Positions 1-64,000 of a stretch of DNA of 64,000 nt are shown piece after piece. The stretch is taken from positions 684,395-748,394 of the forward strand of contig NIVC01000255.1 of the NCBI GenBank assembly GCA_002269645.1. The letters are read 5' to 3'. Position 1 is the stretch's first letter. Each line of letters opens with the position of its first letter. The notes beneath the pieces were generated by a model. That model made no database searches. It was not told the origin of the DNA and worked only from the letters and a program-made list of their open reading frames with translations. A program made the position numbers and the translations under genes. Source of the DNA: Macrostomum lignano (lineage: Eukaryota).

Positions 1-39
1 ACTAGAGGCCGTTATCCTTCTGAGTCTCTCAAAACTCAC

Positions 40-3000
40 CAGAACGGCATTCTCGCCGCCTCCAACGCTCCGCTTCACCAGATCTGCAAAGGAGACCTCC
101 AGTTCAACATTCGCGGAGTGTTCTCCGACACGAACGTACTGCGCCCGTTGGTCAGGTTAGCTAGACGGGCCATTCTCTCGTCAGCGTATCTGCTGATGCT
201 GATGGTGTCAAATACAATGCTGGTCTTAGCAGCCTGTTCGATAGCAACAGTCAAGTTCGGGCCTGTGTTGTGCTCGCCGTCCGTGATCAGAACTACGAAA
301 CCAGTCTGCGACTTGGTGTACGGAGCGGTGGCACCGAGGATCTGCGTTTTGATGCGGAGTAGGTCGGGTGCGACTCTTCTGGTCAGTGTTGTCCTCAGGC
401 ACTTCACGACATTCGCACTGCTGCAGTCCACAGGACTCCCTGCACTCCCTGCACTCCCTGCACTCCCTACATTCCCTACACCCTGCACTCCCTACACTCC
501 CTGTACTCCCTACACTCCCTGCACTCCCTACACTCCCTGAACTCCCTACACTCCCTGTACTCCCTACACTCCCTGCACTCCCTGCACTCCCTACATTCCT
601 TACACTCCCTACACTCCCTGTACTCCCTGCACTCCCTACATTCCCTACACTCCCTGCACTCCCTACACTCCCTACACTCCCTACACTCCCTGCACTCCCT
701 GCACTCCCTGTACTCCCTGCACTCCCTGCACTCCCTGCACTCTTTTCAATACTTGCATTCCCTACATTCTAAACTACCAAAACTTGTACATTGTGGGAAT
801 CCAGCATCATTTGACCCAATTTGAACCATAGAGAACTTATCCCGACAAAAAATTTTGGTCTTACAGACATCGCCTCGTAGATGGCTCCAGAAATATTTGT
901 CGATCCTCCCGCCGCCAAGCTTTGAATTTTCTTGGCCAGCTGCTCTCTCACTGAGTCATCCGAGACCTTCAGCAGCGTTTGCAGTTCCCGAGCTGTTGCG
1001 CTGAAGCTCACAATTGAAAGTCGGGCACCGGTTTCCAAGAAGTATTTCACATAGATGGTTGCCGAGCGAATCTCGTTCTTTATTCGATCCTGAAATGGGA
1101 CAGAAATGAAGCTTTGTTGCATTGCATTGTTTTGCAGAATTTTACCAAATGCTGGTCATTGCAGAATGGTGTCATTACAAATGCTGGTCATTGGAGATGG
1201 TTCATGTCAATTTGGGTCATGGGAGATGGGTCATTCGCATTTTGTGTCATTCGCATTTTGTGTCATTCGCATTTTGTGTCATTCGCAATTTGGGTCATTC
1301 GCAATGTGTGTCATAGGATATTGGTCATTTACAATGTGGGTCATGAAAGATGAGTCATTGGCAATATGGGTCATGGGAGATGGATCATTGGCAATATGGG
1401 TCATAAGAGATGGGTCATTGGCAATATGGGTCATGGGAGATGGGTCATTGGCAATATGGGTCATGGGAGATGGGTTATTCGCAGTGTGGACCATTTTAAA
1501 AAATCGGTCACTATAGTCATGATGAGTCATATGGGTCATATGGATTCTCAAGGTCACATAGCAGCCAAGGTAAATGTCGGTTATACTTGTACTTTGCCGA
1601 AGCAAGCTCACCATATGATTCATGCTGCCAGACACGTCCAGCACCAGCACGACATCCCTGAATGCGCTCTTTTCCACAAGTAGCACCGTTGGCTGGGTTT
1701 CTTGCACCGATGCACCAGGTGTGGTTGGCAGAAAATGCGGATGCTTTCGAAGTACTTCACCAGCTGACAGACCGCCGCAGGCTCTGTTGAATGGATTCGG
1801 CACTTGGCTGCTGTGGTGAACTCTCGTGTCGTTGTTGAACGACTTGCTGTCGCAGAACAGACTGACCGGCTGGCTCAGTATGCTGCCCCAATTGTTTCCC
1901 GTTGGGCTGGGTTTCGTGGTGAACTCGCAGATCTCCTGCATTTTAGCCAGCGAAAAGTTCTCAAAGCGTACCAGCTCGCTGAGACAGATGCTGCTGCTGT
2001 CTGCACCGCTGGAGATGCTGTTGCGCAACCTGTACTGCCCTGGCGTGTTCGAGCTGCAGACGGAGGGCTGGAAAGTGCCGCTACCATCCTGATAGAACTG
2101 CACTCCGCTGACCGACTCTGACAGCAGGCCCCACAGGTAGATGGACAGCTCGCGGAGAAAACTATTGGCAGTTGCTGGAATTAAATCAATAGATGAATCA
2201 AGGAAAGTAAACAGCATTGCTTTCTCTGCTTTTGAGAAAGGGACGGGGGTTGGAGACAGGGACAGACAGGGAGAGGTTGGAGACAGGGACAGACAGACAG
2301 GGAGAGGTTGGAGACAGGGACAGACAGACAGGGAGAGGTTGGAGACACGGACAGACAGACAGGGACAGGTTGGAGACATGGACAGACAGTCAGGGAGAGG
2401 TTGGAGACATGGGCAGACAGACAGGGAGAGGTTGGAGACATGGACAGACAGACGGGAGAGGTTGGAGACATGGACAGACAGACAGGGACAGGTTGGAGAC
2501 AAGGATAGACAGACAGGGACAGGTTGGAGACGGGGACAGACAGACAGGGAGAGGTTGGAGACAGGGACAGACAGACAGGGACAGGTTGGAGACAAGGATA
2601 GACAGACAGGGACAGGTTGGAGACAGGGACAGACAGACAGGGAGAGGTCAGAGACAGGGACGGACAGACAGGGAGAGGTCGGGGACAGGGACAGACAGAC
2701 AGGGGGAGGTTGGAGACAGGGACAGGGAGACAGGGAGAGGTCGGGGACACGGACAGGCATGTCGGGGACAGGGACAGACAGACAGGCAGAGAGAGGTTGG
2801 AGACGGGGACAGACAGTCAGACAGACAGACAGGGACAGGTTGGAGACAGGGATAGACAGACAGGGAGAGGTTGGAGACAGGGACAGACAGACAGGGAGAG
2901 GTTGGAGACAGGGACAGACAGACAGGGAGAGGTTGGAGACATGGACAGACAGACAGGGAGAGGTTGGAGACATGGGCAGACAGTCAGGGAGAGGTTGGAG

Positions 3001-5922
3001 ACATGGGCAGACAGTCAGGGAGAGGTTGGAGACATGGGCAGACAGACAGGGAGAGGTTGGAGACATGGGCAGACAGACAGGGAGAGGTTGGAGACAGGGA
3101 CAGACAGTCAGGGAGAGGTTGGAGACATGGACAGACAGTCAGGGAGAGGTTGGAGACAGGGACAGACAGACAGGGAGAGGTTGGAGACAGGGACAGACAG
3201 GGAGAGGTCGGGGACAGGGACAGACAGACAGGGAGAGGTTGGAGACAGTGACAGAAAGGGAGAGGTTAGAGACAGGGACAGACAGACAGGGAGAGGTTGG
3301 AGACATGGGCAGACATACAGGGAGAGGTTGGAGACAGGGACAGACAGGGAGAGGTTGGAGACAGGGACAGACAGACAGGGAGAGGTTGGAGACAGGGACA
3401 GACAGGGAGAGGTTAGAGACAGGGACAGACAGACAGGGAGAGGTTGGAGACAGGGACAGACAGTCAGGGAGAGGTTGGAGACGGGGACAGACAGACAGGG
3501 AGAGGTTGGAGACGGGGACAGACAGACAGGGAGAGGTTGGAGACATGGGCAGACAGTCAGGGAGAGGTTGGAGACATGGGCAGACAGACAGGGAGAGGTT
3601 GGAGACGGGGACAGACAGTCAGGGAGAGGTTGGAGACATGGACAGACAGTCAGGGAGAGGTTGGAGACAGGGACAGACAGACAGGGAGAGGTTGGAGACA
3701 GGGACAGACAGGGAGAGGTTGGAGACAGGGCCAGACAGACAGGGAGAGGTTGGAGACAGGGACAGACAGGGAGAGGTTGGAGACAGGGACAGACAGACAG
3801 GGAGAGGTTGGAGACAGGGACAGACAGACAGGGGGAGGTTGGAGACATGGGCAGACATACAGGGAGAGGTTGGAGACAGGGACAGACAGGGAGAGGTTGG
3901 AGACAGGGACAGACAGACAGGGAGAGGTTGGAGACAGGGACAGACAGGGAGAGGTTAGAGACAGGGACAGACAGACAGGGAGAGGTTGGAGACAGGGACA
4001 GACAGTCAGGGAGAGGTTGGAGACGGGGACAGACAGACAGGGAGAGGTTGGAGACAGGGACAGACAGACAGGGGGAGGTTGGAGACAGGGACAGGGAGAC
4101 AGGGAGAGGTTGGGGACACGGACAGGCATGTCGGGGACAGGGACAGACAGACAGGCAGAGAGAGGTTGGAGACGGGGACAGACAGACAGGGAGAGGTTGG
4201 AGACATGGGCAGACAGTCAGGGAGAGGTTGGAGACATGGGCAGACAGACAGGGAGAGGTTGGAGACGGGGACAGACAGACAGGGAGAGGTTGGAGACAGG
4301 GACAGACAGACAGGGACAGGTTGGAGACAAGGATAGACAGACAGGGACAGGTTGGAGACAGGGACAGACAGACAGGGAGAGGTCAGAGACAGGGACGGAC
4401 AGACAGGGAGAGGTCGGGGACAGGGACAGACAGACAGGGGGAGGTTGGAGACAGGGACAGACAGACAGGGGGAGGTTGGAGACAGGGACAGGGAGACAGG
4501 GAGAGGTTGGGGACACGGACAGGCATGTCGGGGACAGGGACAGACAGACAGGCAGAGAGAGGTTGGAGACGGGGACAGACAGTCAGACAGACAGACAGGG
4601 ACAGGTTGGAGACAGTCAGACAGACAGACAGGGACAGGTAGGAGACGGGGACAGACAGTCAGACAGACAGACAGGGACAGGTTGGAGACGGGGACAGACA
4701 GTCAGACAGACAGACAGGGACAGGTTGGAGACGGGGACAGACAGTCAGACAGACAAACAGGGACAGGTTGGAGACGGGGACAGACAGTCAGACAGACAGG
4801 GACAGGTTGGAGACGGGGACAGACAGTCAGACAGACAGGGACAGGTTGGAGAGGGCTCAGGCCCAGTTCGCCTACCCTTCAGCTCTCATATGGAAGCGAG
4901 ACGCGAACTTGTCACTCACCGTTCCTCCGAACCGTGTATTCGGGCATTTTAATCCATTTGTTTGGCCCGTAGCACTCATCGGCCGGGATGGTCTTCACTT
5001 TTCCACCAGGATTCTCCAGCACGACATCGGCGGAGACCTCGGATTCCCAGGTGGCGGGCATGGACGGGAAGACGCCAGCATTCTTTAGCTCAGCGATTTT
5101 ACTTGGCGGAACCAGCAGGCGGACAGTATTAATGGAAATGCGCCGCCCAACAGCCTCGGTTGCTCGGGCCATCTGGTGCGAAACATAGGCTAGATAGCCC
5201 TGCGGATGGAAGGGGTGAGGTTGGAGGTGAGATGGGGTAAGAGTGGAGGTGACTTGGGGTGAGAGTGGAGGTGAGATGGGGTGAGAGTGGAGGTGAGATG
5301 GGGTGAGAGTGGAGGTGAGATTGGGTGAGAGTGGAGGAGAGATTGGGTGAGAGTGTAGGAGAGATGGGATGAGAGTGGAGGAGAGATGGGGTGATAGTGG
5401 ATGTGAGATTAGGTGAGAATGGAGGTGAGATTGGGTGAGAGTGGAGGAGAGATGGGGTGAGAGTGGATGTGAGATTAGGTGAGAGTGGAGGTGAGATTGG
5501 GTGAGAGTGAAGTAGAGATGGGGTGAGAGTAGAGAAGAGATGGGGTGAGAGTGGAGGAGAGATGGGGTGAGAGTGGAGGTGAGATTGGGTGAGAGTAGAG
5601 AAGAGATGGGGTGAGAGTGCAGGAGAGATGCGGTGAGAGTGGAGGTGAGATGGGGACCGGGGTGAGAGTGGAGGTGAGATGGGATGAGAGTCTGTATGTG
5701 GCAGTTACCATAGAAAATACGATAACAAATATTTTTTATTCTGAAAATAGCCTGACTCACTTTAAGCGCCTTCATGTTATCAACCGAGGCAAAGTTTTCG
5801 TTCTGAACTAAAATCAGAATGTTATCAAGCCTGTAATCGGTATTGAGTCGAATATTTGTGGCTGAACAGTGAGAGAACAGCCCCAGAATCAGGAGCCAGC
5901 TGACAACGTTAATTGCAGCCAT
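40..5922 (-). CDS. CLCA: CLCA-like (calcium-activated chloride channel regulator family) secreted protein with VWA domain; 5 exons visible, 3' part beyond window start
   Basis: Exons (minus): 5922-5761, 5199-4920, 2174-1612, 1089-865, 341-40, all with GT/AG borders and compatible phases (0,1,0,0). Signal peptide MAAINVVSWLLILGLFSHCSA. CLCA N-domain matches: INTVRLLVP, SADVVLE, ECYGPNKWIKMPEY, WGLLSE, CSSNTPG, PNPFNRAC. VWA MIDAS motifs VVLVLDVSGSM, IVSFS, GGSTNI, LITDGE. One base appears missing near 119; the shifted frame SANVELEVSFADLVKRSVGGGENAVL ends exactly at a GTGAGT donor at 39. The exon-5 acceptor is less certain. Confidence 0.85.
435..741. repeat. 9-bp minisatellite (ACTCCCTRC)n, CLCA intron 4
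   Basis: Direct tandem periodicity. Confidence 0.95.
1150..1545. repeat. Degenerate GGGTCAT-based minisatellite, CLCA intron 3
   Basis: Repeated GTCATTCGCATTTTGT and GGGTCATGGGAGATGGGTCATTGGCAATAT units. Confidence 0.85.
2248..4850. repeat. ~31-bp minisatellite (GGGAGAGGTTGGAGACAGGGACAGACAGACA)n, CLCA intron 2
   Basis: Direct tandem periodicity; source of many spurious long ORFs. Confidence 0.97.
5212..5690. repeat. ~22-bp minisatellite (GTGAGAGTGGAGGTGAGATGGG)n, CLCA intron 1
   Basis: Direct tandem periodicity. Confidence 0.92.
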
Positions 5923-6463
5923 GAAAACACGGGCCCTGCAGTGAATTAGGGTTCTCAAATTTGCCAAGCCAGGCTCCTATAGATCCAATGTGTTTAGGTT
6001 AAGTAGATGAATAATTTTTCTGGCATCAAGGATAGCTATAAAATAAATCTAAATATAGTAGCGCAGGGTGAGTCATATTGCTGCCTTGTAAAAAGGGACT
6101 TCAGTGTGCCCCATTACGATTCAGGATTTTAATTAATATTAGCGATATTCAAAATATATACTTTATTATACTCGTAAGTGCAGAAGCACTTGTACAGAAA
6201 ACGGGCCAAACTGAATGCATACGAGTATTGTCTATTCAACTCAGGACAAAAAGACAGCGAGTAAGGGGCTGCGGAGTTGAGCTTGGCTGAGAGTCTGTCA
6301 GACACAAGGATGCCAGATGCAGTGTGATAGCGGGTAGCCCAGACAGTTTTATAGAAATATGCAGTGCGGTGGGGGGGGGGGGGCTTGGCGTGGCTGGCAG
6401 GCAGATCTTGCAACCGAAATATAAGTTCATTTTTAGCTAATAAACGTAAGGACGGGAGACGGT

Positions 6464-6464
<1 letters not shown>

Positions 6465-6550
<86 letters not shown>

Positions 6551-7285
6551 GAGAGGGAGAGAAGGGAGAGGGAGAGAAGGGAGAGGAAGAGAAGGGAGAG
6601 GGAAGAGGTGAGAGGGAGAGAAGGGAGAGGGAGAGAAGGGAGAGGGAGAGAAGGGAGAGGGAGAGAAGGGAGAGGGAGAGAAGGGAGAGGGAGAGAAGGG
6701 AGAGGGAGAGAAGGGAGAGGGAGAGAAGGGAGAGGGAGAGAAGGGAGAGGGAGGAGGTGAGAGGGAGAGACTGGAGAGGAGAGAAGGGAGAGGGAGGAGG
6801 TGAGAGGGAGAGAAGGGAGAGGGAAGAGGTGAGAGGGAGAGAAGTGAGAGGGAGAGAAGGGAGAGGAGAGAAGGGAGAGGGAGGAGGTGAGAGGGAGAGA
6901 CTGGAGAGGAGAGAAGGGAGAGGGAGGAGGTGAGAGGGAGAGAAGGGAGAGGGAGAGAAGGGAGAGGGAGGAGGTGAGAGGGAGAGACTGGAGAGGAGAG
7001 AAGGGAGAGGGAGGAGGTGAGAGGGAGAGAAGGGAGAGCGAGAGAAGGGAGAGGGAGGAGGTGAGAGGGAGAGAAGGGAGAGCGAGAGAAGGGAGAGGGA
7101 GGAGGTGAGAGGGAGAGACTGGAGAGGAGAGAAGAGAGAGGGAGGAGGTGATAGGGAGAGAAGGGAGAGGGAGAGACGGGAGAGGAGAGAAGGGAGAGGG
7201 AGGAGGTGAGAGGGAGAGAAGGGAGAGGGAGAGACGGGAGAGGAGAGAAGGGAGAGGGAGGAGGTGAGAGGGAGAGAAGGGAGAG
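6465..7285. repeat. (GA)n microsatellite followed by GA-rich minisatellite
   Basis: Pure (GA)n to ~6546, then GGGAGAGAAGGGAGA-type units. Confidence 0.95.
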
Positions 7286-7704
7286 TTGTTACGGCAGAAG
7301 CGAGAATTCTTAACTAATGGCAACTGGCAGCATATTTAGCTTCAGCCATAAAGGACATTGCGGTCTGCCATTGGTGAACCTACGAGTACTATCAGACAGG
7401 CACAGATAAGTCAAGAAAACAGACGGGTTCAACCCCGAAAAAAATTAGACCGGAAGCCATAGCCAATTAGGAAGACTTTAAGCTGCGTACCCGTTGCTAA
7501 ATCCCTTGGCCCGTAGTGCGAAATTGCGCACGAAAGATCATAAAATGTATCTTAAACCGAAAGGCTGTAAAGAAGCTATAAGTGAAGTGAACCGCCCAAA
7601 TGTTTTTATGGCGCTGGGCCAATGTGATATACCAATCAATATGATCAGCTCAGTTGATGAAAAATGTCGATTTGAAAATTTGCTAATTTCACTGACATTA
7701 CCGT

Positions 7705-8015
7705 CAAGGTCACTGATTTCAGCCTCAAGGTCAGTGATTTGAGGGTCAAGGGGACTGATTTTTGGGTCAATATCACTCATTTGAGGGTAAATGTCACTGA
7801 TTTGAGGGTCAATGTCAACTGATTTGAGGGTCAATATCACTGATTTGAGGGTAAATGTCACTGATTTGAGGGTAAATATCACTGATTTGAGGGTCAATGT
7901 CAACTGATTTGAGGGTCAATGTCGCTGATTTGAGGGTCAAGGTCACTTCTTTCAGCCCCAAGGTCACTGATTTAAGTGTTAAGGTCACAGATTTCAGCCT
8001 CAAGGTCACTGATGA
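7705..8015. repeat. ~21-bp minisatellite (CACTGATTTGAGGGTCAATGT)n
   Basis: Direct tandem periodicity with diverged edges. Confidence 0.9.
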
Positions 8016-8309
8016 GAGACTTATGTCAGTGACTTGAGCGCTGCTTTGATCACTGTCTGAACAGACTGAATTAAATTAAATTCACACTCAGACAAGAACT
8101 CTTTTGCCTCTTTGCTAGCTGAAAATTCTTACGAAGTTTCTGCACCGTGGCAACCAATGGCAGTGAACTTAGCTGCTCCATCTGTTCCCAGCTTCCTTCG
8201 AGAGCATAAGATCACTTCCCCCCACCCATGGTAACCGCAGCTGAAGCAGAGAGGCTGAAAATCTTCAAGTTTTTTATCAACAGAAAATTGAGTTGAACAG
8301 CAGTTCAGA

Positions 8310-11300
8310 ATGGCTCTTCAAGCACTCGACAACTTCTTGTTGAAGAAAAGCCTGCTTTTAATCTTTGCTGCTTCTTCAAGTCTGCTTCTGGTTTCTGGCA
8401 CTGTAGCTACTCAAGTCTCAGGTAGGGTTGAGTGAGCTTGATTTGATTAACTTTCTTAGTTGTTTTGTTGGGGCACTGGAGAGCCAAAAGTTAGTTAAAG
8501 TGAAGGTAATTTGATTCGGTGTTACGTGTACTTCGTGGGAAAACTCTTTTTTAGGATGTCACAGCAATGACATTTTGAGCAGTTTCCTAGGGACTAAATT
8601 GACCACTTTTAATTTTGAATAGTTTCTAATTGCGTTTTGAAAGATTTTTTAACATCAGAAAGTCTCACAAACTACAGAAACTCCCACAAACTAAACAGAA
8701 ACTCTCACAAACTAAAAAGAAACTCTCACAAACTAAACAGAAACTCTCACAAACTAAACAGAAACTCTCACAAACTAAACAGAAACTCTCACAAACTAAA
8801 CAGAAACTCTCACAAACTAAACAGAAAATCTCACAAACTAAACAGAAACTCTCACAAACTAGACAGAAACTCTCATAAACTAGACAGAAACTCTCATAAA
8901 CTAGACAGAAACTCTCACAAACTAAACAGAAACACTCACAAACTAAACAGAAACTCCCACAAACTAGACAGAAACTCCCACAAACTAGACAGAAACTCTC
9001 ACAAACTACACAGAAACTCTCACAAACTAAACAGAAACTCTCACAAACTAAACAGAAACTCTCACAAACTACAAAAAACTCTCACAACCTAAACAGAAAC
9101 TCTCACAAACTACAAAAACTCTCACAAACTACAAAAACTCTCACAAACTACAGAAACTCTCACAAACTACAAAAACTCTCACAAACTACAAAAACTCTCA
9201 CAAACTACAGAAACTCTCACATGCTACAAAAACTCTCACAAACTACAAAAACTCTCACAAACTACAGAAACTCTCACAAACTACAAAAACTCTCACAAAC
9301 TACAGAAACTCTCACAAACTACAAAAACTCTCACAACCTAAACAGAAACTCTCACAAACTACAAAAACTCTCACAAACTACAAAAAACTCTCACAACCTA
9401 AACAGAAACTCTCACAAACTACAAAAACTCTCACAAACTACAAAAACTCTCACAAACTACAGAAACTCTCACAAACTACAAAAACTCTCACAAACTACAA
9501 AAACTCTCACAAACTACAGAAACTCTCACATGCTACAAAAACTCTCACAAACTACAAAAACTCTCACAAACTACAGAAACTCTCACAAACTACAAAAACT
9601 CTCACAAACTACAGAAACTCTCACAAACTACAAAAACTCTCACAACCTAAACAGAAACTCTCACAAACTACAAAAACTCTCACAAACTACAGAAACTATC
9701 ACAAGCTACAAAAACTCTCACAAACTACAAAAACTCTCACAAACTACAGAAACTCTCACAAACTACAAAAACTCTCACAAACTACAGAAACTCTCACAAG
9801 CTACAAAAACTCTCACAAACTACAAAAACTCTCACAAACTACAGAAACTCTCACAAACTACAAAAACTACTACTGAGCAGTGGAGCTCAGAGCCTGCAAA
9901 CTGTAACCCAACTAGCAAAACCTGTTAAGCCGTAAAACTCAGGAAAGTTTTAAATAATCCTTCACCAGGGTTTGATGCATTTTCAACTCAACAGCATCAA
10001 TTTATCATCGAATCTGAGCAGGAGTTTCCTAGAAAGCTCCCTTAATCCGTCTCAGTGTGCATTGAGCTGGAGCTTGGATCATGAGGATTAACTGAAAACT
10101 CTACGATTCGAAGAAAAACTTCTCAAAGATTCCCAACTAGAAAAATTCAACAAATACCTCAACAGTCTGCTGTCAGTAGTAAAAAAAGAATAATAACGAC
10201 GATTTTATTACTCGTAGTTAATTGTAAAAAATCGAAATAAAGAATTTCTCTGACAGCGAAAATTAATTATAATGCTGCTGAATTAAAGCAGAAAAACACC
10301 TGCATAAAAAAGTGTTTTTTGTCAAAAAAGAAAAACATATTTTGATGCTCGCGTGCACCCAGTAGGCAGCAAGCAGATGATCAGGAGAGGCCTAAAAGCT
10401 CACCACAGTCTGAATAACGAAGTTATCCCAGTCAATATAGATCAGAGGTAGAGCAAAGGGCCGCTGAGGCGTGTTACAAAGCGAGGCGACGTGGCGTTTT
10501 GAGTTTTTGCTTCGAGCTGCTCCACAAATTCGACCAGGCAAGGCGGGAGGAAGACTGAGAATAGAGAGACAAGCTGCGAGCTGAGTCTCTCTCTTCCCCA
10601 TGGTCTGTTGACAAATAAACTGACGAATTGCGAGTGGCGAATCTCTACTAAAAAGGCCATACCGTCGCTTGTGGATTCCCTTAGCTACACGCCTCTCGAA
10701 CAAGGGACATCACAGACATGCACGGCAGACCAACTGGACTCTTGACTCTTTGTTCCATCATAGTCTTTGTAGCCAGCAGATGCAGCGAATGCTCTGCGTT
10801 CAATCAGTCCACTTGGACTGACGAACAAAGACTTCTGCATCGAATATTGTCCTCGTACGATCCGGCATCCAGGCCGACAATTCATGCTGGCAAAACTGTT
10901 GAAGTTCGATTCCAGATAGCCATGGTGCAGATCTCTCAGCTGGTGAGTTTGGTTTATCCTCCCTGATTCCCCATCTATCACCACCCCAGCAGGAGCGCTC
11001 GAACCCAGGCCTGGTCGGGTTAAACCGGACGAACAGAGACTGATGGAGGCGATGATGCAGCGTTACGACGCCTCCGTTCGTCCGGTGATCAACGCGTCCG
11101 ATCAGGTCACGGTGACGTTCGGCTTCGCACTGATCCTCATCACGGATATGGTTTGCCATACCTGCAGTCATTTATCAAGATTTTTATACCTTAATTATCT
11201 AACTTGAAAGCAACTGAAAGCTTCTGAATAATATTATCCATTATTGTTTTCTTTCTGTTTCAGGACGAGGTCAACCAGGTTCTAACGACAAACGTTTGGC

Positions 11301-14300
11301 TTGAACAGGTTGGCTTGAAATGTACTTTTAGAAATGAGCGATCCGTCATAGCACTGACTTAAAGTCCTTGAAGACATTCTGATAATCACATATCACATAT
11401 CGCGGTGTATCTTAAGAAAATTGCAGTATAATAGAGACACTAAAAGCGATTTATCTTAGAAATAAGTTTGAGACCACTGTGTGCATAGCAGAGTGTGTTA
11501 AACTGGGTAGCAACAGTCTATGGCCAGCCCTGCTGACCAACCCAAAAGCTGGGCAGCGATAGTCTATGGCCAGCCCTGCTGACCAACCCAAAAGCTGGGC
11601 AGCGATAGTCTATGGCCAGCCCTGCTGACCAACCCAAAAGCTGGGCAGCGATAGTCTATGGCCAGCCCTGCTGACCAGCCCAAAACTGGGCAGCGATAGT
11701 CTATGGCCAGCCCTGCTGACCAACCCAGACTGCAAGCTTAAAAATCCACAGATTATTTTTTCGACCTCCCTAGCAACACTGCTGCTGTCATCTTAGCAGT
11801 AATATATGGTTGGTCAGAGGGGGACTAAGACGATTTTATCATGGTTTGGTGACCATAAGATAAATTATAAATATTTAATAAAACATCTTGCACTTTCCAA
11901 CTATAGGCGGCAAAAAAGGCATTGACAGATAAAAAGAAGAAAAGTTTTATCCTTAAAGAGAAGCATGATTGCTTTCTATAACTTCTCTCGCAGAATTCGA
12001 TTCTGCAACTCAATTTTCTAGAGAGAATGAAATGTATAAACATGTACTTTTTGTCTATGCAGAACCTAATGATTGCTAATGTGCATAGGCTTAGGGAATT
12101 TCGTGTTCCTATTAGGGGAGCAGCTGGGATGCGAGACTGCCCGATCTGCTCTGTCGCTGTTCGAGTTTAGCGAGTGCTTCACCGCCGCCGCCACTTCACT
12201 TGAGAATCCAGCTGCCTAAAAGAGATGAAGGAGCGGCTTTTGAAGGGATTGAGTCGTGACTTACAAACAGTTCGAAAGTTCGATCTTCGAATCTTTAAAG
12301 TTTGGAAACTTGAAAACTGAATGAAACTTAAGGTTGATTTTTTTACCTTGGATTCATGAAGTCATAAAATCGATTGTTAGGATTCAAATTAGATGTGTCA
12401 GTAGCGCTTAAGTAGATGTGTCAGTAGTGCTTAAGTAGATGTGTCAGTAGTGCTTAAGTAGATGTGTCAGTAGTGCTTAAGTAGATGTGTCAGTAGTGCT
12501 TAATTAGATGTGTCAGTAGTGCTTAATTAGATGTGTCAGTAGTGCTTAAGTAGATGTGTCAGTAGTGCTTAAGTAGATGTGTCAGTAGTGCTTAAGTAGA
12601 TGTGTCAGTAGTGCTTAAGTAGATGTGTCAGTAGTGCTTAAGTAGATGTGTCAGTAGTGCTTAATTAGATGTGTCAGTAGTGCTTAATTAGATGTGTCAG
12701 TAGTGCTTAAGTAGATGTGTCAGTAGTGCTTAAGTAGATGTGTCAGTAGTGCTTAAGTAGATGTGTCAGTAGTGCTTAAGTAGATGTGTCAGTAGTGCTT
12801 AAGTAGATGTGTCAGTAGTGCTTAAGTAGATGTGTCAGTAGTGCTTAATTAGATGTGTCAGTAGTGCTTAATTAGATGTGTCAGTAGTGCTTAAGTAGAT
12901 GTGTCAGTAGTGCTTAATTAGATGTGTCAGTAGCGCTTAAGTAGATGTGTCAGTAGTGCTTAAGTAGATGTGTCAGTAGTGCTTAAGTAGATGTGTCAGT
13001 AGTGCTTAATTAGATGTGTCAGTAGTGCTTAATTAGATGTGTCAGTAGTGCTTAATTAGATGTGTCAGTAGTGCTTAATTAGATGTGTCAGCAGTGCTTA
13101 AGTAGATGTGTCAGTATGTGTCCGTCAAAACACAGAATTGAATTTTACTGTATGTCCTGACATATCCTAAGAATCAATTACTGATTATCACAAATTAAAC
13201 ATAGAGACCTGTCCACCTGTCAATCAAAACAGGAGTGGCACGACGAGCGGCTGCACTGGGACCCGAAGGACTACAACGGTTTGGAGGTGCTGCGAGTGCC
13301 ATGTCAGAAAATCTGGCTGCCTGACATTGTGCTGTACAACAGGTGACATAGTGATTCTACAGACACTGACACACTGATTCTACAGGCACTGACATACTGA
13401 TTCTACTGACACTGACACACTGATTCTACAGACACTGACACACTGATTCTACAGGCACTGACACACTGATTCTACAGACACTGACACACTGATTCTACAG
13501 ACACTGACACACTGATTCTACAGACACTGACACACTGATTCTACAGACACTGACACACTGATTCTACTGACACTGACACACTGATTCTACAGACACTGAC
13601 ACACTGATTCTACAGACACTGACACACTGATTCTACAGGCACTGACACACTGATTCTACAGACACTGACACACTGATTCTACAGACACTGACACACTGAT
13701 TCTACAGACACTGACACACTGATTCTACTGACACTGACACACTGATTCTACAGACACTGACACACTGATTCTACAGACACTGACACACTGATTCTACAGG
13801 CACTGACACACTGATTCTACAGACACTGACACACTGATTCTACAGACACTGACACACTGATTCTACAGGCACTGACACACTGATTCTACAGACACTGACA
13901 CACTGATTCTACAGACACTGACACACTGATTCTACAGACACTGACACACTGATTCTACAGACACTGACACACTGATTCTACAGACACTGACACACTGATT
14001 CTACTGACACTGACACACTGATTCTACAGACACTGACACACTGATTCTACAGACACTGACACACTGATTCTACAGGCACTGACACACTGATTCTACAGAC
14101 ACTGACACACTGATTCTACAGACACTGACACACTGATTCTACAGACACTGACACACTGATTCTACTGACACTGACACACTGATTCTACAGGCACTGACAC
14201 ACTGATTCTACAGACACTGACACACTGATTCTACAGTCACTGACACATCAAAGTCAACCGTGACCCCCCCCTACACCTGACGCAGTGCTGATGACTTCAC

Positions 14301-16252
14301 CACAGGCTACATGCAGAGCAAGGCGATGGTGGACGCGAACGGCACCGTGTTTTGGCCCCACCCGCCAAGCTGCGATCCACCTGCAAGATCGACATCACGT
14401 ATTTCCCGTTTGACGATCAGATTTGCACCATGAAGTTCGGCTCGTGGACCTACGATGGTTATCAAGTGAACATCACCAAGAAGTTGGTTAGATCTTCTGT
14501 TCAACCATCGAGAAATTTTTATTTAAATCACGTGACATCTTGACAACACTTTCAGGCGCGAGGAAGTGGACTTTCAAATTATGTTCAAAGCGGAGAGTGG
14601 AATCTGATTCGAATCGATGTGGAACGGCAGGAGGTGAGATCAGTGACCTGGATTTGGAACCTAAGGAAATTGATGTGGAACCTTAAGAAGTAGATATGGA
14701 ACCTTGGGAAGTAGATATGGAACTGATGGAAATAGACATGGAACTGATGGAAATAGACATGGAACTGATGGAAATAGATATGGAACTGATGGAAACAGAT
14801 ATGGAGCTGATGGAAATAAACATGGAACTGATGGAAATAGATATGGAACTGATGGAAATAGACATGGAACTGATGGAAATAGACATGGAACTGATGGAAA
14901 TAGACATGGAACTGATGGAAAAAGACATGGAACTGATGGAAATAGACATGGAACTGATGGAAATGGACTTGGAACTGATGGAAATAGACACGGAACTGAT
15001 GGAAATAGACATGGAACTGATGGAAATAGACACGGAACTGATGGAAATAGATATGGAACTGGAGTGAAATACTGCAATAAATCTATTCGAAACACCAGGG
15101 TACTTCGTTAGGAGTCTTACATGTTAGCAAGTATTGACGCGTATCTCGTAATTTTATTTAGTTTGACTAAACAAGGCCAACAAAAGGTATAAGTTTACAG
15201 AGCCTAGTAAACTTATTAACGCCGAGTACCCAGGGAATGGCAGTGGGCAGTCCAGCGGCCGCCCAAGTCTCTTTAATCAAATTTCTGCCTGGGAAGGCTG
15301 CTGCTGCAGCGGCCGAGCTCTCAATATTTGTGAAGTAGAATTTTGTCTGGACCGCTCCAGATGGTGTCGAGTGAGAGCAGAGCAGATCATGAACTTGATA
15401 GGAGCCTTGGAGCCTTGAGCAAAAGGTTCAATAAGTCTGCTTTGAGTTCTGTTACTGCATTGCAAAGTTGTTCAGCTCGGATGCTTGTTGATCTAGTCTA
15501 ATTTCCGGTCTGCTAAGGATCTATTCTCATCGATCGGGGGCTAATCTCAGCTGTATCAGACAAATCTAATCTCAGCGAAATCTAATCTGAGCTGTCTCAG
15601 GCAAAATCTAATCTCAGCTGTCTCAGACTAAATCTAATTTCAGCTGTATCAGGCTAAATCTAGTCTCAGCTAAATCTAATGTCAGCTGTCTCAGGCTAAA
15701 TCTAATCTCAGCTGTCTCACCTAAATCTAATTTAAGCTGTCTCACCTAAATCTAATCTCAGCTGTCTCAGGCTAAATCTAATCTCAGCTGTCTCAGGCTA
15801 AATCTAATCTCAGCTGTCTCAGGCTAAATCTAATCTCAGCTGTCTCAGGCTAAATCTAATCTCAGCTGTCTCAGGCTAAATCTAATCTCAGCTGTCTCAG
15901 GCTAAATCTAATCTCAGCTGTCTCAGGCTAAATCTAATATCAGCTAAATCTAATCTCAGCTAAATCTAATCTCAGCTGTCTCAGGCTAAATCTAATCTCA
16001 GCTGTCTCAGGCTAAAATCTATGAATCTCAGCTAAATCTAATCTCAGCTGTCTCAGGCTAAATCTAATCTCAGGTGTCTCAGTTAAATCTAACCCAAATG
16101 TCACCAGCCAATAAATAAAAAGCTCTACCTCTCCAAAACCATTCCAGACCGTCTACCCCATCAGCCGGTGCCCTACCCGGACATCAAGTTCCACATAGTG
16201 ATCCGCAGGCGCACCCTGTATACTGTTCAACATCATCTTCCCTGCCTGTGGC
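8310..16252 (+). CDS. Nicotinic acetylcholine receptor-like Cys-loop subunit, extracellular domain to start of M1 (isoform B; truncated by assembly gap)
   Basis: Exons 8310-8421 (signal peptide, phase 1), 10990/10993-11150 ([25 protein letters not shown]), 11264-11308 ([15 protein letters not shown]), 13233-13342 (EWHDERLHW...[10 protein letters not shown]), 14286-14482 (Cys-loop [24 protein letters not shown]), 14556-14633 (NYVQSGEW), 16148-16252 ([17 protein letters not shown]). Single-base deletions are needed at ~14357 and near the gap. Confidence 0.9.
8655..9870. repeat. 19-21-bp minisatellite (AAACTCTCACAAACTA[A/C]ACAG)n, nAChR intron 1
   Basis: Direct tandem periodicity; the unit shortens in the 3' half. 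Confidence 0.96.
10718..10942 (+). CDS. Alternative first coding exon (isoform A) of the nAChR-like gene: own signal peptide plus alpha1 helix and beta1 strand
   Basis: ATG at 10718, hydrophobic leader, then [42 protein letters not shown], ending at a phase-0 GTGAGT donor (10943). This is the homologous position to the end of exon 10990-11150. Confidence 0.8.
11514..11727. repeat. 46-bp tandem repeat, ~4.6 copies, nAChR intron
   Basis: AGTCTATGGCCAGCCCTGCTGACCAACCCAAAAGCTGGGCAGCGAT recurring with period 46. Confidence 0.92.
12389..13115. repeat. 23-bp minisatellite (TAGATGTGTCAGTAGTGCTTAAK)n
   Basis: Highly homogeneous tandem repeat. Confidence 0.97.
13350..14247. repeat. 23-bp minisatellite (ACTGACACACTGATTCTACAGAC)n filling a nAChR intron
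   Basis: Starts within ~10 nt of the donor at 13343. Confidence 0.97.
14690..15062. repeat. 21-bp minisatellite (ATGGAACTGATGGAAATAGAC)n
   Basis: Tandem periodicity; translates as spurious (MELMEID)n. Confidence 0.96.
15540..16092. repeat. ~26-bp minisatellite (CTAAATCTAATCTCAGCTGTCTCAGG)n
   Basis: Tandem periodicity. Confidence 0.95.
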
Positions 16253-17055
16253 NNNNNNNNNNNNNNNNNNNNNNNNNNNNNNNNNNNNNNNNNNNNNNNN
16301 NNNNNNNNNNNNNNNNNNNNNNNNNNNNNNNNNNNNNNNNNNNNNNNNNNNNNNNNNNNNNNNNNNNNNNNNNNNNNNNNNNNNNNNNNNNNNNNNNNNN
16401 NNNNNNNNNNNNNNNNNNNNNNNNNNNNNNNNNNNNNNNNNNNNNNNNNNNNNNNNNNNNNNNNNNNNNNNNNNNNNNNNNNNNNNNNNNNNNNNNNNNN
16501 NNNNNNNNNNNNNNNNNNNNNNNNNNNNNNNNNNNNNNNNNNNNNNNNNNNNNNNNNNNNNNNNNNNNNNNNNNNNNNNNNNNNNNNNNNNNNNNNNNNN
16601 NNNNNNNNNNNNNNNNNNNNNNNNNNNNNNNNNNNNNNNNNNNNNNNNNNNNNNNNNNNNNNNNNNNNNNNNNNNNNNNNNNNNNNNNNNNNNNNNNNNN
16701 NNNNNNNNNNNNNNNNNNNNNNNNNNNNNNNNNNNNNNNNNNNNNNNNNNNNNNNNNNNNNNNNNNNNNNNNNNNNNNNNNNNNNNNNNNNNNNNNNNNN
16801 NNNNNNNNNNNNNNNNNNNNNNNNNNNNNNNNNNNNNNNNNNNNNNNNNNNNNNNNNNNNNNNNNNNNNNNNNNNNNNNNNNNNNNNNNNNNNNNNNNNN
16901 NNNNNNNNNNNNNNNNNNNNNNNNNNNNNNNNNNNNNNNNNNNNNNNNNNNNNNNNNNNNNNNNNNNNNNNNNNNNNNNNNNNNNNNNNNNNNNNNNNNN
17001 NNNNNNNNNNNNNNNNNNNNNNNNNNNNNNNNNNNNNNNNNNNNNNNNNNNNNNN
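16253..17055. other. Assembly gap (803 N)
   Basis: Run of n characters between the nAChR exon and the tandem array. Confidence 1.
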
Positions 17056-17580
17056 AAGAGACGATCTGTTTTGGGTGAGTATTATCTGCTGTAGAAGTAT
17101 TGTACACCAGAGTACTTGTGTTACTTGGTAGAGCACAATTCAAAAGCAATGCAACAATCTCAGTGGCATTGTTGGGACAAAGCTACAAACGCAATGAATA
17201 GTAAACACAGCCCAGCCTAGCTCAAGGCTAGTAATTTGTTGGGCATTTATTGGGACATTGCAGCCAGGCCTATTTTTTGAACAGCATTTGTTGGGTCGCA
17301 CTTATTGGGACAATACTGATTCTAATCGCGACTACTTCTGAGTTCTGACTTTTCAAAACAGACCCAGCATTAGTTGAACACGTTCTATTAAAGGGTTCCT
17401 TTATAGCCTATTAATGATTACTAAAGCAAGCCTATCTTAATTGATTTTTTCCTCGCAGATTCTGAAGTCAGCCACGCCAGCGACATGCCTAAGAGACAAG
17501 AATGCGCTTTAACGATCAGCAGCGAGCATTCTGATCTCGCCGCTGCATCCGTCATTTTTCACTTGCTGCTGCAGCAGCAG

Positions 17581-17622
<42 letters not shown>

Positions 17623-18229
17623 GCTATCCGTGCAGGCAGTCAGTCTATTTGTGAATTTTCTGGTGGATCTGAAGAAAACCCGTCCGGCACAGGATTAAAG
17701 AGAAAGAGACGATCTGTTTTGGGTGAGTATTATCTGCTGTAGAAGTATTGTACACCAGAGTACTTGTGTTACTTGGTAGAGCACAATTCAAAAGCAATGC
17801 AACAATCTCAGTGGCATTGTTGGGACACAAGCTACAAACGCAATGAATAGTAAACACAGCCCAGCCTAGCTCAAGGCTAGTAATTTGTTGGGCATTTATT
17901 GGGACATTGCAGCCAGGCCTATTTTTGAACAGCATTTGTTGGGTCGCACTTATTGGGACAATACTGATTCTAATCGCGACTACTTCTGAGTTCTGACTTT
18001 TCAAAACAGACCCAGCATTAGTTGAACACGTTCTATTAAAGGGTTCCTTTATAGCCTATTAATGATTACTAAAGCAAGCCTATCTTAATTGATTTCTTTT
18101 CCTCGCAGATTCTGAAGTCAGCCACGCCAGCGACATGCCTAAGAGACAAGAATGCGCTTTAACGATCAGCAGCGAGCATTCTGATCTCGCCGCTGCATCC
18201 GTCATTTGGTTCACTTGCTGCTCACAAGC

Positions 18230-18265
<36 letters not shown>

Positions 18266-18872
18266 CTATCCGTGCAGGCAGTCAGTCTATTTGTGAATTT
18301 TCTGGTGGATCTGAAGAAAACCCGTCCGGCACAGGATTAAAGAGAAAGAGACGATCTGTTTTGGGTGAGTATTATCTGCTGTAGAAGTATTGTACACCAG
18401 AGTACTTGTGTTACTTGGTAGAGCACAATTCAAAAGCAATGCAACAATCTCAGTGGCATTGTTGGGACACAAGCTACAAACGCATGAATAGTAAACACAG
18501 CCCAGCCTAGCTCAAGGCTAGTAATTTGTTGGGCATTTATTGGGACATTGCAGCCAGGCCTATTTTTTGAACAGCATTTGTTGGGTCGCACTTATTGGGA
18601 CAATACTGATTCTAATCGCGACTACTTCTGAGTTCTGACTTTTCAAAACAGACCCAGCATTAGTTGAACACGTTCTATTAAAGGGTTCCTTTATAGCCTA
18701 TTAATGATTACTAAAGCAAGCCTATCTTAATTGATTTCTTTTCCTCGCAGATTCTGAAGTCAGCCACGCCAGCGACATGCCTAAGAGACAAGAATGCGCT
18801 TTAACGATCAGCAGCGAGCATTCTGATCTCGCCGCTGCATCCGTCATTTGGTTCACTTGCTGCTCACAAGCC

Positions 18873-18920
<48 letters not shown>

Positions 18921-19529
18921 GCTATCCGTGCAGGCAGTCAGTCTATTTGTGAATTTTCTGGTGGATCTGAAGAAAACCCGTCCGGCACAGGATTAAAGAG
19001 AAAGAGACGATCTGTTTTGGGTGAGTATTATCTGCTGTAGAAGTATTGTACACCAGAGTACTTGTGTTACTTGGTAGAGCACAATTCAAAAGCAATGCAA
19101 CAATCTCAGTGGCATTGTTGGGACACAAGCTACAAACGCAATGAATAGTAAACACAGCCCAGCCTAGCTCAAGGCTAGTAATTTGTTGGGCATTTATTGG
19201 GACATTGCAGCCAGGCCTATTTTTTGAACAGCATTTGTTGGGTCGCACTTATTGGGACAATACTGATTCTAATCGCGACTACTTCTGAGTTCTGACTTTT
19301 CAAAACAGACCCAGCATTAGTTGAACACGTTCTATTAAAGGGTTCCTTTATAGCCTATTAATGATTACTAAAGCAAGCCTATCTTAATTGATTTCTTTTC
19401 CTCGCAGATTCTGAAGTCAGCCACGCCAGCGACATGCCTAAGAGACAAGAATGCGCTTTAACGATCAGCAGCGAGCATTCTGATCTCGCCGCTGCATCCG
19501 TCATTTGGTTCACTTGCTGCTCACAAGCC

Positions 19530-19571
<42 letters not shown>

Positions 19572-20179
19572 CTATCCGTGCAGGCAGTCAGTCTATTTGT
19601 GAATTTTCTGGTGGATCTGAAGAAAACCCGTCCGGCACAGGATTAAAGAGAAAGAGACGATCTGTTTTGGGTGAGTATTATCTGCTGTAGAAGTATTGTA
19701 CACCAGAGTACTTGTGTTACTTGGTAGAGCACAATTCAAAAGCAATGCAACAATCTCAGTGGCATTGTTGGGACACAAGCTACAAACGCAATGAATAGTA
19801 AACACAGCCCAGCCTAGCTCAAGGCTAGTAATTTGTTGGGCATTTATTGGGACATTGCAGCCAGGCCTATTTTTTGAACAGCATTTGTTGGGTCGCACTT
19901 ATTGGGACAATACTGATTCTAATCGCGACTACTTCTGAGTTCTGACTTTTCAAAACAGACCCAGCATTAGTTGAACACGTTCTATTAAAGGGTTCCTTTA
20001 TAGCCTATTAATGATTACTAAAGCAAGCCTATCTTAATTGATTTCTTTTCCTCGCAGATTCTGAAGTCAGCCACGCCAGCGACATGCCTAAGAGACAAGA
20101 ATGCGCTTTAACGATCAGCAGCGAGCATTCTGATCTCGCCGCTGCATCCGTCATTTGGTTCACTTGCTGCTCACAGCGC

Positions 20180-20218
<39 letters not shown>

Positions 20219-20827
20219 GCTATCCGTGCAGGCAGTCAGTCTATTTGTGAATTTTCTGGTGGATCTGAAGAAAACCCGTCCGGCACAGGATTAAAGAGAA
20301 AGAGACGATCTGTTTTGGGTGAGTATTATCTGCTGTAGAAGTATTGTACACCAGAGTACTTGTGTTACTTGGTAGAGCACAATTCAAAAGCAATGCAACA
20401 ATCTCAGTGGCATTGTTGGGACACAAGCTACAAACGCAATGAATAGTAAACACAGCCCAGCCTAGCTCAAGGCTAGTAATTTGTTGGGCATTTATTGGGA
20501 CATTGCAGCCAGGCCTATTTTTTGAACAGCATTTGTTGGGTCGCACTTATTGGGACAATACTGATTCTAATCGCGACTACTTCTGAGTTCTGACTTTTCA
20601 AAACAGACCCAGCATTAGTTGAACACGTTCTATTAAAGGGTTCCTTTATAGCCTATTAATGATTACTAAAGCAAGCCTATCTTAATTGATTTCTTTTCCT
20701 CGCAGATTCTGAAGTCAGCCACGCCAGCGACATGCCTAAGAGACAAGAATGCGCTTTAACGATCAGCAGCGAGCATTCTGATCTCGCCGCTGCATCCGTC
20801 ATTTGGTTCACTTGCTGCTCACAAGCC

Positions 20828-20866
<39 letters not shown>

Positions 20867-21466
20867 GCTATCCGTGCAGGCAGTCAGTCTATTTGTGAAT
20901 TTTCTGGTGGATCTGAAGAAAACCCGTCCGGCACAGGATTAAAGAGAAAGAGACGATCTGTTTTGGGTGAGTATTATCTGCTGTAGAAGTATTGTACACC
21001 AGAGTACTTGTGTTACTTGGTAGAGCACAATTCAAAAGCAATGCAACAATCTCAGTGGCATTGTTGGGACACAAGCTACAAACGCAATGAATAGTAAACA
21101 CAGCCCAGCCTAGCTCAAGGCTAGTAATTTGTTGGGCATTTATTGGGACATTGCAGCCAGGCCTATTTTTTGAACAGCATTTGTTGGGTCGCACTTATTG
21201 GGACAATACTGATTCTAATCGCGACTACTTCTGAGTTCTGACTTTTCAAAACAGACCCAGCATTAGTTGAACACGTTCTATTAAAGGGTTCCTTTATAGC
21301 CTATTAATGATTACTAAAGCAAGCCTATCTTAATTGATTTCTTTTCCTCGCAGATTCTGAAGTCAGCACGCCAGCGACATGCCTAAGAGACAAGAATGCG
21401 CTTTAACGATCAGCAGCGAGCATTCTGATCTCGCCGCTGCATCCGTCATTTGGTTCACTTGCTGCT

Positions 21467-21513
<47 letters not shown>

Positions 21514-22112
21514 GCTATCCGTGCAGGCAGTCAGTCTATTGTGAATTTTCTGGTGGATCTGAAGAAAACCCGTCCGGCACAGGATTAAAGAGAAAGAGAC
21601 GATCTGTTTTGGGTGAGTATTATCTGCTGTAGAAGTATTGTACACCAGAGTACTTGTGTTACTTGGTAGAGCACAATTCAAAAGCAATGCAACAATCTCA
21701 GTGGCATTGTTGGGACACAAGCTACAAACGCAATGAATAGTAAACACAGCCCAGCCTAGCTCAAGGCTAGTAATTTGTTGGGCATTTATTGGGACATTGC
21801 AGCCAGGCCTATTTTTTGAACAGCATTTGTTGGGTCGCACTTATTGGGACAATACTGATTCTAATCGCGACTACTTCTGAGTTCTGACTTTTCAAAACAG
21901 ACCCAGCATTAGTTGAACACGTTCTATTAAAGGGTTCCTTTATAGCCTATTAATGATTACTAAAGCAAGCCTATCTTAATTGATTTCTTTTCCTCGCAGA
22001 TTCTGAAGTCAGCCACGCCAGCGACATGCCTAAGAGACAAGAATGCGCTTTAACGATCAGCAGCGAGCATTCTGATCTCGCCGCTGCATCCGTCATTTGG
22101 TTCACTTGCTGC

Positions 22113-22155
<43 letters not shown>

Positions 22156-22756
22156 GCTATCCGTGCAGGCAGTCAGTCTATTTGTGAATTTTCTGGTGGA
22201 TCTGAAGAAAACCCGTCCGGCACAGGATTAAAGAGAAAGAGACGATCTGTTTTGGGTGAGTATTATCTGCTGTAGAAGTATTGTACACCAGAGTACTTGT
22301 GTTACTTGGTAGAGCACAATTCAAAAGCAATGCAACAATCTCAGTGGCATTGTTGGGACACAAGCTACAAACGCAATGAATAGTAAACACAGCCCAGCCT
22401 AGCTCAAGGCTAGTAATTTGTTGGGCATTTATTGGGACATTGCAGCCAGGCCTATTTTTTGAACAGCATTTGTTGGGTCGCACTTATTGGGACAATACTG
22501 ATTCTAATCGCGACTACTTCTGAGTTCTGACTTTTCAAAACAGACCCAGCATTAGTTGAACACGTTCTATTAAAGGGTTCCTTTATAGCCTATTAATGAT
22601 TACTAAAGCAAGCCTATCTTAATTGATTTCTTTTCCTCGCAGATTCTGAAGTCAGCCACGCCAGCGACATGCCTAAGAGACAAGAATGCGCTTTAACGAT
22701 CAGCAGCGAGCATTCTGATCTCGCCGCTGCATCCGTCATTTGGTTCACTTGCTGCT

Positions 22757-22801
<45 letters not shown>

Positions 22802-23410
22802 GCTATCCGTGCAGGCAGTCAGTCTATTTGTGAATTTTCTGGTGGATCTGAAGAAAACCCGTCCGGCACAGGATTAAAGAGAAAGAGACGATCTGTTTTG
22901 GGTGAGTATTATCTGCTGTAGAAGTATTGTACACCAGAGTACTTGTGTTACTTGGTAGAGCACAATTCAAAAGCAATGCAACAATCTCAGTGGCATTGTT
23001 GGGACACAAGCTACAAACGCAATGAATAGTAAACACAGCCCAGCCTAGCTCAAGGCTAGTAATTTGTTGGGCATTTATTGGGACATTGCAGCCAGGCCTA
23101 TTTTTTGAACAGCATTTGTTGGGTCGCACTTATTGGGACAATACTGATTCTAATCGCGACTACTTCTGAGTTCTGACTTTTCAAAACAGACCCAGCATTA
23201 GTTGAACACGTTCTATTAAAGGGTTCCTTTATAGCCTATTAATGATTACTAAAGCAAGCCTATCTTAATTGATTTCTTTTCCTCGCAGATTCTGAAGTCA
23301 GCCACGCCAGCGACATGCCTAAGAGACAAGAATGCGCTTTAACGATCAGCAGCGAGCATTCTGATCTCGCCGCTGCATCCGTCATTTGGTTCACTTGCTG
23401 CTCACAAGCC

Positions 23411-23452
<42 letters not shown>

Positions 23453-24053
23453 GCTATCCGTGCAGGCAGTCAGTCTATTTGTGAATTTTCTGGTGGATCT
23501 GAAGAAAACCCGTCCGGCACAGGATTAAAGAGAAAGAGACGATCTGTTTTGGGTGAGTATTATCTGCTGTAGAAGTATTGTACACCAGAGTACTTGTGTT
23601 ACTTGGTAGAGCACAATTCAAAAGCAATGCAACAATCTCAGTGGCATTGTTGGGACACAAGCTACAAACGCAATGAATAGTAAACACAGCCCAGCCTAGC
23701 TCAAGGCTAGTAATTTGTTGGGCATTTATTGGGACATTGCAGCCAGGCCTATTTTTTGAACAGCATTTGTTGGGTCGCACTTATTGGGACAATACTGATT
23801 CTAATCGCGACTACTTCTGAGTTCTGACTTTTCAAAACAGACCCAGCATTAGTTGAACACGTTCTATTAAAGGGTTCCTTTATAGCCTATTAATGATTAC
23901 TAAAGCAAGCCTATCTTAATTGATTTCTTTTCCTCGCAGATTCTGAAGTCAGCCACGCCAGCGACATGCCTAAGAGACAAGAATGCGCTTTAACGATCAG
24001 CAGCGAGCATTCTGATCTCGCCGCTGCATCCGTCATTTGGTTCACTTGCTGCT

Positions 24054-24097
<44 letters not shown>

Positions 24098-24698
24098 GCT
24101 ATCCGTGCAGGCAGTCAGTCTATTTGTGAATTTTCTGGTGGATCTGAAGAAAACCCGTCCGGCACAGGATTAAAGAGAAAGAGACGATCTGTTTTGGGTG
24201 AGTATTATCTGCTGTAGAAGTATTGTACACCAGAGTACTTGTGTTACTTGGTAGAGCACAATTCAAAAGCAATGCAACAATCTCAGTGGCATTGTTGGGA
24301 CACAAGCTACAAACGCAATGAATAGTAAACACAGCCCAGCCTAGCTCAAGGCTAGTAATTTGTTGGGCATTTATTGGGACATTGCAGCCAGGCCTATTTT
24401 TTGAACAGCATTTGTTGGGTCGCACTTATTGGGACAATACTGATTCTAATCGCGACTACTTCTGAGTTCTGACTTTTCAAAACAGACCCAGCATTAGTTG
24501 AACACGTTCTATTAAAGGGTTCCTTTATAGCCTATTAATGATTACTAAAGCAAGCCTATCTTAATTGATTTCTTTTCCTCGCAGATTCTGAAGTCAGCCA
24601 CGCCAGCGACATGCCTAAGAGACAAGAATGCGCTTTAACGATCAGCAGCGAGCATTCTGATCTCGCCGCTGCATCCGTCATTTGGTTCACTTGCTGCT

Positions 24699-24742
<44 letters not shown>

Positions 24743-25342
24743 GCTATCCGTGCAGGCAGTCAGTCTATTTGTGAATTTTCTGGTGGATCTGAAGAAAACC
24801 CGTCCGGCACAGGATTAAAGAGAAAGAGACGATCTGTTTTGGGTGAGTATTATCTGCTGTAGAAGTATTGTACACCAGAGTACTTGTGTTACTTGGTAGA
24901 GCACAATTCAAAAGCAATGCAACAATCTCAGTGGCATTGTTGGGACACAAGCTACAAACGCAATGAATAGTAAACACAGCCCAGCCTAGCTCAAGGCTAG
25001 TAATTTGTTGGGCATTTATTGGGACATTGCAGCCAGGCCTATTTTTTGAACAGCATTTGTTGGGTCGCACTTATTGGGACAATACTGATTCTAATCGCGA
25101 CTACTTCTGAGTTCTGACTTTTCAAAACAGACCCAGCATTAGTTGAACACGTTCTATTAAAGGGTTCCTTTATAGCCTATTAATGATTACTAAAGCAAGC
25201 CTATCTTAATTGATTTCTTTTCCTCGCAGATTCTGAAGTCAGCAACCGCCAGCGACATGCCTAAGAGACAAGAATGCGCTTTAACGATCAGCAGCGAGCA
25301 TTCTGATCTCGCCGCTGCATCCGTCATTTGGTTCACTTGCTC

Positions 25343-25381
<39 letters not shown>

Positions 25382-26638
25382 GCTATCCGTGCAGGCAGTC
25401 AGTCTATTTGTGAATTTTCTGGTGGATCTGAAGAAAACCCGTCCGGCACAGGATTAAAGAGAAAGAGACGATCTGTTTTGGGTGAGTATTATCTGCTGTA
25501 GAAGTATTGTACACCAGAGTACTTGTGTTACTTGGTAGAGCACAATTCAAAAGCAATGCAACAATCTCAGTGGCATTGTTGGGACACAAGCTACAAACGC
25601 AATGAATAGTAAACACAGCCCAGCCTAGCTCAAGGCTAGTAATTTGTTGGGCATTTATTGGGACATTGCAGCCAGGCCTATTTTTTGAACAGCATTTGTT
25701 GGGTCGCACTTATTGGGACAATACTGATTCTAATCGCGACTACTTCTGAGTTCTGACTTTTCAAAACAGACCCAGCATTAGTTGAACACGTTCTATTAAA
25801 GGGTTCCTTTATAGCCTATTAATGATTACTAAAGGCAAGCCTATCTTAATTGATTTCTTTTCCTCGCAGATTCTGAAGTCAGCACGCCAGCGACATGCCT
25901 AAGAGACAAGAATGCGCTTTAACGATCAGCAGCGAGCATTCTGATCTCGCCGCTGCATCCGTCATTTGGTTCACTTGCTGCTCACAAGCCGCAGCAGCAG
26001 CCAGCAGCAGCAGCAGCAGCAGCAGCAGCCGCTATCCGTGCAGGCAGTCAGTCTATTTGTGAATTTTCTGGTGGATCTGAAGAAAACCCGTCCGGCACAG
26101 GATTAAAGAGAAAGAGACGATCTGTTTTGGGTGAGTATTATCTGCTGTAGAAGTATTGTACACCAGAGTACTTGTGTTACTTGGTAGAGCACAATTCAAA
26201 AGCAATGCAACAATCTCAGTGGCATTGTTGGGACACAAGCTACAAACGCAATGAATAGTAAACACAGCCCAGCCTAGCTCAAGGCTAGTAATTTGTTGGG
26301 CATTTATTGGGACATTGCAGCCAGGCCTATTTTTTGAACAGCATTTGTTGGGTCGCACTTATTGGGACAATACTGATTCTAATCGCGACTACTTCTGAGT
26401 TCTGACTTTTCAAAACAGACCCAGCATTAGTTGAACACGTTCTATTAAAGGGTTCCTTTATAGCCTATTAATGATTACTAAGCAAGCCTATCTTAATTGA
26501 TTTCTTTTCCTCGCAGATTCTGAAGTCAGCCACGCCAGCGACATGCCTAAGAGACAAGAATGCGCTTTAACGATCAGCAGCGAGCATTCTGATCTCGCCG
26601 CTGCATCCGTCATTTGGTTCACTTGCTGCTCACAAGCC

Positions 26639-26677
<39 letters not shown>

Positions 26678-27286
26678 GCTATCCGTGCAGGCAGTCAGTC
26701 TATTTGTGAATTTTCTGGTGGATCTGAAGAAAACCCGTCCGGCACAGGATTAAAGAGAAAGAGACGATCTGTTTTGGGTGAGTATTATCTGCTGTAGAAG
26801 TATTGTACACCAGAGTACTTGTGTTACTTGGTAGAGCACAATTCAAAAGCAATGCAACAATCTCAGTGGCATTGTTGGGACACAAGCTACAAACGCAATG
26901 AATAGTAAACACAGCCCAGCCTAGCTCAAGGCTAGTAATTTGTTGGGCATTTATTGGGACATTGCAGCCAGGCCTATTTTTTGAACAGCATTTGTTGGGT
27001 CGCACTTATTGGGACAATACTGATTCTAATCGCGACTACTTCTGAGTTCTGACTTTTCAAAACAGACCCAGCATTAGTTGAACACGTTCTATTAAAGGGT
27101 TCCTTTATAGCCTATTAATGATTACTAAGGCAAGCCTATCTTAATTGATTTCTTTTCCTCGCAGATTCTGAAGTCAGCCACGCCAGCGACATGCCTAAGA
27201 GACAAGAATGCGCTTTAACGATCAGCAGCGAGCATTCTGATCTCGCCGCTGCATCCGTCATTTGGTTCACTTGCTGCTCACAAGCC

Positions 27287-27325
<39 letters not shown>

Positions 27326-27933
27326 GCTATCCGTGCAGGCAGTCAGTCTATTTGTGAATTTTCTGGTGATCTGAAGAAAACCCGTCCGGCACAGGATTAA
27401 AGAGAAAGAGACGATCTGTTTTGGGTGAGTATTATCTGCTGTAGAAGTATTGTACACCAGAGTACTTGTGTTACTTGGTAGAGCACAATTCAAAAGCAAT
27501 GCAACAATCTCAGTGGCATTGTTGGGACACAAGCTACAAACGCAATGAATAGTAAACACAGCCCAGCCTAGCTCAAGGCTAGTAATTTGTTGGGCATTTA
27601 TTGGGACATTGCAGCCAGGCCTATTTTTTGAACAGCATTTGTTGGGTCGCACTTATTGGGACAATACTGATTCTAATCGCGACTACTTCTGAGTTCTGAC
27701 TTTTCAAAACAGACCCAGCATTAGTTGAACACTTTCTATTAAAGGGTTCCTTTATAGCCTGTTAATGATTACTAAGGCAAGCCTATCTTAATTGATTTCT
27801 TTTCCTCGCAGATTCTGAAGTCAGCAACGCCAGCGACATGCCTAAGAGACAAGAATGCGCTTTAACGATCAGCAGCGAGCATTCTGATCTCGCCGCTGCA
27901 TCCGTCATTTGGTTCACTTGCTGCTCACAAGCC

Positions 27934-27987
<54 letters not shown>

Positions 27988-28050
27988 GCTATCTGTGCAG
28001 CAGTCAGTTAATTCATGAGTTTTCTGGCGGAGCTGGATATTTTTTAATTT
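17056..28050 (+). repeat. Tandem array of ~647-bp units (17 ATG-bearing copies plus a partial first unit), each an intron plus a ~261-nt exon-like segment with a (GCA)n tract
   Basis: ATGCCTAAGAG starts at 17485, 18135, 18777, 19434, 20084, 20732, 21379, 22026, 22669, 23315, 23966, 24611, 25257, 25895, 26543, 27191, 27838. Units are nearly identical except around the CAG/GCA tract. Acceptor TTTCTTTTCCTCGCAG and donor TTTTGG|GTGAGT recur; the last copy lacks the donor. Confidence 0.97.
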
Positions 28051-28206
28051 TCTGAATTGAGAAGCCGATTAACTGTTGTGTGCTTCACTGGAATATTATT
28101 TAGAGGATGCATTTTTTGCAGTCTGTTTCTATTAAAATCCGGTGCAATGACCGCGGTAGAGCTCTAGCATTTGCTTTTTATAGTATTTGTGTATATTCTT
28201 TTTCAA

Positions 28207-28388
28207 GCTATGCTGGAATTGTTGGGACAGCCCTATCCACACTGGCTATGCTGGAATTGTTGGGACAGCCCTATCCACTGGCTATGCTGGAATTGTTGGG
28301 ACAGCCCTATCCACACTGGCTATGCTGGATTTGTTGGGACAGCCCTATCCACACTGGCTATGCTGGAATTGTTGGGACAGCCCTATAC
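28207..28388. repeat. 38-bp tandem repeat, ~5 copies (GCTATGCTGGAATTGTTGGGACAGCCCTATCCACACTG)
   Basis: Unit starts at 28207, 28245, 28281, 28319, 28357. Confidence 0.93.
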
Positions 28389-29429
28389 TATAGTGTGTGC
28401 TGGCTTCTGCTATAGTGTGGTTCATTTCCGCATCCTTTTACGTAGCATTCTGTGGGTCCGAATAGCTGACATGTACCTTTTGAGTAATTCTAGTGATTGT
28501 GTCATAATCAATAAAGTACATTTTTATGAACAGTGGAGTTTCGCTACAGAATTGTTTTTTCCCAGTGGCACTAAATGTAGCAAATTTTGTTTATTCAGAT
28601 CGTAAAATTTTTTTGATATGTGTCAATGTCGTTTGTTTTCGATAACCTTAAAGTCCCTTGCCATTTACCATCCTGTCTTCTATAATCTATGATCGCTGAA
28701 ATTATCCGGTGAAATTTGACGCGCTGATATTATTGCCTTAAGTGGAATTCAGCAAGACACCAGGGTTTTTTAATTCTGTTTTAGACAAGTATACATGTAC
28801 AATCTGTTGTGAGTTCAATGCACCTCGAAAAATGCTTTCCAACTGTTTTCAGTAAGCCAAAAGCATGTTGTCAATAAAAATCGATTTGGTGGGTTGAAAA
28901 TTGCCTGTGTGGGGACGTGTGTGTGTGTGATTTTTCGTGTGTCGGAGCAGTCCCAATATGTGCAAGCTTTTGCACACTTGGCCAATAAGTGCCTCGTGCA
29001 CGTTTGTGTGTGTGTGTGTGTGTTTGTGTGTGTACTTTTAACTTATTTATGAATTATCCAGATCTCCACTCGCTCTTCCTCTTCGCTTTCCCGAATTTCA
29101 TTTTCATTTTTGCTAAATTTGGATACCAATTTTTTTCCAGAAAAAGGAACACTCTCACAAGCTGTTTTTTCAGAGCTTTAACACGATAAATTGACTTGAA
29201 AATTGAATACAAATGATTCGTATTGTCTGTTTTATACGTTCACTTTGTTTAACTGTTTTTATAAATTGTCAAATTTTAATAAATTTCTTTTTGATAAATA
29301 TATTTTTGCATTGTTGATTGAGAACTTCTAAGAAAATACAGTTTCCCTTGATTTCTATTGAAGTGGGATTAATGGTTTTTTTAAGGAAAATTAGGAATTG
29401 AAAGGAAGAATCAAGGATTTCTTTAAAAG

Positions 29430-30000
29430 TTGGTTTTGGTGGGTTTCTAGGAAATTTTGGTTCGATACGTTTCTAGGTAATGTTGGTTTAGTGGGTTTCT
29501 AGGAAAATTGGTTTCGGTGGGTTTCTAGAAAAATTTTATTCAGTGAGTTTCTAGGAAAGTTTTGGTTTGGTGGGTTTCTAGGAAAGTAGGTTTCGGTGGC
29601 AGGTTTCTAGGAAAATTACTAGTTGATTTGGTGAGTTTCTAGGAAAGTTTTGTTCTGTAAGTTCCTAGAAAAGTTGAATTTAGTGGGTTTCTAGGAAAAT
29701 TTGGTGCAGTGAGTTTCTAGGAAAATTTGGTTCGATGGGTTTCTAAAGTGGGAAACTAAGGCTCCAGACGATTTCTAGGCAAGTTGAATTTAAGATTTCT
29801 AAAGAAAGTTTAGGTTGGGGACATTTCTAGGAAAGTACGATGCATGGATTGCTGCTAGAAAATTCTAATTCAGAGAATATATAGGAAAGTAGGATTCTGG
29901 TATATCTAGATTCGGGGGATTTCTAGGAATATCTAAGAAAAATGGTTTCAAGTTGGTTTCTAAGAAAGTAGGGTTCGGAGTTTTCTAGGAAATTAGGGTA
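29430..30000. repeat. Degenerate repeat with conserved TTTCTAGGAAA core upstream of PGGT1B
   Basis: More than a dozen TTCTAG/AGAA cores separated by variable spacers. Confidence 0.8.
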
Positions 30001-30083
30001 TACAGAGGACTCCTATGTAGCTCCGTGCAGTTTAGCCAGAGTTCATAAAAAATCTATTAGAATCCTCACCAACTCTGCACTGC

Positions 30084-32883
30084 ATGCTGACAAGCCAAAT
30101 GTCTAACATCAGCGCGGGAGACAGCTCCAGCAGTGACGATGAAGGCCGCAGTCGGCGGTGTCGCCAACAGCAGCAGCTGCCAGACATGGAGAAGTTCAGC
30201 GCCCAGCTCACCAAGTACTGCAGGCGGGTGCTGACCTGCCTGCCCTCGCACTGCAGCGGCTACGATCAGAACAGATTGGTGTTTGCTTGGTTTGCCATCT
30301 CCACTATGGACATGCTGGATAGGACTCAGGAGCTAAATAGGTATCAGTTCTGATCATCTAGTCTCAGTCTAATCTATCATCTAATCTCATTCTAATCTAT
30401 CGTCTAATCTCATCCTAATCTATCATCTAATCTCATTATAATCCAGCATCTAATCTTACATTTTCGTCAAGCATTTAATCTCGCCTTAATCCCACATCTA
30501 ATATCACCCTAATCAGACTTCTAATATCACCATAATCTAGCATCCAATCTCACCCTAATCTAGCATCTAATCTCACCCTAATCCAGCATCTAATGTAATC
30601 TCACCCTAATCCAGCATCTAATGTAATCTCACCCTAATCTAGCATCTTATCTCACCCTAATCCAGCAACTAATCTCACCCTAATACCACATCTAATCTCA
30701 CCCTAATCAAACATCTAATCTCACCCTAAACCGGCATTTAATCTCACCCTCAACCCGCACAACGCCTCCCGCAGGCAGGAGATCATAGACTGGGTGTACA
30801 GCCTTCAGATTCTCCCCAGCTCCGGCCGGCCCGTTGCCAACTGCGGCTTCCGCGGCGCTCCCCTGCTGGGCAGCCCGGCGGATCCGCACCTGGACGCCGA
30901 GAATCCGCTGCCGTACGATGCCAGCCACCTCACCATGGTATTCGCCGGCCTGGGCATCCTGCTCATGCTCGGCGACGATCTTCAACGAGTCGATCGAGAC
31001 GCCGTTCTTAGCGGAGTCGCGGCCCTGCAGACGCCGGCGGGCTGCTTCACGGCTGGCAAATTTGCTCCGGAAAGCGACTTGCGATTCGTGTTCTCCGCCT
31101 GCGTGTCCTGCTATTATTTGAACGATTTCACCAAAATCGACGTTGACAGAAGTGTGAGCGAATTTTGTTTAAATGTCGTTATATATTCTTTATGAAATCC
31201 AAAACTGACGTTTCTAAGAAAATTCTAGCCGCTTTTGTTTCTGGGGAATTCGAACCTCGTCCGTTTCTACTAAGTTGCAATATGCTTTCTAGGAAACACC
31301 AGTTGTTGCGTTTCTAAGAAATTCTTGTAGAACCCGTTTCTAAGAAGTTCCTGTCGCAACCGTTTCTAGGAAATTTCCTATCGCATCCGTTTCTAGGAAA
31401 TTCCTATCGATCCGTTTCTAGGAAATTCCTATCGCATCCGTTTCTATGAAATTCCTATCGCATCCGTTTCTAAGAAATTCCTATCGCACCCGTTTCTAAG
31501 AAATTCCTATCGCACCCGGCCCGTTTCTAAGAAATTCCTATCGTATCTGTTTCTAAGAAATTCCTATTGCACCCGTTTCTAAGAAATTCCTATCGCACCC
31601 GTTTCTAAGAAATTCCTATCGCACCCGTTTCTAAGAAATTCCTATCGCACCCGTTTCTAAGAAATTCCTATCGCACCCGTTTCTAATAAATTCCTATCGC
31701 ACCCGTTTCTAAGAAATTCCTATCGCACCCGTTTCTAAGAAATTCCTATCGCATCCGTTTATGAAATTCAAATTTGTCCTGTTTCCGGGAAATTATAAAT
31801 TTTGTTTTTCAAGTTCCAACGAAACTCCAATCCGGCCCTGTGGCCCTGCAAACGTCGACAAGGACCGCAAGCACTGGTTTAGAAAATTCCAACGAGCCAT
31901 TTCTTGGAACGCCCCCCCACCTGTTGCTGATTATTCTTGGTAGTTTTATTTCTGCTGTTTCCAGGAGATTCAAATTTCTATTTCTGAAAAACTTCATAAT
32001 CTGTAATTTCGACTGGATATCTAAAATGAGAGAATCTCAAACTGCCATTCTATATTTGAGAAATCCTAAATTGTTTTTAAAAATCCATCAACTGAAATTT
32101 CTAAGAAAATATAACGGTCGTTTCTAGGAAATCTCTGAAACCGTTTCTTGGAAATCTCAACATGTCATTTCGATATATTTTTGAGGAAATTTTTTTGAAA
32201 ACTGACTAAACGGTATGTTTTATACAGCAATATTATTTTCAGTGTCACTAATTCTACTTAACATTTGCGATTGTTCTACTTCAAGTAGAAATGCACACAT
32301 TTTGCTGCAATTTTTTGCTATAAATTGTGAAAAAATGATAAATTATCTGTAGGTCGCCTTCCTGCTGGCCTGCCAGACCTACGAAGGCGGCTTCGGTCAG
32401 CGGCCCGGCTCTGAGGCTCACGGCGGCTCCACCTTCTGCGCCATCGCTTCGTTGAAACTTCTCGGCAGGCTGGACTCCGCCCTGCCAGCCGACAGTCGCC
32501 AACGTTCGCGCCTGTTGCGCTGGCTTTGCCAGCGTCAGCACCGCGGCTTCCACGGCCGACCGTACAAGGACGACGATTCCTGCTATACGTTCTGGATTGG
32601 AGCCTCCCTGGCAGCCCTTGGCCGGGCCAATCTGATTGACCGATCGGCCCTTGTTGAATTCGTTTTCAGCTGCTACAGCGGCATGGAGGGCGGCTTCTCT
32701 AAGTATCCGGGCGACTCCGCCGACCCGCTGCACACCTACCTGGCTCTGGCTGGCTTGGCCGCCCTCCGCCTCGAGGACGAGCGGCTGGAACCCATCCGGC
32801 CTGAGGCCAACATCACCGAGAGGGCTCACCTGCATATGCTGGCCCTGCATCGGGCTGCTGCCGCTTCTGCTGCTTCTCACTGA
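30084..32883 (+). CDS. PGGT1B: Geranylgeranyl transferase type-1 subunit beta, 3 exons, ~388 aa
   Basis: Exons 30084-30340, 30775-31153, 32353-32883 sum to 1167 nt, in frame. Motifs IIDWVYSLQ, CGFRG, YDASHLTM, ESDLRFVFSAC, EAHGGSTFCAIASL, GFHGRPYK, DSCYTFWIGA, GGFSKYP, DPLHTY. Zinc ligands D/C/H are intact. The true start could be the second ATG (30099). Confidence 0.95.
30350..30750. repeat. ~21-bp minisatellite (CTCACCCTAATCCAGCATCTAAT-like), PGGT1B intron 1
   Basis: Tandem periodicity that sharpens toward the 3' end. Confidence 0.88.
31200..31760. repeat. ~26-bp minisatellite (CCGTTTCTAAGAAATTCCTATCGCAC)n, PGGT1B intron 2
   Basis: Tandem periodicity. Confidence 0.92.
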
Positions 32884-33034
32884 TCTCTTCTCTTCCTTCA
32901 TCTCTCTTCCTTATTTTGCTTTTCGCGAGCTCAAGTTGGATTGAGTTGCGAGTTGAGCTATCAGAGCTGGCTATCAAAGTGTTTTGACAATATTAGGTTT
33001 TGAAGCTTGTGAAACTTCGAGGTTATGAAGCCCC

Positions 33035-33310
33035 TTCCTTTACCTCCCTAATCTCTCCCTTCATCTCTCTAATCTCTTCCTTCATCTCCCTGATCTCTTC
33101 CTTCACCTCCCTATTATCTCCCTTCACCTCCCTAATCTCTCCCTTCACCTCCCTAATCTCTCCCTTCACCTCCCTAATCTCTCCCTTCATCTTCCTAATC
33201 TCTCCCTTCACCTCCCTAATCTCTCCCTTCACCTCCCTAATCTCTCCCTTCACCTCCCTAATCTCTCCCTTCATCTTCCTAATCTCTCCCTTCACCTCTC
33301 TAGTCTCTCC
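33035..33310. repeat. 21-bp minisatellite (CTAATCTCTCCCTTCACCTCC)n
   Basis: Tandem periodicity downstream of the PGGT1B stop. Confidence 0.92.
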
Positions 33311-34619
33311 GGTTTAATCAATTTTCATTCCTTGTCTTCCTCACTTTATTTCTCTTTCTCCTTTTCTCACTTGCCTAATTTTTATTATCTTATAACCTTT
33401 ATCAATCAAAAAGTCCAGAAGTAAACATTGCTTCATCCTACTCAAACCTGAGCAGCTAATGGTTATTAATCAGATAACCCCGCGGATAATTTATATATGT
33501 AATTTGTTTAAGTCAATTCCCACTCTTCACCAAGTTTGACTACTGCGTTAGACTACTCATAGAACAGTAGTAGAATTTGCGTGTGCAAAGATAAATTCTC
33601 ATTAGTTAAATGGGATTGCGTACGCGTACCGAACATGCCTGACTGTGTTTTTGCTAAACTTTCTCAAGCCTAGAAGCTTTCAATAAAGGCAGACCAACAA
33701 CTTCTTAATGCTTCTACACTGTGGGTTTTTGGGTGACAGAGTGATTTAACTCTCATCCAGTGAGTTCTTGCGCTTTTTTACGAAGTACAGTTTGTCAGAG
33801 CAAAAAGAATCTATAGTTGAGTAACAGTAAAGTTCTAATTTGTAGAGCAAACAAGTATAATTCTTTATATTTTTGTTGGTTTCTTTTCACAGCTAAAAAT
33901 TATATAGGTTTATATAACAGTTTATATAAATTTCTCTATTAGATTCTGACATTTTGAACGATAAAATTCAACACAGGTTAGAGGCATCAGCAACAAGAAC
34001 CAAAAAATAAAGCGCAAAAACTTTCAGGGTGACCTTAAAAAATTTGTTCAATTATTTTGTCGATTTTGTACTACTTACATAGGGGTCCCATAAGTAGTAC
34101 AAAAGTTTATTTGTTAAGAAGCATTAACATGGCAATTTTAGCACGATCGATCGAATATGTACAAAATTATAACCTCTATCTATCTAACTGATTTTAAAAA
34201 ATTATTTTATAAATGATTTTTTGAAAATAGATCAACGAAACAGAAACTTCAATTCCTTGCTTAGGTTCTTTAATTATTGCTATATGCGCGGTTGGTGAAT
34301 GAAAGAAGATGTAATAAAATATTTGTTTTGAAGGTATTCTGATTTTCTGGTTCTCTACGGTCCTCCCCTCTCAACACCTTTTTCCGCTTTTATTCTGCGG
34401 TGCGTGGCAGAAGGGGGTCTTGTTTATCAATTATATTTGTTAAATTGGTTTGCAATTTCACCGTTTCATCTTTGATGGTGGACAGTTTCTTTTTTCAAAA
34501 GTTTATTGCTGAGAAATTGGTTCGATTCTCGTTCTTTGTTTTTTTCTGATATTCACGTCAGCTTTTCGTTGACTTTGTTTACTAACTTTTAGGGAGAGAA
34601 AAACAATTAGGGTTGGATT

Positions 34620-35250
34620 GAAATTATAGTGAGATTAGAAATTGCCTGAGATTAGACAGGGGTAGATTGGGATTGGACAAAGGAAGAGTGAGATTAGACA
34701 GGGTATGTGAAATTAGGCAGAGGAGAGTGAGATTAGTCAGGGGAGACTGAGATTAGACACGGGAGGCTGAGATTAGAAAGGGGCAGACTGAGGTTAGACA
34801 GGGGGAGACTGAGATTAAGCAAAGGATGTGATATTAGACAGGGGAGAGAGATTGACGGGGTGTAAGATTAGACAAAGGGAAAGTGAGATTAGACAGGGGC
34901 AGACTGAGATTAGACACGGGAGGCTGAGATTAGACAGGGGCAGACTGAGATTAGACACGGGAGGCTGAGATTAGACAGGGGCAGACTGAGATTAGACAGG
35001 GGAGGCTGAGATTAGACAGGGGCAGACTGAGATTAGACAGGGGAGACTGAGATTAGACAGGGGAGACTGAGATTAAGCAAAGGGTGTGATATTAGACAGG
35101 GGAGAGAGATTGACGGGGTGTAAGATTAGACAGAGGGAAAGTGAGATTAGAAAGGGGGTTGAGATTAGACTGTGACAGTGAGATTAGACAGGGGAGTGAG
35201 ATTAGAGAAGGAAGTGAGCTTAGACAGGGTAAGGGTGAGCTTAGACAGGT
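34620..35250. repeat. ~21-bp minisatellite (GAGATTAGACAGGGGCAGACT)n
   Basis: Tandem periodicity. Confidence 0.9.
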
Positions 35251-35944
35251 ATAAGTATTTGTGAGATAGTCGAGATTAATACAGTTGATACACTGCAAGT
35301 TAGGAAAACTTATCTTAACTGAGATTGTAATGGCAATATGATGTAATTTGTTATGCACTTAGTGGCACTTAGATTTAGATTGACATCAGTCGGTCTGCGT
35401 ATATTTAATCATGCTTAGTTACATAAATGGTGTTCATAGAAGATACAGTGTTGCTAAAAATAGCATCGGAAATGATCAAACTGGATAGAAGGAAAGATTT
35501 TCAATTGCGCTGCAGCTTTGCCTGGCATGGCGCAAAAGCAACACAAGGCCAGCGTGACTGTCGCACACTGAAAAGGTTGCGCAATAGACCGTCTTGCGGT
35601 TGCGACGTGCGTCATAAGGAATAAATCGAGGGGGGAGAGGAAAGGAACTAAGAACTAAGCTTGTTATTGCCTGGTTTCTAAGCCAATATGACGTAATACC
35701 ATTTTGGCAGCAAATGTGATATCAGATATGTTGCGAGGGTAGCTTTGAAGGTTGAAGAATTAACGTCTTGTATAATGTTACACCGCTGGGTGCGTGTCTT
35801 GGTTAGAGAAATATTGTGTATATTGGCCTATCCTTAACAGATGCATGGTTGCTTTCGACGTTGGCAGCCAAATTACGAGTAGAAGGGGTTGCTAAGGACG
35901 CTGCAGAACTGACTCCAGCGTCTCTTGTAACGCCACAGGCACAA

Positions 35945-36625
35945 GGCACAGGCCACAGGCACTCATTTTAGCGCCAAAGGCACTCATTTTAGCGCCACAG
36001 GCACTCATTTTAGCGCCAAAGGCACTCATTTTAGCGCCACAGGCACTCATTTTAGCGCCACAGGCACTCATTTTAGCGCCACAGGCACTCATTTTAGCGC
36101 TCACGGACTCATTTTAGCGCCGCAGGCATTCATTTTGGCGCCGCAGGCACTCATTTTAGCGCCGCAGGCACTCATTTTGGCGCCGCAGGCATTCATTTTG
36201 GCGCCGCAGGCACTCATTTTAGCGCCGTACGCACTCATTTTAGCGCCACAGGCACTCATTTTAGCGCCACAGGCACTCATTTTAGCGCTCACGGACTCAT
36301 TTTGGCGCCGCAGGCATTCATTTTGGCGCCGCAGGCACTCATTTTAGCGCCGCAGGCACTCATTTTGGCGCCGCAGGCATTCATTTTGGCGCTGCAGGCA
36401 CTCATTTTAGCGCCGCAGGCACTCATTTTAGCGCCGCAGGCACTCATTTTAGCGCCGCAGGCACTCATTTTGGCGCCACAGGCACTCATTTTAGCGTCGC
36501 AGGCACTCATTTTAGCGCCGCAGGCACTCATTTTAGCGCCGCAGACACTCATTTTGGCGCCACAGGCACTCATTTTAGCGCTCACGGACTTATTTTGGCG
36601 TCGCAGGCGCTATATTTTGGCGCCC
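35945..36625. repeat. 21-bp minisatellite (GGCACTCATTTTAGCGCCRCA)n
   Basis: Tandem periodicity; translates as spurious (AKMSACG)n. Confidence 0.95.
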
Positions 36626-37874
36626 TGTAGAAAAATTATTGATTACCACAACGGGTCACAAGAAGGTGGGTGAAGGGGACATGTCCCCTCTGTTCCCCGG
36701 TGTCGACGCCCCTGTTGCTAAAAACACTAAAGAAGCAAATTTTCCAACTATATATAGAAATCGGCAATTTTCCAATAGAAATAGCTGGCAAAATAAAAAA
36801 TATTACAAAAGGGAAGCCATTTTATCTCAATAATTTCTTTTTCCATAGACAGAAAGGCAGGCAGCACCGTTCAGGCCATGACCGCTAAGGTTTTCCCAAA
36901 CCATCCCGAGGACCTATCCTGTCCTGTCCTCAGTTCCTCTCATTCTTTATCCCCAACCATGACAAGTATAGTATGTAGTATATAGTATAGTATGCAGTGC
37001 CATAAATCATCACTTGATACCTTGAATTGGCTGGGGTCTATACAGACAAGATGAGACAGAGACAGTCCAGTCTGTGCCTCTCTGTCTTCTCTGTCTGTGT
37101 CTGCCTGTCTTCATGGAGTTTTCCAAGCCTTAACTAGGATGGGGGGTGGCGGGGCTCGGTCCAGTCCAGTCGGGGGAGAGAGAGCCATGCAATTCGCTGA
37201 CGAATCGGTTGCGTAAAAGCTGTCTTGCGTAATAATAGGGTTCTGGCTGGGCCACAGTCTAAGGGTCCGCGGGTGGTGGCGGCTGGGGTGGCTGGCGTGA
37301 ATGTGGAACCCCCAGCGCCGTGTAACCCCCCATAACCCCACCCTATACACCCCGGCGGTGGATTGTCCTGAGGCTTCGGGGCAAAGACGAGGGCTCGGGG
37401 GCGTTCAGGGATGGATCACGTGATAGAGCTTAGAAATTTAGGGGGCTGTGGGGTGGGGTTTTGTGAAGAAGGCTTTTCCTGGCTATGGCCTATAGAAAGG
37501 CCTGATTACGCAATCGTTAGGCGGCCTTCTGCTCTCTCTCTCTCTCTCTCCCTCCGTCTGTCTCGTTCCAATTCGGCTTATTCATTCATTTCAAACGCGG
37601 CCCTTTGGAGGAGTATAGGAGTATATAGGCGGGGGTCCTCGTTCGCCGTTGGCTCGACCAATATAATTTCATCTCTTGGCCCTGTATATACCCCTTCCCC
37701 TATAGCACACACCAGTGTCCGAGTCGCGTAATTCGTAAGAGCAGAAAAGGCGACAGTGTTCGGAGAAAGAGAGAGAATTTCAGTCTGACTGACTCAGCTT
37801 ACTTACCAGATTTATAAACTTTGTAATACATATAGAAAACCGCTAGATGTCGAATACTTAGCGGCATTCGAATA

Positions 37875-40800
37875 ATGAATCCGCATGTCCTTAGCAACGG
37901 TATTCCGTTGCCAATGGACCACGCTGAAACGCTGGACCTGATCTGCAGTTTAGAGCGAGAAATTTTCTGTTCGGCAACCGACACCACAGATTCTGAGGAC
38001 AGATGGAGGTCTGCGACATCTGCGGCTGCTGAAACTTCCGTGTCGGTTGGTGCTGTTGTGTCGCCCGAGTCGTCTGAAGGCGACCCGGATCTCATTGTTC
38101 AGCAACAGCAGGAGCAGCAGACTAAAGCAGCCGCCACCATAACACTGGTTAAGTTGGAGCCGTCACAAAACCGGCAAAAAGTTGAACAGGAGGAAGTCGG
38201 TAGCCATGCCAACAACAACAACACCAACAATAATAACAACAATGAGGATGCAGCCACTGCTGCTGCTGCTGATAACGATTTGACACCGCCTCGAGTGTAC
38301 AAACCTTGCGTTGTGTGCGGCGACAAGAGCTCCGGTTATCACTACGGTGTCAGCTCGTGCGAAGGCTGCAAGGTGAGGCACCAGTTTTAAGATTTGTGAA
38401 GTTTAAAATGTGATCTGTTGCTTAGTGTTAGTCTTGGCCTGTAGTGTAATACGTGACCTGTAGCTTAGGGTTAGTCTTGGCCTGTAGTTTAACATGTGAT
38501 CTGTAGCTTAGGGTTAGTCTTGGCCTGTAGTGTAACATGTGATCTGTAGCTTAGGGTTAGTCTTGGCCTGTAGTTTAACATGTGATCTGTAGCTTAGGGT
38601 TAGTCTTGGCCTGTAGTGTAACATGTGATCTGTAGCTTAGGGTTAGTCTTGGCCTGTAGTGTAACATGTGATCTGCAGCTTATAGGTTGATCTTGGCCTG
38701 TAGTGTAACACCAGGGTTGATCTAGGCCCCTGGAGTGCAGCCTACAAAGAACATGTACTTTGATAATCGTACACATAAAACGTTCCAACCAAACGTTCTT
38801 ACAGGGCTTCTTCCGTCGCAGCATTCAGAAGAGTCTCGTGTACAGCTGTCAGAAATCCGATCAATGCGAGGTGACCAGACAGACCAGGAACAGGTGTCAG
38901 TCTTGCCGGCTGAGAAAGTGCATCGCTGGCGGCATGTCTAGGGAGGCTGTTCGAACCGATGCGACATCATCGGGAACAGTGAGAACAGCTCAAGCCTGCC
39001 AGCAGCAGCAGCAGCAGCAGTTGCTGTCAGAGTCAGACACTCAATTGTTGGAATCACTGAGCCGAGCCTACGCAGAGCTGATTGACAGACGAGTTGACAA
39101 GAATTCCGTCGAAGAAGAATCTGTTGCAGATTCTGAGGCGCAGATAAGCGGAGACAATGAAACTGATGCGGGGGCGGAGAGAGTCTGGCAGCTCACTGAC
39201 CTGCTGTCGGTGAGTTCACAGTCGCATTATACTGGCTGTTTATTGAATAATAATGTGGCATGTGTAGGATACTACTATAAGTAAACAGAACGGATATGTC
39301 ACCGTATTTGTTTATCTAAATGTGCTCAAGTTGCTAAATCAGTGCTCAACCAGTATACGTGTTTGAGTCAGTGTACCGATGGGGCCTCATAGTCTGTCAG
39401 TGACTCAATTACATCATAATACACTTAATTAGACCATAAAGAACTCGATTAGACAATCAGTGACTCAATTAGACCACGAATTACTCAATTAGACCACCAA
39501 TGACTCAATTAGACCATCAATGACTCAATTAGACCATGAATGACTCAATTAGACCATCAGTGACTCAACTGGTGCCCTAGTGACTCAGTCAGAATGTCAC
39601 TGATGACTCAACTACTGTTGCCAGACTCAATCAGTGCATCCCAGTGACTCAAGCCTCATCGCCAACTCCCCCAGGTGTCGTCAGTGCAGCGCGTGATCTC
39701 ATTCGCCGAGCGCTGCCCGAGTTCAGCAGCCTCCTGCCCGAAGATCAGAGCACCCTATTGAAGTGCGCGATGCACGAAATCCTCGTGCTGCAGCTGGCCA
39801 GCAGCTACGACAGCCAGACTGACCGATTCCAGTTCTCGTCAACCAGCATCAGCTCCGCCGGGCTTGAGGCTCTGGGATTTCGGCATATTCTGCACAATCT
39901 GGCCCAGATTGGCAGCAGCTTGGCGCGCCACCGACTTGTCAGCGAGGAGCTGGCGCTGCTGGCAGCCGTGGCCATCTTTGCCGACGGTGAGTCCGGCCAG
40001 CTCAGCGCTGTGTACCGTCTGACACAGCTTCAGTGCCCGCAGCTGCCTGCATCTACTATGAGTAGCTCTTGTCTCATTCTGTTCCGTTCTTTCTTCCATA
40101 ACTCGCTGTCTTCCTACTCTCACTCTCTATCGGAATCTGCATCTCACTCTCTCTCTTACCCTCCCTCTTACTGCCCTCTCACTCTCCCTCTCGCTCTCCT
40201 CTCACTCTCCTCTCACTCTCTCACTCTCTATCGGAATCTGCATCTCACTCTCTCTCTTACCCTCCCTCTTACTGCCCTCTCAATCTCCCTCTCGCTCTCC
40301 TTCTCACTCTCCTCTCTCACTCTCCCCTCTCACTCTTCCCTCTCACTCTCCCCTCTCACTCTCCCCTCTCACTCTCCCCTCTCACTCTCCCTCTCACTCT
40401 CCCCTCTCACTCTCCCTCTCACTCTCCCCTCTCAATCTCTTCTCTCACTCTCCCCTCTCACTCTCCCCTCTCACTCTCCCCTCTCACTCTCCCCTCTCAC
40501 TCTCCCCTCTCACTCTCCCCTCTCACTCTCCCCTCTCACTCTCCCCTCTCACTCTCCCCTCTCACTCTCCCCTCTCACTCTCCCCTCTCACTCTCCCCTC
40601 TCAATCTCTTCTCTCACTCTCCCCTCTCACTCTCCCCTCTCACTCTCCCCTCTCACTCTCCCCTCTCACTCTCCCCTCTCACTCTCCCCTCTCACTCTCC
40701 CTCTCAATCTCTTCTCTCACTCTCCCCTCTCACTCTCCCCTCTCACTCTCCCCTCTCACTCTCCCCTCTCACTCACTCATTTTCTCCCAGTTTTCCTTTC

Positions 40801-42344
40801 CTCTTCCTATCCCTACTCAATGGTCCTCAGTCACACTGTCTGCACCAGTTTCCGCTTTCACTATTCTCCCATGCTCCCATCCTAATGCCCCGTCTCCAGA
40901 TTCGCAAATTAATCATTTAAATGCATTTCTATTATAATGATGCGAGCCCAATTCTACCAGGGGGATCTCTGAATTGACTTGAATTGAAAACAAAACTGCA
41001 GATCACATGGAGCTGAAGGACCCAGATCGCGTGTCCCAGTGCCAGCAGAAAATCCTCGGCTTGCTGCTGCGCTACCTCAGAGCTGCCCATCCGAACGATC
41101 GGGTCCGATTGGCCAGGATCGTCTCCACTGTTGTGCAGCTCAGGGAGGTGTCAGTCAAAGGTATGCAGTTTGATTGCGCAACATCGTCTCACCAACATGC
41201 AGCGCTGACGGCAGCTCTGCCCATTCCACTGACTCCTGAGCAGATGCAAGCGCGCCAATACCGTACTCATTCACACGCTCACCTCAGTCTCACTTCCAGT
41301 CTCATCCCCCAGTCTCACCTCAGTCTCATCTCCAGTCTCATCCCGTCTCATCCCAGTCTCATCCCCCAGTCTCATCCCCCAGTCTCACCTCAGTCTCATC
41401 CCCAGTCTCATCCTGAGTCTCACTCCCAGTCTCATCCTGAGTCTCATCCTGAGTCTCACTCCCAGTCTCATCCTGAGTCTCATCCTGAGTCTCACTCCCA
41501 GTCTCACCCCCAGTCTCATCCTGAGTCTCACTCCCAGTATCACTCCCAGTCTCACCCCCAGTCTCACCACCAGTCTCATCCCACAGTCTCACCCCCAGTC
41601 TCATCCCCCAGTCTCACTCCCAGTCTCATCCCCCAGTCTCACCTCAGTCTCATCCCCAGTCTCACCTTAGTCTTATCCCAAGTCTCATCCTCAGTCTCAC
41701 CCACAGTCTCATCCCCCAGTTTTATCTCCAGTCTCACACCCAGTCTCACCTCAGTCTCACCCCCAGTCTCATCCTGAGTCTCACTCCCAGTCTCACTCCC
41801 AGTCTCATCCCCCAGTCTCATCCCCAGTCTCATCTCCAGTCTTATCCCAAGTCTCATCCTCAGTCTCACCCACAGTCTCATCCCCCAGTTTTATCCCCAG
41901 TCTAACCCCCAGTCTCGCCCCAGTCTCACCCCCAGTCTCATCCTGAGTCTCACTTCCAGTCTCATCCCCCAGTCTCACCCCAGTCTCACCCCCAGTCTCA
42001 TCCCACAGTCTCACCCCAGTCTCATCCCCCAGTCTCACTCCCAGTCTCATCCCACAGTCTCACCCCCAGTCTCATCCCCCAGTCTCACTCTCAGTCTCAT
42101 CCCCCAGTCTCACCTCAGTCTCATCCCCAGTCTCATCTCCAGTCTTATCCCAAGTCTCATCCTCAGTCTCACCCACAGTCTCACCCCAGTCTTTCCAGTC
42201 TCATCCCAATCTATTCTGCATTCTGTCTCGCGCTCCGCAGGTTCTGGCAACGTGCTGCAGCTGAAGATGCAGCACGCAGGCGGCGAGGTCCCCCCTCTGG
42301 TGGCGGAGATCATGGACCGCGAAGACATCATCTCGTATCCGTGA
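37875..42344 (+). CDS. RAR: Retinoic acid receptor (NR1B)-like nuclear receptor, 5 exons, ~492 aa
   Basis: Exons 37875-38372, 38805-39209, 39675-39986, 41002-41160, 42241-42344. [32 protein letters not shown]|[15 protein letters not shown]...[23 protein letters not shown] closely follows the RAR pattern ([26 protein letters not shown]). LBD: [39 protein letters not shown] (AF-2, cf. RARa LKMEIPGSMPPLIQEML). One C appears missing at ~39713. Confidence 0.88.
38410..38715. repeat. 43-bp tandem repeat, RAR intron 1
   Basis: TGTGATCTGTAGCTTAGGGTTAGTCTTGGCCTGTAGTKTAACA starting at 38495, 38538, 38581. Confidence 0.92.
39395..39645. repeat. Degenerate ~20-bp TGACTCAATTAGACCA repeat, RAR intron 2
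   Basis: Repeated TGACTCAA cores. Confidence 0.8.
40130..40770. repeat. 13-bp CT-rich minisatellite (CTCACTCTCCCCT)n, RAR intron 3
   Basis: Tandem periodicity. Confidence 0.94.
41280..42210. repeat. ~12-bp minisatellite (CAGTCTCATCCC)n, RAR intron 4
   Basis: Tandem periodicity with higher-order duplications. Confidence 0.94.
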
Positions 42345-42894
42345 TTCAATCGGTTAGAAGTCCTTGAATTGCTTCGATAATATCCCAGAGTTCAGATATA
42401 TAAAATGTTTAATAATTAAACGCAGTATTAAACGCTGGAGTCTAACAGTTTCTTAAGCTCGTATTTTTTGCTTGATTTTTTTTCATCACTCTGCATCATA
42501 GGATGCGCAGTTGCTATGGGAAACTGACCATAATTCCCTTTTGTTAGCCAACGACATTGCATCCTTGTACATAGCCAACAAAGCAAAGGTTCGTATTCAG
42601 GGATATTGTGAATAAATTTGCATTATATAACATTAGTGTTGTGTGCACTATTTATTTGTCACAATATTTTTCAACAAAAATTATCGATCCTTATATTTTT
42701 TCCAAGCCGCTCCTACTTCAGACCAGCTTCAGATGTTTGTTATACAATTTCTCCACTGCGGTGTACATACTGTGCGTACTCTTCATTTATTGCTTTTCAT
42801 ACTGGTGACTATTGCTGTACTTTTACACGCATTTGGACTGTTTTGTGATTTCACTATCAGCAATGATGACTAATTACTCTGCAGCTACCTGACT

Positions 42895-43400
42895 CCTTGT
42901 GTCACTCCCATCCCTCCGTGTGTCACTCCCATCCCCGTGTGTCACTCCCATCCCGTGTCAGTTCCATCACCGTGTGTCACTCCCACCCCTCCGTGTGTCA
43001 CTCCCATCCCTCAGTGTGTCACTCCCATCCCCGTGTGTCACTCCCATCCCTCCGTGTATCACTCCTATCCCTCCGTGTGTCACTCCCATCCCCGTGTATC
43101 ACTCCCATCCCTCCGTGTGTCACTCCAATCCCTCCGTGTGTCACTCCCACCCCTCCGTGTGTCACTCCCATCCCCGTGTGTCACTCCCATCCCTCCATGT
43201 GTCACTCCCATCCCCCCGTGTATCACTCCCATCCCTCAGTGTGTCACTCCCATCCGCGTGTATCACTCCCATCCGCGTGTATCACTCCCATCCGCGTGTA
43301 TCGCTCCCATCCGCGTGTATCACTCCCATCCCCGTGTCACTCCCATCCGCGTGTGTCACTCTCATCCCCATGTGTCACCCCCATCCGCGTGTGTCACACC
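42895..43400. repeat. ~20-22-bp minisatellite (GTGTCACTCCCATCCCTCCGT)n
   Basis: Tandem periodicity. Confidence 0.92.
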
Positions 43401-44084
43401 ACTATCAATACCCCAAGATAAAAATTGGCATCAACTCTATTTCAAATCATTCATTTAAAAAATATTTCTGTGGCTATTAATATAGCGAAAATGTTAAATT
43501 GATTTACAACCCTTCAAGAAGCTCAAATCTAAAATGTATATTTATCCTGCTCTTGCTGTAAACTATCGCTGTAGTTTGATATTTTCGTCATTTTTATTTG
43601 TAACATTTTTCCATTTTTATTCCAAATATTTTTATGGCTAACTATTAATTCACTTGTTCGCATTGTGCGAGCCTTATTTTCTGAGCGAAACTATGAGTGC
43701 TTCACTAACTCGTACCGAAACAATCAGTATGCGCGTATTTTTGTTTTACTTATTGTACGTCGTACAAATTTAAATTAATACTATTTTGCGCATTATAACA
43801 AATACGAAACCGGTCAAATCTGTTAATTTTTGTTTAAAAGCATTTTTCGCAAGCTTCAACCGCTAAAAACCAATCATATTTTTCTTATGAGCAAACAATT
43901 TACTATTAATGTACTTTATGCGTAAACCACTTTCTTGTCTCAAAAGACATTAATGCTAAATTAATGCATATTTTTATCTATTTCAATAAACGACTGAGTT
44001 TTACGAGCTTCGTGTCGGATTATTGTTTTAAATTTGAAGTTTGCCTTCGTCTTGATATTCTATGTTGTTAATACTCTCTGTATG

Positions 44085-44720
44085 GCTGTCTGTCTGTCTG
44101 GCTGTCTGTTTGTCTGTTTGTGTCTGTTTGTCTGTCTGTCTGTCTGCCTTAGTGTCTGTCTTAGTGTCTGTTTTAGTGTCTGTCTTAGTGTCTGTCTTAG
44201 TGTCTGTCTTAGTGTCTTTCTTAGTGTCTGTCTTAGTGTCTGTCTGTCTTAATGTCTGGCTTAGTGTCTGTCTTAGTGGCTGTCTTAGTGTCTGTCTTAG
44301 TGGCTGTCTTAGTGTCTGTCTTAGTGGCTGTCTGTCTGTCTTAGTGTCTTTCTTAGTGTCTGTCTGTCTGTCTTAGTGTCTGTCTGTCTGTCTTAGTGTC
44401 TGTCTTAGTGTCTGTCTGTCTGTCTTAGTGTCTTTCTTAGTGTCTGTCTGTCTGTCTTAGTGTCTGTCTTAGTGTCTGTCTGTCTGTCTTAGTGTCTTTC
44501 TTACTGTCTGTCTGTCTGTCTTAGTGTCTGTCTGTCTGTCTTAGTGTCTGTCTTAGTGTCTGTCTGTCTGTCTTAGTGTCTGTCTTAGTGTCTGTCTGTC
44601 TTAATGTCTGGCTTAGTGTCTGTCTTAGTGGCTGTCTTAGTGTCTGTCTTAGTGGCTGTCTTAGTGTCTGTCTTAGTGGCTGTCTTAGTGTCTGTCTTAG
44701 TGGCTGTCTGTCTGTCTTAG

Positions 44721-44757
<37 letters not shown>

Positions 44758-44758
44758 G
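44085..44758. repeat. 12-bp (TGTCTTAGTGTC)n mixed with (TGTC)n
   Basis: Tandem periodicity. Confidence 0.93.
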
Positions 44759-45011
44759 GCTGAGCAACAGTTTCAAAAGGAATTAACAGTTTCAAGCGGA
44801 ATTAACACAAAGACGCGACCCGAAGATTTTCAGGCCTTTCGGTTTGCAAAGTGATTTCAAAGATCTGTCATTGTATTTTTGTAGCGTTTTTGAAATTGTT
44901 GCTTCAAATGTTGGATTGCAGAGTCCTCGGGATGGCGTGCTCAATCTGCAGACAGGAATTCCTTCTGCTTGATGAAGCTGCAGTCACAGGTGCTTGGCTG
45001 CTCCCCAGCTC

Positions 45012-46118
45012 TCAGCTGCCATAAAAGTGTCGGCTCGTCAGTCGCTTGCCAAACCTGCAATGGGCACGCGTAGAAAAATCGCTTGAAACATTTTTGTCAG
45101 TTTGAGAGTTCAAGACTGACAGTTGCTGGGTTGCATGGGGGGGATTTTCACCTCGATTTTTTCCCTAGCAGGAGCAGAGGGCGCGTGGGAGGCGCCTGGC
45201 AACAATAGCAGGATTGCAGCGGACGCCGTGGCCCGAGTCCTCTTCGCTCGGGTTGAGCTCAAACTGTTGTACAAGGAATTCTTTTGTTTTTTATCTATGA
45301 ATATGATTAGGATCCTTACCTACAGCTGACTTTCTCTCCCAGCATGTTTTTTTTCACAGCGCTGGCGTGTGTTCACAGCTAGCAGTTGCTGGCTTCACTC
45401 AACTCTCTTCTTCATTCTTCTCATGCTACTTGGAAGCCACTTGAACTGTCTGCCACCTGGCTCTCTTTTCGCACTTTCACGTTGTCACATTGACATTCGA
45501 AATCTCATGCATGTAGCTTTTTTTAGCGATGTATATTTTTTTTAGGCGCTAGATTAGATAATTAATCTCTTAATAAAGACAACTAATTAATAACCAGATA
45601 AGATGTTTAGGGCCCCCGATTAAATAGTTAAACGCCATATTAGATAATTAGGCGACAGTGCTAAGACGATTAGGCACTGGATTAGATAATTAGGTGCTAA
45701 ATAAATTTGTTAGGCACCAAATAAACAGGTTAAGCGCTAGTTTAGATAATTAGATGAGACAATTAGGTAAAATATTAGATAATTAGGCAGCAGCTTAGAT
45801 AATTAGGCGGTAGATTGGATATTTAGGCAGCAGGTTAGATAATTAAGCAGCAGATTAAATAATTAGGCGGCCTCACCTCTGCCTGCCCAGCAGTTTCAGG
45901 TAAGTCTCCAGCCGGTCCATGTACGCTTCGAATTGCTCAGCCGATTCAAATTTTGGCGGCGCCACCGAGAATTGACGGCGTCTGGCCAGCCGGTGGGGGA
46001 CAGTCCAACCAAAGTCCGCGTCGTTTTCTCCTGGCTGAGTTGCCATGGCAACCGTTGAAGTGACGGCCAACAGAACTAGCGGCAGGGATATTAGAAGCAC
46101 GCGAGCAGCGATTCCCAT
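45012..46118 (-). CDS. NPF: Neuropeptide F (NPY-family) precursor, 2 exons, 94 aa; mature peptide QFSVAPPKFESAEQFEAYMDRLETYLKLLGRQRF-amide
   Basis: Exons 46118-45877 and 45054-45012. Signal peptide, RRR cleavage site, Tyr at positions 10 and 17 from the C-terminus, GRQRF followed by GKR amidation/cleavage signal. Phase-2 intron inside the penultimate Arg codon (AG|GTGAGG...TTGCAG|G), as in NPY/NPF genes. Confidence 0.93.
45560..45870. repeat. Degenerate TTAGATAATTAGGC repeat in the NPF intron
   Basis: Repeated core abutting the donor at 45876. Confidence 0.8.
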
Positions 46119-46339
46119 ATCGGCAGAGGTCAGTTTCTTCTCAGAAAAAAAGTTCTCAACTCTAGCTCGCACAGTTTATCGGCAGAGGTCGGCTCTGGTG
46201 GATCAGCTTTGGGATTTTTGTACCGCTTTTTAGTCGCTGCTTATTGGACTTGGGACTGTTGAGAAACCCCCGTGTGCGTACCTGATTGGGTGTGTTGCTG
46301 TGAGGATTTGAGCCAAACTTTTGTCCTGGCCTGAGAGAA

Positions 46340-46740
46340 GAGAGGGAAAATTGAGAAAAAGTAACAGAGGAGAGAGGAGAGGGGAGAGATGAGAGAAAAG
46401 AGGGGAGAGGAGACCAGAAGAGATGTGAGAGGAGAATAGAGAGATGAGAGAGGAGAGGGGAGAGATGAGATAAGGGGAGGGAAAGATGAGATAGGAGAGG
46501 GGAGAGATAAGACCGGAGAAGAGGAGAATTGAGAGAGGAGAATTGAGAGATGAGAGAGAAGAGGGGAGAGATGGGAGAGGAGAGGGGAGAGATGGGAGAG
46601 GAGAGGGGAGAGATAGAGAGAAGGATGGAGAGATGAGAAAGGAAAGGGGTTGAGATACTCGTAAGAGGGGAGAGAGGCTGGGGAGAGATGAGAGGGGAGA
46701 GAGGGGAGCGGGGAGAACCGGTGAGAGAGGGAAGATGAGC
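46340..46740. repeat. GA-rich low-complexity tract
   Basis: Nearly pure purine on the plus strand. Confidence 0.88.
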
Positions 46741-47199
46741 GGGTTGAGGGAATAGTTCTACAAACAAACTAGATTAATTGAGAAACTACACTCAATTTCT
46801 CACAAGCTGTTTTTTTGCTTATTTGGGCTCAACGAAATTACAAAGCTGATATTCTGCTCACGTTTGACGCTCATACATAGTACATATATTTAGATTCTTA
46901 ATTCTGTAAAAGTTAAATTCGAGTCATGATTGGCTTTTTAATTTAAATTAGAATTTCGAAAAAAGCACATTACGGGTGCATGTTACAATAATGAACGCAC
47001 ATCCTTGTCCTTAATTAAAGGACTTCAATTACTCACTTTTCCCAACTCCGAGTAAAGCTAGATTATAAGGCCGACCATGATACCGGCATATTGAACTCTA
47101 TTATGCAGCAATTTAAAAACTAACTAAGGCCCAAAATAAATTAACAAGAATGTTTGGGCACCACTGCACCAGCTCAGAATAATTGATAAGCAACGTGGA

Positions 47200-48660
47200 T
47201 GATATTGTTAAGCGCCCTGTACATGTTAGGCTTCGCAGATTAATACTGATAAGTGGATCGATAAGCGCCATAGATTAAGCCTCCTGTACACGATCGATAA
47301 GGGCCAGAGAAATATTGTTAAGCGTCACAGGCATACTGATAAGCGCCATGAAGAGCGATAAGAGCGATATGATAAGCGGAATGCAAAGGTTTAATACGAG
47401 CCACAGTACATGTACATATTTATCTCTACAGAGAATGACTGATAAGCATCATAGAAAAGTTTATTACGCGCGATGGAAAGGATTGTTAAGGGCTATTGAT
47501 AAGTCGATTTTTAAGCGTCATATAATTGTTAAGCGTCATTAGAGCTAAGATTTTTAAACACCAAGGATAAGATAAATGTAAATAAGCGCCATGGATAGTA
47601 TTGATTTAGATGAGATTATTAAAATCATGGATAAGATTGATAAGCGCCATGGAGAGTATTGATAAGCGCCATGGAAAAGAATGATAAGCGCCATGGATAA
47701 GATTGATAAGCGCCATGGAAAAGAATGATAAGCGCCATGGATAAGATTGATAAGCGCCATGGAAAAGAATGATAAGCGCCATGGATAAGACTGATAAGCG
47801 CCATGGATAAGATTGATAAGCGCCATGGTTTAGATTGATAAGCGCCATGGATAAGATTGATAAGCACCATAGATAATATTGATAAGCGCCATGGATAAGA
47901 TTAATAAGCGCCATATATAAGATTGATAAGCCATGGTTAGGACTGATAAGCGCCATGGATAAGATTGATAAGCGCCATGGTTAAGACTGATAAGCACCAT
48001 GGATAAGATTGATAAACGCCATGGATAAGATTGATAAGCGCCATGGAAGACTGATAAGCGCCATGGTTTAGATTTATAAGCGCCATGGAAGACTGATAAG
48101 CGCCATGGTTTAGATTGATAAGCGCCATGGATAATATTGATAAGCACCATAGATAATATTGATAAGCGCCATGGATAAGATTGATAAGCCATGGTTAAGA
48201 CTGATAAGCGCCATGGATAAGATTGATAAGCGCCATGGTTAAGACTGATAAGCACCATGGATAAGATTGATAAGCGCCATGGATAAGATTGATAAGCGCC
48301 ATGGAAGACTGATAAGCGCCATGGTTTAGATTGATAAGCGCCATGGAAGACTGATAAGCGCCATGGTTTAGATTGATAAGCGCCATGGATAAGATTGATA
48401 AGCACCATAGATAATATTGATAAGCGCCATGGATAAGATTGATAAGCCATGGTTAAGACTGATAAGCGCCATGGATAAGATTGATAAGCGCCATGGTTAA
48501 GACTGATAAGCACCATGGATAAGATTGATAAGCGCCATGGATAAGATTGATAAGCGCCATGGATAAGATTGATAGGCGCCATGGATAAGATTGATAAGCG
48601 CCATGGATAAGACTGATAAGCGCCATGGATAAGATTGATAAGCGCCATGGATAAGATTGA
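47200..48660. repeat. 22-bp minisatellite (GATAAGCGCCATGGATAAGATT)n with degenerate 5' part
   Basis: Tandem periodicity from ~47580; GATAAGCG/TTAAGCG cores upstream. Confidence 0.93.
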
Positions 48661-48762
48661 TGGTCAAAATTATAAACTCAGAGAACAACAGAAATGGATT
48701 TAATGCCAAAATAAAAATAGCAACTGTAGAAGCTGTAGTTTATTTTTAAGCTAAAAAGCATT

Positions 48763-48763
48763 T

Positions 48764-48811
<48 letters not shown>
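48763..48811. repeat. (AAT)n microsatellite
   Basis: Pure trinucleotide run. Confidence 0.95.
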
Positions 48812-49329
48812 GTCGGACAAATTTGGCTTACAACTGATTAAACGTGAATTTATCGCAGTACGGTTTTATAGTCTAATTAACTGTGTGCAATATGCAAGAG
48901 GTTTATAATTAAGAAAATTATGTGCTGAAACACTTGCGTTGCATACTACTGTCAGCTCTGTTAGTAGAGTAAGTAGCAAATTAAAATTAGACACACAAAA
49001 AACGGCACGATGAAAGCCGGAAAACACAAAAAGCGAGAAATACTAGCACAGACACTTAAAACAGGAAGAGGACGAACGATCTTATTGTTAAACAAAATAT
49101 AATGTGTTTATTCAACCAGACTGGGTAAAAATGATAGTCAGACGATTGCGCAGCGATATTTGGAAGAAACAAAAAACAAATTGTTAAAAAAGCGCAAATG
49201 TTTTGAACTGCAAAAACACCAGGACAATTAAAAATGGGGGTGAAGGGGATTAGCAAAGCAGAAGGTCGAAAACAATGAAAATAAATCATGTGATAGGGCA
49301 AGTACATTAATGGGAAAGCAGAGGGGAAA

Positions 49330-50170
49330 TGACAGGAGAGGGGAGAAATTACATAATGAGAGTAAAGAGAAGGGAGAGATGTGAGTGGGAGAAGAGAAGA
49401 AAATGTAGAGGTAAGGGAGAAATGAGAAGGGAGATGAGAAAGAGAGAAGAAAGGGGGGAGGAGATGAGAGAGAGGTGAGAGAGGAGAGAGGGAGAGATGG
49501 ATGAGACGGAGAGAAAAGAGGTGAAAGGGAGAGATGAGAGAGATGAGAGAGAAGTGGGGTAGGAGAGGAGAGATGAGAGAAGAGAGGGAGATATGAGAGA
49601 TACGAGAAGAGAGGGGAGAGAGGAGAGAGAGGTGAGAGAGGAGAGAGGGAGAGATGGATGAGACGGAGAGAAAAGAGGTGAAAGGGAGAGATGAGAGAGA
49701 TGAGAGAGAAGTGGGGTAGGAGAGGAGAGATGAGAGAAGAGAGGGAGATATGAGAGATACGAGAAGAGAGGGGAGAGAGGAGAGAGGAGGGGTAAGAGGT
49801 GAGAGGGAGAGAGGAGAGGTGAGAGGAAGAGATGAGAGGTGAGAGGGATAGATGAGAGGCGAGAGGAAGATATGAGAGGTGAGAGGGATAGATGAGAGGC
49901 GAGAGGAAGAGATGAGAGGTGAGAGGGATCGAGAGATGAGAGGTGAGACGAAGAGATGAGAGGTGAGAGGAAGAGATGAGAGGTGAGAGGGAGAGAGGAA
50001 GAGATGAGAGGTGAGAGGGAGAGAGGAAGAGATGAGAGGTGGAGAGGGGAGAGATGAGAGGTGGAGGGGTGAGAGGTGAGAGGGAGAGAGGAGAGGTGAG
50101 AGGTGAGAGGGAGAGAGGAGAGGTGAGAGGGGAGAGATGAGAGGTGAGGGAAAGAAGACATGAGAGAGGT
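49330..50170. repeat. GA-rich low-complexity minisatellite
   Basis: GAGAGGTGAGAG-type units with an internal ~130-bp duplication. Confidence 0.9.
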
Positions 50171-50629
50171 GCGAGGGTATCAAGCTGTCAAGTTCAGACA
50201 GTACCAATCAGAGCGGATTACAAATTACAGAGACTCGCTGACCATTTATCAACAACAAAAAACACCTAAAAACACTTAATTAATGCGATTGACAAACAGA
50301 AACAGTGCATGGGAGCAGCTAAGGTTAAAGGTGACGTATAAAAATTAGCCATGCAAGACTAACGAACCCTGACCCTGGCCTTCAGCTTAATGTACTTTAG
50401 TATGTGGCTAAAAAACTAAATTCAAATAGCAACAGGCAGTTTATAAAGCGATTTAAAACAACAGTATGCGGGGTACTGGTTCTCTGACTGTCTGGATTCG
50501 AAGATCCCAAACTGGAAATATTGAAATCCAGGAATTAGGATTAACGCTTCTTAGGTATAGATTACCTAAGAAGGTATAGGTATTCCTAGAAAGTATACCT
50601 AGAAGGTATAGGTATACTTTCGGCGATTT

Positions 50630-50860
50630 CTGGGATTTGGGATTCGGGATCTATGGGATTTGGGATTCGGGATCTATGGGACTTGGGATTCAAGATCTAG
50701 GGGATTCGGGATTCGGGATCTGGGGGATTTTGGATTCGGGATCTATGGGATTTGGGATTCGGGATCTGAAGGATTTGGAATTCGGTATCTTTGGGATTTG
50801 GGATTCGGGATCTATAGGATTTGGGATTCGGGATCTGTGGGATTTGGGATTCGGGATGAG
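50630..50860. repeat. (GGGATTTGGGATTCGGGATCTAT)-type repeat downstream of the bestrophin stop
   Basis: Tandem periodicity. Confidence 0.88.
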
Positions 50861-50982
50861 TCGAGAAGAATCCAGGATTAATTATGTGGGTTCAGCATTT
50901 ATTCCCTCAATCCAATGAGCTGATTTAGAAGCTAAAAAATGATTTAACCTGTCAAATTGCCAAGCATCGAAGCCCTGGCAGA

Positions 50983-53900
50983 TCAGACCAGAGGCTCAGA
51001 CGCGTCCCTGCCATCGCCAGACAGGAGAGGCAGACTCTCAGCCCTGGCAATGCCCTGCTCTTGCTGGTCAGACCGGCGCTGCTGGTCCCGATGGTTGTCG
51101 GCATCGACTTCTAGCACCAGGATGTTGCTGTCATCATCGCCCAGAGACATGTTCACCGAGGAGGTGTCAGGCCCGATCATGGAAGCGGATCTGGGGTGCT
51201 GCAGCGTCGCGGGCCTCAAGCTGACCAGGCCCTGCTTTTGTTGTTGTTTCTGCTGCTTCTGGTGAAATTTGTGCTGCTGCTGCTGCGGCTTGGTGAGCGA
51301 TTTTAAAGCTTCCTTGCGTTCGGCGTTGGCCTTGGCCTTGGCCTTGGCGCCGCTGGACAGCTGGAACACGTCCAGGTGGTGCACAAGATCCTTGCCCTGA
51401 CGTTGCAGCCGCTTCAACAGGGCTCTGGTCAGGTGGGCCTCCGTCTCCTCGGCTGTGCCGAACGAGTCGTTAGAGTGCACCTCGTTGAAGTCGAAGGTGC
51501 GGAACAGGTCGACGAGTTGCTGCTCCTCTGGCTCGCCGTTGTCGGTGAGGCCTGGGGGGAACAGCGAGTCCTCGGCGCCGCCCAGCTTCACCGACACCTT
51601 CAGATTGGAGTTGAGGATCTCCGACAGAGGCAGGTCGGCCTTGTCCTTGCCGAGCGGGTTCATCAGGCACATGCCGATCTTGAACCAGCCTGGGGCAGGT
51701 TGGGATTCGCGAATCTTAGGATTTGTCATTTGGGATCTTTCAGTTGGTCTGGTTGAGAATTCGGGATCTTTTAGTTTGGTCTGGTTGGGACTTGGGATCT
51801 TTGAGTTTGGTCTGGTTGTGGATTTGGGATCTTCTAGTTTGGTCTGATTGGGATTTGGGATCTTTGAGTTTGGTCTGATTGGGATTTGGAATCTCTTAGT
51901 TTGGTCTGATTGGGGATTTGGGATCTTTGAGTTTGGTCTGGTTGGGATTTGGGATATTTTTTGCTTGGTCCACAGATACTAAAATTTAGATGGGCCATTC
52001 AGGCATATATACTTAGTAAAACAGCTTTCTACTTTCAGTTCAGTAGCAAAGAAGAATGCATAAGCTATTTTATAAAAATAACGGCAGCTGAAACGACTTT
52101 GATAAGTTTAGAAGCCAAGCTTGCAGGCGTAAACAACTTGCTAATTGGTTCAGCAATAATGTACATTAGCCAGTCCACTGAAATGTACATGGCAGCTTTA
52201 CGCTGGAATTCCGAGAAAGGCAATAAAATTGGGGCGGGGCGGGGCGGGGGTGGTGTGGAAAGGCGCGGTTGAAGGGTTTAAGCTGAGAGTTTAAGCTAAA
52301 TACATTAAAATGCTTCGGTTTTACTTACTACTGAACTGACAGTAGCTTACACGCAAATGTGCTGAGTGGCCAATCTAGTTATTCTAGTATCTGCTGCGGT
52401 TTGGTCTGGACTCCGGTTTTACACGCATGCTTGGGCGCAACCTTGGGATTCACCCGGCCGTTTCTATTGGCAACACACACATGTAAGTCGCTATTGGACA
52501 GATGGGTCTTTCTCGAAAGCAACTTACGATCGGCCATAGACGTAAGTTGGGGAGGAAGTGCTTCAGCTTATGGCTTGCTCGAAAGTCTCGCAACTTGAAA
52601 CGACGTACGATCGATCGCAACTTTGCGAGCTCGTAACTTTGCGCAAAATACTGTTTCTCGAAACGTTCGTATGTCTATGGTCTTTCGTAAGGTTGATCTT
52701 GATCTTAACCCTACGACTGCTCGGTATCAGTCGTAAGAAGCACTTATCGGAGAGATCTCAGGGTACGATATCTTTAATACTGCAAGTGACAGCAAAGATC
52801 ATGGCGACCAAGCGCCAACCCAACTTCTCGCCTGGAGAAAAGGAGAAAATGTTAATGTTACCGTCTTAACTTTTCTCGTTTACTAAGTAACTAAATAAAC
52901 TTAGCAACTCTTAACAAGTTTTACAAAATCGCGGATACAGAAAGCAGTACAGCAAGTAGAACTTTTTAGAAAAAGACCAATGCGCGGTCAGCAACATGCA
53001 GACGCAGTAGGATAGTAGCGAGTATGAAGTCCATTTTATTAACTTTGAAATTAATGTTAAGCACCAATATGTACAAAAAGAATATATACCGAAGCAGACA
53101 AAACCATCGGAATCGTTGCCCACTTCGGCCATAGACAACATTTTTTCGCTTCGCGATAACTTGCGAACTGCGTAAACCCTAGTTGCGAGAACCCTAGGTT
53201 AGCTTCGAGAAACAGCTTTACGACCCGTCTTACGCCAAGCGCAAAGTTCGGACTTACGCCTGCACTTATCATAGAACTTACAATAGGTTCGAGAAAGACC
53301 CCCCCAGAATAGTAGTCACGTGACTGCTCTCAGCCAATAGCCACTTACGTGTGTGTTGCTAATAGAACGGCCGGGTGATTCCCAAGGTTGCGCATGTATG
53401 TTTACACGCCCCCCACCCAATTAGCAACTCACCCAGATAGAAGATGAACTCCAACGAGCCTAAAATGGGGATATGGGACAGGACTTCCACGCCGGTGGTG
53501 CTACCCGGATCGGCGACTATGGACCCGTTGGCAACGGAGTGCCGATCCAACCCCACCTCCGACTCGATCAGCTGAGTTGACAGCAGCGTGGAGAACAGGA
53601 AGATGTACACGGCCGTGACGGCCACCTGGGTGTACACCAGCGGGATGTTGAACTCGCTGTAGGTCCACACAATGCCGAGATCGTTGCGAAAGTTCTGCGC
53701 GATCGTCACCATCCACAGGAACTGGCGCTCGTCCGCGATGCAGCCTGCGACGGTGTGCGTTTGGGATTTGGGATTTGTCTCAACTGAGATCCCCAATTTC
53801 AACATATTACTCAAGTCAGCCCTTCATCTCACTCTGAAAGATTACCCTGCATCTCATTATTAGTTTCCCTACATCTCACTTTTAGGTTCCCTTCATCTCA

Positions 53901-56900
53901 CTACTAGATTTCCTTCATCTCACTATTAGGTTCCCTTCATCTCACTATTAGTTTCCCTTCATCTCACTATTAGATTTCCTTCATCTCACTATTAGTTTCC
54001 CTTCATAACACTATTAGATTTCCTTCATCTCACTATTAGTTTCCCTTCAAAACACTATTAGATTTCCTTCATCTCACTATTAGGTTCCCTTCATCTCACT
54101 ATTAGTATTCCTTTATCTCACTACTAGTTTCCCTTCATCTCACTATTAGATTTCCTTCATCTCACTATTAGTTTCCCTTCATAACACTATTAGATTTCCT
54201 TCATCTCACTATTAGGTTCCCTTCATAACACTATTAGATTTCCTTCATCTCACTATTAGGTTCCGTTCATCTCACTAATAGGTTCCCTTCATCTCACTAT
54301 TAAATTCTTTTCATCTCACTATTATTTTCCCTTATCTCACTATTAGTTTCCCTTAGTATCACTATTAGATTCCCTTCATCTCATTACCGGATTCCCTTCA
54401 TCATATTATTGGATTCCCTTCATCTCATTATTGGATTCCCTTCATCTCATTATCGGATTCCTTTCATTTCACTATTAGTTTCCCTTTATCCCATTATTAG
54501 GTTCCCTTTATTTCACTATTAGATTCCCTTTATCTCGACATCTCACTGTTATATTCCCTTCATCTCACTATTAGTTTTCCTTCATCCCTTGATCATTTTC
54601 AAGCGAAACTGCAAAATTGTGTGCTAGCTAGTGCAGCTCAGGCTAGTAGTTGCATACTGAATTAAATTGGCAGTGGTCTGCCTCTACGCCTCGAGGGATG
54701 GCAGGATGTAAAATACTAGCCAGATCCCCGTTTATCTTAGTATATATATATTAGTAGTATTATTATCTATACATATAACGCTGCACGAGTGATGAGGACG
54801 AACCAGTTAACCAGCTGAAGCTGACTGCAAATCCTAAATTTATGCCAACATGCGATAGTAGTTCAAGCATGCTATACAATACATGCATGCTAATATAGTT
54901 AACTCTCTGTAAAGATAAGGAACTGGATCCTTCTTTCCCCCATCCCCTTGACTAAGATCGATGTAAGATGAACAGCGCAGACTGAGAGGGAATTCCAGAT
55001 AGATACAAAGAATCTGAGACAACCCTAGACAAAGACTCAGAGACATCCCAGACGGACAAAGACTCAGAGACGTCCCAGACGGACAAAGACTCAGAGACGT
55101 CCCAGACGGACAAAGACTCAGAGACGTCCCAGACGGACAAAGACTCAGAGACGTCCCAGACGGACAAAGACTCAGAGACGTCCCAGACGGACAAAGACTC
55201 AGAGACGTCCCAGACGGACAAAGACTCAGAGACGTCCCAGACGGACAAAGACTCAGAGACGTCCCAGACGGACAAAGACTCAGAGACATCCCAGACGGAC
55301 AAAGACTCAGAGACGTCCCAGACGGACAAAGACTCAGAGACGTCCCAGACGGACAAAGACTCAGAGACGTCCCAGACGGACAAAGACTCAGAGACTTCCC
55401 AGACGGACAAAGACTCAGAGACATCCCAGACGGACAAAGACTCAGAGACAGCCCTAGCTAGACAAAGACTCAGACACTCCTAGACAAAGACTCAGACACC
55501 CCCATACCGACAGACTCAGCTGTAGACAACCCTAGACAAAGACTCAGAGACATCCCTAGACAAATACTCAGAGACACCCAGAGCCGACAAAGACTCAGAG
55601 ACACCCCTAGACAAAGACTCAGACAACCCAGACCGACAAAGACTCAGACACCCCCATACCGACAGACTCAGCTCTAGACAACCCTAGATAAAGATTCAGA
55701 TACAACCTTAGACAGATTCAGATATAACCCTAGACAAAGACTCAGAGGCAACCCAGACACAAAGACTCAGAAACACCCCCAGAATGCTGACTCAAAATTG
55801 AAGGATTAAATCAATGAAGCTAAAAAAAACATGAAACTCACCAATATTCTTAGCCCGCCTCATAATTCTGTTAGCCCAGCCAAGAGGCAGCCAGTACTCA
55901 GGCGTATAAGTCCAATCGGTGTCTTTAGACAGCTCAGCAGACCTAGCGAACACTTGCATCTCTTCCTCTGTGATCAGTTTGCCAAAATATTTCTGCACTT
56001 TAGCATCGGAATTGATTAGTTCGAGTCTCTGTCGCCAGGTAAGCTTAAACTCTCGAGTATTCTTCGGTCGCATAAAACCGAACCGATGCTTAATGTGTAG
56101 CGAAATAGTGGCCATCATTAGTATCCAGGCCAGGTTGAAATACCGCAGCACAGTGATTCGAACTTTTCTAGCAATATCGGATTTCGATTTGTGACAGCTC
56201 TCGATTAGGCCTTGCGCGTAGAAGGCTGGCGCGTGCATCCATGGGATTGCCATGCACATGCTCCACCAGCTGGGCAGAATAGGATGCGTGCGGGGTGAAT
56301 TTGCACAAATATGCAAATTCCCTTAATCACTTGAATTCAGGATGTAAAATCATATAGACTAAGACTAATACTTCTCTTTGAATCATTTTACAGATCTTGA
56401 TAGCAAAAATTCTCATATATTTTATTTACCATCACTGCTCTCTGCTATTTTCCTTCTCTTGCAATCTACTGTCTCCACCTCTCACCAACCACTCTCAGTA
56501 TCCACTCACTTCCTCCACCTTTCACTTTTCATCTTCCTCTCAGTCTCCTTCTCCCTCTTAGTCTCTATCTGCCTCACTGCCTGCCACTCTCCCTCTCCCT
56601 CTTCCTGCAACTCTCCCTCTTCCTGCAACTCTCCCTCTCCCTCTTCCTGCAACTCTCCCCTCTCCCTCTTACTGCCACTCTCCCTCTCCCTCTTCCTGCC
56701 ACTCTCTCTCCCTCTTCCTGCCACTCTCCCTCTGTTTTCCTGCCACTCTCCCTCTCTTTTCCTGCCACTCTCCCTCTCTTTTCCTGCCACTCTCCCTCTC
56801 CCTCTTCCTGCCACTCTCCCTCTCCCTCTTCCTGCCACTCTCCCTCTCCCTCTTCCTGCCACTCTCCCTCTCCCTCTTCCTGCCACTCTCCCTCTCCCTC

Positions 56901-59678
56901 TTCCTGCCACTCTCCCTCTCCCTCTTCCTGCCACTCTCCTCTTCCTGCCACTCTCCTCTTCCTGCCACTCTCCCTCTCTTTTCCTGCCACTCTCCCTCTC
57001 TTTTCCTGCCACTCTCCCTCTTCCTGCCACTCTCCCTCTCTTCCTGCCACTCTCCCTCTCCCTGTTCCTGCCACTCTCCCTCTCCCTGTTCCTGCCACTC
57101 TCCCTCTTCATCTTATCCCTCTTATTCATTTTTCCCACTCTCTCTCTCCAATTCGTGGAGATGCCTCCCCCTCTCGTCTCCAGTCTCCCTCCCACGCTCC
57201 TATTCTAATCCCGATTCCTAATATAATAATAATAACCTCTGAATGCGACTGAACCAGTGGCTACTGACTGTTGCGCCTCACGAGGGCGATAGCCGGCCTC
57301 AATTTTAGGCTGCGTTAACAGACAATCCAAGTCCCTGGGAGTTAGACACACATCTTCCACCAGTCGCTTAATAAAAGTGGAGTCGTAAATTGCAGTTGTC
57401 GTTTTCTAAAAATCGAACTCATGTCGAACAACCAAGAGACCAAGCCTTTTTTATTGCCTGCTATCTATCCACTGTCTTATGGATGCGATTTTAATGGAAT
57501 AACGATGTTACAATATGATTTAGATGATTACAGTAAAAAGTTATTAACTCAAGTAGGTAATGACTCTAACTCCACACTGCACTTGGTTTTCTTAGAAATG
57601 ATCTGAAAGCCGGTAAACCAACGTATATCTGTCGTACCGCCAGTGCTGAATGGGGGTTTCGCTATTTCACTTGGCTTGATGCTTGTTAGGATAGAAAAAA
57701 ACTTGAAGTTATCCGTGCATGTGGAAATTTCCAAGTGGAATTTTCCACGAATTCCAAGCAATGATTTATCGTGCGCTTGGTTTGGATAGCCTTCGCTTCA
57801 GATAATATTTACTAAAGTACGCGCTCTGTGGGCTCTAATTTTTCATCAGTCAGTCAGTCAGACAGGACGTTCGTGTGTTAAGGCTAACAAGGGTGAAGGA
57901 AGTTGAGGCCGAGGGTAAACCACCTTATCTCTTACCTAAAGGCTAAAAACGCTAAAATTAGAAACCAAGCCAGAGAGCCAAATCTTTCTAGGAAAAAATA
58001 ATTTTAAAAAGTCAGTACGCTCGTACAACGTGCCTACTTTCCTAATATGGAAATTGCGTTTTTTCGCCTTCGCCCTGTTAAAAAACTAAAAGTAAGTTTA
58101 AGTAAGCCTCGTTGGTTTGGTTCGGGCGAACGAAATCATAATGCCGCACTGCGTCAGTCGAGATGGAAAGGGAGATAGACAGAGAAATTCGACACGAGGG
58201 TTAAAATTACTGGCTCTAGCTAGCTAGATAGATTTCCACAAGTCTGACTTCACCTAGAAAGGGCACGAGGACCGTACAGACTACAGACCGTCTGCGAAAG
58301 CCCACAGGGACCCAGGAGAAAAATTCCATTCTTAGTTATTTTTAGACATTTTTGACTTTCCCTCCAAGTAAAAGTACAGATTTTCAAAAGTTTAAGTTTT
58401 TTATTCTGATCCGTAAACAATAATATTACTAATAGTACACGACGAACTATAAAACACAACTTAAAATCTAACCTTAACCTAACCTAAACAGAGTGCAGTC
58501 ATGTCTATAGAGTCAAAAAGAAACACGAGAAACGCATTGCGAGATTCAGTTAAAACAAATATAAAAGTTGGCTCCATAAGTCTAGATTGGAACTAGAACA
58601 AACGTTTTATGACGTATGAAACATTCGCCGACGGCGACACTTATTCAGACACTTCTACAGACACTTTAGTTTCTATCGTACGAATCGTAGGAACAAGCAT
58701 TAAATTTAAAATTTGTTTATTCCTAACAAACTATCAGTAAACAGCTTTATTTTTAGCTTTCTTGCTTTATTTTATTAAATATGAATCATGAAATTTGTTA
58801 TTCTGCATAGATTCTCTTCACGTGAAGAAGAATGTTAAATTTGTCCAGGACACTTCCTAATTCATATTTAATAAAATAAAGCAAAAAAAGCTTAAAATAA
58901 AGCAGTTTACTGGTAGTTTGTAAGGAATAAACAAATTTAATGCTTGTTCCTACGATTCGTACGACAGAAACTAAAGTGTCTGTAGAAGTGTCTGAATAAG
59001 TGTCGGCGAATGTTTCATACGTGTTTTATGGGGTTGCTTTTTACAAGATCAAAACTTCTCATTGTGAAAATAGGTAACAATTTTTAAGACCTCTGGTCCT
59101 GGAAATAAAAAACTACCTAGTGTGTTAATAGTTAAGAAAGCAAACTTTTGGATTTGTTTAAATTTCTGTACATTGTGAATCGTGATTTTGTGAACTCCGT
59201 TTAAAAATATATTAGCATGGATTAACAAAAAACAAAAAGCCGAATGTAGGCTAGGTCTTCGAATTTCCATTGATTTTATCAGCAATTTGCTCATTTAATA
59301 CCCCGTGCAATTTAATGTAATTTAATTATTTAATTTAACCTTCACTTTTACAATATGCAATTATCAATTATCGATTTTTATCGATTGATCAAAAAACACT
59401 CACCGACTAAGAACCGAAGAGACAAAGAAGCCGAGCATAAAGGACAACGGCACTGAAGTTCGAATTGATCCAGTACTGCGAATAACAGCTTCAAATGTAA
59501 TTCGCCTTGTAGGAGATAATAATTGATGATACATGACAGCTAAGCCGACGTAGGCCAATGCAAAGAAAAAAAAATCAACCCAGAGCAATTGCCAAACACT
59601 GCCGCTCCAGCGAAAGAGCAGTTTTAAAAAGAACAGCTTCTCTTTAGTGTAGATGTTGCTGGCGTAGCTCACCGCCAT
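50983..59678 (-). CDS. BEST: Bestrophin-family anion channel, 4 exons, ~573 aa
   Basis: Exons 59678-59404, 56269-55842, 53744-53433, 51689-50983 sum to 1722 nt, in frame. Motifs MAVSY, LLFRWSGSVW, VPLSFMLGFFV, R|WW, IPW, LRYFNL, YWLPLGWA, NIPLVYTQVAVTAVY, FIFYLG|WFKIG..LMNPLG. Low-complexity Q/K-rich C-terminus. Confidence 0.92.
51700..51960. repeat. TTGGGATCTTTGAGTTTGGTCTG-type repeat next to the bestrophin exon-4 acceptor
   Basis: Tandem periodicity. Confidence 0.85.
52435..53393. mobile_element. Outer imperfect inverted repeat (~60-bp arms) enclosing the Harbinger-like remnant
   Basis: 52435-52497 (GCGCAACCTTGGGATTCACCCGGCCG...CTATTGG) is the reverse complement, with a few mismatches and indels, of 53334-53393 (CCAATAG...CGGCCGGGTGATTCCCAAGGTTGCGC). 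Confidence 0.7.
52504..53301 (+). mobile_element. Internally deleted Harbinger/PIF-like DNA transposon remnant
   Basis: 14-bp perfect TIR GGGTCTTTCTCGAA / TTCGAGAAAGACCC. Subterminal TTCTCGAAA/TTCGAGAAA repeats. 22-aa ORF MATKRQPNFSPGEKEKMLMLPS (52801-52869) resembles the start of the Myb/SANT-like domain of Harbinger accessory proteins. No TSD recognised. Confidence 0.55.
53820..54595. repeat. ~21-bp minisatellite (TTCCCTTCATCTCACTATTAG)n, bestrophin intron 2
   Basis: Tandem periodicity. Confidence 0.93.
55010..55780. repeat. 27-bp minisatellite (AGACGGACAAAGACTCAGAGACGTCCC)n, bestrophin intron 2
   Basis: Homogeneous core 55040-55445, degenerate toward the donor. Confidence 0.95.
56560..57110. 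repeat. CT-rich minisatellite (CTTCCTGCCACTCTCCCTCT)n, bestrophin intron 1
   Basis: Tandem periodicity. Confidence 0.92.
58612..59022. mobile_element. Foldback MITE, 411 bp, ~160-170-bp inverted arms, 8-bp TSD GTTTTATG
   Basis: Ends ACGTATGAAACATTCGCCGAC / GTCGGCGAATGTTTCATACGT. The arms pair over most of their length. Direct repeat GTTTTATG at 58604-58611 and 59023-59030. Confidence 0.88.
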
Positions 59679-60729
59679 TTTTGTGTGAATTCGGTCCGGA
59701 CAGGATCGGTGGGAAAACTTTCTAACCAGCAACTTGCAAACTTAACTTGCAAACCGATAGTCGTAGCCTAGATACTTATACTATTGTCCTGCTGTTCCTG
59801 ACTCTTATAAAAGTAACTTTCCTTCATACAGCAAAACAAGTCAATACTGACGAAGGCCTGGGTGAGAACTGGAGTGCCCTATTGCAGAGGAAAGGAATTA
59901 TAAACAGGATAGGATTCCCTTCCTCCAATGCTTTGTCCCTTCTCCCTCATTCCTTCCCCTCCCCCGATGGAGGAGGGCCGAGGGGGAAGGAGAGAGAAGG
60001 AAAAGGCGTTGTAGGCTGGAAAATTACTGGGGCTTTCCCCGATGTCCAAGGTCAAACAGATCTCGCCCAGTCTGTTCCTCCTTGGGCCAACACTGTACAC
60101 ACAAGAGGGTATGTACATTTAGCTCCCCCCAATTCGTCCCTCTCTCCCCCAAATCGCGGGGCCAAATGGCTTTATTGCTTCATTTTGTGCGGCAGAAACT
60201 GTACTGTGAACTTTGTCTCGACACGCACGAGTCCTCGTCTGCGACAGATTTTTATCCAAGACCAACACTTGTTTTTCTCCGTCGCAGACTCGCAATTCGC
60301 TAACTTATTCCCGTTTAATAACACAAGTTCACCATAATGAGGCACAGCACAGGCAGGAATGATGTAGCTGGACGACCTTAGTGACAGCCTGACAGGGATT
60401 CTACTGCTTCTACCTGTATGTAGCGCATTAAAAGGTTGAAACTGATTTCAAATGTTGTGGATTTCTATCTAATGTTGTAGAATTCAAATGTTCATTATTT
60501 TTTGTCTCAGGGCGGCCCTCAACTTCATTTGTTTCTAATGCCGTGAATTCCTAATGCCAATTTCTAAGGCGATTCGCTCACTTATTAGACAAATTTTCAA
60601 CTCTAAAATCACTCACAATAGGTACAGTTTTAGATGAGATTGTACAATTTTACTCTTGATTCTTGAGGATGATCTAGTGAGATTCTATGGATGATTCAGC
60701 ATTCAGGGGAGATTCTCAGACTGGTTTAG

Positions 60730-61535
60730 GGGCGATTATTTTATTAGTTAAGCGGCGATTTTTTCATTAGGCCAGCTAGGGTTAGGGGCGATTCTGATTA
60801 GTTCAGAACGATTCTTTGATTACTTCAGGGGTGATTCTTTAATTACTTCAGGGGCGATTCTTTAATTAGTTCAAGCGATTCTTTGATTAGTTCAGGCGAT
60901 TCTGATTAGTTATGGGGCGATTCTTTGATTAGTTCTGGGCGATTCTTTGATTAGTTCTGGGGCGATTCTTTGATTAGTTCAGGCGATTCTGATTAGTTCT
61001 GGGGCGATTTTTTGATTAGTTCAGGGGTGATTCTGATTAGTTCTGGGGCGATTCTTTGATTAGTTCAGGGGTGATTCTGATTAGTTCTGGGGCGATTCTT
61101 TGATTAGTTCAGGGATGATTCTGATTAGTTCTGGGGCGATTTTTTGATTAGTTCAGGCTTCAGGGGCGATTCTTTGATTAGTTCAGGCTTCAGGGGTGAT
61201 TCTTTAATTAGTTCAGGGGCGATTCTTTGATTAGTTCAGGCTTCAGGGGTGATTCTTTAATTAGTTCAGGGGCGATTCTTTGATTAGTTCAGGCTTCAGG
61301 GGTGATTCTTTAATTAGTTCAGGGCGATTCTTTGATTAGTTCAGGCTTCAGGGGTGATTCTTTAATTAGTTCAGGGGCGATTCTTTGATTAGTTCAGGCT
61401 TCAGGGGTGATTCTTTAATTAGTTCAGGGGCGATTCTTTGATTAGTTCAGGGCGATTCTGATTAGTTCAGGGCGATTCTGATTAGTTCAGGGCGATTCTG
61501 ATTAGTTCAGGGGCGAATTGCGGGGGCGATTAGTT
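60730..61535. repeat. ~22-30-bp minisatellite (GGGGCGATTCTTTGATTAGTTCA)n
   Basis: Tandem periodicity. Confidence 0.93.
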
Positions 61536-62049
61536 CAGGTGCAGCTGTCCCACAAAGAACTCACAAAGTCAAAGCATGCCCTGAAATGTATGAGAAAATA
61601 TCAGTTGATACACATTAAGCAACATACTTGATAATGTATTTCATTCTTGAATTAACACGTCCATCACGGTAAGTTGAAGTGAGTGAGAATCTTGCGCATT
61701 TATAGGTAAATATACACTGAACCATTTAAACCAATTCAATTTACATACGGCCCTAATCCTTTTCTAATGCTTATAATAACAATAATAATAATAATAATAG
61801 AAACATTGTATATATCACGGAAAGGTGTGAACTTCACAGCGCTTCTAGTGGCAATTTTATTTTACCTATACAATAAACACACCACTAACCGAAAGGCATT
61901 ACGCATAAAATAAAATATAGATTTTGTGTAGAATGAAACGCGCAAAGACAACCAGAACTCGTTGGCCGACTGACGTAAAACTATATAGCAACTTGGCAAC
62001 CTCAGCCTCTGGGTGCTGACTTGGGCGCAGAATATATTTATTGGTGATT

Positions 62050-62700
62050 GGAGAGAAGAGGAGAAATATTTAGGAGAGAGAGGGAGGGAGAGAGAGGGAG
62101 AAGGGAAGAGAGGGAGAGAGGGAGAGAGGGAGAGAGAGGGAGAGAGGGAGAGAGAGGTAGAGAGGGAGAGAGAGGGAGAGGGGAAGAGAGGGAGAGAGGG
62201 AGAGAGAGGGAGAGAGGAAGAGGGAGGAGGGGAGACAGGGAGAGAGGGGGGAGAGAGGGAGAGAAGGGAGAGAGGTAGGGGAGAGAGGGAGAGAGAGGGA
62301 GAAGGGGAGAGAGGGAGAGAGAGGGAGAGAGGGAGGATGGGAGAGAGGGAGGAGGGGAGAGAGGGAGAGAGGGAGAGAGAGGGGAGAGAGGGAGAGAGAG
62401 GGAGAGAGGGAGAGAGGGAGGAGGGAGAGAGAGGGGGGAGAGAGGGAGAGAGGAGAGAGAGGTAGGAGGGGAGAGAGGGAGAGAGGGGAGAGAGAGGGAG
62501 AGAGGGAGAGAGGGAGAGAGGAGAGAGAGGGAGAGAGGGAGGAGGGAGAGAGAGGAGAGAGGGAGGAGGGAGAGAGGGAGAGGGAGGGAGAGAGGGAGGA
62601 GGGAGAGAGGGAGGAGGGAGAGAGAGGGAGAGAGGGAGAGAGTTAGACAGGGGTAGAGAGGGGGGGGGAGGGAGAGGAAGTGGAGAGGAGGAGAGAGGAA
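62050..62700. repeat. GA-rich low-complexity tract
   Basis: Nearly pure G/A on the plus strand. Confidence 0.92.
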
Positions 62701-63439
62701 TGGAGGCAATGAGAATGCAGGTGAGAGAGCACAGGAGTGGATAGCAGGTGACAGACAGGAAGGCAAAAGCAGAGATACACAACAAGTCACCCAATAAGGC
62801 AGGGACAAAAAAGACAATTAATAAATTTGCAAATGAATAAATTGAGCGATTTGAAATTTGATTAAGAAAAAATTAAAGTTCACAGCACAATGATATTAGC
62901 AAGTTTAGTTAGATAGACAAGACACACTATTAAAATCTATTAAAGTTTAAAAATTAAAACAAACAGAAACGAATGCACAGAAGTTTACTAAATATATGAT
63001 AGAAAAATACGAAATGTTTTACAGCTTTTGTTTGTTGTTACTGTAATGACAGTGCGGGAGGAAAGTAGTGAAGCAATTTACAATAAAGAGTTACAGTGAT
63101 TAGAGTTGGAATTAAAAAACAAAATTTATAGCAGTGTCAAACAGACAACTTCGATGAGGCTGTGGAGCTGATAAACAAACTATTACTAATCATATCAGTA
63201 GCATATGTATCTCATAATTTGGCATTTTAAAACAAGTGAACACGCCATGATCAAACTCTCTACTCAGTGGTTAGTAGTAACGCAATGCTTTCGTGCATTT
63301 ATTAATATTAATAATGCTATTTTTTAGCAAATACGATCGAAGAAATGGAATGATATTTTTATAGAAATGAAAGGGGAAAAATCTGCGAAAAATATGAGCA
63401 TGTACGATCTATTTATAAGAATGTTATAAGATTCATAAA

Positions 63440-64000
63440 ACGTTTTAGGGCGATTTTTATTTTAGTTTTAGGGTGATTTTTCTGTTGATTTCAAGGCGAT
63501 TTTTTCTGTTGATTTCAGGGCGATTTTTGTGTTGATTTTAGGCCGATTTTTTGTTGGTTTTAGGCGATTTTTTGTTGGCTTTAGGGCGATTTTTGTGTTG
63601 ATTTCAGGGCGATTTTTCTGTTGATTTCAGGCGATTTTTGTTTGTTGATTTTAGGGCGATTTTTCTGTTGATTTCAGGGCGATTTTTGTGTTTGATTTTA
63701 GGGCGATTTTTGTTGGTTTTTAGGGCGATTTTTTGTTGGTTTTAGGGCTATTTTCTTGTTGATTTTAGGGCGATTTTTGTGCTGATTTTAGGCGATTTTT
63801 TGTGTTGATTTTAGGGCGATTTTTTGTTGGTTTTAGGGCGATTTTTTGTTGGTTTTAGGCTATTTTCTTTGTGGTTTTAGGGCTATTTTCTTGTGATTTT
63901 AGGGCGATTTTTTGTTGGTTTTAGGGCGATTTTCTTGTTGACTTTAGGGCGATTTTTTGTTGGTTTTAGGGCGATTTTTGTTGGTTTTAGGGCGATTTTT
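63440..64000. repeat. ~22-bp minisatellite (AGGGCGATTTTTTGTTGGTTTT)n running off the window end
   Basis: Tandem periodicity; shares the GGGCGATT core with the 60730-61535 repeat. Confidence 0.93.

Follow-up and report, generated by a model that had tools for sequence, protein, structure and literature searches.

The window, the 64,000-nt stretch of DNA that we analyzed, carries at positions 37875–42344 of the plus strand a five-exon nuclear-receptor gene that is, by its sequence, a very fast-evolving invertebrate retinoic acid receptor (RAR, NR1B) with a clearly RAR-type DNA-binding domain (DBD). In its ligand-binding domain (LBD) the residues that clamp the retinoic acid carboxylate are neutralized, the groove that docks cofactors is altered, and the reading frame is interrupted by one missing base. 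Most likely this is a derived RAR that either does not respond to retinoic acid or is in decay, and receptors of this kind have been described from molluscs and a rotifer.

Gene structure

Each of the four introns has GT/AG sites. With the missing base restored, the gene reads through 492 codons with no in-frame stop. Residues are numbered as in human RARα. The human RARα sequence used for numbering gives the isotype markers S232/I270/V395 and matches the PDB RARα chain. The features, all on the plus strand, are as follows.

37875–38372 (+): exon A, A/B domain and zinc finger 1, with a GT donor at 38373; putative start codon at the first in-frame Met (MNPHV...)
38358–38372 (+): P-box CEGCK, at the end of exon A
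38805–39209 (+): exon B, zinc finger 2, T/A box, poly-Q-bearing hinge, helix 1 and the first part of helix 3; spliced at an AG acceptor and a phase-0 GTGAGT donor
38952–38975 (+): degenerate T/A box, RTDATSSG in place of RNDRNKKK
39186, 39195 and 39207 (+): helix 3 codons of exon B for W225, T228 and S232
39210–39674 (+): intron of 465 bp, inside the span 39181–39860 covered by the preliminary description
39397–39587 (+): array of 20-bp tandem repeats within this intron
39675–39986 (+): exon C, LBD helices 3–8, with the bulk of the altered pocket and coregulator-groove residues
39678–39683 (+): equivalents of K234 and C235, Ser and Ser
39708–39710 (+): codon of the K244 charge clamp, GAG (Glu)
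39708–39718 (+): frameshift site GAG CGC TG CCC, in which codon 246 has only two nucleotides (39714–39715)
39749–39751 (+): equivalent of I258 in the coregulator groove, Ser
39770–39775 (+): equivalents of C265 and L266, Met-His
39791–39793 (+): equivalent of R272, CAG (Gln)
39803–39805 (+): equivalent of R276, the retinoate carboxylate anchor, AGC (Ser)
39824–39826 (+): equivalent of T283, a window-specific Arg in the β-strand ahead of F286/S287
39833–39838 (+): equivalents of F286 and S287, both retained
39881–39895 (+): R303-H304...H307 (GFRHILH), window-specific, at the start of helix 6 and adjoining pocket residue F302
41002–41160 (+): exon D, helices 9–10/11, ending ...REVSVK-G, with a phase-1 junction at either side
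42241–42344 (+): exon E, end of helix 11 (G391, N394, V395, L398), AF-2 helix and C-terminus
42291–42317 (+): AF-2 helix and core PPLVAEIMD, in exon E
42342–42344 (+): stop codon TGA, after the spiralian-type C-terminus ...DREDIISYP, in exon E

Identity of the gene

Pfam domains zf-C4 (7e-31) and Hormone_recep were found in the product. The DBD matched RAR chains with E-values of 1e-36 to 6e-38 (125–132 bits), and the next family, ROR, reached 2e-29 (105 bits). It carries the P-box CEGCKG together with the RAR-specific finger-1 sequence, and by tblastn its zinc finger 1 is 93–97% identical to that of other RARs. When the LBD was compared with PDB chains by HMMER, the top match was the RAR of Platynereis (6eu9, 8e-32). 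Human RARs followed at ~1e-24 and LXRβ at 6e-23, so that for the human RARs the margin over LXR is small. In an exhaustive search, the top full-length matches were RARs (1e-26 to 1e-22), and an LXR-like protein scored ~1e-18.

Two collections of 5.8 billion and 1.84 billion proteins returned spiralian RARs as the best matches, with 30–39% identity, and no relative above 39% identity was found in them. The C-terminus, R416 and the motifs SVKG and VLQL of the product are of spiralian type. In a crude neighbor-joining tree on BLOSUM62 distances the gene formed a long branch at the base of the RARs. Its bootstrap placements, sister to all RARs in 43% and beside the LXR-like outgroup in 54%, reflect this long-branch behaviour. 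The gene probably belongs to a fast-evolving animal lineage of spiralian (lophotrochozoan) type, as judged from these matches and motifs.

Ligand pocket

The preliminary description had aligned the LBD by hand to human RARα, without gaps from W225 to F249 (with one C restored) and from D256 to S287, and listed R276S, R272Q, F228T, C235S, C265M and L266H as substitutions. All six were borne out in a MAFFT multiple alignment of 33 sequences, comprising this gene and 32 other RARs. The same alignment agrees that S232, L269, F286, S287, G391, V395 and L398 are kept, and W225 as well. HMMER aligned the product to human RARα/β chains gaplessly from W225 to just past S287. On these alignments the pocket substitutions are not an alignment artefact.

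The MAFFT alignment adds K234S and R394N to the list. By our own list of 25 pocket sites, 14 differ from human RARα, all the basic ones included, and 11 are kept. R272 is Arg in 32/32 other RARs and Gln here. The anchor R276 is Arg in 27 of the 32, with Cys in Reishia and Owenia, Ser in Dimorphilus, and Lys in Tubulanus and Lingula. Position 303 is Gly in all other RARs except one (31/32), and Arg in this gene. The helix-5 residues C265, L266 and R272, all changed here, are invariant in every other RAR, including those that respond to retinoic acid.

In human RARα the carboxylate is held by R276 and S287 (PMC5821490). The clamp residues K234, R272 and R276 are all neutral in the window gene. 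Because S287 alone is left, nanomolar binding of retinoic acid in the vertebrate style is very unlikely for the encoded receptor, and the residues at the clamp positions close the canonical chordate binding mode to it.

The earlier proposal that the receptor probably does not bind retinoic acid goes further, and stands in part. The vertebrate-type clamp is gone (K234S, R272Q, R276S), but the anchor residue by itself predicts little. In the Platynereis RAR crystal the carboxylate forms no hydrogen bonds and R276 is unused (PMC5821490), and mollusc RARs fail to bind retinoic acid even with R276/S287 in place (PMC5821490, PMC5398557, PMC7827873). Outside chordates the anchor is therefore neither necessary nor sufficient.

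The basic residues R283, R303, H304 and H307, which lie near helix 6 and are specific to the window gene, are candidates for a nearby Arg in the anchor position, which the preliminary description had named as a way in which its proposal could fail. Its idea of a His-coordinated ligand is speculation that has L266H as its sole basis.

Coregulator groove

K244 is the charge-clamp residue of helix 3 in the published list of groove residues (PMC2938230). It is invariant in the 32 other RARs, and Glu in the window gene; no single-base repair of the frameshift restores Lys. I258, also invariant in the 32, is replaced by Ser. V240I and M413I are unique to this gene, again at positions invariant in the other 32. 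The AF-2 core, E412 and K262 are retained. The coactivator surface had been described as kept. This holds for the AF-2 core PPLVAEIMD and for K262, but not for the four substituted positions (K244E, I258S, V240I, M413I). Preservation of an intact cofactor surface is not supported, and the docking groove is predicted to be altered.

Scale of divergence

We counted changes at near-invariant RAR columns. The LBD of the window gene is changed at 39/80 of them. The next most divergent receptor, that of Dimorphilus, is changed at 26/83, and most others at 6 or fewer. Finger 2 and the T/A box are changed at 13/44 columns, compared with at most 4 in other RARs; the D-box and T/A box are unusually divergent and the basic run of the T/A box is lost. 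Zinc finger 1 has no changes at such columns. Identity of the LBD to known RARs is 30–35%, and ~25% to the human receptors. Downstream of finger 1, across finger 2, the T/A box and the whole LBD, divergence exceeds that of every other RAR examined. By these counts the pocket has changed within a general acceleration that affects everything beyond zinc finger 1, and the LBD is the most eroded among about 50 RARs compared. As judged from the alignment, it is also the sole RAR compared in which invariant cofactor-groove residues are changed as well while finger 1 is perfect.

An AlphaFold2 model with a multiple sequence alignment has a pLDDT of 80.7 and a canonical LBD fold, with a TM-score of ~0.8 to RAR and LXR structures. 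From the single sequence the pLDDT was 42.6.

The frameshift

The base that the preliminary description had restored, a C near 39713, is a real 1-nt gap, which leaves codon 246 with the two bases 39714–39715. As written, the sequence meets a stop 16 codons past the frameshift and encodes a 329-aa product ending in helix 3. The possible frames were scored against an HMM built from 47 RARs. Repaired readings scored 361–363 bits, an in-frame reading through a +4 donor (GTTCAC) 346 bits, and the sequence as written 214 bits. Three repairs (..ER-L-PEF; ..ER-C-PEF, by a longer CCC run; and ..RA-L-PEF) lie within 2 bits of each other, and none of them gives Lys at position 244.

Rescue by splicing was considered and rejected as the ancestral structure. 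The only in-frame option is a poor donor 4 nt downstream (TGA|GTTCAC), with which helix 3 scores 15–17 bits lower. No AG acceptor was found that, joined to the phase-0 GTGAGT donor, would bring exon C into the downstream frame, and the 64,000-nt window contains no duplicate of this exon. Downstream of the gap ~185 codons are open over three exons, and a search of the repaired 492 codons and four introns for stops, further indels or lost splice sites found no second lesion. The gap adjoins the CCC run 39716–39718, a plausible site of a sequencing indel.

The neighboring multi-exon genes for GGTase-I β and bestrophin have no frameshifts. That these neighbors are unbroken makes a true lesion mildly more likely than an assembly prone to errors throughout. 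The best protein matches of the neighboring GGTase-I β are ~50% identical to it.

The gene may be a young pseudogene, in which the frameshift is real, the LBD is no longer translated and the substitutions reflect constraint relaxed before inactivation, or a decaying duplicate of a conserved RAR elsewhere in the genome. We consider this a possible reading that deserves weight, with a good deal less than half of our confidence. It would account for the 1-nt gap in codon 246 with its truncated product, for a frame that no canonical alternative splice restores around a single exon C, and for an unparalleled loss of invariant functional residues (K244, I258, R272, T/A box), and the GGTase-I β and bestrophin genes of the same window are free of frameshifts. 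Against it, the lesion is the only one in ~1.5 kb of coding sequence with canonical splice sites and ~185 open downstream codons, and it stands where a sequencing indel is plausible, beside the CCC run. The product still has all eight Cys that coordinate zinc, together with the P-box, AF-2 core, K262, E412 and LBD signature (F..PEF..L..DQ..LLK), and so much divergence without a stop codon implies a long time under selection.

Comparison with known RARs

RARs of molluscs (Nucella lapillus, Reishia/Thais clavigera, Crassostrea gigas and others) do not bind retinoic acid and are thought to act with RXR as constitutive repressors (PMC7827873, PMC5398557). They share with the window gene a RAR-type DBD and pocket substitutions, and the Reishia receptor likewise has no Arg at 276 (Cys there, Ser here). 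However, their LBDs are ~55–60% identical to human and annelid RARs, keep R272, K244 and I258, and show at most 6 near-invariant changes, in contrast to the 39/80 changed columns and broken frame of the window gene. In molluscs an RXR agonist is reported to relieve the repression, and back-mutations have been made in the Nucella RAR with a view to restoring retinoic acid binding.

The RAR of Platynereis dumerilii (6eu9) has the motifs LASxYD, SVKG and VLQL in common with the window gene. It is a low-affinity sensor activated by micromolar retinoic acid (PMC5821490). It keeps the Lys, R272, R276 and S287, which it does not use for the carboxylate, and of these only S287 is left in the window gene; it also has Val at 228 and an intact groove. 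The RAR of Dimorphilus gyrociliatus (P0053), second in divergence with 26/83, also has Ser at 276 (LISSYS, compared with LASSYD here), but its R272 and its groove, K244 and I258 included, are unchanged, and it is not among the top BLAST matches of the window LBD.

Rotifer (Brachionus) and phoronid RARs have strongly divergent LBDs, and the rotifer receptor retains 3/25 pocket residues (PMC6947571), so that extreme erosion of a RAR pocket has been documented before. The window gene keeps 11/25, in a comparison made from the published description and our own list of 25 sites. This difference rules out that it is the rotifer gene. Identity with the phoronid RAR is ruled out too, as that receptor is reported to keep R278 and to have S289A (PMC6947571). 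Human RARα/β/γ share the domain order, P-box, finger 1, LBD fold and AF-2 core, and their helices 3–5 align gaplessly, whereas the window gene lacks K234, R272, R276, R394, K244, I258 and the T/A box.

Alternatives with a working receptor

If the frame is intact in the animal, the gene could encode a functional RAR-derived orphan receptor of a fast-evolving spiralian lineage. Its cavity would be neutral and lined by Ser, Gln and His, or its anchor would have moved to R283/R303; it would respond to a ligand that is not an acid, or to retinoic acid bound in a new pose, by way of a remodelled groove. We find this unlikely.

The proposal of the preliminary description, that the receptor works but has been retuned to some other, non-acidic ligand, strikes us as improbable. 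The carboxylate end would be neutral and hydroxyl-rich (S234, S235, Q272, S276, S287, N394), with a new Met-His in helix 5. It fits with the clamp-end substitutions, all of which are small, polar and uncharged and none of the bulky, pocket-filling type, with a confidently predicted LBD fold and with the intact AF-2 core. However, any ligand is purely hypothetical, the groove that would relay activation by it is damaged (K244E, I258S), divergence is global and not focused on the pocket, and the reading frame is broken.

Equally improbable, in our judgment, is a receptor that still senses retinoids with low affinity, as the ancestral annelid/priapulid type does, and that would hold retinoic acid in a rotated, carboxylate-independent pose, possibly aided by R283/R303/H304. 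Precedents exist. In the Platynereis RAR crystal structure the carboxylate sits free of hydrogen bonds between the N-terminal parts of H3 and H6 (PMC5821490), and the Priapulus RAR differs at 14/25 pocket residues and still responds to retinoic acid (PMC6947571). The window gene differs at 14/25 sites too by our own list, its closest solved LBD is that of Platynereis, and R283, R303, H304 and H307 are its own. Yet position 228 is Thr, where responsive protostome RARs have Val/Ile; C265, L266 and R272 are changed, at positions where all other RARs agree, responsive ones included; and mollusc RARs lost binding with far fewer changes (PMC5398557, PMC7827873).

Preferred explanation

We place about half of our confidence in an NR1B gene with a neutralized clamp and an altered groove that is insensitive to retinoic acid, and in which the gap is an error in the assembly or allele, or else a very recent lesion. 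The gap is read in this way because the rest of the gene, with ~490 codons, all its splice sites and the AF-2 helix, is undamaged. Zinc finger 1 is perfectly conserved, and everything downstream has diverged fast. During this divergence the clamp residues K234, R272 and R276 became neutral, and K244 and I258, otherwise invariant residues of the groove, changed radically. Insensitivity to retinoic acid is then expected in the fashion of the mollusc RARs. Should the animal carry an intact copy, the product may act as a ligand-independent DNA-binding factor with altered cofactor docking. Its partner would probably be RXR, and its role most plausibly that of a repressor or silent partner, though the divergent T/A box and D-box make repression with RXR on DR elements less certain.

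Several points stand against this preferred explanation. The frame is broken as written, and the two neighboring multi-exon genes have no such break. In the neighbor-joining tree the gene is a long basal branch. The radical groove changes and the loss of the T/A-box basic run resemble relaxed constraint and not a kept function. The annelid-type pose of retinoic acid does without R276 (PMC5821490).

Implications

RAR evolution is a textbook case of ligand binding gained, tuned and lost. The ancestral RAR is regarded as a sensor of low affinity. The arginine clamp, with its high affinity, arose in chordates, whereas in molluscs binding was lost altogether. To our knowledge, the receptor itself was lost in leeches, flatworms, most ecdysozoans and larvaceans. 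Absence of RAR from flatworms has been published (PMC8363021).

Loss of the arginine anchor is already known in invertebrate RARs. An intact and expressed window gene would illustrate how much a RAR can drift and remain a DNA-binding factor. Otherwise it would be a RAR caught during its loss. For annotation, the label "RAR" in this genome is not evidence for RAR-mediated retinoic acid signaling.

Gene structure and RAR identity

The RAR-type gene contains five coding exons. The four introns all begin with GT and end with AG, and their junction phases are compatible (0, 0, 1, 1).

37875-38372, + strand: exon A, A/B domain and zinc finger 1
38805-39209, + strand: exon B, finger 2, hinge, helix 1 and first helix-3 residues
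39675-39986, + strand: exon C, helices 3-8
41002-41160, + strand: exon D, helices 9-10/11
42241-42344, + strand: exon E, end of helix 11, AF-2 helix and TGA stop

Pfam identified zf-C4 (7e-31) and Hormone_recep (1e-12) domains. No second nuclear-receptor gene and no duplicated exon were found within the 64-kb window. Against solved RAR structures, the DNA-binding domain (DBD) scored 125-132 bits (E 6e-36 to 6e-38); the next family, ROR, reached 105 bits. Finger 1 is 93-97% identical to that of other RARs, and the gene keeps the P-box CEGCKG as well as the full set of eight zinc-coordinating cysteines. Judged by these matches, the DBD is of RAR type.

The best solved match of the ligand-binding domain (LBD) was the Platynereis dumerilii RAR (6eu9, 8e-32); human RARs scored near 1e-24, barely above LXRbeta (6e-23). 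When 5.8 billion proteins were searched, the best matches were spiralian RARs (chiton, nemertean, bivalve, annelid, brachiopod), which share only 35-39% of residues over the whole protein and 28-35% within the LBD. An exhaustive HMMER search of 1.84 billion cluster representatives ranked RARs at the top and returned no LBD match above 34% identity. The motifs LASxYD, SVKG, VLQL and R416 are spiralian-type, as is the C-terminus ...DREDIISYP* (consensus ...DRxENVCIP*). A crude neighbour-joining tree placed the gene on a long branch at the RAR base, without settling its position. We take the gene to be an RAR orthologue or derivative from a fast-evolving, unsampled and probably spiralian lineage. 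The neighbouring GGTase-I beta gene likewise reaches no more than about 50% identity to any relative.

Residues of the ligand pocket

In the HMMER alignments with human RARalpha and RARbeta, the LBD shows no gap between W225 and a point slightly beyond S287, in agreement with the hand alignment to RARalpha in the preliminary description. The span assigned there, 39181-39860, takes in a 465-bp intron. Residue numbers follow human RARalpha; the numbering matches the isotype markers S232/I270/V395 and the PDB RARalpha chain.

An alignment of 33 sequences reproduced every residue call made earlier: W225, S232, L269, F286, S287, G391, V395 and L398 are kept, and F228T, C235S, C265M, L266H, R272Q and R276S are substituted. 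It also added K234S and R394N. Together with R272Q and R276S, these remove every basic residue that the vertebrate pocket has at its carboxylate end. Position 272 is Arg in 32/32 other RARs and Gln here. Position 276 is Arg in 27 of the 32; among the exceptions, Reishia clavigera and Owenia have Cys, Dimorphilus has Ser, and Tubulanus and Lingula have Lys.

Basic or His residues were gained at H266, R283, R303, H304 and H307, each present in at most one other RAR of the alignment, and they are grouped around the beta-strand and helix 6. They are the kind of nearby Arg that the preliminary description had named as evidence against its proposal, and their spatial role is putative. The AF2 model of the LBD has a pLDDT of 80.7 and a TM of ~0.8 to holo structures of RAR and LXR. 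Helix 5 (39764-39775) reads C-A-M-H, compared with A-A-C-L in other RARs. Its Cys, Met and His put three side chains that could ligate a metal or haem on one turn, which is noted as a curiosity and not as a sign of a cofactor.

Cofactor groove

The coactivator-groove residues of RARalpha have been listed, with K244 and E412 forming the charge clamp (PMC2938230). V240, K244, F249, Q257, I258, K262, L409, E412 and M413 are identical in 32/32 other RARs, a set that includes Dimorphilus and the retinoic-acid-insensitive mollusc receptors; position 261 is L in 31/32. The AF-2 core (LVAEIM) is kept, as described previously, along with E412 and K262. However, the claim that the coactivator surface is preserved is not supported, because V240I, K244E, I258S and M413I change positions invariant in the other 32. 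Codon 244 lies at the frameshift described below. When all one-base insertions were enumerated, they gave E, D, R, G, A or V at this codon and never Lys. Corepressors dock in the same groove, so activation and repression may both be altered.

Rate of divergence

LBD columns at least 90% invariant among 47 other RARs were taken as near-invariant. The window gene changes 39/80 of these; the next most divergent, Dimorphilus, changes 26/83, bryozoans 12-14 and most others at most 6. By these counts, the pocket change is part of a global acceleration.

Within the DBD, finger 1 (38286-38372, exon A) is conserved, with zero changes at near-invariant columns, whereas finger 2 and the T/A box (38802-38975, exon B) have drifted, with 13/44 changed versus at most 4 in other RARs. 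The basic T/A-box run RNDRNKKK is lost and reads RTDATSSG, and the D-box reads QKSDQ. This suggests preserved half-site recognition alongside drift in dimer geometry or in features of nuclear localisation.

Neighbouring genes and repeats

The window carries metazoan genomic DNA in which introns are short and laden with repeats. Rfam gave no match in the sequence searched. The following features accompany the RAR gene.

78-1155, - strand: a pair of ORF fragments with weak matches to the von Willebrand factor A domain, below the Pfam cut-off, running past the window start
10685-14540, + strand: Cys-loop (nicotinic-type) receptor ligand-binding domain exons
30839-31186 and 32296-32880, + strand: geranylgeranyltransferase type I beta-subunit (GGTase-I beta) gene, Prenyltrans 4e-55
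59678-51589, - strand: bestrophin-family gene, Pfam profile 1-320
59678-59403, 56280-56044, 53688-53416 and 51690-51589, - strand: bestrophin exons
38400-38710, 39397-39587, 40142-40774, 41285-42192 and 42898-43397: tandem arrays of the RAR introns and 3' flank

GGTase-I beta, just upstream of RAR, has at least two exons and 43-52% identity to the closest proteins in the protein collection. The bestrophin exons are only 25-41% identical to human BEST1; after them, a long C-terminal ORF of low complexity extends to ~50986. In the Cys-loop receptor gene, two neighbouring ORFs, 10685-10963 and 10947-11204, each match positions 1-40 of the ligand-binding domain profile and may represent a duplicated or alternative first exon.

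Short tandem arrays fill all RAR introns and the 3' flank (43 bp x7, 20 bp x8, 13 bp x50, 12 bp x75 and 19 bp x25), and CT-rich arrays yield long spurious Ser/Leu/Pro-rich ORFs. About 15 head-to-tail units of ~648 bp occupy 17400-27700. Each holds a (GCN)n/(CAG)n microsatellite that gives poly-Ala, poly-Gln or poly-Cys according to frame. This array was detected only through repeated identical ORFs, as its period exceeds the 500-bp limit of TRF.

Frameshift in helix 3

Only two bases lie between codon 245 (CGC, 39711-39713) and codon 247 (CCC, 39716-39718), so the base reported missing at ~39713 is a real gap in codon 246. Unrepaired, the product is 329 residues long and stops 16 codons past the gap, in helix 3. 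With an HMM of the 47 other RARs, three one-base repairs scored 361-363 bits and could not be distinguished, and the sequence as written scored 214 bits. The sole in-frame alternative relies on a donor of very low quality, 4 nt further downstream (TGA|GTTCAC), and scored 346 bits. Given these scores, exon C upstream of the gap evolved in the frame that calls for a repair. The 1-nt gap is a genuine feature of the window sequence, and other splice-site choices do not remove it.

One of the repairs lengthens the CCC run, a plausible sequencing-error site. No frameshift was found in the GGTase-I beta gene (two exons, ~290 aligned codons) or the bestrophin gene (four exons, Pfam positions 1-320). 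The assembly is thus not obviously indel-riddled, a mild argument for a real lesion. Two observations speak against one that is both real and old: it is the only lesion across ~1.5 kb of coding sequence, and ~185 codons past the gap are open over three exons. That the gene is a young pseudogene or decaying duplicate is the second most probable reading, though less likely than not.

Retinoid binding and ligand

Human RARalpha holds the retinoid carboxylate by hydrogen bonds from R276 and S287 (PMC5821490), so the vertebrate high-affinity mode is excluded for the window gene. Receptors outside chordates differ. The crystal structure of the Platynereis RAR shows retinoic acid turned ~90 degrees, with the carboxylate placed between the N-terminal parts of H3 and H6 and free of hydrogen bonds; the affinity is micromolar (PMC5821490). 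The Priapulus RAR is responsive despite differences at 14/25 pocket residues, and a rotifer RAR keeps only 3/25 (PMC6947571). Even with R276 and S287 in place, mollusc RARs fail to bind retinoic acid and act with RXR as constitutive repressors (PMC7827873, PMC5398557). Losing the anchor is thus, by itself, neither new nor decisive. The proposal that this receptor does not bind retinoic acid is sound as to the canonical vertebrate mode, but outside chordates it does not follow from the anchor alone.

A residual low-affinity retinoid sensor with a different pose, such as that in the Platynereis structure, is improbable. A receptor for a new non-acidic ligand is equally improbable; this idea, like ligand-independent activation, had been drawn from a kept coactivator surface, and the altered groove leaves both unsupported.

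We favour, at about even probability, a highly derived retinoic-acid-insensitive RAR, which if intact would act independently of ligand. Such a receptor would resemble the insensitive mollusc RARs, with the window gene further derived. The finding is of modest significance unless the gene proves intact and under selection.
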